NCBI GenBank assembly: GCA_964549075.1
Contig: CAZJUB010000023.1
Location: 1 to 37,509 of the forward strand
Length of the DNA stretch: 37,509 nt
Source of the DNA: an uncultured archaeon
Lineage (GTDB): Archaea; Asgardarchaeota; Heimdallarchaeia; Heimdallarchaeales; Heimdallarchaeaceae
Direction: 5' to 3'
How positions within the stretch are numbered: the first letter of the stretch is position 1; each line of letters opens with the position of its first letter. Below the pieces are notes generated by a model. It had not been told where the DNA came from, did not search any database, and saw only the letters and a program-made list of their open reading frames with translations. A program made the position numbers and the translations under genes. Below, one piece after another: positions 1 through 37,509 of the stretch.

Positions 1-2
1 AT

Positions 3-95
3 CTGGCTAGACCAAAAATTCTACCCGAATATCTATTCATGCAGTATATGACATTTATTAGAGATTTAATTGATAGATTACCAAAAGCAAGGTAA
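3..95 (+). CDS. 3' end of an upstream gene (partial, ...LARPKILPEYLFMQYMTFIRDLIDRLPKAR*)
   Basis: Open frame from the window edge to TAA at 93-95, ending 17 nt before the MoxR start; likely the same operon. Confidence 0.6.
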   Translation: MARPKILPEYLFMQYMTFIRDLIDRLPKAR

Positions 96-112
96 AGGAA
101 ATGTGAAAAAAA

Positions 113-1111
113 ATGAGTGAAGAAAAACAAGAAGAAAAAGGAAAAACAAAAGCAGCTACAGAAGCAGTGGTTACTCCAAAAGATATCAAGAGAGTATGGG
201 ACGAAATCTACAGCGAATTGAAAAGAGTCATTATTGGCAAATTGGATATTCTTGAAGATATGTTCATATCTCTATTGGCAGGAGGACATTGTCTTTTAGA
301 AGGTGTTCCAGGTATAGCAAAAACAGTGATGGCGAAGACCTTTGCACAAACTCTAGGATGTGAGTTTAAACGTGTTCAGTTTACACCAGATCTATTACCA
401 TCTGATGTTGTAGGTACCACCATTTATGATCCTAAAGCAGGAACATTCAAAATGAGAAAAGGACCTATATTTACCAACATTCTTCTAGCAGACGAAATTA
501 ACAGAAGTCCTCCAAAAACACAAGCTGCTCTATTAGAAGCAATGGCAGAAAAACAAGTTACAGTAGAAGGTACAACCTTCAAACTCGAAGATCCGTTCTT
601 GGTTATCGCTACACAGAATCCAATTGAGCAAGAGGGAACTTATCCTCTACCAGAAGCTCAGGTGGATAGATTCATGTTTAAGCTTCTAGTCGATCTTCCT
701 TCCCCAGAGGAGGAAATGGAAATCATCAGACTTAAGCATAGACAAATTCGACAAACTGTTAGAAGAGTCACAACTCCGATGACAATTGTCAAAATGAAAG
801 AAACTGTTGAAACCAAGATCTATATCCATGAAGATATAATGGAGTACATCAAAGAAGTTGTAGTAGCTACAAGGAGAGATTCCAGATTGCAACTTGGAGG
901 AAGTCCACGATGTAGTATTGCTTTATTGAGTTCTGCAAAATCAGTTGCAGCTATGAGAGGTAGAGACTATGTTATTCCTGATGATGTTAAGAGAATAGCA
1001 AGAGTAGCTACAGCACATAGGTTGCAAATGAAACCAGAAGCAGAGTTAGAAGGAACAACAGGTACAATGGTTGTCAATGAAATATTGAGAAACCTACCAG
1101 TGCCTGTGTAG
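113..1111 (+). CDS. moxR: MoxR-family AAA+ ATPase
   Basis: Walker A GVPGIAKT, RVQFTPDLLPSD, Walker B LADEINR, ATQNPIEQEGTYPLPEAQVDRF and GGSPR. Confidence 0.95.
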   Translation: MSEEKQEEKGKTKAATEAVVTPKDIKRVWDEIYSELKRVIIGKLDILEDMFISLLAGGHCLLEGVPGIAKTVMAKTFAQTLGCEFKRVQFTPDLLPSDVVGTTIYDPKAGTFKMRKGPIFTNILLADEINRSPPKTQAALLEAMAEKQVTVEGTTFKLEDPFLVIATQNPIEQEGTYPLPEAQVDRFMFKLLVDLPSPEEEMEIIRLKHRQIRQTVRRVTTPMTIVKMKETVETKIYIHEDIMEYIKEVVVATRRDSRLQLGGSPRCSIALLSSAKSVAAMRGRDYVIPDDVKRIARVATAHRLQMKPEAELEGTTGTMVVNEILRNLPVPV

Positions 1112-1128
1112 ATTTAAAAGAGAAATAG

Positions 1129-2589
1129 GTGGAAATAGTGTTTACACGCCGTGGAGGATGGTTGGTATTTGCTGGAATCATCATGATTAGCGTAGGCTTT
1201 GCTCTAGCCGGATATTTATCAATCAACGTTATGTTCGACTCGTTCGGATTCAATCCACAAGCAAACGATACCTATGTTGATCCAGGAGAAGCTCAAGGGT
1301 TTGGAGTAATGGATTTCCTTCATTTCTATATGGATAGAGCAGGAACCTTGGTCTGGTTCTTTATAATAGGTGGAGTAATGTTAATATTCTCCGTTCTATT
1401 GGGACTACCTTTCTATAGATTGGGATCCAATCCAAAATCAATTGAAATAAAACGACGAGTATCAAAACCAAAAGCATTTGCAGGAGATTATGTATATATT
1501 GAAGTTACTGTAAGAAACAAATCTGTAAACCAATTACCTTCAATTGAAATATATGATGCAATACCTGAGGTTTTTGACCTAGTATTAGGAGAAAATTTCA
1601 TTGTAACACAACTAAATCCCAGACAGACTATAAGTTATGGATATGTTGTACGAATTCCAATTAGAGGATTATTTGAGATAGGTCCAACAAAAGTTATTAT
1701 AAGAGATAGAATGGGATTCTATGCAACAGAAGGAAAAATCAAGTCTAAAACAGAAATACTAGTTTATCCAAGTTATGAAGATATAAAGAAACTAGAGATG
1801 GTTGGAAAGAAAAGACAACTTGGTTTACTTTTTGGAGTACACAGAACAAAACTCAAAGGTATGGGTACTGAATTCTGGGGTATTAGGAAGTATCAAACTG
1901 GTGATGCTTTCAAATTCATTGATTGGAAAGCTTTCTCTCGTTCTGGTAAAATGATGGTTCGTGAATTCGAATCTGAAGAGAATATCCGTCTCATTATCAT
2001 GGTAGATTCTTCTGCTAGTATGGGTGCCGGTTTACCTCGAAATACTAAACTTGAGTATGCTATCCGTAGTGCTGTACTTCTTATCCATTTGGCATTTGAG
2101 AAACGAGATCTTGTCGGTTTATGTGTTTATGGTGATAAAGTTAAGAATTGGGTTGATATCACTTCTACTCGAACCCGTTTATTCCAGTTTCTTGAAGTTT
2201 TAGCCCATACTAAACCAGAAGGTGAATCTAACCTTGAGAGTGCTATAGAATATGTGCTCCAACGAGTTAAGCGTTCTTCTTATCTTATTATTTTAACTGA
2301 CCTTGAGTCTCATCCAGAGAAAATGGTCCAAGCAGTTCGACGTGCTCGAGCTAGAAAGCATAATATTACTTTATTGTCTCCTTTTGGACCTTGGTTTGAG
2401 ATTGTATCTCAACAGCTTTCTCCTTTGGAACAGATGATAGGTTATGCAATGGTTGAGAAACAATTAGGAGAGCGACAGAACATGTTTAAAATGCTTCGCA
2501 GATATGATGCTGTATCAATTTCTGTAGGACCAGATGACTTTTTGCCAACAGTAATGGCTCAATTTAATAGGATGCAAAGACAAGGGTGA
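1129..2589 (+). CDS. DUF58 / vWA-like MoxR partner protein with two N-terminal TM helices
   Basis: EFWGIRKYQTGD...IDWKAFSR, VREFE, MIDAS-like DSSASM and downstream TD; directly follows MoxR. Confidence 0.9.
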   Translation: MEIVFTRRGGWLVFAGIIMISVGFALAGYLSINVMFDSFGFNPQANDTYVDPGEAQGFGVMDFLHFYMDRAGTLVWFFIIGGVMLIFSVLLGLPFYRLGSNPKSIEIKRRVSKPKAFAGDYVYIEVTVRNKSVNQLPSIEIYDAIPEVFDLVLGENFIVTQLNPRQTISYGYVVRIPIRGLFEIGPTKVIIRDRMGFYATEGKIKSKTEILVYPSYEDIKKLEMVGKKRQLGLLFGVHRTKLKGMGTEFWGIRKYQTGDAFKFIDWKAFSRSGKMMVREFESEENIRLIIMVDSSASMGAGLPRNTKLEYAIRSAVLLIHLAFEKRDLVGLCVYGDKVKNWVDITSTRTRLFQFLEVLAHTKPEGESNLESAIEYVLQRVKRSSYLIILTDLESHPEKMVQAVRRARARKHNITLLSPFGPWFEIVSQQLSPLEQMIGYAMVEKQLGERQNMFKMLRRYDAVSISVGPDDFLPTVMAQFNRMQRQG

Positions 2590-4112
2590 AGAAAATGGAA
2601 TCATTATCAGATACAAGAATTATTAACCTTGGAATAAGAGGTGTTCAAAGAAGGATTAAGGGGGCTCGAACCCAAACATTAATTACTCATACAATTGGAA
2701 GATTATTAGCAATTGGTGCGATAGCTTGGGTATTAATACAGCTCTTTACAATCATAGCTTTCGATGATCCCGCGAAATTTCCCGAGGGTTATTTTATTGA
2801 TTCTCTCTCGTTTATCTTCATCTTGATTGAATTAATAGCTATTATCATCTTTACTGCACCTCTGATGATCTTTGTTGCGTTCTTGGGTGATGATGCTACT
2901 GGTATTTTATTAGGAGCTAAAGCGTTTCTAACAGGGGATCTGTTTGGTAGTATAAGTCCTCCTTCAGGAGTGAATAGTAATTTACTGTTTGGTACAGAAG
3001 CTTTAGATATGTTTTCATCATTTGCATACTTATTCAGTCCAGAGATATTACAACCTTTACGTATAGCAAATAGAGCGTCACTTATGCTGTTTTTCATAGT
3101 GTTGCTTATCATATCTTTAGCAGCATTCCTATTTAGAGCAGATATGCGTTCAGCTGCAGCTGCTTTTGTTAGTATTCAAGTAATAGTATTCCAAGGAAGT
3201 GTTCAATTATTATTCGGTTCAAGTTTCCGATTTTCTCCAACAAAGAATATTGGAGAACTCTTCTCAAATAGTGTAGTACTAATAGCACTCGCTTCATATC
3301 TATTTCTGGAAATTGCTTTACAGATATCATACATCTCACAATTGCTGAATCCAACGCAAAGCAGACAACAAAGAGTTTTGAGAGCACTAAATCGTTTAGA
3401 TCAATTTAGACTTGGCGTTACGAAAGCTACTCCAGTTACGTTCACAGAAACAGAGGAAACGAAAGAAGCTGGAGAAAAAGAAGAAAAGCAAGCTACCAAA
3501 TCTATAGGTAGTACAGGTAGTGCTATTGCTCGTAAATTTGGTGTTGCAGGGATGACTTATTTCTTAGAAAAGGCTTCAGATTCCTTATTCTCTCGTCCTG
3601 GAGGACAAAGAGATAAACTAACATCTAGATTACAAAGGTATCATGATGGATTGATACACAGTGATCCTAGAGTGGATGAAAAACTAGTTGGTGCTGAAGT
3701 TTCTGTTAAACCACTTATGACAATAGTTTATGTTCTAACTTCAGTTATCTTCAGAGTTCTTATTATGTTAGCAGGATTATATGCCATACTCAATCCTGAT
3801 GTTTTACTATTTGTTTTGAGATATCCTGCTCCAATCTACAATTCATTAGAAATGTTACAACCAGAAGGTGTTGTGTTACTACTCATTCCGATAGTTGTTA
3901 TTATTCTGCTACTTACTTCTTTGATTGGTTATATCCAAGAGAGATTCTCAAAACGTTTTGAAGAATCTTTAGAATCAACATTGGAGGAAGAAGAATTCTT
4001 TGAAGAAGAACTTCCTGGTATAATAACTGAAGGAGAAATAGAACCAATATCGGAAGAAGAATTGTTCTATGAACAACTTTCAGAAGAATTTGGGGACGAC
4101 ATTGAAGAGTGA
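2586..4112 (+). CDS. Polytopic membrane protein of unknown function with a very acidic C-terminal tail
   Basis: GTG start overlaps the DUF58 stop (GTGA); about 8 hydrophobic segments; Glu-rich last ~55 aa. Confidence 0.8.
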   Translation: MKKMESLSDTRIINLGIRGVQRRIKGARTQTLITHTIGRLLAIGAIAWVLIQLFTIIAFDDPAKFPEGYFIDSLSFIFILIELIAIIIFTAPLMIFVAFLGDDATGILLGAKAFLTGDLFGSISPPSGVNSNLLFGTEALDMFSSFAYLFSPEILQPLRIANRASLMLFFIVLLIISLAAFLFRADMRSAAAAFVSIQVIVFQGSVQLLFGSSFRFSPTKNIGELFSNSVVLIALASYLFLEIALQISYISQLLNPTQSRQQRVLRALNRLDQFRLGVTKATPVTFTETEETKEAGEKEEKQATKSIGSTGSAIARKFGVAGMTYFLEKASDSLFSRPGGQRDKLTSRLQRYHDGLIHSDPRVDEKLVGAEVSVKPLMTIVYVLTSVIFRVLIMLAGLYAILNPDVLLFVLRYPAPIYNSLEMLQPEGVVLLLIPIVVIILLLTSLIGYIQERFSKRFEESLESTLEEEEFFEEELPGIITEGEIEPISEEELFYEQLSEEFGDDIEE

Positions 4113-4124
4113 TGCCCTCTCACT

Positions 4125-4280
4125 CATTTTTCCTTTCCTTTTTCTATTTTTCATTATTTTGCAAAGAATTTTTTCCACTGGAAACAATAAGGTCCTTCTT
4201 GCAAGTGTATCCTATTAAGAAGGTGACTACTTAACAGTAGTGCAAATTATAAAAATAAAATGAAAATAAAGAAAAGAGAA
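4125..4280. terminator. Convergent intergenic region with oligo-T terminator tracts for both strands
   Basis: T-rich run at 4125-4160 after the + gene; A-rich run at about 4248-4280 (T-rich on the - strand) after the EF-2 stop. Confidence 0.5.
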
Positions 4281-6509
4281 TTAGGTTCTTTTATACATGA
4301 ACCTTTCCCAGTTAGATACATCAGGAACTTGAGGTGATAGTTCTTTTCGAACTCTAATTGATTCTATTATTTCAGCTTCAAGATTTGTTGGTACTGGTTC
4401 AAATCCTGTGAATTCATAACCAAAGAATGCTTTTCCTGAGCTGTTTCCTCTGATCTCATCTGCTAGATCAATTGTTTCAGCTGTAGGTATTTTACCTTTA
4501 ATTCTTGTATTTTCTCCTTCTTGAATCATGTCTAGAATTATTCCTCTATTTTGAGTAATTACTTTAGACATGTTACCTACAAAATCTGAAGGTACTTTGA
4601 TATCTATGATTAATATAGGTTCAAGAAGATGAGGATCACTAGTTAGGAAAGTTGTATGAAAAGCAGCTAAACTCATCTGGAATATTTCACTAAATCCAGT
4701 ATGAGCTGGATCAACGTGGACAGTTGCATCTGTAATGATAAATCGTGTTCCCATTAAAGGTTCCTTTGCCAGAGTTGCTCCATCGCAGAATTCATGAAAT
4801 ATTTGAATGATATATGCTTTAATATTATCTAGTCTCTGAACACCTGTTGTAGCATCTATCAATACATTGGTATCTTTGATATACCATATCCTTCTAGCTA
4901 ATTTAGAATCCCATTCTGCTTGTTCATGAAGCATATTTGCTCTTTCTCTTCTGTCTTGGTCATTATGGACTTTTCCTGATTTGATAAGTTTAAACGATTT
5001 TTCATCTAAAGGTTCAACATGAACCATTAATCTGTTGTGTCCATTTGGAGATTTTGCATGAACACTGATTCCAGGTTTAGTTGGGACTTCTCTATATACA
5101 ATAATTGGATCACTTACCTCAATAGGAACTTGTTCTTCAATCCTTGTCACTAATATCTCTATTTGAAGAGGGTCAATACCTGAAAGAACGTATGTTTTGG
5201 ATTCTTGATCATGTCGAAATGTAGCAGTTGGGTCAGCCATAATCCATTTAGAAACAACCTCTCCAAGTTTAGCGATATCTTGAGGATCTTTTGGTTTGAT
5301 AGTTCTACTTACCACCGGTTCAGCTACATAAGAAATTTCTTCAAAAGGAGTTAAGTGTTCTTCCTTGCCTTCTCTGACAAAGGTCTCTCCTGCTGGAGTG
5401 ATAAAACCATAAATAGCAAATAGATTGCCTGCAGGAATTTCATCGACATCAAGAATGTCAGTGATTTCCATTACACCTAAACGTTTGATTCTGCTAGTTG
5501 TTTTTTTACCCATCAAATATAATGTATCTGAACTTTTGAGTGTTCCTGAAAATACTCTACCAATTAAAGTAGGCCGCTTTGATTTGGGTTCAATGAAAAT
5601 TTTAGTTATCATACCCATCAAAGGTCCATTTCTATCACAGTTCATCAAAGCTTTACCTTCAGGAGTTTCGATATCTCCATCCCAAATAGCTGGAATTTTT
5701 AGCTTCTGTCCTTCAACTGGATTTGGAAGGTGTAAAATAACCATCTCAAGAAGAGGTTCTTCTAATGGCAAGTTTGTTCTTAACCAAGCTTTATCATCTT
5801 CTTCATATTTAGCAAAGACATCTTGAGGTTTAATCTTTAATTTCATTAATGTAGCCATATTGAAAGCCCAGCCATCTTTTGCACTTCCTACAGCAACAGA
5901 ACCATCTTTGAAAGAGACTTGCCAGTCTTTACCTTTAGGTGCACTATCTCTAATGAGTTTATTTACACCGTTGATAATAGCATCAATCTTTTGAAAAACA
6001 TCAACTGGTGCCAATCTTAGTTCAGAAATGAGCCTATCTACTTTGTTAATAAATAGAACTGGCTTACATTTTTCATTTAAACTTAATCTAATATTTGTTT
6101 CAGTTTGAGTCATTACACCTTCAAGAGCATCTACAAGTAGGATTACACCATCACTTCCACGAAGTGCTCTACTTACCTCTCCTGTAAAACTGATGTGTCC
6201 TGGTGTATCATTAATTTCAAATAAATAGGATTTCTTGTCTCCATTTTCATCTACATAATCATAGTTCAATAATACAACTGAAGTGAATATAGTGATACCT
6301 CTTTCTTGCTCTTCTTCATCTGAGTCCATCATAACTTTGACCCCAGCGTCTTTGTCACTCATGAGCCCAGCTTTTCTTAAAAGATAATCACTTGTAGTTG
6401 TTTTACCATGATCGATATGAGCAGCTATCGAAAAAACTCTTCTAAGACTCATGGGGTGATTTTTAATCATATTACGGATTTCATCGGCATTCTTTACACG
6501 AACCATCAT
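4281..6509 (-). CDS. Translation elongation factor EF-2 homologue, probably the Asgard paralogue aEF-2p
   Basis: G1 AHIDHGKTT, G2 RGITI, G3 DTPGH, G4 NKVD, KSPNGHNR; domain IV loop HVDPAHTG (HTG rather than HRG); no neighbouring ribosomal protein genes. Confidence 0.9.
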   Translation of the reverse strand: MMVRVKNADEIRNMIKNHPMSLRRVFSIAAHIDHGKTTTSDYLLRKAGLMSDKDAGVKVMMDSDEEEQERGITIFTSVVLLNYDYVDENGDKKSYLFEINDTPGHISFTGEVSRALRGSDGVILLVDALEGVMTQTETNIRLSLNEKCKPVLFINKVDRLISELRLAPVDVFQKIDAIINGVNKLIRDSAPKGKDWQVSFKDGSVAVGSAKDGWAFNMATLMKLKIKPQDVFAKYEEDDKAWLRTNLPLEEPLLEMVILHLPNPVEGQKLKIPAIWDGDIETPEGKALMNCDRNGPLMGMITKIFIEPKSKRPTLIGRVFSGTLKSSDTLYLMGKKTTSRIKRLGVMEITDILDVDEIPAGNLFAIYGFITPAGETFVREGKEEHLTPFEEISYVAEPVVSRTIKPKDPQDIAKLGEVVSKWIMADPTATFRHDQESKTYVLSGIDPLQIEILVTRIEEQVPIEVSDPIIVYREVPTKPGISVHAKSPNGHNRLMVHVEPLDEKSFKLIKSGKVHNDQDRRERANMLHEQAEWDSKLARRIWYIKDTNVLIDATTGVQRLDNIKAYIIQIFHEFCDGATLAKEPLMGTRFIITDATVHVDPAHTGFSEIFQMSLAAFHTTFLTSDPHLLEPILIIDIKVPSDFVGNMSKVITQNRGIILDMIQEGENTRIKGKIPTAETIDLADEIRGNSSGKAFFGYEFTGFEPVPTNLEAEIIESIRVRKELSPQVPDVSNWERFMYKRT

Positions 6510-6851
6510 AATCCCTTTTTATGTATTCTAACTATCGCAATTATCTTTAAAATATAAGTCTAATGATTATAGATAAACTAGTTTCATAGGTATCTTAGTA
6601 TCCAAAAACTCACAAGATGCTATTATGCATAGCTTAAAAAATAGAAAGTTTTAATGATTTAAATAACATTTTTAGCACTAATTCAGAAAGGAGGAAGGTA
6701 CATGTCGTGCTGGTCAGTTGGAAAAACTTGTTATGCAATCTAGAACAAAGAGCTTCTCTACAGATATTAGCTAGTCTTTTTGCGAATGTCGTAATTACTC
6801 TCCCCTTCAACAAAGAATTATTATAGACTCATCAAATTTAACTGCTTGAAG

Positions 6852-8003
6852 ATGGTTTCAGTTCGAGGTAATGCTTTAATCGGACCTAATTTAGAATTAA
6901 GAGAAAATTGCTTGATTCAAATTGATGATACAGGTGTGATAAGAGATATCTCTTTTGATAACATTTCCGCTGATTATTCTCTACCATCATCATACATAGT
7001 TGTTCCTGGTTTTGTAAATATGCATACTCATGTTGCAGATGCGTTTATTAAAGATCATACGTTTGGTCTGTCTATTGAGAAAGCAGTTGGACCAGAGGGT
7101 CTAAAACACAAACAGCTAAAAGTTAGTACACAAATAGAAAAATCAGAAAGCATACAAAATTCTTTAGAATTATTAGTAAAAAATGGTTTTACAACTTTTG
7201 TGGATTTTCGTGAAGAGGGTAGAGAAGGTATTCGTACATTAAGAAAAGAATTGAAAAACTTCCCAATTAGAGGTATAATATTGGGTCGCAAAATTACTGG
7301 AGAAAAAATTTCCCAAATATTTGAAATTGCAGACGGTTTAGGATTTTGTGATATTTTGTCAATAGCTAATGACTCTGTACTGGAGATAAAATCTTTGAAA
7401 AACAAAAATCCTGACAAATTAGTTTCTATCCATGCTGCTGAAACAATGGACTTAATCTCAGTCTCACTTACAAAATATGGTGTACCAGATGTAAAAAAAA
7501 TCTGTGAATACTCTATTTTTGATTTCATTGTTCATGCAACTTATTCTAACGAAGATGATATCCAATCATTAATGAAAAATGGAGTCAATGTAGTATGTTG
7601 TCCTATTGCTAATCTTTATCATGGATTGAAATTTCCACCAATAGCACTTATTTTAAGAAATAATGTTCTTTTAGGATTGGGAACAGATAATGTGTTAAGT
7701 TGTAATCCTGATCCTTTCAGATTAATGGCTTTCACATTATATTCAGCTAGGAGTAATTATCAAAATTTAGAACCGAAAGAAATACTCAAGGCTATAACCG
7801 TTAATGCAGGGAATATTTTAAAGAGGAAAATTGGTCAAATATCAATAGGATATAGTGGAGATTTATTAGGAATCAATCTAGGAAGTCCTAATACGAAATA
7901 TTCTAAAGATGTTTTTACAGCAATAACCATGAGAGCGGATATTGAAGATATTGGTTTTCAAATGTTTGAAGGAAAGATTGTCAAATGGAAAGACCTGAAG
8001 TGA
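6852..8003 (+). CDS. Metal-dependent amidohydrolase/deaminase (archaeal chlorohydrolase-like subfamily)
   Basis: PGFVNMHTHVAD (HxHxxD), GLKH, DFREEG, HAAE, HAT, LGTDN; ATG at 6852 (TTG at 6846 is an alternative start). Confidence 0.85.
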   Translation: MVSVRGNALIGPNLELRENCLIQIDDTGVIRDISFDNISADYSLPSSYIVVPGFVNMHTHVADAFIKDHTFGLSIEKAVGPEGLKHKQLKVSTQIEKSESIQNSLELLVKNGFTTFVDFREEGREGIRTLRKELKNFPIRGIILGRKITGEKISQIFEIADGLGFCDILSIANDSVLEIKSLKNKNPDKLVSIHAAETMDLISVSLTKYGVPDVKKICEYSIFDFIVHATYSNEDDIQSLMKNGVNVVCCPIANLYHGLKFPPIALILRNNVLLGLGTDNVLSCNPDPFRLMAFTLYSARSNYQNLEPKEILKAITVNAGNILKRKIGQISIGYSGDLLGINLGSPNTKYSKDVFTAITMRADIEDIGFQMFEGKIVKWKDLK

Positions 8004-8659
8004 TAATTAATGTGGCAAGTACTCTAGATGGAGTTATAGCTAATGAGAGAGGAGCATTAATTCTTTCGACAACAGAAGATTGGATAAGGGTACATGAGCT
8101 TCGAAACTCAGTCGATGCTATTTTAGTAGGTATAAATACAATTGTAAAGGATGATCCTCAATTGACAATTCGCTATGTAACTCCTAAAAAACCTCTTCCT
8201 TTAAGAGTGATTCTTGATTCAACATGCAAAATCCCTCCAACTTCAAAGGTATTAACCAATCTTGCAGATTATCCTACCTTAATAGTTACATCAGAGAATG
8301 CTCCTGAAGAAAAAATACACAAACTTAAGGAGATAGGAACTAAAATATTGAAAATTTCAAAATATCAATTTCCAGGCTATTTAGACCTAGAAGAAATGCT
8401 CCTTAAATTAAAACAAAATTATGGGATAAACAAAATACTAGTTGAAGGAGGTTCTACTATCATCACTCAATTTATTAAGTTAAATTTGGTAGATACAATA
8501 CACATATTTTATGTTACCAAATTTGCAGGTACAACTAATGCTAAACTGCTTTTTGAAGAGACTGTAGTACCAAATGTAGCTAATACTTTAAACTTCCATT
8601 TAGAAAAAATAGAACAATTAGAAGATGGTTATGTAATAACTCTCACACCAAATAGATGA
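7985..8659 (+). CDS. arfC: 2,5-diamino-6-ribosylamino-4(3H)-pyrimidinone 5'-phosphate reductase (stand-alone RibD C-terminal domain, ArfC/Rib7 type)
   Basis: ASTLDG, VHELRNSVDAILVGINT, DDPQLT, LVEGGS; no N-terminal deaminase domain. Confidence 0.85.
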   Translation: MERPEVIINVASTLDGVIANERGALILSTTEDWIRVHELRNSVDAILVGINTIVKDDPQLTIRYVTPKKPLPLRVILDSTCKIPPTSKVLTNLADYPTLIVTSENAPEEKIHKLKEIGTKILKISKYQFPGYLDLEEMLLKLKQNYGINKILVEGGSTIITQFIKLNLVDTIHIFYVTKFAGTTNAKLLFEETVVPNVANTLNFHLEKIEQLEDGYVITLTPNR

Positions 8660-9759
8660 TAATCATGGACTCTGAAGAAATTCTTAATTTAGTGAACAAT
8701 GATCGTAGTGAATTACATTCAAAAGCACAAGAAATAAAGACTAACACTTTTGGTAATATAGTGACTTTTTCACGTAATTTATTTGTTCCAGTTACCCACC
8801 AATGCAGAAATAGATGTGGATATTGCAGTTTTGTTTCAGATGACTCTAATAGTTGGATTACTCCAGAGAATTATCAAAGTTTACTCAAAGATGCAAAAAA
8901 TGCAAATTGTAAAGAAATTCTACTAACTCTAGGAGAGAAACCTGAAGAAAAATACCAATCGGCTAAAGATTATTTAAATCAATATGGATTCGATAAAACT
9001 GTAAATTACGTAAATCATTTTTGTGAATTAGCTCTTAACTTCAACCTACTCCCACATTCAAATCTAGGTGTTTTAACTTTTGATGAACTTGCTATTTTAA
9101 AAGAAAATAACGCTAGTATGGGTCTTATGTTGGAATCAAGTAGCTATCGTCTAATGGATAAAAATCAAGCTCATTATCTCTCTCCCGGAAAGGATCCTTC
9201 TCTTCGTCTTGATACATTAATTGAAGCTGGTAAGCTAAAAATACCATTCACTTCTGGTATCTTAATAGGTATTGGAGAAACTTGGGAAGAGCGGATACAA
9301 GCTCTATTCGATATTAAATCGATTCAAACAAAATATAGCAATATTCAAGAGGTTATAGTACAAAATTTCAATCCTCAGCCAGGAACACCTATGTCCTCTT
9401 GGTCTGCTCCCTTGGAATATGATGTTCTCCTAAGTATTTCTATAGCAAGAATAATATTACAACCATCAATCAACCTTCAAATCCCGCCAAATTTAAACAA
9501 ATATAGACTTATTGACGCTTTAAATTATGGTGCAAACGATTTAGGAGGGATCTCTCCTATCTCAATCGACTACATAAATCCAAATCACGAATGGCATAAA
9601 GAACAAGAATTAGCTGAAAAACTGAATAGTTCAAATTATGAATTAGTAGAACGATTACCTGTATATCCTTCTTATGAAAAATATTTAAACACTAGAATCC
9701 GAAAAATAATTGAGGAATATCGCGAAAATGAAAAAGCTCTCTACTCCAGTAATAGATGA
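8656..9759 (+). CDS. cofG: FO synthase subunit CofG (radical SAM)
   Basis: VTFSRNLFVPVTHQCRNRCGYC, LPHSN, SMGLMLES, HYLSPGKDP, IPFTSGILIGIGE, QEVIVQNF, QIPPNL, DLGGISP. Confidence 0.92.
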   Translation: MIIMDSEEILNLVNNDRSELHSKAQEIKTNTFGNIVTFSRNLFVPVTHQCRNRCGYCSFVSDDSNSWITPENYQSLLKDAKNANCKEILLTLGEKPEEKYQSAKDYLNQYGFDKTVNYVNHFCELALNFNLLPHSNLGVLTFDELAILKENNASMGLMLESSSYRLMDKNQAHYLSPGKDPSLRLDTLIEAGKLKIPFTSGILIGIGETWEERIQALFDIKSIQTKYSNIQEVIVQNFNPQPGTPMSSWSAPLEYDVLLSISIARIILQPSINLQIPPNLNKYRLIDALNYGANDLGGISPISIDYINPNHEWHKEQELAEKLNSSNYELVERLPVYPSYEKYLNTRIRKIIEEYRENEKALYSSNR

Positions 9760-10855
9760 AACATATGATTTAACCAATTTTGGGGAATCTCATAAAAAAG
9801 AAATCAAAGATGTAGCACAGATGTTAAAGAAACGAGGGAGAGATTTGTGGATACAAACATCTGTAGCAGATGAAGTGAGATTTCAACAAACAGGTCCTGA
9901 GGTTACATTTGTTGTAAATCAAAATATTAATTTTTCTCAACACTGCATCGGTTCTTGCCGTTTTTGTTCATATAGTTTAAAACCTAATGAAACAAAAAAC
10001 ATCCCCACCCGTATGTCTTTAGAAGACATACGAATTGAAGTAGAGAAAGCAATAGCTAGGGATTGTTCAGAAATATGTATACAAGGGGGATTGGATCCTA
10101 CACTAAATTATGCCTTTTATATTGACATTTTGAAAACTATCAAATCAGTTTCCCAAAAAATCCACGTTCATGGATTTTCGCCTTCTGAAATTGCGTTTAT
10201 CTCTCAACTATCTGGTGAATCAGTAGAGGATGTATTTAAGGAATTAATTAAAAACGGTTTAGATTCATTTCCTGGAACAGCAGCTGAGATTCTAGTTGAC
10301 AGTGTAAGAAGAAAAATTTGTCCAGAAAAAATCTCAACGAATCAATGGGTTAACATAGTTTTAACAGGACATTCTCTAGGTTTAAGATCAACTGCTACAA
10401 TTATGTATGGACATATTGAAACTTATCTAGAAGAAGCTGAACACTTGGCAATTTTAAAGTATATTCAAGAAATTTCTGGTGGGTTTACTGAATTTATACC
10501 ACTATCTTTTGTTTATCCAAATACCAAACTCTATAGATATATGGGGGCTAGACCTGGTAGTACGGGTATGCATGACTTAGCTTTATTTAGCACTGCTAGA
10601 TTATATTTAGGCGATTCTTTCACTAATATCCAAGCTTCTTGGGTAAAACTTGGACCTAAACTAGCTCAAGTATCTCTAAGCACTGGAGTAAATGATTTAG
10701 GGGGAACTCTATTTACAGAGAATATAACTAAAAGTGCTGGAGGTAAATTTGGGGAGGAAAAGAATGTAGAGGAGTTTATTGAATTAATCAGAGATGCAGG
10801 AAGAATCCCTGTTCGAAGAGATACAATGTACAATAAGCTTCAAGTGTTCCAGTAG
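9728..10855 (+). CDS. cofH: FO synthase subunit CofH (radical SAM)
   Basis: VTFVVNQNINFSQHCIGSCRFC, EICIQGG, HVHGFSPSE, PGTAAEIL, STATIMYGH, NIQASWVKLG, NDLGGTL..ENI; adjacent to cofG. ATG at 9728 preferred over TTG at 9710. Confidence 0.92.
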   Translation: MKKLSTPVIDETYDLTNFGESHKKEIKDVAQMLKKRGRDLWIQTSVADEVRFQQTGPEVTFVVNQNINFSQHCIGSCRFCSYSLKPNETKNIPTRMSLEDIRIEVEKAIARDCSEICIQGGLDPTLNYAFYIDILKTIKSVSQKIHVHGFSPSEIAFISQLSGESVEDVFKELIKNGLDSFPGTAAEILVDSVRRKICPEKISTNQWVNIVLTGHSLGLRSTATIMYGHIETYLEEAEHLAILKYIQEISGGFTEFIPLSFVYPNTKLYRYMGARPGSTGMHDLALFSTARLYLGDSFTNIQASWVKLGPKLAQVSLSTGVNDLGGTLFTENITKSAGGKFGEEKNVEEFIELIRDAGRIPVRRDTMYNKLQVFQ

Positions 10856-10888
10856 CTGATTTTTGTAAGATATTCATGAGATAAAGAA

Positions 10889-11146
10889 CTATCTCATGTC
10901 AAAATCTTCGGAAGTAAAACTCTTTAGAAATGCCATTATCTCCTCTTGCATATCAGCACTTTTTCTGAAACTCATTGCTTGTGTATAAAACATGGCAAAA
11001 AGATCTCCTAAAAGACACTGTGTACACAACTCGGACGATAATTCTTCATTGGGGTATCTACAGGGAAAATTTATCTGTTGAATTTTACCTTCTGGATTTC
11101 TCCCACTTATTCCCTGCTTCCATTTGCAAACTCTTTGTTCGGACAT
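10889..11146 (-). CDS. Small hypothetical protein with four Cys (possible metal binding)
   Basis: Strong SD (AAAGGTGA) just upstream of the ATG; fills the gap between cofH and the helicase; C7, C29 and C41xxC44. Confidence 0.7.
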   Translation of the reverse strand: MSEQRVCKWKQGISGRNPEGKIQQINFPCRYPNEELSSELCTQCLLGDLFAMFYTQAMSFRKSADMQEEIMAFLKSFTSEDFDMR

Positions 11147-11279
11147 CTAAGTCACCTTTTAATCGAAGCAAAAAAATAACATCTTTTAAACATATTCATT
11201 CATTATCTATTACAAGAAGTTCAATTCTTAACTTCAGCTTTATTAATGTTAATCGCATAAAGGTCTATGAAGTGTTCTA

Positions 11280-13826
11280 ATGAAGTGTCCAGATTGTGGG
11301 AAAGATTTGTCTATTGAGAGTAAATTGGATATCTTCATTTTCCGTTGTAGTTTTTGTGGTTTGAAAGAACAAACTCTCGCATCAAATGATAAAGAAGCAT
11401 ACAAAAAACTTGTTGAAACAAAAAAAGCTAAAAGAGATTCCAGAATAAAAAAGATTCAAGAGAATGAAGAATATCCACTCCCATTCCCAAGAAAGACAAA
11501 GGAGGAAAAACAGCTACTCATAACCAAAGGCGGTTACGATCCCGCAAAATTGCCTTCAGCAATTAAAAGTATAATCAATAATCCAGATATTGAATTAATT
11601 TATTTCAGATTTCTAAAACAAAAAACTCCTGAAAAAGCTTCCAAAGAAGTTGATTTACCAGAGAAACTAACTGAGTTTCTTACTCAAAACAAATTTAAGT
11701 CATTATATGAATTTCAACGACAATCTTTCGAAACAATTATGGAAGAGAAAGATACTATCATTGTTGCACCTACTGGAACGGGAAAAACTGAAGCATTTCT
11801 TTTACCTGTCTTAACTAAAATTTGGAATATTTCCCCTCATCCTTTACTAAGAAGAGGAATATCTGCAATAATAATCTACCCCACTAAAGCTTTAGCTAGA
11901 GATCAAGAGAAAAAAATTCGAAAATATGGTTCATCTCTAAGTGTGACTTGTGAGGTTTTTGATGGTGATACACCAAAGACTCTTAGGGAAAAGATAATGG
12001 AATCCCCACCAGATATTTTAATCACTAATCCTGATATGTTACATTATCACTTGAGAAATCCTCAATTTACATCTCTGTTAAGTGATTTGAAATTTGTAAT
12101 TATAGATGAGATTCATATTGCTACTGGTGCTTTTGGATCTAACCTGTATTTCATACTTAAGAGACTTCAAAGGTTTACTAAAAATAGAGTACAGTTGATT
12201 GGTTCTTCAGCTACTATTGGAAACGCGAAAGAGTTTACACATCAGCTTTTTGATAGAGATATAACACAAATCAGCATAACAGATGCAAGAAAAGCTCCAA
12301 CTCATCTTCTTATAACCATTCCTTGGAATGTAAGTCAATATACTATCACTTCTGAAATCACTAGGCAGTTAGTAAATTCTGGTCATAAAACTCTCTGTTT
12401 TCAGAATAGCCATAAAAATGCTGAGATTATAAACTTGCTTTTGAGATCAGCAAGAATTAAGTCTTCAGTTCATAGGGCTGGTTTAACGCAAACCTATAGA
12501 AATAAGATTGAGCACCAGTTTAGAAATGGAGAACTTGATGCACTTGTTTCAACTCCTACATTAGAATTAGGGATAGACATTGGTGATGTAGATGGTGTTG
12601 TATCTTCTTTAGTTGATATAACTAGTTTTACGCAAAGATTAGGTAGAGCAGGTAGAAAAGGACAGGAATCTGTGGGAGCTTTAGTTTTAAGAAATGACGA
12701 TCCTATTAGTACATATTATTCTGTTTATCCAGATACATATTTCGAGGATATAAGAAGAGGATATGTTGAACCACGTAACGAAATAGTGTCTTATTACCAG
12801 CTTTTAGCAGCTGTGTTAGAGAAAAATATTACAAAAAATGAATTCATTGTTCATAGCGATATGTTAGAAAAACTTGAGAAGGAAAAACTCATACGAAAAA
12901 CTGATTCTGGTGATTATAGAGCTCATTCGAGAGCTGAGATTAACCGTCTCTTAAGAAGCTATTCAATTAGAGGAATTGGTGATAATTTGGTACTTAAAGA
13001 TGGTAAAGGTGAAAAAATGGGTGAAAGATCTATGCCAATGGCAGCTAGAGAGATTCATCCTGGAGCCATTTATCTACATGGAGGTAAATATTACAAGGTG
13101 TCCTCTTTCAAGTATAATTCCAAGTTCGGTGGTGGTGAGATAATACTTGAACCAATCCCTCCAGTAAATCATAAAACAACAGCTAACAGATTTGCCATAC
13201 CTTCTATTCTTAAAATTAATGAAAGTAAAGAGGTGATGGGTTCTGAAGTTATTTATTGCGATTTACAAATAACAGAGCATGTAACAGGTTACAAAGTTTC
13301 TGATATTTTTACAAATAAGCTACTACAAACTAAAGATTTTGACGAACCAATCATTTATACCTTCAACACTAAAGGTTTTATGTTTACAATGCCAAAACCA
13401 ATGAGAATGCTCAATAAAGACCAGCAATTATCAGAAGACCTTATTCTAAATGGAACTTTTCATGCAGTGGAACATGTCGTAATAGAGTCAAGTTCTATGC
13501 TTACAGGAGGAGGGAGTTCGGAAATTGGGGGTATATCTATGGGAAAATCAGGAGCGATATTTGTCTATGATGGAGCACAAGGGGGAAGTGGATTATCAAA
13601 GCTATTATATGATAGATTAGAAGAAGCTTTTCAAAGATCATTAGAAATTTTGAAAAATTGTATATGTTCAACAACCGATGGTTGTCCAAGGTGTACTTAC
13701 TCTTATCAATGTGGTAACAATAATCAACCTTTGAATAAAATAGGAGCCATAGAGTCTTTAGAAGAATTAGGAAAACTGAAAATAGGGATTATTGAGAACT
13801 ATAACGATTATGAATCTTATGTGTAA
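11280..13826 (+). CDS. SF2 DEAH helicase with C-terminal DUF1998/MZB Zn domain (Hrq1/MrfA/SftH family) and an N-terminal Zn ribbon
   Basis: APTGTGKT, YPTKALARDQ, TNPDML, DEIH, SAT, TPTLELGIDIG, QRLGRAGR; C-terminal CIC...GCPRC...CGNNNQPLNK; N-terminal CPDC...CSFC. Confidence 0.92.
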   Translation: MKCPDCGKDLSIESKLDIFIFRCSFCGLKEQTLASNDKEAYKKLVETKKAKRDSRIKKIQENEEYPLPFPRKTKEEKQLLITKGGYDPAKLPSAIKSIINNPDIELIYFRFLKQKTPEKASKEVDLPEKLTEFLTQNKFKSLYEFQRQSFETIMEEKDTIIVAPTGTGKTEAFLLPVLTKIWNISPHPLLRRGISAIIIYPTKALARDQEKKIRKYGSSLSVTCEVFDGDTPKTLREKIMESPPDILITNPDMLHYHLRNPQFTSLLSDLKFVIIDEIHIATGAFGSNLYFILKRLQRFTKNRVQLIGSSATIGNAKEFTHQLFDRDITQISITDARKAPTHLLITIPWNVSQYTITSEITRQLVNSGHKTLCFQNSHKNAEIINLLLRSARIKSSVHRAGLTQTYRNKIEHQFRNGELDALVSTPTLELGIDIGDVDGVVSSLVDITSFTQRLGRAGRKGQESVGALVLRNDDPISTYYSVYPDTYFEDIRRGYVEPRNEIVSYYQLLAAVLEKNITKNEFIVHSDMLEKLEKEKLIRKTDSGDYRAHSRAEINRLLRSYSIRGIGDNLVLKDGKGEKMGERSMPMAAREIHPGAIYLHGGKYYKVSSFKYNSKFGGGEIILEPIPPVNHKTTANRFAIPSILKINESKEVMGSEVIYCDLQITEHVTGYKVSDIFTNKLLQTKDFDEPIIYTFNTKGFMFTMPKPMRMLNKDQQLSEDLILNGTFHAVEHVVIESSSMLTGGGSSEIGGISMGKSGAIFVYDGAQGGSGLSKLLYDRLEEAFQRSLEILKNCICSTTDGCPRCTYSYQCGNNNQPLNKIGAIESLEELGKLKIGIIENYNDYESYV

Positions 13827-13909
13827 ATTCTGAATGAAATTTTGTTCAGTTAAATCTGGTGTAATACCACAGATATGTTTACAATCATATCTCTGTCTCA
13901 TGTGCTTTT

Positions 13910-14350
13910 ATGTTGTATTTAAGTTGTTTTTATTCAATGATAACATTAGATTATGATGCAGAAGAGTTTGTCGATATAGCTCTCAATTGCATTTTCCCTT
14001 CAAGTGAAGAAATAGAACCTGAAATTTTGAAGGAAATAACTGCATTTCTAGAAGAAAGTGAAACCCATGTTTCACCTGAAGATGCAGAAATTGTAAGAGG
14101 TGAAGTAAGAAAAGCTTTGATACATTTTAAAAATCGACCTTACCTTTATAATACACGTAAAAAAATGGAAAAACTTCTAAAATCTAATGACAACTGGAGG
14201 AGGTTCATTGCTTCGCCAAGTTCTTTTGTTAATGAGTTCAGAGCTGCAGGACTTAACAATGAAGAAATAGCACTGTTAAGAGCATCTCTGAAAGCAGCAA
14301 AATCTTCCTATTATACTATGAAAAATATACCTCTTCCTAGAACAGAATAA
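13910..14350 (+). CDS. Hypothetical helical protein
   Basis: 146-aa ORF with coding-like composition; the true start may be the ATG at 13937. Confidence 0.65.
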   Translation: MLYLSCFYSMITLDYDAEEFVDIALNCIFPSSEEIEPEILKEITAFLEESETHVSPEDAEIVRGEVRKALIHFKNRPYLYNTRKKMEKLLKSNDNWRRFIASPSSFVNEFRAAGLNNEEIALLRASLKAAKSSYYTMKNIPLPRTE

Positions 14351-14463
14351 ATTTAGGAAATTCACAATCAAGTTTTAATAGTCTAAAAAAATACTTATTT
14401 TAATCTAACATTGAATAGTGTTAAGATTCAAAAATTAAAACAGAGGATACTTGGTGGGTAATA

Positions 14464-15375
14464 GTGCAAAAAGAGGATTTATTTGACATTCTAGAAGATC
14501 ATCTCTTTAGTAATTCGTATCTTGATGAAAAGAAATTAAGTGAAAAGATTCAAATAAGTCAGAAAGAAATCAAAGAATTTTTCTCAAGTAAGTCTGAACA
14601 AATGGGTTTTATAAAAGATGGTAATTCTATCTTTTTTGCCCATGAAATCATTCGCGAGCACTTTAATGAAATTAAAGATTCGTTTTGGTTATGGTTCTTA
14701 AAATGTGTACCCAGTTACAGCGATCTTGCTTGGGAGGAAGGTTCAGCAATAGCAGACACTTCCAAGATAAAAGTGATTTCTTCGAAACCATCAACAAAAA
14801 GCATGATACAAACATTTACAGCAAGAATACTTCTTTTAGGAGAAGAGAGAACTGGAAAACAATCATATGTTTATTCCTTATCTGGTGAGACTCTAAATAG
14901 ACCTGCTCCAGGAGTTTTCTCTGGAAAAATCTCAAGATCATTAAATGAATTTATTACAGATTTTGAATGTATAATTCTAGACCTCCCTCGAGGTTCTCCT
15001 CTATGGATATATGCAAAAGCTTCATTTGGTGTCATCCTCACCTATGACCTCTCTGATACTCAAACTTATGATAAGTTAATGTATTGGTTGACTCTATTCT
15101 CTGATTCTTATTCTTATGAGTTATGTCCACCAATAATGCTCCTTGGGACAAAAATGGATCTAATTTCAAGAGAAGAGCTTCTAGCTTTTAAGAACAAAGC
15201 TGAAATAGTAAGAGAACAAATAGAACAAGAATACGGTACTATAGTATTGAGTGAGATGGTGTCGTTAACCGATGGTAGTAATGTTTTAAGCTCCTTTGAG
15301 AATTTTGCTAGAACAATTCGTCAGTGGTATCAAATAATAAAAGAAGAATATCAAGATGAGAACCCAATGATCTAA
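14464..15375 (+). CDS. Divergent Ras/Rab-superfamily small GTPase domain with a ~120-aa N-terminal extension
   Basis: ILLLGEERTGKQS (G1-like), ILDLPRG (degenerate G3), GVILTYDLSD, PIMLLGTKMDL (G4), VSLTDGSNV (G5 region). Confidence 0.75.
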   Translation: MQKEDLFDILEDHLFSNSYLDEKKLSEKIQISQKEIKEFFSSKSEQMGFIKDGNSIFFAHEIIREHFNEIKDSFWLWFLKCVPSYSDLAWEEGSAIADTSKIKVISSKPSTKSMIQTFTARILLLGEERTGKQSYVYSLSGETLNRPAPGVFSGKISRSLNEFITDFECIILDLPRGSPLWIYAKASFGVILTYDLSDTQTYDKLMYWLTLFSDSYSYELCPPIMLLGTKMDLISREELLAFKNKAEIVREQIEQEYGTIVLSEMVSLTDGSNVLSSFENFARTIRQWYQIIKEEYQDENPMI

Positions 15376-15450
15376 AAATAATTGCAACTTTGTTCGAAAC
15401 TGTTAAATGTCTCTTAATTATTAACGTCTTAGAATTGGCGCATATTAATC

Positions 15451-17169
15451 GTGGTGACAATGGAGAATTTGAAAACTCTACAGCTTCGTATTATGGATAA
15501 AGTGACGGAGAATAGTGGTAGGAAGCTCAGAGTCTTGTATGGTGTAATTATAGCAATTCTTCTATTTATCATTTCAATAGCAATAAAAGGTTGTGTGTCA
15601 TTTTGGTATTGGAAAAAGCATGGACTAGGTTTCTATTGGACAAATCCTACCGGCTTTTTTGGGAAAGTATATACGGGTGAAGTTTGGTATCTAGAAGCTT
15701 ATGTGGACTCATCCTACTACTATGAACCCTACTTACAAGCGTTTAGATATGAGAACTGGAATCCATATGCAGGAGGATTAGGTCCTCTAAATGGTTACGC
15801 TTATGGACCTATGTTTATTTTCGGAATTTATTTCATTTCACTCATAATTAGTCTACTTTACCCTAATATGTCGATAGCTGATCTTGTACCATTTTCAGTA
15901 AAATGGACACATATAGTGTTTGACTCTCTCTCTGTAGTAATGGTCTATTTAATTGTTATATTTCTAAAAAACTTCAAGAGAAATGAGATTAAACGGCATT
16001 ACTTTGGAGCTTTAGCTGCGTTGATTTTCGCATGTATGCCTATCAACCTGATTTATGTTGATAGCCTCTATCTTAATACTCCTCAGATGACTTCTTTCGC
16101 CCTTCTTAGTTTACTTCTTTTTATGAAAGATAAATATAGAGTTGGAGCATTTGTTCTATCTGTAGCTTGGCTTAGTAAACAAATGCCTTTATTTTTTGTA
16201 ATTCCATGGTTCTTTATTGTATGGAAGAAAAAAAATCTAAAATCAGCTTTTATGGATTTTCTCCTACCTTTTCTATTTACAACTATAATTATGTCGTTAC
16301 CTTGGTTGATATTATCACCTTACGGTTATGTGAGAAGAGTATTTGGACCTGGAAGACCTTTGGGAGGTTTTGATGTTGCAACTGCTTTAAGTCCAGCAAA
16401 CAACGGTAAAACGGTGACATTAGCTCACAGTTTTTTGGAGTTAGGTGCTGAAAAGTTTGCAATATTTTATCATACCATAAATTCCTATATGGTGCCATTC
16501 GTGATTTTTTATTTACTAGCTGTAATGTTAGCTTATTTTAATGGGAAGGAAATAGGAAATAATGAATCTTATCTGGTAATCATTACAACATGGATTGCTA
16601 TCGGTACTCACCTATTCATCTCCAGAGGTGTTTATAAATACTATAACGCATTTCTCACTCCCTTCATCATACTTGGTGTTTTAGTTTTCTTTGATGACAT
16701 TGCTCAAAATGTTGTTTCAGCAATACCGAAGATGTATAAATATGAACAACAAATTCGAGGATACTTTGAAACAAAAGTTTTGAAAAAAGCTGAACTAAAA
16801 GAACTAAAAGAATTAAAATTGGAAATTAGAACAAAACAAGTAATATCTTACACATTTCTAACGAGTATGTTCTTAGGTTCATCTGCTTTATTTTACTATT
16901 TCAACCATGTTATTATAGCAGATTCAAGATTTTTGCACCCATTATATTTACTTATTTTGTTGATAGTGGTAAGTCTCTTTATACATCCTTCAATGTATGC
17001 TAGTCTGTTTAAAGCAAAATCATACAAGATGATTTGGGTTGATCTTGTTTATATTTACAAAGAATGTGTAAGAGGAATTATTTCCTTTGCAAAGTACTGT
17101 GTGAGCTTATACTTAAAGATTCAAGCGATCATAAAGAATTTTATCAGAAATTTCCAGAAAAGGAGTTAA
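15451..17169 (+). CDS. Polytopic membrane protein, probable GT-C fold glycosyltransferase (GT87/DUF2029-like)
   Basis: About 11-13 TM segments; first loop contains D...Y...NPY...YAYGP; later SKQMP; start may be the ATG at 15460. Confidence 0.6.
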   Translation: MVTMENLKTLQLRIMDKVTENSGRKLRVLYGVIIAILLFIISIAIKGCVSFWYWKKHGLGFYWTNPTGFFGKVYTGEVWYLEAYVDSSYYYEPYLQAFRYENWNPYAGGLGPLNGYAYGPMFIFGIYFISLIISLLYPNMSIADLVPFSVKWTHIVFDSLSVVMVYLIVIFLKNFKRNEIKRHYFGALAALIFACMPINLIYVDSLYLNTPQMTSFALLSLLLFMKDKYRVGAFVLSVAWLSKQMPLFFVIPWFFIVWKKKNLKSAFMDFLLPFLFTTIIMSLPWLILSPYGYVRRVFGPGRPLGGFDVATALSPANNGKTVTLAHSFLELGAEKFAIFYHTINSYMVPFVIFYLLAVMLAYFNGKEIGNNESYLVIITTWIAIGTHLFISRGVYKYYNAFLTPFIILGVLVFFDDIAQNVVSAIPKMYKYEQQIRGYFETKVLKKAELKELKELKLEIRTKQVISYTFLTSMFLGSSALFYYFNHVIIADSRFLHPLYLLILLIVVSLFIHPSMYASLFKAKSYKMIWVDLVYIYKECVRGIISFAKYCVSLYLKIQAIIKNFIRNFQKRS

Positions 17170-17264
17170 ACTAAGCTTTTTTTTGTATTTACCTTTGCCC
17201 GTATACTCAAAAGTTAAATATTAAAATACAGAATATATTTTAGTTAAACAAATGAGGATAACCA

Positions 17265-17834
17265 ATGTTCAAGAATCTTCGCAAGTCTAAGAGAGGAGTT
17301 TCAGAAGTTTTAGCCACAGTCATTATAATCTCTCTCGTACTTGCAGCTGCAGCTCTAGTAAGTGCTGTTCTGACAAATGTGCATGTAGTAGATTTGTTTG
17401 GTTATTCTGTCGTTCCTCATCCCAAGAATGTAAAGTTATCAATGGCTGTTGTAACTATAAACGATACTGATCTCGATTCAAGAATAGACACAGTAGTTGT
17501 ACAACTATCTCTTGATGTGGACTCACCAAGTATTTATGTCCAGGAAGTAGATGTACAGCTGCCTACTGGGAAAACGATGGATGATATCGCTCCATGGTCA
17601 ATAGTTACTACTTCTCAATCTTGGAATCGTGAATTTAATGGTTTTACTATCTTAAATGGGCACATAAACGCGACGTTCACAATTCAGATTAATGATTTTA
17701 GCAAGAATAACGCTGAATTAATTTCAGGAAGTTCTTTTTACTTAGTCTTCTACTATACTTACCTCTCTGATTTAGGGGGAAAAGTTCTTACTATTTCAGA
17801 CAGTTTTGAGAGTCCGCTATTAATTGCTTCATAA
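17265..17834 (+). CDS. Archaeal type IV pilin/archaellin-like protein with a class III signal peptide
   Basis: RKSKRG|VSEVLATVIIISLVLAAAALV matches the PibD/FlaK-cleaved prepilin pattern; beta-rich C-terminal domain. Confidence 0.85.
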   Translation: MFKNLRKSKRGVSEVLATVIIISLVLAAAALVSAVLTNVHVVDLFGYSVVPHPKNVKLSMAVVTINDTDLDSRIDTVVVQLSLDVDSPSIYVQEVDVQLPTGKTMDDIAPWSIVTTSQSWNREFNGFTILNGHINATFTIQINDFSKNNAELISGSSFYLVFYYTYLSDLGGKVLTISDSFESPLLIAS

Positions 17835-17900
17835 TGCTATCCAATTTTGCTGACTACAAAAGAATTAAAATAATGTACGAAAACTAACATAATAGATAGT

Positions 17901-18632
17901 ATGTCACTCGAACCAAAAAGAGCTTACAAAATTGTTCTTATAGGCGATCCTGAGGTAGGAAAAACATCTATTAGAAGGAAATACATGGGAAAGTCGTTTA
18001 GAGCAGACTATTTGAAAACTTTAGGAGCAGATTTTGCTGCGCAAAAAGTCAACGTGGAAGGAGAATCAGTACTTTTAACAATCTGGGATTTAGCTGGCCA
18101 ATCAATATTTCATGGTATGCGATCATCATTTTATCATGGATGTAAATGTGCACTTGTTGTTTTTGATGTTACCAATCCTCAAACTTTAGAAAATAGCTAT
18201 AAATGGGCTGAGGAAGCAGCAAATTATGCTAAAGGTTCATTGAAGGAAATTTATCTTATTGGTAATAAGATTGATCTAGTAGACGATCGTTTGGTTTATC
18301 ATGATGATATCCAATTGACAGCAGAGAAGTTTAGGCAAGCTTTCAAGTTTCCTGTGGAGATTTATGAAACCTCAGCGTTAACTGGAGAAAATATCATAGA
18401 ACTTTTCGAGCATATGAGTAGAAGGTTAATAATTGGGGATGAGACCAGAGAAGAACAACAAGAAGTACAAATTGAAAGTCAACAAATTGAACAAGAAGCC
18501 CAAATTCAAGATAGAACTAAAGACGATAGTAATGTTGCCATTCTCAATATGCTTGAGTCTTTAGAAAAACGAATAAATAGTATCAATGATGATTTGGACG
18601 TAATTAAAAAATATATTAAGAAGGAAGAGTAA
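17901..18632 (+). CDS. Rab-like small GTPase with a C-terminal coiled-coil extension
   Basis: Intact G1 GDPEVGKTS, G2 KTLGADF, G3 WDLAGQ, G4 GNKID, G5 ETSAL; RabF-like motifs. Confidence 0.92.
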   Translation: MSLEPKRAYKIVLIGDPEVGKTSIRRKYMGKSFRADYLKTLGADFAAQKVNVEGESVLLTIWDLAGQSIFHGMRSSFYHGCKCALVVFDVTNPQTLENSYKWAEEAANYAKGSLKEIYLIGNKIDLVDDRLVYHDDIQLTAEKFRQAFKFPVEIYETSALTGENIIELFEHMSRRLIIGDETREEQQEVQIESQQIEQEAQIQDRTKDDSNVAILNMLESLEKRINSINDDLDVIKKYIKKEE

Positions 18633-18829
18633 GGTAAAGAGAACGGATAAAAACAAGCTACCCACACTACTTTTAACACATTACTTTTAATTTTATAATT
18701 AAAAACATTTCACAAAATAAAGCTAGAGTTAATATTTCTTATAATATGCGATTTGTTGCATAATATTTTTATATTACATTATCATTGAAAGAATTGCTTA
18801 CAGTAATGTAGGCAAAGGTGAAATAAAAG

Positions 18830-20050
18830 ATGAATAAAAAAGGACTAATTTTGATTTTCCTTTTTGTAGTTTCTACTGTAGCTGGTATGGCAATTTCGCA
18901 AGCAGCACCAGATAACAAAGTCGATGTTACACTTCAATATATCCCATCAGCATACGTGCCAATGGGTGAAGTATATGTCGAATTTGACAGTAGATTCTTG
19001 GATGACAATATGGTATTTGGACAAGACGACATCATTCACTTTGCCTTCTTTTATGACGTAGCAGTCGAAACATGGGGAGGAGCTTTGACAACCGGTGGTG
19101 GTATCCAACCAGAAGTTTGGTATTATGATACCCAAAACGTTTCAGCTCCTTGTCAATATACCGAGACAAGATTTGTAGGTGTATTCAACGTTATGATCGA
19201 CTACTACGATATAGGTATGACAAACTTTGACATATGGGCAGACAATGGAAACTATCAAGATATAGTAGTTCAGCTAGATATTGGATGGCATTACATAACA
19301 ATAATAGCTGCTGAATTAGTTTCTGACTGCAACCACACCTCTTGGGAGTGGCAATATGCAAAGGATCAGAAGAGATTCTATATCTCCGAAGATAAAGAAG
19401 ATACCCCAGCATTATTAGAAGACGCAAATTATAATGATGTAGATGTTACTGCAACTCCAGTGAACTCAGAAGATCTAAATGGAGGTTACGTTTGGGACAG
19501 CTTCCTAGCCTCACCAAGGCCAAAAGCTGAAGCAACACTGAACCAGTATTATGAAGATGATCTGGGAGTAGATGGAGCAGCTATAACGACAGATTTAGCA
19601 GTGCAGTATAACGCATCTAATAACGTCTTGGCACTTGCCGATGGAACATACGGTCTAGAATATGATAACATCTATGAGATGGGACCAATGACATATATGT
19701 GGATCGTAAATGATGGAGATATGATTATAGCGAATGTTAGCAGTTGGGAAGACCCCTATGAGCCTTCAACTTTAACTGGGCTTTTCAAAGGACAAAACTA
19801 CATTTACTTCGTACTATTCGGATTCAGAGTAGATGATTACTCACAATTGTTTGGTAATCCAGCACCACAATTAGCTTGTTCAACAATAAGATTTGATTTG
19901 TGGCTAGGACCCCCACCAGAAGAGCCAACTACACCTGATCCATGCGCAGATTGTCCATGTCCAACACCAACTCCAGGGTTCGGTATATTTATAAGTGTCT
20001 CAATACTCGGGCTAGCAGCCGTAATAGTTTTATTACGCAGAAGAAAATAA
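18830..20050 (+). CDS. Acidic secreted surface protein with a PGF-CTERM-like C-terminal anchor
   Basis: SD AAAGGTGA; signal peptide MNKKGLILIF...SQA; Pro/Thr linker; TPGFG + TM + RRRK. Confidence 0.8.
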   Translation: MNKKGLILIFLFVVSTVAGMAISQAAPDNKVDVTLQYIPSAYVPMGEVYVEFDSRFLDDNMVFGQDDIIHFAFFYDVAVETWGGALTTGGGIQPEVWYYDTQNVSAPCQYTETRFVGVFNVMIDYYDIGMTNFDIWADNGNYQDIVVQLDIGWHYITIIAAELVSDCNHTSWEWQYAKDQKRFYISEDKEDTPALLEDANYNDVDVTATPVNSEDLNGGYVWDSFLASPRPKAEATLNQYYEDDLGVDGAAITTDLAVQYNASNNVLALADGTYGLEYDNIYEMGPMTYMWIVNDGDMIIANVSSWEDPYEPSTLTGLFKGQNYIYFVLFGFRVDDYSQLFGNPAPQLACSTIRFDLWLGPPPEEPTTPDPCADCPCPTPTPGFGIFISVSILGLAAVIVLLRRRK

Positions 20051-20066
20051 TAAGGTGAGCTTAAAT

Positions 20067-22022
20067 ATGAAAAGAAAATCAGCGATTTTCGCACTTTTAA
20101 TTCTTTCTAGTTTGCTAGCTACAAGCGCTGTAAATACAACAGTAAACGTAAACGGTGCTACAGCTATCGCCAACCTTGTCTTTAAGACAAATGGTGGTGG
20201 TGTACGCCCTGATTATGGTTTGTACATAGCACAGTATCTACGAGCTCTAGGAATTGAAGTCGAAGTCAAAATAGAAGAATGGTCAGTATTCGTAGGAACA
20301 CTCCTACTAACACACGACTACGATATAGGCATAGTCGGTCTTTCAGGTGGTGGATCATCTCCAGATATGAGAGATTGTTACACTGAAGATGGATCACTAA
20401 ATCTGTTCTTACTCGGACCTGATTTACCATATGGTAATGAAAGTGAAGAAATGCAGAAAGAAGGAGTAACCATCGTCGATCTTACAGAAAGACAACAATT
20501 GTACTATGACTGGCAACAATTAATAATGGACAAGATCGTCCCAATGTTACCATTGTATTCACCCAGATCCTATGTTGGAACTTGGTCTAATACTAAAGGG
20601 TATGATGGTAGATGGGGAGTTACCGATTCCTTACCATATATGTACTATGATGGCTATCATGATGGTCAAGTATCCTTAGATGAATTCAGTATTGCAGATG
20701 CTAATTGGCGTGAACTCAATCCATTGTTTACAGATGATACCTCAAGTTCATTCGTTTGGGGATTAGAGTCTGAACCAACTATGGTTTTAAGTCCTGACAG
20801 TGCCCCTCTTAAGACAGGTATATTTTATGACTGGGAACAAGTTGATGAATTCCACTACAAATTCTACATGAGAGATGATGTCTATTGGAACCCATCATAT
20901 AATATTACTGAAAGAGATGCTAGTTCTGATCCATTAAGTGCAGTCTCAACTGGTGACCTGATGGTCGGTCTAAAAGGCGAATACAGTGATGGTACCAATC
21001 AGCAAGTTACAGCTAAAGACGCAGTATTTACCTACTTAGCATGGGGTAATGACATACTCAGTGAAAGTACAACCTATGCTGAATGGATTAAAGAATGCTA
21101 TGTTGATCCTGTTGATCCTCTAGTACTCCACGTAGTAGTTGATGGAGATCCAGACACTCCATTGCAAGAACCATATGCAGACCTTTGGGTATCACTCGGA
21201 TTTAGTCTTCTACCGGAATTCTTCCTGAACTCCACTGATCCAACCGTATCTTATACAGCTGGACACATTCCATGTACTGGTTTGTATGATGGAATGGAAA
21301 CAAGCGCTCCTTGGGTTGCATTTAGTACTTCCGCTTTTGGTTGTGGAAAATACATGCTTGATTATGCTGTTGAAAACTCAGTAACAGTTCTACAAAAAAG
21401 TCCATACTGGATGGGAATTGGAGCTATTGACGGAGAAGCACAAGATCTAGATATAAGCACAATCAATATTCGTGTTATCCCTGATCTTTCTGCCGAACTA
21501 GCAGAATTCAAAGCAGGAAAACTAGATATTGTTGGTTTAACTTCACACCCTGCAGAAAGAAAACAAATGCAAGCAGATCCAAGATTTGATGTGCAAACCT
21601 TCATTGTAGACAGTTTCACTTTCATGTTCTATAACCTACGTAGGCCTTTTGTCGGCGGTGCAGATAACTTCGTTTATCTTGACGTCCCAGGCAAAGAGGA
21701 ATATACTAAAGCTGTAGCAGTTCGTAAAGCTATGAACTATGCTATCGACAGAGATGAAATGAACCAAGTTATACATGACGGAGACTACACAGTTGCACAA
21801 AGTGTTTTGTATCCATTTACAGCATTCTACTACTACAATGATATTGTAAAATACGATTATGATATCTTTGCTGCAAAGACCTGGTTAGCTGATGCAGGAT
21901 ATATTCCATATCCAGTGTCATCAACTTCAGAAGAAACCACTACAAGTCCATTCCCAGTAGTAGGAATTGTTGCTGCAATAGGTGCTGCTGCCGCTATATT
22001 GTTCTATCGTAAAAGAAGATAA
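20067..22022 (+). CDS. Family-5 ABC solute-binding protein (OppA/DppA-like), circularly permuted, C-terminally anchored; copy 1
   Basis: ELNPL, KFYMRDDVYW, SDG..VTAKDAVFT, GCGKY, VRKAMNYAIDR; signal peptide; S/T linker + PFP + TM + RKRR. Start placed at ATG 20067 from the SD AGGTGA and the leader shared with copy 4. Confidence 0.88.
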   Translation: MKRKSAIFALLILSSLLATSAVNTTVNVNGATAIANLVFKTNGGGVRPDYGLYIAQYLRALGIEVEVKIEEWSVFVGTLLLTHDYDIGIVGLSGGGSSPDMRDCYTEDGSLNLFLLGPDLPYGNESEEMQKEGVTIVDLTERQQLYYDWQQLIMDKIVPMLPLYSPRSYVGTWSNTKGYDGRWGVTDSLPYMYYDGYHDGQVSLDEFSIADANWRELNPLFTDDTSSSFVWGLESEPTMVLSPDSAPLKTGIFYDWEQVDEFHYKFYMRDDVYWNPSYNITERDASSDPLSAVSTGDLMVGLKGEYSDGTNQQVTAKDAVFTYLAWGNDILSESTTYAEWIKECYVDPVDPLVLHVVVDGDPDTPLQEPYADLWVSLGFSLLPEFFLNSTDPTVSYTAGHIPCTGLYDGMETSAPWVAFSTSAFGCGKYMLDYAVENSVTVLQKSPYWMGIGAIDGEAQDLDISTINIRVIPDLSAELAEFKAGKLDIVGLTSHPAERKQMQADPRFDVQTFIVDSFTFMFYNLRRPFVGGADNFVYLDVPGKEEYTKAVAVRKAMNYAIDRDEMNQVIHDGDYTVAQSVLYPFTAFYYYNDIVKYDYDIFAAKTWLADAGYIPYPVSSTSEETTTSPFPVVGIVAAIGAAAAILFYRKRR

Positions 22023-22033
22023 AAGTCTTAAAC

Positions 22034-22062
22034 TTTTTTTCTTTTTTTCTTTTCTTTTTCTT
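22034..22062 (+). terminator. Oligo-T terminator
   Basis: TTTTTTTCTTTTTTTCTTTTCTTTTTC run just after the SBP stop. Confidence 0.6.
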
Positions 22063-22236
22063 AATTTCCTGCTAAGGACAGTATAGATTTTTCTCAAATT
22101 GAGTTTTATTATTGTAATATTGAGAATATTCGTCTTGTAATAATCTAAGAAATACAGATGAGATTGAAGTAATCATACGAATCTAATATAAAGTATGAAT
22201 ATTGATAGTATAAAAAGCATAAAAAATTAACAGATT

Positions 22237-22695
22237 TTAGAAGAATATTGTTGCAAAGATAGAAGCAATACATAGAAAGACAGAGATTTTGACTAAGGGA
22301 TGAATTTTGTTGATAACCGATATGAAGTTTTTATGTTGATCAGCATTGACAATAAAAATCCTTGAGCTCCTTCCTGAGATCATATAATAGATGAAAATGG
22401 TAAGAAGTGCAGTTAATATCAATAGAAACATGAGAAAGATTCCGAAAGCGAGAAAACTACTAGAATTATTAAAGAGCGCTTTTGCAATGAAATAATTGAT
22501 TACTAGCAGAATAGGAGTATAGATGAAACTACTGAAAGGGATAGCAAAAGCTAAATCAAGGATGACCCTAAAAAATGAAACATCAAAAAGATAATCACAA
22601 CGAGGACAGGAATAGGTGCCAAAACCATCCTCTTTCTTGCGCTTTGTATTGTTAAAACCACAGTAAGGGCACTTCATATAATCATCTCTAATCAT
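22237..22695 (-). CDS. Zn-ribbon membrane protein
   Basis: CPYC...CPRC followed by about 3 TM helices; ATGA overlap with the upstream gene stop. Confidence 0.75.
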   Translation of the reverse strand: MIRDDYMKCPYCGFNNTKRKKEDGFGTYSCPRCDYLFDVSFFRVILDLAFAIPFSSFIYTPILLVINYFIAKALFNNSSSFLAFGIFLMFLLILTALLTIFIYYMISGRSSRIFIVNADQHKNFISVINKIHPLVKISVFLCIASIFATIFF

Positions 22696-24881
22696 TCCTG
22701 TTCTAATAATCTCTTCTTGATTTTGCGACGTCTAACTACAGGAACCACAATTCCAGTTATGGGAATTATAGCAAGAAAACTGTAGGCCCAAGAATAATTA
22801 ACATCAAGAGGGGTGCTATTCTTATCTAGAGGATTAGAACCGGCTTCTACTTCTACTCCATCGTCGAATCCATCATCGTCACTGTCAGGATTTGATGGAT
22901 CTGTCCCATATATGTCAACTTCTTGAACATTAGTTAAACCATCTCCGTCAATATCCGCATCTGCATCAGCTATAAGGGGATTAGTGTAATATTTGTAAAC
23001 TTCATCACCATCACTTAAGCCATCAAAATCACTGTCAGGATTCAGTGGATCGGTTCCATAGCTTGCTTCATGAACATTTCTTAGTCCATCATTGTCAGGA
23101 TCTTCTTGAGCATCATCCGGATTGTTTGGATCAAGAATACTAGGATGATCTATCTCATATTTGTCTGGGATTCCATCATTATCTGTGTCTGATGTGAACG
23201 GACTGGTGAAATATATAAAAAGCTCTTCTCCGTCCGTTAAACCGTCAAAATCCGTGTCTGGATTAAGGGGGTTTGTCAGATATGTGTCTACTTCATCTAT
23301 ATTTGAGATTGTATCTCCATCAATATCTGCGTCTAAATCTGGAACAAGTGGATTTAATACATATTGATTGACTTCCATACCATCTATGATTGTATCACCA
23401 TCGGTGTCATTATTGTTCAAGTTTGACCCTATGAATATCTCCTCATGATTGTACAATCCATCTTTATCGCTGTCATCATTTGGTCCGTGTGTAGGTGACC
23501 CTAAATCCGATATCCAAGGTGCAATCCCATAATCATTAGTTTCTTTGATAGTGACATATCCATGGCTTGTTAGCGTAATTATTTCTATTTCATGATCGTT
23601 ATCTATATCGTAGATAATAGGTGAAACTGTACTAGAAACAGCAAATGTGACTGGAGTTGAATCTTTAAAATCTCCATTATTCTCTAAAACTACGACATTA
23701 AACGAACTTAGCAAGATTATCTCTGGGTAGTTATCTCCATCAATATCTGCTATTGCTGGAGTACCGATATACTGCGATCCCGCAAGATAATAAAACTTAG
23801 AAACTATCTCGTTCCCCTCAACACCATAAACCGCTAAACCATCCGATAATAATTGAATGATTTCTAATTTTCCATCCTTATCCAAGTCATAAGAAGTTCC
23901 TTGTGTTGTAATATAGACTGGTAACGGAATTGCTCTGCTCCACGTTTGATTGTTTGCAGGATTCAAACAAAGCCCATATAAAATACCTGAAGTTGATGCA
24001 ACAAATAAATCCAAATCACCATCATTATTGAAATCCCCAATCATAGGCATTTCCCATAATTCTTCAAAAGGATCTTCAGTATTTAATGGGAATTTTAACG
24101 GGAAGCCATTTATTAAAGTACCGTTCAGATGCCAAGCAAATACAAAGCCATTCTCTGTTGTAACAATAATTTCTGGTTTTCCATCTCCTGTAATGTCTTG
24201 AGCTAAAGGAGGGATATAATTAATTGTATCATTTACCTGTATCGGCCAATTTGTGATATTTTGACCTTGATGATCAATATAGTATATCATACTACTGTTG
24301 CTTTGTATAAGTACGAATTCTTTATGTCCATCTTCATTTAAATCGTACATAATGGTACCTGGAATGTACTCTCCAGGTAAATCGAATCCAAAGGAGGTAT
24401 TAATTTGTCCTAACCTGTTGATGGCAAAGAAGCTTGTGACCCTTTTATTAGCTACTGTTTTACTATATCGTGTTATTACACTAGGATAAGTCTCATTTAG
24501 ATCCATTCTTCCTAAAACTTCTATTTGACTCATATCCCAAGCTAAGGTCACTGGCCACCCACTTACTAACCTATCTTTATTTAGAAAGAACATTTTTACT
24601 CCATCTTCTCCAGGGATGTTACCAATAATTACAGTTTCAAGAATCCCATCATCATTTAAGTCTACAACTGTGGGTGTAATATCATATATTAAGTTAGTAA
24701 GTAGAGGTACGAACCTATCCAAATCTTCTACGTAGACTGTTTTGATGTCAGATTGGTCGCTTAATTTGGTCTTATAATTCTGATTAACAAGAGCATTTGC
24801 ATTATTTGAACTACATAAAATAATAATTGAGAGGAAAGAGATAGCTAATATTAAGTTGTTTTTGTTCTTCATGCAGCTCAT
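22692..24881 (-). CDS. Type I membrane surface protein: FG-GAP/VCBS-like beta-propeller plus TSP3-like Ca-binding repeats
   Basis: Signal peptide; seven DxxxD[G]xx[E/D] blade motifs; nine DxDxD[GT]..[DN]..E repeats; C-terminal TM + RRRKIKKR. Confidence 0.85.
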   Translation of the reverse strand: MSCMKNKNNLILAISFLSIIILCSSNNANALVNQNYKTKLSDQSDIKTVYVEDLDRFVPLLTNLIYDITPTVVDLNDDGILETVIIGNIPGEDGVKMFFLNKDRLVSGWPVTLAWDMSQIEVLGRMDLNETYPSVITRYSKTVANKRVTSFFAINRLGQINTSFGFDLPGEYIPGTIMYDLNEDGHKEFVLIQSNSSMIYYIDHQGQNITNWPIQVNDTINYIPPLAQDITGDGKPEIIVTTENGFVFAWHLNGTLINGFPLKFPLNTEDPFEELWEMPMIGDFNNDGDLDLFVASTSGILYGLCLNPANNQTWSRAIPLPVYITTQGTSYDLDKDGKLEIIQLLSDGLAVYGVEGNEIVSKFYYLAGSQYIGTPAIADIDGDNYPEIILLSSFNVVVLENNGDFKDSTPVTFAVSSTVSPIIYDIDNDHEIEIITLTSHGYVTIKETNDYGIAPWISDLGSPTHGPNDDSDKDGLYNHEEIFIGSNLNNNDTDGDTIIDGMEVNQYVLNPLVPDLDADIDGDTISNIDEVDTYLTNPLNPDTDFDGLTDGEELFIYFTSPFTSDTDNDGIPDKYEIDHPSILDPNNPDDAQEDPDNDGLRNVHEASYGTDPLNPDSDFDGLSDGDEVYKYYTNPLIADADADIDGDGLTNVQEVDIYGTDPSNPDSDDDGFDDGVEVEAGSNPLDKNSTPLDVNYSWAYSFLAIIPITGIVVPVVRRRKIKKRLLEQE
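22820..23478 (-). repeat. Nine coding TSP3-like (DxDxDG) calcium-binding repeats
   Basis: DSDKDGL, DTDGDTI, DIDGDTI, DTDFDGL, DTDNDGI, DPDNDGL, DSDFDGL, DIDGDGL, DSDDDGF, with a period of about 22-28 aa. Confidence 0.8.
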
Positions 24882-25014
24882 CTGTTTATTTAGGATATTG
24901 AATTCTAATTTTTTCTAATAATATTTCATTAAAGAAATTTATCAATCTTTTTCATACACAAGTTTTGTACATTTATTACTGTTTTGAAAAATCCTCTCTG
25001 TAGTAAAATAAAAA

Positions 25015-26838
25015 CTACATCTCTTCAGGTTTTTTAATTGCAATATCGTATGCTTTTATGATATCGTGTTTTGATATAATTCCAATCAGACTCTTAGGAT
25101 TGTCTTTCTGTACTACTGGAACTCTTCCAATGTTGTGTTTATTCATTTTTGCTAGAACCTCATGTATCGTTTCATCAGGTTCAGCTACAATAAGAAAACT
25201 TGATGTAATGTCTCCTACTTGAGTGTTCTTTTTTTCTTCTTCATCTATAGGAACATCCTTTATCGTTACCATACCCAATAATTTTCCTTCAAAAATAACA
25301 GGATAGCCTTCATGTCTATGTTCTAAATAGTAAAGTTCCACCATAGACGCTGGCATTTCCGCAGGTATTGTAACTACATCTTTCGTCATCACTTCTTCAG
25401 CTTTTACAAGATCCATAATAAGAGGACGATCTGTTCTGATGTTAATTCCTCTTCTTTTCAATTTGATTGTGTAAATCGAGTCACCTTTCATTAACAACCA
25501 TGCGATAAAGAAACTAGCAAATGAAGCAATCATAATTGGTGGTATCAGAAAATAGTCGTTTGACATTTCAGGAATCATAAAGATAACATTCAAAGGCGCT
25601 TGAGCTGCTCCTGCGAATAATGCTGCCATTCCTGCTAAACCGTAAGTGTAGGAATGTTGAACTAGGGAAGGAAAAGCTATTTGAAAAAGACCTCCAAATC
25701 CCATTCCAACCATGCTTCCAATAAACAGACTAGGAGCAAAGATCCCACCACTCCCACCTGAACCTATGGACAATGAGGTTGCTAGGATTTTAACACCAGC
25801 TAGTAAGAACATAAGACCTATCGTAAACTTTCCTGCAAAAGCTAAATCTATTCCATCATAACCTACTCCAGCTATTCCATATGTTGGTAAGAACATAATT
25901 AAAATACCAGTTCCCAGTCCTCCTAAAGCAGGTTTTAAGCTATCTGGTATCTTGAGTTTATCAAAAAAATCTTCACCAAAATAAAAAATCTTTACCCAGA
26001 TAAAAGAAATAATACCGAAAACTAAACCAAGAAGCAAGTAAATTGGTAATTCAGCTGGTACCCATGAAGCTACTTCAGTGATTTTAAAAGCTGGTTCATT
26101 GCCAAGAAAAACATTAGAAATAGCTACGCCAACAACAGAAGAAAGAATCACAGGCATTGCGTTGAAAAGACCTATACCTCTGAGTAAAATCTCCATCCCA
26201 AACAAAGCACCACCTACTGGGGCATTAAATGTTGCAGCTATCCCTGCAGAAAGTCCACAGACAACCAATAATTTCTTGTGTCTAGAATCAAGATGAAAAA
26301 CTTCTCCTAAAAGTGATCCAACAGTTGCACCTATTTGTGCGATAGGACCTTCTCTTCCTGCACTTCCTCCTGAACCTATAGTTATAGATGAAACAGCAAT
26401 TTTGAATAATGCTACTCTTTTTCGTATTTTTCCATCTCTCAGAGCGACAGCTTCTAAAACCTCAGGTACACCATGACCTTTTGTTTCTCGTGCAAAACGC
26501 ATTATTAATGGACCAATTATTAGTCCACCAATCAAAGGCAAAAAAATATATCCTAGATTGAAACTTGAAACGTTTACTGAAATAGTTGGACTTAATAACG
26601 ATTCCAAATTTTTCCCATAAAAATTATCAAAATACCCTAAATTAAATTTACCAACGTTTATTGTTAGAAGTGGTAGAATATAATCGAAGAATAATATCCT
26701 TACATATTGAATGACATAACGAAAAAGAATCGCTCCAAAACCTCCAATAACACCTATAAAAATTGCTAGCAAATCAATTACTAGCCATCTTTTAGCATAA
26801 GGTGGAAATGTAAGGGAAAGGGCTTTGATTCTTGCCAT
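25015..26838 (-). CDS. CLC chloride channel/transporter with a C-terminal CBS pair (CLC-1)
   Basis: GHGVPE, GSAGREGP, FNAP, GGIFAP, SIYT; two CBS domains. Confidence 0.93.
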   Translation of the reverse strand: MARIKALSLTFPPYAKRWLVIDLLAIFIGVIGGFGAILFRYVIQYVRILFFDYILPLLTINVGKFNLGYFDNFYGKNLESLLSPTISVNVSSFNLGYIFLPLIGGLIIGPLIMRFARETKGHGVPEVLEAVALRDGKIRKRVALFKIAVSSITIGSGGSAGREGPIAQIGATVGSLLGEVFHLDSRHKKLLVVCGLSAGIAATFNAPVGGALFGMEILLRGIGLFNAMPVILSSVVGVAISNVFLGNEPAFKITEVASWVPAELPIYLLLGLVFGIISFIWVKIFYFGEDFFDKLKIPDSLKPALGGLGTGILIMFLPTYGIAGVGYDGIDLAFAGKFTIGLMFLLAGVKILATSLSIGSGGSGGIFAPSLFIGSMVGMGFGGLFQIAFPSLVQHSYTYGLAGMAALFAGAAQAPLNVIFMIPEMSNDYFLIPPIMIASFASFFIAWLLMKGDSIYTIKLKRRGINIRTDRPLIMDLVKAEEVMTKDVVTIPAEMPASMVELYYLEHRHEGYPVIFEGKLLGMVTIKDVPIDEEEKKNTQVGDITSSFLIVAEPDETIHEVLAKMNKHNIGRVPVVQKDNPKSLIGIISKHDIIKAYDIAIKKPEEM

Positions 26839-27015
26839 TTTAGGTTACACTGTGCACTGAAAAATTATGTATATTAGTTTTATTGTATTAGTTTGGTATA
26901 CAATTTCTTTGATTTAAACTCACATTTACAACTCTTCAGTAAGATTAATGATATATATTTTAAAATTTAAAGGAGCTATTCATAAAATGTTAACAAAATT
27001 AAAAACACTCATAGT

Positions 27016-28851
27016 ATGTGTTTATTTGTGACACAGCAAGAAGAAAAAACTGCTGAGGAAGAAACCATTCCTTTAGAGAAACGTAAAGAAATCATACCTC
27101 CCAAAATTAAACTTCAATTCAAGAAATATTGGATTTACGCAAAAAAATGGTTTCCTTTAGCAATCGTTATTGGAATTATTAGCGGTATTTTGATGGGTTT
27201 GTTTACAAGTTTAGTTGTTAACCTTGAAAAATGGACAGTTGATACCATACCCATTTATATTAGATACCCCCTTGTTGGTGTTGTTACTTCTCTATTTCTT
27301 TATTTTGGTTATACTGAAGTTAGAGGAGCTGGGATTTCCTATGTACTGAAACACAAAAATACAACTACTTCCATACCCAAAAGAGTTCTTCTTACGAAGT
27401 TCTTTACAAGTGTCTTAGCTTTAGGTGCTCATGCTCCAGCAGGTCGAGAAGGTCCTTCGGTAACCTTAGGAAGCACAGCAGCTTTTACAATTGCTGATTT
27501 AACCAAAATGTCTGCTGAGGATGAAATGCATGCTGTGACTATAGGTGCTGCAGCTTGTACGGCAGCTGTTTTTGGAGCTCCTCTAGGAGGTACAGTTTTT
27601 GCTACCGAGGTGCCTTTTAAACATGATCTAGACGAAACAGTATTTCTACCTGCTTTACTTGCAAGTGCGATTGCGTTTTTAATTTCTGATGCGATCTTAA
27701 ATTTATTAAATTCAAAACCTGTACCTCTTGATATTGAACATTTTACCATTCCTTTGAAATTTGTCGATTCTATGCTTTATGTTTTATTAGGTATTTTTGC
27801 AGGATTATCAGGAATAGGCTTTTCCTTACTTTTCAAGAATTTATCAAAATGGTCAGGGAAATATATTAAGTCATATTTCATGCCTTTGGTTGGTATGCTG
27901 TTAACTACCGTTATTGTAGCTGTAATGGAATTGTATTTGCCAGAAAATATAACTTTAGGGGGAACTGGTTTTAGTTCAATTAATACGCTTCTTGAAAATT
28001 ATGGGACAGTTAGTCTAGGAGTCTTATTCCTGCTGTTCTTGGGTAAGATGATTGCTACCTCGACTTGTGTAGGATTTGGTACATCTGGTGGAGTAATGGG
28101 GCCTTCATTAGTTACAGGAGCTGCTCTTGGTGTTTTATATTGGAAATTATTTTCGTTTGCGGGTGTTAATCCTTTAGCATTAATTATAGTAGGTATGTCT
28201 TCTTTTCATACAGCAACCACTAAGACTCCTATCGCTTCAATGATTTTAGTTCTTGAAATGGTAGGTTTTCCAAATTTGATTATTCCTATAATCCTTTCAA
28301 ATGTTGCTGCATTTATTGTATCTATGGATTTCAGTTTATACAGTGGTCAGCTCCAAAGTAAAGAAGTCATATTAAGAAGAAGAATTCAATATACAGATGT
28401 CTTAGAAACCTTGAATGTGAAGGAAGCGATGGAAACAACTTATGTGTCAGTTAAAGAGGATGAGCGATTAAAAGACACTTTTTCACTTCTTTATCTTCAC
28501 AAAATAAGCTCGCTTCTTGTTGTTGATAATAAGAATGAACTTGCAGGGATAATCAGTGCTTCAGATTTTCAAAGAGGTTTTTCAAAAGGTTCAAACCTAA
28601 TTTCAGATGAAATGACGCGGAATTTATATGTGGCTCATCCTGAAGAAAGTTTGAGAGATGCTTTTGATCGTTTAACTACGAATGCTATAGAATGTATGCC
28701 AGTAGTAACTAAAGATGAACCTAAAAAAATACTAGGAATTGTTGCTTTCAGAGATATTGAGCATAGATATGAAACAGAATTAACAAAATTAGAACTCAAA
28801 AGGAAATTAACAATAAAGGAATTAGAAGAGGAATTAGATGATGATATATAA
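27016..28851 (+). CDS. CLC chloride channel/transporter with a C-terminal CBS pair (CLC-2, divergent)
   Basis: GAGISY, AGREGP, FGAPLGG, GGVMGP, SLYSGQ; two CBS domains; acidic tail. Confidence 0.9.
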   Translation: MCLFVTQQEEKTAEEETIPLEKRKEIIPPKIKLQFKKYWIYAKKWFPLAIVIGIISGILMGLFTSLVVNLEKWTVDTIPIYIRYPLVGVVTSLFLYFGYTEVRGAGISYVLKHKNTTTSIPKRVLLTKFFTSVLALGAHAPAGREGPSVTLGSTAAFTIADLTKMSAEDEMHAVTIGAAACTAAVFGAPLGGTVFATEVPFKHDLDETVFLPALLASAIAFLISDAILNLLNSKPVPLDIEHFTIPLKFVDSMLYVLLGIFAGLSGIGFSLLFKNLSKWSGKYIKSYFMPLVGMLLTTVIVAVMELYLPENITLGGTGFSSINTLLENYGTVSLGVLFLLFLGKMIATSTCVGFGTSGGVMGPSLVTGAALGVLYWKLFSFAGVNPLALIIVGMSSFHTATTKTPIASMILVLEMVGFPNLIIPIILSNVAAFIVSMDFSLYSGQLQSKEVILRRRIQYTDVLETLNVKEAMETTYVSVKEDERLKDTFSLLYLHKISSLLVVDNKNELAGIISASDFQRGFSKGSNLISDEMTRNLYVAHPEESLRDAFDRLTTNAIECMPVVTKDEPKKILGIVAFRDIEHRYETELTKLELKRKLTIKELEEELDDDI

Positions 28852-29611
28852 TACAGAAAATTCACCTTTCAAAGACCTTGAATCTATGTCTTTTTCAGAG
28901 AAATCTTGGTTGAATTTTTGGTATCCAAAAATATGTGAGTTCTTACATCTTTCTCCAGAAGAAGATTTAGTAGCTTTAAAATCATCTCTAACAGAATTAT
29001 CGAGCAATTTTTCCTTTAAAAAACTTACAAACTTACTTGAAAAAAAACGAGTTATAGCAATAGCTCCGGGGATTCACCTCGAAAAAGAAATAGATGAATA
29101 TCTACAAAAAGCGAGGAAATCAGAAGATGTTTTAGTTTCTGCAGATGGAGCTACATCCTATCTGCTTTCAAGGGATATTATACCTCACATCATTGTTAGT
29201 GATTTGGATGGTAATGCTAGAGATCAAATAGAAGCTCAGAAAAGAGGTTCACTTATTTTGCTTCATATTCATGGGGATAACTATAGGAAGATTGAACCAT
29301 TTTTTAAAGAAATTTCAGTTGGGAATTTTCTCATAACTACTCAAATTCAACCTTTACCTAATTCCTTTAATTTCTTTGGTTTCACTGATGGAGATAGAAT
29401 TGTTTGTCTTTCTACTTACATGAAAACAGCAGAAATCATTCTTATTGGTTATGATTTTGGATCAGAAATAGGAAAATTCTCAAAGAATGGTTCTTTTGAT
29501 GAGAGATTTAAAGAACGAAAAATGAAGAAATTTGTAATAGGAAAATCGATAATTAACTGGTGTTCAAATCAAGGTCAGAAAATATCTTTTCTCTCTAATT
29601 TGAAAATTTAA
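28838..29611 (+). CDS. mptE: 6-hydroxymethyl-7,8-dihydropterin pyrophosphokinase (MptE/DUF115)
   Basis: ADGA, PHIIVSDLDG, HIHGDN, NFFGFTDGDR, GYDF motifs. Confidence 0.85.
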   Translation: MMIYNTENSPFKDLESMSFSEKSWLNFWYPKICEFLHLSPEEDLVALKSSLTELSSNFSFKKLTNLLEKKRVIAIAPGIHLEKEIDEYLQKARKSEDVLVSADGATSYLLSRDIIPHIIVSDLDGNARDQIEAQKRGSLILLHIHGDNYRKIEPFFKEISVGNFLITTQIQPLPNSFNFFGFTDGDRIVCLSTYMKTAEIILIGYDFGSEIGKFSKNGSFDERFKERKMKKFVIGKSIINWCSNQGQKISFLSNLKI

Positions 29612-30099
29612 TCGTGAACTGGAAATAATTCTGTAGTTACTCCTTGACCCTCATACTCATACACAGTTACCGTTACCTGACTTATATTTTCTTGTTTTAT
29701 CTCCTCATTTTTTGCTAACATTTTGACAAAATAATGACTCAGTTCTTCTACAGTGGTATTCTCAATTGGCAACATTACAACATCAGATTTAGGAAATTCA
29801 TATTCTTTTTCGCTATGAGGAATCTTAACGATAACTTGATTTCCTTCTTCAATTATAGTTATAAGTCTGTTCTTGGAAGGAATGAGGACATAATGATCAA
29901 GTGTATTCACTATAGGTTTCATAATACGCTTTATTGTGTGAAAATTAATTACCATATTGTCTTTTCCTTGAGTTCCATAGACATTTACTAATATACTATA
30001 ATTGTGTCCATGGAGGGGTTCTTCGAATTTTTCCCCAACAACAAAATGAGCACAAGAAAAAGTTAGATAATCCCTATCTAAAAATAAATCATATGTCAT
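29608..30099 (-). CDS. 6-pyruvoyl-tetrahydropterin synthase family protein with a PTPS-III-type motif
   Basis: FSCAHF, EEPLHGHNY, MVINF, LDH, NTTVEEL, VYE. Confidence 0.85.
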   Translation of the reverse strand: MTYDLFLDRDYLTFSCAHFVVGEKFEEPLHGHNYSILVNVYGTQGKDNMVINFHTIKRIMKPIVNTLDHYVLIPSKNRLITIIEEGNQVIVKIPHSEKEYEFPKSDVVMLPIENTTVEELSHYFVKMLAKNEEIKQENISQVTVTVYEYEGQGVTTELFPVHD

Positions 30100-30148
30100 T
30101 AATTTTGTAATTCTGTGTTTTAATAAAAATCCTTCTTTCTAACATAGC

Positions 30149-31105
30149 TTACTCGTTGCTTTCAAGAATGAAAGATTCAAGTTCTTGTATCCCTAAATCT
30201 ATATCTACAAGATAAACAAGAAAGTCTGATAATAAAGCTGCATATTCATTTCTGAGTTCTTTACCAATGTTAATTAACTCATCAAAACTGCTAATGTCAT
30301 CAAGCCCCCAAGAAAGAACGTCACAGAGTTTGCCTATTTCATCTTCTGTTAAAACATCCTCTCCTTTAGTCTCAAGCATGTTAATCTGTACTAGTATCTT
30401 TTCTGTACTAGAAGCTTCATCTTCATATATAGATGTGAGAGGAATGATACAAATATCCAACAATTCGTGTAAAGTCATTTGAGCTTTATCAGCAAGGTCT
30501 ATAGCTTGAAATGATAAATCAGTTGTTTGTCTGATTAGTTCTTTCTGGTTTTGTAGATTTTCCTCATCTATTACAACACCCTTATGCAAATTCATGTATT
30601 CATCTTGTTTATTTAGAACCAAAGAAAGATTCTCTCTAATACTTTCCTCAACTTCAGATTCAGGAGAAGTTCTGTAATAGATGTCTTGCCATTGATTATT
30701 CACCTGCTCCTTTAGATCTAGAAGTTCTCCCCCTCTAACAAGAAGACTTTCAATTTTATGAATGATAATCTCCCTCTCATTCATCCCTTTGAGGTAGGCT
30801 CTTTCTACTTCTTCCTCAAATTCTGTTTTTGCTCTACCTGCAGATCGTAAATAGTCCACAATAGAACTTTGATAAAAGGTACGAGCTAGCATGGACATAG
30901 CCGATAGTAACGAATTTCGTAATGTATAAAGACTATCTTCGTTAGAACCAAGAAAGCGATCAATAGAGGTGAGGATGTTGTTCATCAATGTATAAATGTG
31001 ACGGAGTGTCCTGTAATTCAGCCTATCTAGGAATTTTCCTAGAACGGTCTGTCTTTCCAGAACCGCCTCTATATCTTCTTGCATTCGTGATAAAGAGAAA
31101 GTCAT
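30149..31105 (-). CDS. Hypothetical acidic all-helical/coiled-coil protein
   Basis: 318-aa ORF rich in L and E, only two Pro, no TM segment or recognisable motif. Confidence 0.75.
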   Translation of the reverse strand: MTFSLSRMQEDIEAVLERQTVLGKFLDRLNYRTLRHIYTLMNNILTSIDRFLGSNEDSLYTLRNSLLSAMSMLARTFYQSSIVDYLRSAGRAKTEFEEEVERAYLKGMNEREIIIHKIESLLVRGGELLDLKEQVNNQWQDIYYRTSPESEVEESIRENLSLVLNKQDEYMNLHKGVVIDEENLQNQKELIRQTTDLSFQAIDLADKAQMTLHELLDICIIPLTSIYEDEASSTEKILVQINMLETKGEDVLTEDEIGKLCDVLSWGLDDISSFDELINIGKELRNEYAALLSDFLVYLVDIDLGIQELESFILESNE

Positions 31106-31242
31106 ACTTAAATAAAAGACTTATCTTTTGGAAGAATTGAATTTAAGGAGATTCTAGTGAATTAATTTTGTGGTTTTTTTAAAAAATATGAATTGTGTCG
31201 GATAAAATAGTTAGAAAAGAGAAAATAAATGTAAAAACTTGT

Positions 31243-31764
31243 TTAACCATATAATTGATAATCATGAATATCCAATTCAACTTTTACTCTCTCGTCTGGT
31301 TCATAAGGTATTAAAGAGAATTCTACACTTTCAGGAAGATTCTCTACAATAAATTTACTAAGACTAGAAATTTCTTCTGAGTCAATATCTTCAATTGACA
31401 TAAAGGAAGATTCAGATGTTTCATTGGTTTTAGAAAAAGGATCGCCTCTAACATATTCAAGCTTAAAAACGATGTAGAGGTCAGAAATTAATCCCTTGTC
31501 CTTCTTTTCGTTGACCATATGACGAAGAGCTATAATACTCTCAGCTCGTGTTTGTACCCCTGTTTCTTCGAAAACTTCTCTTTCAATAGCTTTAGAGAGT
31601 GATTCTCCAAGTTCAACATATCCTCCAGGAAGAATCCATTTACCTTTACTAGCACCATAAGTGTGTTTAACAAACAAAATTTCGTCATCTTTTATGCAAA
31701 CACCTCCTACCCCTATTTTATGAAGACTGTATTTAGCTACATAATCACTATACATAGTTAACAA
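31243..31764 (-). CDS. Nudix hydrolase (NUDT6-like subfamily)
   Basis: Nudix box GGYVELGESLSKAIEREVFEETGV; HKIGVGG, RH and SDLY resemble the NUDT6 group. Confidence 0.88.
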   Translation of the reverse strand: MLTMYSDYVAKYSLHKIGVGGVCIKDDEILFVKHTYGASKGKWILPGGYVELGESLSKAIEREVFEETGVQTRAESIIALRHMVNEKKDKGLISDLYIVFKLEYVRGDPFSKTNETSESSFMSIEDIDSEEISSLSKFIVENLPESVEFSLIPYEPDERVKVELDIHDYQLYG

Positions 31765-31796
31765 TACTCATCCTAAATAAAAAACTTGAGTAAAAT

Positions 31797-31818
31797 GAAA
31801 AAAAGAAAAAAGAAAAAA
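31797..31818 (-). terminator. Oligo-T terminator after SBP copy 2
   Basis: A-run on the + strand, i.e. a T-run on the - strand, downstream of the stop at 31831. Confidence 0.55.
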
Positions 31819-31830
31819 GGAATTCAAAGC

Positions 31831-33792
31831 TTAATTTCTCTTACGTCTGAAAGTGTATAATGAAGGTATTATCAGGGAAACAACCAACACCATCATGAGC
31901 GTGCTTTTAGTCGTATCTATAGTGGTGGTTGTTGTTGTAGTTGTACAATATTGTGAATAACCTGCAGCGCACAACCATTCATAAGAAGCAGTTAGATTGT
32001 AATCGTATTTTATTATGTTATAATTATAGTAATCTGGAAAACAGATGTACAGAACACTATCAACAATGAGGCAATCACCTTCATTAACAACTTCATTCAT
32101 CTCTACTCTATTTATGGCGTAATTCATGGCTTTACGGATAGCTACACCTTTGGTATATTCTTCCTTACCAGGAGTGTCAAGAAATTCATAATTAGCTTGT
32201 TTTCCAATAAAAGGTCTACGCAGGTTATAGAATATGAATATAAGATTTCCTCCCTCTCCCATAGCTACGTGAAATCTTGGATCTCCTACCAGTTGGTTAT
32301 AAGTAACCTTGTCAAGACCACAAGAATCCAATCTTCCTGCTAAGAATTCAAATTTTATAGATGTATCATCACCAATTATTCTTAGATTTATTGTTTCAAC
32401 TAAAGGAGTCATACCTTCTTGACCATCAATCGCTCCTACTCCAAACCAATATGGACTTCGTTTTAGAACTATTGTCGACCCTTTCATATAATAATCCAGC
32501 ATATACATTCCACATCCAAAAGGAGAAAAGCTGAAAGTTTGCCACTGAGGAGTGTTTTTAATACCATCATATAACCCGCTACATTCTACTCCACCACCCT
32601 CTGTATATGTGATTGTTGGATCCGATGAGTTCAAGAAAAATTCAGGCAATATATCTACATTCATAAAGTACCAAAAAGACGAATAAAATTCGTGTTCAGG
32701 AGTAGCTGGAATTTGGTCGATTTCTATATGAAAAGTCATATCATCTTCTGGGTCAACATAACATGCTTTTATCCAATGAAACGCGTAAGTATCACCACTA
32801 GTAATTGGATTGGCATGTGCTAGAAGTGTAAAGACTGCATCTTTAGCAGTAACTTGTTGGTTGGTACCATCACTGTATTCAGCATTCTTTAGACCAACCA
32901 TTAATTCTCCAGTGGGGGTATCTGATAATGGAGCTGAATTGATGGTTCTTTTTGTAATATTATAAGATGGATTCCAGTAGACATTATCTCTTATTGTGAA
33001 TGTGTAGTGGGTTTCATTAATTCGTTCCCAATCATTAACTATACCATCTTTCCTAGGTTTAGAATCATGTATCAAAATAATAGACTCAGACTCTAAATTC
33101 CAAATAAATTTACTGTCTTCCTGTTCATTGAATAACGGATTAAGCTCTGTATAATCGCTTCCTACAAAATTTAACTCATCTAGAGAAACTTGTCCTTCAT
33201 GATAACCATCAAAATGCATGTAAGGTAGATTTGCCATAAATCCCCAGTTTGAATCATAAATTATTATATTTGACCAATATGCAGAATAATATTTACCTGA
33301 ATAAAGGGGTAACATAGGCACAATTTTGTCCATCATGAGTTGTTGCCAGCCGTAATATATTTGCTTACAAACATCTAAGTCTGTTGTACTAAATGCGCTG
33401 TTTTGCATAGCTTCTGATTCGTTATTATATGGAATGTCAGGACCTAAATCAAACATATTGAGGGTGCCATTAGTGGTATAAACGTGTCTCATATCAGGAG
33501 TTAGATAATCAGGAACTAATGCAACAATACCTATATCGTAGTCGTGTGTTAGTAGGAGTGTTCCCACGAATACTGTCCATTCTTCAACCTTAACTTCTAT
33601 ATCTATCCCTATATTCCCTAGATATTGAGCTATGAACAACCCGTAATATGGTCTCACACCACCACCATTGGTCTTAAAAACAAGTTGACCAATCGCTACT
33701 GAACTATTAACGTTTATATTTTTTACACATGAACTGACAATCATTAAGCTTGAAAGTGTAACAAAAACAAGAATTTTCATATTTTTTTCCAT
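31831..33792 (-). CDS. Family-5 solute-binding protein, circularly permuted; copy 2 (most divergent intact copy)
   Basis: Same block order as copy 1; SD AGGAG upstream; poly-Thr linker + TM + RRKRN. Confidence 0.88.
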   Translation of the reverse strand: MEKNMKILVFVTLSSLMIVSSCVKNINVNSSVAIGQLVFKTNGGGVRPYYGLFIAQYLGNIGIDIEVKVEEWTVFVGTLLLTHDYDIGIVALVPDYLTPDMRHVYTTNGTLNMFDLGPDIPYNNESEAMQNSAFSTTDLDVCKQIYYGWQQLMMDKIVPMLPLYSGKYYSAYWSNIIIYDSNWGFMANLPYMHFDGYHEGQVSLDELNFVGSDYTELNPLFNEQEDSKFIWNLESESIILIHDSKPRKDGIVNDWERINETHYTFTIRDNVYWNPSYNITKRTINSAPLSDTPTGELMVGLKNAEYSDGTNQQVTAKDAVFTLLAHANPITSGDTYAFHWIKACYVDPEDDMTFHIEIDQIPATPEHEFYSSFWYFMNVDILPEFFLNSSDPTITYTEGGGVECSGLYDGIKNTPQWQTFSFSPFGCGMYMLDYYMKGSTIVLKRSPYWFGVGAIDGQEGMTPLVETINLRIIGDDTSIKFEFLAGRLDSCGLDKVTYNQLVGDPRFHVAMGEGGNLIFIFYNLRRPFIGKQANYEFLDTPGKEEYTKGVAIRKAMNYAINRVEMNEVVNEGDCLIVDSVLYICFPDYYNYNIIKYDYNLTASYEWLCAAGYSQYCTTTTTTTTIDTTKSTLMMVLVVSLIIPSLYTFRRKRN

Positions 33793-33865
33793 CAATGAAG
33801 TCTCCTATATAGTTATATCATAAACTATACGTTTATCCTTAGAGTTATTAATTCTTTTGGCTGAA

Positions 33866-34410
33866 ACCCAATTTGCATCATAACCTTTTGTGTTTACCCA
33901 AGTTACTTCATAAGCTTTTGGCGAGTATAATGGCAACATCGGGATTATTTTGTCCATCATGAGTTGCTCCCATTCATAATAGTGCTGTTGTCTTGTTTCT
34001 AAATCTGTTATTAACATCCCTTCTCCTTGCATTGTTTCAGATAAATCGCAGTAAGGGATGTCTTTACTGAGTTGAAAGATATTTAGAGACCCTTCTTCTG
34101 TATACATGTGTCTTAAATCAGGAGACGAAACACTCCCTCCTATTCCTCCTGTTCCTATATCATAATCATGTGTTAGGATCAGTGTTCCCAAGAATACTGC
34201 CCATTCTTCAATCTTAACGTCTACTTCAATTCCTATATCACGTAAGTATAGCGCAATAAACACCCATAATCAGGTCGTACTGAACCACCTGTTGTTTTAA
34301 AGACTAAGCTAGCTATAGGTTCAGAAGCTACAGAAGAGTGCTGACTTAATGAACCTAGAAGAATTATGTATGAAAAAACAACAAGTAATCACTTGAAATT
34401 TCTTCTTCAT
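33866..34410 (-). pseudogene. Frameshifted, 3'-truncated family-5 SBP; copy 3
   Basis: ATG at 34410 (MKKKFQV); frameshift near 34388 into LVVFSYIILLGSLS...EPIASLVFKTTGGSVRPDYG; 1-nt deletion near 34262 (GGGTGTTT versus GGGTTGTTT in copy 4); homology ends at KGYDANW (~33868). Confidence 0.85.
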
Positions 34411-34471
34411 TTCTTAAATCTCTCTGAACTATAAAGACAAATTTCTGTAATCAAATTTATATCTTTTTCTT

Positions 34472-34520
34472 AAAAGAGAAAAGAAAAGAGAAAAGAGAAA
34501 AAAAGGAAAAAAGAAAAATA
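34472..34520 (-). terminator. Oligo-T terminator after SBP copy 4
   Basis: Long (T/C) tract on the - strand directly after the stop at 34532. Confidence 0.6.
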
Positions 34521-34531
34521 AGTTTTGAATC

Positions 34532-36496
34532 TTATTTTCTTCTACGATAGAAAGCTATAGAAGCAGCAGCACCAATAGCTGCAATTAATGCAAACACTGG
34601 GAATGGAGTATCTTCTGTTGTACCACCTGTTGTAGTTGGTGGTAATTCACCGGTTGGATAACCTGCAGCATCTAGCCATTCAAAGGAAGCATATAAGTCG
34701 TAATTGTACTTGATAATGTCGTTATAGTAGTAGTATGCTGTAAATGGATATAAGACACTTTGGCAAATCAAATACTCACCATCATGTAATACCTGGTTCA
34801 TTTCATCTCTGTCAATGGCGTAGTTCATAGCTTTACGAACAGCTACACCTTTGGTGTATTCCTCTTTACCTGGGGCATCAAGATAAATGAAGTTATCTGC
34901 ACCACCAACAAAAGGTCTCTTAAGATTATAGAACATATAACCCATTGAAGCTGAAACGAATGTCTGCACTTCAAATCTTGGATCAGCTTGCATCTGCTTT
35001 CTTTCTGCTGGAAATTCTGTCAATCCTGTCCAATCTAGTTTTCCTGCTTTAAATTCTGCTAATTCAGCCGAGGTGTCAGGAATAACACGAATATTGATTG
35101 TATCAAGATCTAAATCTTGAGCAGTACCATCGAAAGCTCCAATTCCAAACCAATATGGACTTGATTTTAGAACTGTTACAGAATTATCAATAGCATAATC
35201 AAGCATGTATTTTCCACAGCCAAAAGCTGAGGTACTGAATGCCACCCATTGTGGAGTGCTTAACATTTCTGGATATAAACCAGTACATTGAGCATGACCA
35301 TCAGTGTATGAGATGGTTGGATTAGTGGAGTTCAAGAAGAATTCAGGTAAAACATCCCATGGAAGTCTCGCCCAGAAATCTACATAATGCTCAACCCCAG
35401 GAGTGTCTGGATTACCATCGATTTCGATGTGGAATGCTAGAGGATCTACAGGATCAACATAACATGCTGAAATCCAATCATGATAAGTAGTACTTTCACT
35501 AATCATTGCATTAGACCAGACTAAGTATGTAAAAACTGCATCTTTTGCAGTGACTTGCTGGTTGGTTCCATCACTGTATTCACCATTCTTCAATCCTACC
35601 ATGAGGTCACCAGTCGGAATGCTACTTAATGGATCAGAACTTGCATCTCTTAAAGTTACATTGTATGAAGGATTCCAATATATATCATCTCTCATGTAGA
35701 ATTTCCAGTGAAATTCATCAACTTGTTCCCAGTCTTCAACTAGACCAGTCTTAAGAGGAGCAAGATCTGGACTGAATTGTACAACAGGTTCTGACATTAA
35801 ACTCCAGATGAATGAACTTGAGGTATCATCTGAGAATAATGGGTTAAGTTCTCGCCAATTAGCATCTGCAAGATTAAACTCATTTAAAGATACTTGACCA
35901 TCATGATAGCCATCATAACTCATATATGGTAAGGAATCAACGATACCCCAACGACCATCATATCCCTCGGTATTAGCCCAGATTCCTACATAAGATCTGG
36001 GGGCATAAAGTGGTAAAATCGGAACTATCTTGTCCATCATCAATTCCTGCCAGTCATAATACCATTGTTGTCTTTCTGCTAGATCAGTGATAGTGACACC
36101 GATATCTTGCATGTTTTCACTTTCATTACCGTATGGTATTTCTCTGTCTAACTGGTAACAATTCAACGATCCATCTGTGGTGTAGCTATCTCTCATATCT
36201 GGAGAAGCTCCTCCACCTGATAAGCTCACCATACCTATATCGTAGTCGTGTGTCAAGATCAGTGTTCCTACGAATACTGACCATTCTTCAATCTTAACGT
36301 CTACTTCTATCCCTATGTCACGTAAATATTGTGCTATAAACAACCCATAATCAGGGCGTACGCCGCCTCCATTTGTCTTAAAAACCAAATTTGCTATGGG
36401 TTCTGAACCTTTCACTGTGACTGTGGAGTTAAATCCACTTGTGATAAGAAGATTAGCTAAGATAAATAGTGTTAAATAAACTGCTTTTTTTTTCAT
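34532..36496 (-). CDS. Family-5 solute-binding protein, circularly permuted; copy 4 (closest to copy 1)
   Basis: Same motifs as copy 1; T/G linker + TPFP + TM + RRRK. Confidence 0.9.
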   Translation of the reverse strand: MKKKAVYLTLFILANLLITSGFNSTVTVKGSEPIANLVFKTNGGGVRPDYGLFIAQYLRDIGIEVDVKIEEWSVFVGTLILTHDYDIGMVSLSGGGASPDMRDSYTTDGSLNCYQLDREIPYGNESENMQDIGVTITDLAERQQWYYDWQELMMDKIVPILPLYAPRSYVGIWANTEGYDGRWGIVDSLPYMSYDGYHDGQVSLNEFNLADANWRELNPLFSDDTSSSFIWSLMSEPVVQFSPDLAPLKTGLVEDWEQVDEFHWKFYMRDDIYWNPSYNVTLRDASSDPLSSIPTGDLMVGLKNGEYSDGTNQQVTAKDAVFTYLVWSNAMISESTTYHDWISACYVDPVDPLAFHIEIDGNPDTPGVEHYVDFWARLPWDVLPEFFLNSTNPTISYTDGHAQCTGLYPEMLSTPQWVAFSTSAFGCGKYMLDYAIDNSVTVLKSSPYWFGIGAFDGTAQDLDLDTINIRVIPDTSAELAEFKAGKLDWTGLTEFPAERKQMQADPRFEVQTFVSASMGYMFYNLKRPFVGGADNFIYLDAPGKEEYTKGVAVRKAMNYAIDRDEMNQVLHDGEYLICQSVLYPFTAYYYYNDIIKYNYDLYASFEWLDAAGYPTGELPPTTTGGTTEDTPFPVFALIAAIGAAASIAFYRRRK

Positions 36497-36512
36497 CTTT
36501 AAGCTCGCCTTA
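36497..36512 (-). promoter_or_regulatory. Conserved 5' leader/ribosome-binding site shared by SBP copies 1 and 4
   Basis: TAAGGCGAGCTTAAAG-ATG here versus TAAGGTGAGCTTAAAT-ATG at 20051-20069. Confidence 0.65.
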
Positions 36513-36810
36513 CTATTCTTTTATTGCGCGACTTTTTTCTCACGCTATGAGACCGACCTTTAAGGCATTTATTATTATTTTGGTCAACTTTGGCTAGAAC
36601 CCCCGAAACATTAATAAGTGTATGTTTCACACAAGTATGATTTATTTTTCAATTAATCTTCTGAGTTTTTTCTCTTGCCAAATAATACATAACAAAGATT
36701 TTTTTTTGAAGTTAATTCTTTTTCATTTTTTTAAAATTCCCAGCATATGTCACATAAATCTTAATTATTCATTTTTCCTATATTTTCTTTGAACATCTGG
36801 AGATTAATGA

Positions 36811-37509
36811 ATGAGTAAGTTCACAAACCTAGCTAGTAAACATTTCTTCTCTGTATTTCTTGCTTTTTTTGTTACAATCTTATGGTCATCTTCTTGGCCT
36901 ATTATTAAATTTGGAATGAAAGAAATGCCACCTTTGATTTTTGCAGGCTTACGATATGTCATAGCTTCCTTTATTTTACTTGTTTTTGTTCTTCTTCGTC
37001 CTAAATATAGGAAAGAACTTAAAAATCTGACGAAGAGATGGTGGTTACGTCTAATCTCTTATGGCTTAATTTTCTACACTATTACTCAAGGTGCTCAGTT
37101 TTTTGGATTACTTTATCTCAATGCAATTACAGTTAGTTTATTGCTTAGTTTTACTCCTATACTTGTCCTTATTTTTGCTAATCTTACTAAAAGAGCGATC
37201 TAACTTTATTCAGTTAATCTTGGTTCTTCTAGCAATTGCTGGGGCTTTATTATATTTTCTCCTTAATCCAGAACTAGTAGCAAAGCAATTCTTAATTGTC
37301 TCAGGCACAAATCAGTTTATTCTTCCACCCCAACCTATTGTAGCAACATCCTTGAAAGTGGTTGGTCTAGTAGTTGTTATTATTGGTGTCCTAGCAAACA
37401 CCTTTTCTGCTATTTATGGTCGTTCTATTAATCAAGCTAAAGAAGTCAGTACTGTTGTAATTACTGCAGTTAGTATGGTTGTTGGTTCAATTGTATTATT
37501 AATTACAGG
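36811..37509 (+). pseudogene. DMT/EamA-family transporter, frameshifted near 37172-37192 and running off the window end (pseudogene or assembly error)
   Basis: LWSSSWPIIKFG...PPLIFAGLRY...TPILV; continues in the +1 frame as LLKERSNFIQLILVLLAIAGALLYF...GVLANTFSAIYGRSIN, open to the edge. Confidence 0.75.

What the first reader, a model, noticed from the sequence alone, without database searches (positions are those of the whole stretch)
6852..10855. Amidohydrolase is a candidate for the missing pyrimidine deaminase of archaeal riboflavin/FO synthesis
Seen: four overlapping, co-oriented genes in the order amidohydrolase, stand-alone reductase, cofG, cofH. Established: ArfC/Rib7-type reductases make 2,5-diamino-6-ribitylamino-pyrimidinone 5'-phosphate, which must be deaminated and dephosphorylated to 5-amino-6-ribitylaminouracil, the CofH substrate. 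This reductase lacks the RibD deaminase domain, and to my knowledge the archaeal deaminase has no biochemically confirmed gene. Inference: the HxH/HxxE/GTD metal deaminase performs that step. An alternative is that it deaminates the 5'-deoxyadenosine by-product of the two radical SAM enzymes.
Basis: partly seen in the sequence, partly recalled or inferred. Interest (0 to 1): 0.75.

Follow-up and report, generated by a model that had tools for sequence, protein, structure and literature searches.

The report
Predicted archaeal pyrimidine deaminase, FO operon
A Heimdall-type archaeon has a four-gene operon for the chromophore of coenzyme F420 whose first gene very probably encodes the never-assayed archaeal pyrimidine deaminase, but this protein family was already proposed for that step years ago, so this is a well-supported rediscovery.

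Summary
Four co-oriented, overlapping genes encode a metal-dependent amidohydrolase, a stand-alone pyrimidine reductase, CofG and CofH.

The amidohydrolase is an ortholog of M. jannaschii MJ0699. That family was proposed in 2010 and 2017 as the archaeal pyrimidine deaminase "PyrD" and is still untested (PMC5397151, PMC8305020). This scan reached the same verdict on five other genomes.

Evidence here:
- The reductase gene lies directly downstream in 78 of 80 loci from Asgard, Nitrososphaerota and Bathyarchaeia; in Nitrososphaerota the pair sits inside riboflavin operons.
- In 151 Asgard genomes, all 59 with the gene have the reductase and also CofH or RibH. None of the 85 lacking both CofH and RibH has it. 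No fused RibD was found.
- The 5'-deoxyadenosine deaminase alternative is unlikely: a separate DadD-like paralog exists, and the gene occurs without cofGH.

Added point: RibB and RibH were not found in this genus, although riboflavin kinase is present. The branch seems to feed FO/F420 only.

No member has been assayed.

The parts
6846..8003 (+). Amidohydrolase-superfamily deaminase-type protein (385 aa from TTG 6846; 383 aa from ATG 6852). It is an ortholog of MJ0699 and the predicted 2,5-diamino-6-ribitylamino-4(3H)-pyrimidinone 5'-phosphate deaminase.
   Evidence: Amidohydro_1; best NCBIfam model NF005552 at 251.2 bits, cut-off 294; 31% identity to MJ0699, E 4e-46, full length. MJ0699 finds this gene as its best match in the genome (146 bits, next 42); clade with 100/100 support apart from the genome's four paralogs; confident model, deaminase-type TIM barrel; catalytic and family-specific residues kept.
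7985..8659 (+). Stand-alone pyrimidine reductase (ArfC/Rib7/MjaRED type), 224 aa, with no deaminase domain.
   Evidence: RibD_C only; TIGR00227 at 167.3 bits over its cut-off of 150.15; TIGR01508 at 165.4 bits under its cut-off of 186.45; best solved relatives are the 2,5-diamino-6-ribosylamino-pyrimidinone 5'-phosphate reductases 6p8c (E 6.5e-32) and 2azn (M. jannaschii, E 3.9e-30). Asn9 aligns with the Asn of both.
8656..9759 (+). CofG, radical SAM subunit of FO synthase.
   Evidence: NF004884 at 413.3 bits (cut-off 209) and TIGR03550 at 388.4 bits (cut-off 213.35).
9710..10855 (+). CofH, radical SAM subunit of FO synthase. It uses 5-amino-6-ribitylaminouracil and tyrosine.
   Evidence: TIGR03551 at 423.5 bits (cut-off 374.1). 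Radical_SAM plus CofH_C.
6510..6845 (.). A 336-nt AT-rich intergenic region between the divergent EF-2-like gene (4281..6509, - strand) and the operon. It is presumed to hold the operon promoter.
   Evidence: sequence read only. No promoter analysis was done, so this is an inference from position.

Best explanation
The first gene encodes a mononuclear-metal deaminase with a TIM-barrel fold, from the amidohydrolase superfamily and orthologous to MJ0699. It most likely removes the 2-amino group of the diaminopyrimidinone intermediate.

The proposed pathway is as follows. RibA, encoded elsewhere in the genome, opens GTP to 2,5-diamino-6-ribosylamino-4(3H)-pyrimidinone 5'-phosphate. The reductase encoded by the second gene converts this to the ribityl form. 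The amidohydrolase deaminates that to 5-amino-6-ribitylamino-uracil 5'-phosphate. An unidentified phosphatase releases 5-amino-6-ribitylaminouracil. CofH and CofG condense it with tyrosine to give FO, the chromophore of F420.

In this genus the late riboflavin genes were not found. The operon therefore appears to be a dedicated 'pyrimidine to FO' module.

Shown here: gene order, orthology, fold, conserved catalytic residues, linkage and co-occurrence. Inferred: the catalytic activity, the exact substrate (ribityl rather than ribosyl form), and the FO-only role.
For: (1) Orthology to the published candidate.
- MJ0699 (Q58110) is P0394. It is 31% identical over the full length, E 4e-46.
- MJ0699 finds the window gene as its best hit in the genome, 146 bits against 42 for the next.
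- In a 30-row tree, 26 family rows including MJ0699 and the window protein form a clade with 100/100 support, apart from the genome's four COG0402-like paralogs.
- A cluster mate carries the source name 'Pyrimidine deaminase archaeal predicted'.

(2) Deaminase machinery.
- H60, H62, H196, E199, H230 and D281 are kept in 133-136 of 136 family rows. They align with the HxH, HxxE and D of a solved MTA/SAH deaminase.
- The AlphaFold model has pLDDT 92.9. Its nearest solved folds are adenosine/MTA, isocytosine, guanine and 8-oxoguanine deaminases and triazine hydrolases, at 15-20% identity. Several of these deaminate a 2-amino-4-oxopyrimidine ring.
- Family-specific residues differ from the paralogs: D65, K87, F121-R122-E123, C252, N282 and R363.

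(3) Linkage.
- The reductase gene is immediately downstream on the same strand in 78 of 80 loci.
- In Nitrososphaerota-type loci the pair follows ribE, ribB, ribH and arfA on the same strand. These gene clusters occur in 53-64 of 80 loci; one representative of each cluster was annotated.
- In all 10 Asgard loci the pair is followed by cofG and cofH.

(4) Co-occurrence in 151 Asgard genomes.
- 59 genomes carry the gene, and 59 of 59 have the reductase.
- 59 of 59 have CofH or RibH: 36 CofH only, 6 RibH only, 17 both.
- 0 of 85 genomes lacking both CofH and RibH carry it.
- Within one genus (g12), the four genomes with the gene are exactly the four with CofH.

(5) A real pathway gap.
- The genome's only CDA-fold deaminases look like a dCMP deaminase and a cytidine deaminase.
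- Fused RibD was found in 0 of 151 genomes.

(6) The gene occurs with both kinds of first enzyme. RibA is found in 12 of 13 family mates plus this genome. ArfA lies directly upstream of the gene in 13 genomes (coordinates compared by eye). This fits a step common to both routes, not a deformylase.

(7) The reductase has Asn at the position where bacterial enzymes have the Lys that selects the deaminated substrate (passages of PMC3631187). This fits reduction before deamination.
Against: - No member of the family has been assayed or knocked out in any paper I could find.
- The protein scores below the curated cut-off of its best NCBIfam model (251.2 against 294). So do all 31 sampled relatives (0 of 31 over the cut-off).
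- Five of 59 carriers have the gene away from the reductase gene, and one more is at a contig edge (by eye).
- Seven genomes with CofH or RibH lack a match at E <= 1e-30. Five of them, in families f3 and f4, have only a divergent homolog. One is 78% complete. One (G159, 99% complete) has RibH and ArfA but neither this gene nor the reductase.
- Two genomes (G126, G131) have a reductase-like gene without this one.
- The sampled genomes are kin, so the counts overstate independence.
- The phosphatase step is unassigned.
- The order of reduction and deamination rests on one residue and on M. jannaschii work that I did not read directly.
Confidence: 0.8

Rival explanations
1. The protein deaminates in this pathway but acts on the ribosyl intermediate before reduction (the bacterial order). 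The reductase would then take the deaminated substrate.
For: Gene order puts the amidohydrolase first. Genomic context cannot tell the order of two consecutive steps. TIGR01508, the archaeal reductase equivalog, is just below its cut-off for the reductase (165.4 against 186.45).
Against: The reductase's best solved relatives are the enzymes that reduce the non-deaminated substrate: 6p8c at E 6.5e-32 and 2azn at E 3.9e-30, against bacterial RibD at E 3.8e-18 or weaker. It has Asn, not the bacterial Lys, at the specificity position (passages of PMC3631187). The PMC5397151 introduction states that archaea reduce first.
Confidence: 0.08
2. The protein is a 5'-deoxyadenosine, MTA or SAH deaminase that clears the by-product of the two radical SAM enzymes CofG and CofH.
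For: It lies in one operon with two radical SAM genes. It has the same superfamily and catalytic motifs as DadD/MtaD.
Against: - The DadD model NF005557 scores only 54.4 bits against a cut-off of 522.
- The genome has a separate DadD-like paralog (NF005557 at 474.3 bits) and two MtaD-like paralogs. These form a different clade.
- Six Asgard genomes carry the gene with RibH but without CofH.
- In 53-64 of 80 loci it sits in riboflavin operons with no radical SAM gene.
- The residues that differ from the paralogs are conserved across the family.
Confidence: 0.03
3. The protein performs another hydrolytic step of the same pathway. It could be the deformylase after ArfA (a substitute for ArfB) or the phosphatase that releases 5-amino-6-ribitylaminouracil.
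For: Both steps lack an assigned gene in many archaea; PMC8305020 Table 6 lists pathway gaps. The amidohydrolase superfamily includes amide and phosphoester hydrolases. ArfA lies directly upstream of the gene in 13 Asgard genomes (by eye).
Against: This genome and its family use RibA, whose product needs no deformylation. ArfA was found in 0 of 13 family mates and RibA in 12 of 13, yet all keep the gene. The HxH / H-x-x-E / H / D set and the nearest folds are those of deaminases. If this protein did another step, the deaminase step would remain without any candidate.
Confidence: 0.04
4. The protein deaminates an unrelated aminopyrimidine, pterin or purine, and its linkage to the reductase is historical.
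For: No assay exists. Its nearest folds act on many different bases.
Against: Adjacency is kept at about 30% protein identity across Asgard, Nitrososphaerota and Bathyarchaeia. Presence follows CofH or RibH exactly in the Asgard sample: 59 of 59 and 0 of 85.
Confidence: 0.05

Closest known systems
MJ0699 / HVO_2483 family: 'PyrD', the predicted archaeal pyrimidine deaminase (SEED-style name 'Pyrimidine deaminase archaeal predicted'; NCBIfam NF005552, PRK07213 'chlorohydrolase')
   Same: The window protein falls in the same clade. It shows full-length homology and is MJ0699's best match in this genome, checked in that direction only. It keeps the family-specific residues and the linkage to the reductase and to riboflavin or FO genes. 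The prediction was made from clustering and co-occurrence (passages of PMC5397151) and is listed as a prediction for HVO_2483 and MJ0699 (PMC8305020 Table 6).
   Different: The Asgard branch scores below the curated NF005552 cut-off (251.2 against 294; 0 of 31 relatives over it). Here the gene heads an FO-synthase operon in a lineage where late riboflavin genes were not found. I did not find that context described in the papers searched. I did not see the 2010 chapter itself.
RibD N-terminal domain (bacteria, plants) and fungal Rib2 deaminase
   Same: They carry out the same pathway step. Rib2 acts on the same ribityl substrate (passages of PMC3631187 and PMC12542839).
   Different: The fold is unrelated. 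Those enzymes are zinc deaminases of the cytidine-deaminase fold, whereas this is a (beta/alpha)8 amidohydrolase. If the function holds, this is a non-orthologous replacement.
COG0402-type deaminases with solved structures: MTA/SAH and adenosine deaminases (4f0r, 4gbd, 1p1m), isocytosine/8-oxoguanine deaminase (7ww2, 8is4), guanine deaminase (2uz9, 6ohb)
   Same: The fold and catalytic residues match. Guanine, isocytosine and 8-oxoguanine deaminases also remove the 2-amino group of a 2-amino-4-oxopyrimidine ring.
   Different: Identity is only 15-20%. The protein is shorter (about 385 aa against 405-475), has different pocket residues and forms a separate clade from the genome's own members of those groups.
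DadD (MJ1541-type 5'-deoxyadenosine deaminase; NCBIfam NF005557)
   Same: It belongs to the same superfamily, and its role is tied to radical SAM enzymes.
   Different: The window protein scores 54.4 bits against a cut-off of 522. Another gene in the genome scores 474.3 bits.

Membership tests
MJ0699-type predicted archaeal pyrimidine deaminase ('PyrD') clade | Full-length homology to MJ0699, with the window gene as MJ0699's best match in this genome | tested here: met
   31% identity, E 4e-46, residues 6-377 against 7-379; 146 bits, with the next hit at 42 bits. The reverse direction, against the M. jannaschii genome, could not be run.
MJ0699-type predicted archaeal pyrimidine deaminase ('PyrD') clade | Monophyly with MJ0699, apart from DadD/MtaD/SsnA-type paralogs | tested here: met
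   26 family rows against 4 paralogs of this genome, split supported 100/100. The tree was midpoint-rooted for drawing only. One long-branch row (the f3 homolog) is placed with less certainty.
MJ0699-type predicted archaeal pyrimidine deaminase ('PyrD') clade | Chromosomal clustering and co-occurrence with riboflavin/FO pyrimidine-branch genes (the basis of the published prediction) | tested here: met
   78 of 80 loci have the reductase gene downstream; riboflavin operons; 59 of 59 and 0 of 85.
MJ0699-type predicted archaeal pyrimidine deaminase ('PyrD') clade | Deaminase activity on 2,5-diamino-6-ribitylamino-4(3H)-pyrimidinone 5'-phosphate | not testable with these tools
   I found no assay for any member. 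PMC5397151 says the prediction 'remains to be tested'.
NCBIfam NF005552 (PRK07213, 'chlorohydrolase', equivalog) | Score at or above the curated cut-off of 294 bits | tested here: not met
   251.2 bits. This is the best model by far (the next scores 86.4) with full-length coverage. The curated model is narrower than the clade: only 20 of 125 family representatives scanned exceed 294 bits (125 of 145 were sent because of a size limit). I therefore do not file the protein under this NCBIfam equivalog as curated, only under the wider clade.
Amidohydrolase superfamily, mononuclear deaminase type (COG0402-like) | HxH after strand 1, H-x-x-E after strand 5, His after strand 6, Asp after strand 8 | tested here: met
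   H60, H62, H196, E199, H230 and D281; alignment to 4f0r; strand positions.
Amidohydrolase superfamily, mononuclear deaminase type (COG0402-like) | (beta/alpha)8 barrel with a small beta-sandwich domain, similar to solved deaminases | tested here: met
   pLDDT 92.9, pTM 0.93. TM-score (query-normalised) 0.77-0.87 to adenosine/MTA, isocytosine and guanine deaminases.
DadD 5'-deoxyadenosine deaminase (NF005557) | Score over the cut-off of 522 bits, or clade membership | tested here: not met
   54.4 bits; the paralog on contig C50 scores 474.3 bits; separate clades.
RibD/Rib2 CDA-fold pyrimidine deaminase | dCMP_cyt_deam-type zinc deaminase domain | tested here: not met
   no such Pfam domain in any of the four proteins; the genome's two CDA-fold proteins look like a dCMP deaminase and a cytidine deaminase.
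Archaeal/fungal 2,5-diamino-6-ribosylamino-pyrimidinone 5'-phosphate reductase (ArfC/Rib7), for gene 2 | RibD_C fold without a deaminase domain, and a non-Lys residue (Asn in archaea) at the substrate-selecting position | tested here: met
   Asn9 aligns with the Asn of 2azn and 6p8c. The rule is taken from passages of PMC3631187. TIGR01508 is below its cut-off (165.4 against 186.45) and TIGR00227 above its own (167.3 against 150.15).
FO synthase CofG / CofH, for genes 3 and 4 | Scores over the curated equivalog cut-offs | tested here: met
   CofG 413.3 bits against 209; CofH 423.5 bits against 374.1.

The most novel reading that the evidence does not exclude
In this Heimdall-type genus the early riboflavin branch (RibA, the stand-alone reductase and the amidohydrolase deaminase) may survive only to feed the deazaflavin FO/F420, in organisms that scavenge riboflavin. 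The four-gene operon would then be a self-contained 'pyrimidine to FO' module. Its deaminase would be a TIM-barrel metal enzyme that has replaced, by convergence, the cytidine-deaminase-fold enzyme used for this step by bacteria, plants and fungi.
Probability: 0.55. Interest if true: 0.45.

Novelty: new member of a known kind. Interest (0 to 1): 0.35.

Why it matters
The deaminase is one of the remaining unassigned steps of archaeal riboflavin and F420 synthesis, along with the phosphatase and, in many lineages, the deformylase. A confirmed gene would complete pathway reconstructions for methanogens, haloarchaea, ammonia oxidisers and Asgard archaea. It would also document a non-orthologous replacement of RibD/Rib2 by an amidohydrolase.

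The candidate is already in the literature, so the value here lies in added evidence. First, it has two independent operon contexts, riboflavin operons and FO operons. Second, its presence follows 'CofH or RibH' in 151 Asgard genomes. Third, there are lineages where the branch seems to serve F420 alone.

Those lineages offer a clean test. In such a background the enzyme's only expected output is the CofH substrate.

Tried and rejected
- Expression: one search listed no RNA holder for the operon, so no reads were laid. This says nothing about expression.
- Supplements: those of PMC5397151 and PMC8305020 were not readable (58 and 63 characters held). The locus-tag tables for 'PyrD' and Supplementary Text S1 Section S6 on HVO_2483 may bear on the claim and were not seen.
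- HVO_2483: I could not fetch this sequence or the M. jannaschii genome. The haloarchaeal link rests on Table 6 of PMC8305020 alone, and the best-hit test ran in one direction only.
- NF005552 as a presence test: it matches all paralogs at E <= 0.001 (31 of 31 genomes) and is uninformative. I switched to the window protein at E <= 1e-30. That threshold misses the divergent homologs of families f3 and f4.
- Riboflavin kinase in this genome: neither type was found. I first read this as a possible oddity. The archaeal kinase is present in 24 of 26 family genomes, so assembly incompleteness (89.7%) is the likelier cause.
- MptA as first enzyme: I considered an MptA-type GTP cyclohydrolase for Loki-type FO operons. 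It is single-copy and widespread, so I left it as an unexplained side note.
- Complex prediction of amidohydrolase with reductase: not run, because no claim of binding is made.
The position of the family-specific residues relative to the metal site is inferred from strand ends, not measured.

Full report
**Observation**

One search shows four co-oriented ORFs on the + strand.
- 6846..8003: 385 aa from TTG.
- 7985..8659: 224 aa.
- 8656..9759: 367 aa.
- 9710..10855: 381 aa.

They overlap by 19, 4 and 50 nt. Searches identify them as follows.
- An Amidohydro_1 protein. Its best NCBIfam model is NF005552 (PRK07213, 'chlorohydrolase') at 251.2 bits over the full length, below the curated cut-off of 294. 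The next model scores 86.4 bits.
- A stand-alone RibD_C reductase with no deaminase domain.
- CofG (413.3 bits against a cut-off of 209).
- CofH (423.5 bits against 374.1).

**What the amidohydrolase is**

Homolog names place the genome among Heimdall-type Asgard archaea. A profile search of 1.84 billion representatives found 1108 proteins at E <= 1e-30. Among the best was P0153 from Methanotorris igneus, which scores 582.6 bits on NF005552. Searching with P0153 and listing clusters gave P0394, which is MJ0699 (UniProt Q58110). It also gave cluster mates from Methanocaldococcus lauensis that a source names 'Pyrimidine deaminase archaeal predicted'.

The window protein aligns with MJ0699 over its full length (31% identity, E 4e-46). 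MJ0699 finds the window gene as its best match in this genome, at 146 bits against 42 for the next.

A maximum-likelihood tree of 30 rows puts 26 family members in one clade with 100/100 support. These include the window protein, MJ0699, methanogen, Thermoplasmatales, Nitrososphaerota, Bathyarchaeia and Asgard sequences. The clade is separate from this genome's four other COG0402-like proteins.

Those four paralogs look like the following:
- a DadD-type 5'-deoxyadenosine deaminase (NF005557, 474.3 bits);
- two MTA/SAH-deaminase-like proteins;
- an SsnA-like protein.

**Literature**

The introduction of Rodionova et al. 2017 (PMC5397151, passages read) makes three points. [quoted passage not shown] The prediction remains to be tested.

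Pfeiffer and Dyall-Smith 2021 (PMC8305020, passages and Table 6) list HVO_2483 as 'prediction', 34% identical to MJ0699, 'also predicted for MJ0699'. The supplements of both papers were not readable.

Full-text searches found no assay or knockout of any member. 'MJ0699' occurs in one paper only.

Five earlier reports of this scan, on other genomes, reached the same verdict. I saw them after forming my reading.

**Deaminase machinery**

H60, H62, H196, E199, H230 and D281 are invariant in alignment A1. They are kept in 133-136 of 136 family rows. They align with the HxH, HxxE and Asp of a solved MTA/SAH deaminase.

The AlphaFold model is confident (pLDDT 92.9, pTM 0.93). These residues sit at the ends of barrel strands. 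The nearest solved folds (TM-score 0.77-0.87, 15-20% identity) are adenosine/MTA deaminases, an isocytosine/8-oxoguanine deaminase, guanine deaminases and triazine hydrolases. Several of these remove the 2-amino group of a 2-amino-4-oxopyrimidine ring, the chemistry required here.

Residues conserved in the family but different in the paralogs are D65, K87, F121-R122-E123, C252, N282 and R363. They point to a distinct substrate pocket. Their role in binding the ribityl phosphate is my inference.

**Linkage**

One scan of species-representative genomes returned 80 loci. In 78 of 80 a reductase gene follows immediately on the same strand. The two exceptions are L027, which has no match, and L074, whose contig ends 141 nt after the match.

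The 10 Asgard loci are labelled Heimdall, Hermod, Promethearchaeota and Thor. All show amidohydrolase, reductase, cofG, cofH as far as the contig reaches: 8 are complete and 2 are cut.

In the other loci, mostly Nitrososphaerota, neutral clustering of neighbours found same-strand genes mostly upstream in 53-64 of 80 loci. One representative of each cluster was annotated. They are riboflavin synthase RibE, RibB, lumazine synthase RibH and GTP cyclohydrolase IIa/III (ArfA).

The same gene pair therefore sits in riboflavin operons in one phylum and in FO-synthase operons in another. What the two contexts share is the need for 5-amino-6-ribitylaminouracil.

**Co-occurrence**

The same sample of 151 Asgard genomes was searched seven times.
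- The window protein at E <= 1e-30 matched 59 genomes.
- CofH matched 57.
- RibH/archaeal RibC (PF00885) matched 30.
- The reductase part of TIGR00326 matched 67. No genome had a fused RibD over the cut-off, 0 of 151.

Set arithmetic gives these results.
- 59 of 59 carriers have the reductase.
- 59 of 59 have CofH or RibH: 36 CofH only, 6 RibH only, 17 both.
- 0 of the 85 genomes lacking both CofH and RibH carry the gene.

Seven genomes with CofH or RibH lack a match at this threshold. Five belong to families f3 and f4 and have a divergent homolog; it lies next to ribH in three of them and sits on a long branch inside the family clade. One is 78% complete. One (G159, 99% complete) has RibH and ArfA but neither this gene nor the reductase.

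Within genus g12, the four genomes with the gene are the four with CofH.

I compared the printed coordinates by eye and found the following.
- The reductase gene is adjacent in 53 of 59 carriers. Five are not adjacent and one is at a contig edge.
- CofH is within about 4 kb in 13 of 14 carriers of the window's family and in 20 of 23 carriers of the Loki-type family f13.
- ArfA lies directly upstream of the gene in 13 genomes of families f8, f11, f18 and f22.

The genomes are kin, so these counts overstate independent support. The pattern nevertheless holds across at least nine taxonomic families.

**The rivals**

The 5'-deoxyadenosine deaminase reading is disfavoured for four reasons:
- the separate DadD-like paralog;
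- the separate clades;
- the six genomes with the gene and RibH but no CofH;
- the riboflavin-operon context without radical SAM genes.

A deformylase role is disfavoured because this genome and its family start the pathway with RibA, whose product is not formylated. RibA was found in 12 of 13 family mates and in this genome. ArfA was found in 0 of 13 family mates and not in this genome.

The order of the two middle steps is inferred. The reductase's best solved relatives are the diaminopyrimidinone reductases 6p8c and 2azn. It has Asn where bacterial enzymes have the Lys that selects the deaminated substrate and fungal Rib7 has Thr (passages of PMC3631187).

**What this genome adds**

In G000 (89.7% complete) I found no RibB, no PF00885 protein (RibH or archaeal RibC) and no RibE. 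Two CofE-type F420 ligases are present.
- RibH was found in 0 of 9 sampled genus mates and in 1 of 13 family mates.
- RibB was found in 0 of 19 genus mates and in 1 of 25 family mates. The one exception, G055, has a bacterial-looking ribBA-ribH pair.
- The archaeal riboflavin kinase is present in 24 of 26 family genomes, though not in G000 itself.

The simplest reading is that this lineage scavenges riboflavin and keeps RibA, the reductase and the amidohydrolase only to make FO for F420. I did not find this stated in the papers searched. The F420 review PMC8498797 (passages) says only that Loki-, Heimdall- and Helarchaeota possess the F420 genes.

**Verdict**

I file the protein as a new member of the MJ0699-type clade. 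I do not file it under NF005552 as curated, because its cut-off is not met. Confidence that it is the pathway's pyrimidine deaminase is about 0.8.

Noticed in passing
Related loci L028-L030, L032, L033, L035, L041 (about 6900-7860, - strand) and genomes of Asgard family f13 (for example G038:C61:143290-144219): In Loki-, Hermod- and Thor-type loci, the genome's single MptA-type GTP cyclohydrolase (TIGR00294, over its cut-off) lies directly upstream of the amidohydrolase-reductase-cofG-cofH operon and is divergent from it. RibA was found in none of the 25 f13 genomes, and ArfA in none of the f13 genomes that have the operon but no RibH. The enzyme that opens GTP for FO synthesis there is unidentified.
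   Followed up: partly
Asgard families f10, f17 and f26 (for example G035:C17:4182-4670): GTP cyclohydrolase II (PF00925) is present in 20 of 26 f10 genomes and 3 of 3 f17 genomes. These genomes have no reductase, no MJ0699-type gene, no RibH and no CofH. This is an orphan RibA with no visible downstream pathway.
   Followed up: no
G000 whole genome; family sample of 26 genomes: Late riboflavin genes were not found in the window's genus: RibB in 0 of 19 genus mates, RibH in 0 of 9, and neither in G000. The archaeal CTP-dependent riboflavin kinase is present in 24 of 26 family genomes, in frames of 230-255 aa that are long enough for an added N-terminal domain. G000 itself shows neither kinase type, probably because the assembly is incomplete.
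   Followed up: partly
G055:C1:242281-243929: The one family mate with late riboflavin genes has a fused ribBA (400-aa frame) next to a high-scoring RibH (194 bits), far from its FO operon. This looks like a separately acquired bacterial-type pair.
   Followed up: no
G020:C10:12591-14092, G022:C217:947-2457, G024:C1:202080-203656: Sister families f3 and f4 of the same order carry a much more divergent homolog of the amidohydrolase, on a long branch inside the family clade. It lies next to ribH rather than next to the reductase or cofGH.
   Followed up: partly
window 4281-6509 (- strand): A 742-aa EF-2/EF-G-like GTPase is divergently transcribed from the operon. The same neighbour (741-746 aa, - strand) precedes the operon in Heimdall loci L025 and L026. 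Another aEF-2-like frame lies on contig C14 (L104:45-1529, 232 bits, partial).
   Followed up: no
window 14464-15375 and 17901-18632 (+ strand): There are two Ras/Roc-family small GTPase genes, the second a strong match (138 bits). Between them lie ORFs with no Pfam match.
   Followed up: no
window 28838-31764: A cluster of pterin-related genes: MptE-like 6-hydroxymethylpterin diphosphokinase (+ strand), a PTPS-family protein (- strand) and a NUDIX hydrolase (- strand). They were not examined for any link to the missing phosphatase step.
   Followed up: no
window 11280-13826 (+ strand): An 848-aa DEAD/DEAH helicase with a C-terminal MrfA-type zinc-binding domain lies directly downstream of the operon.
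   Followed up: no
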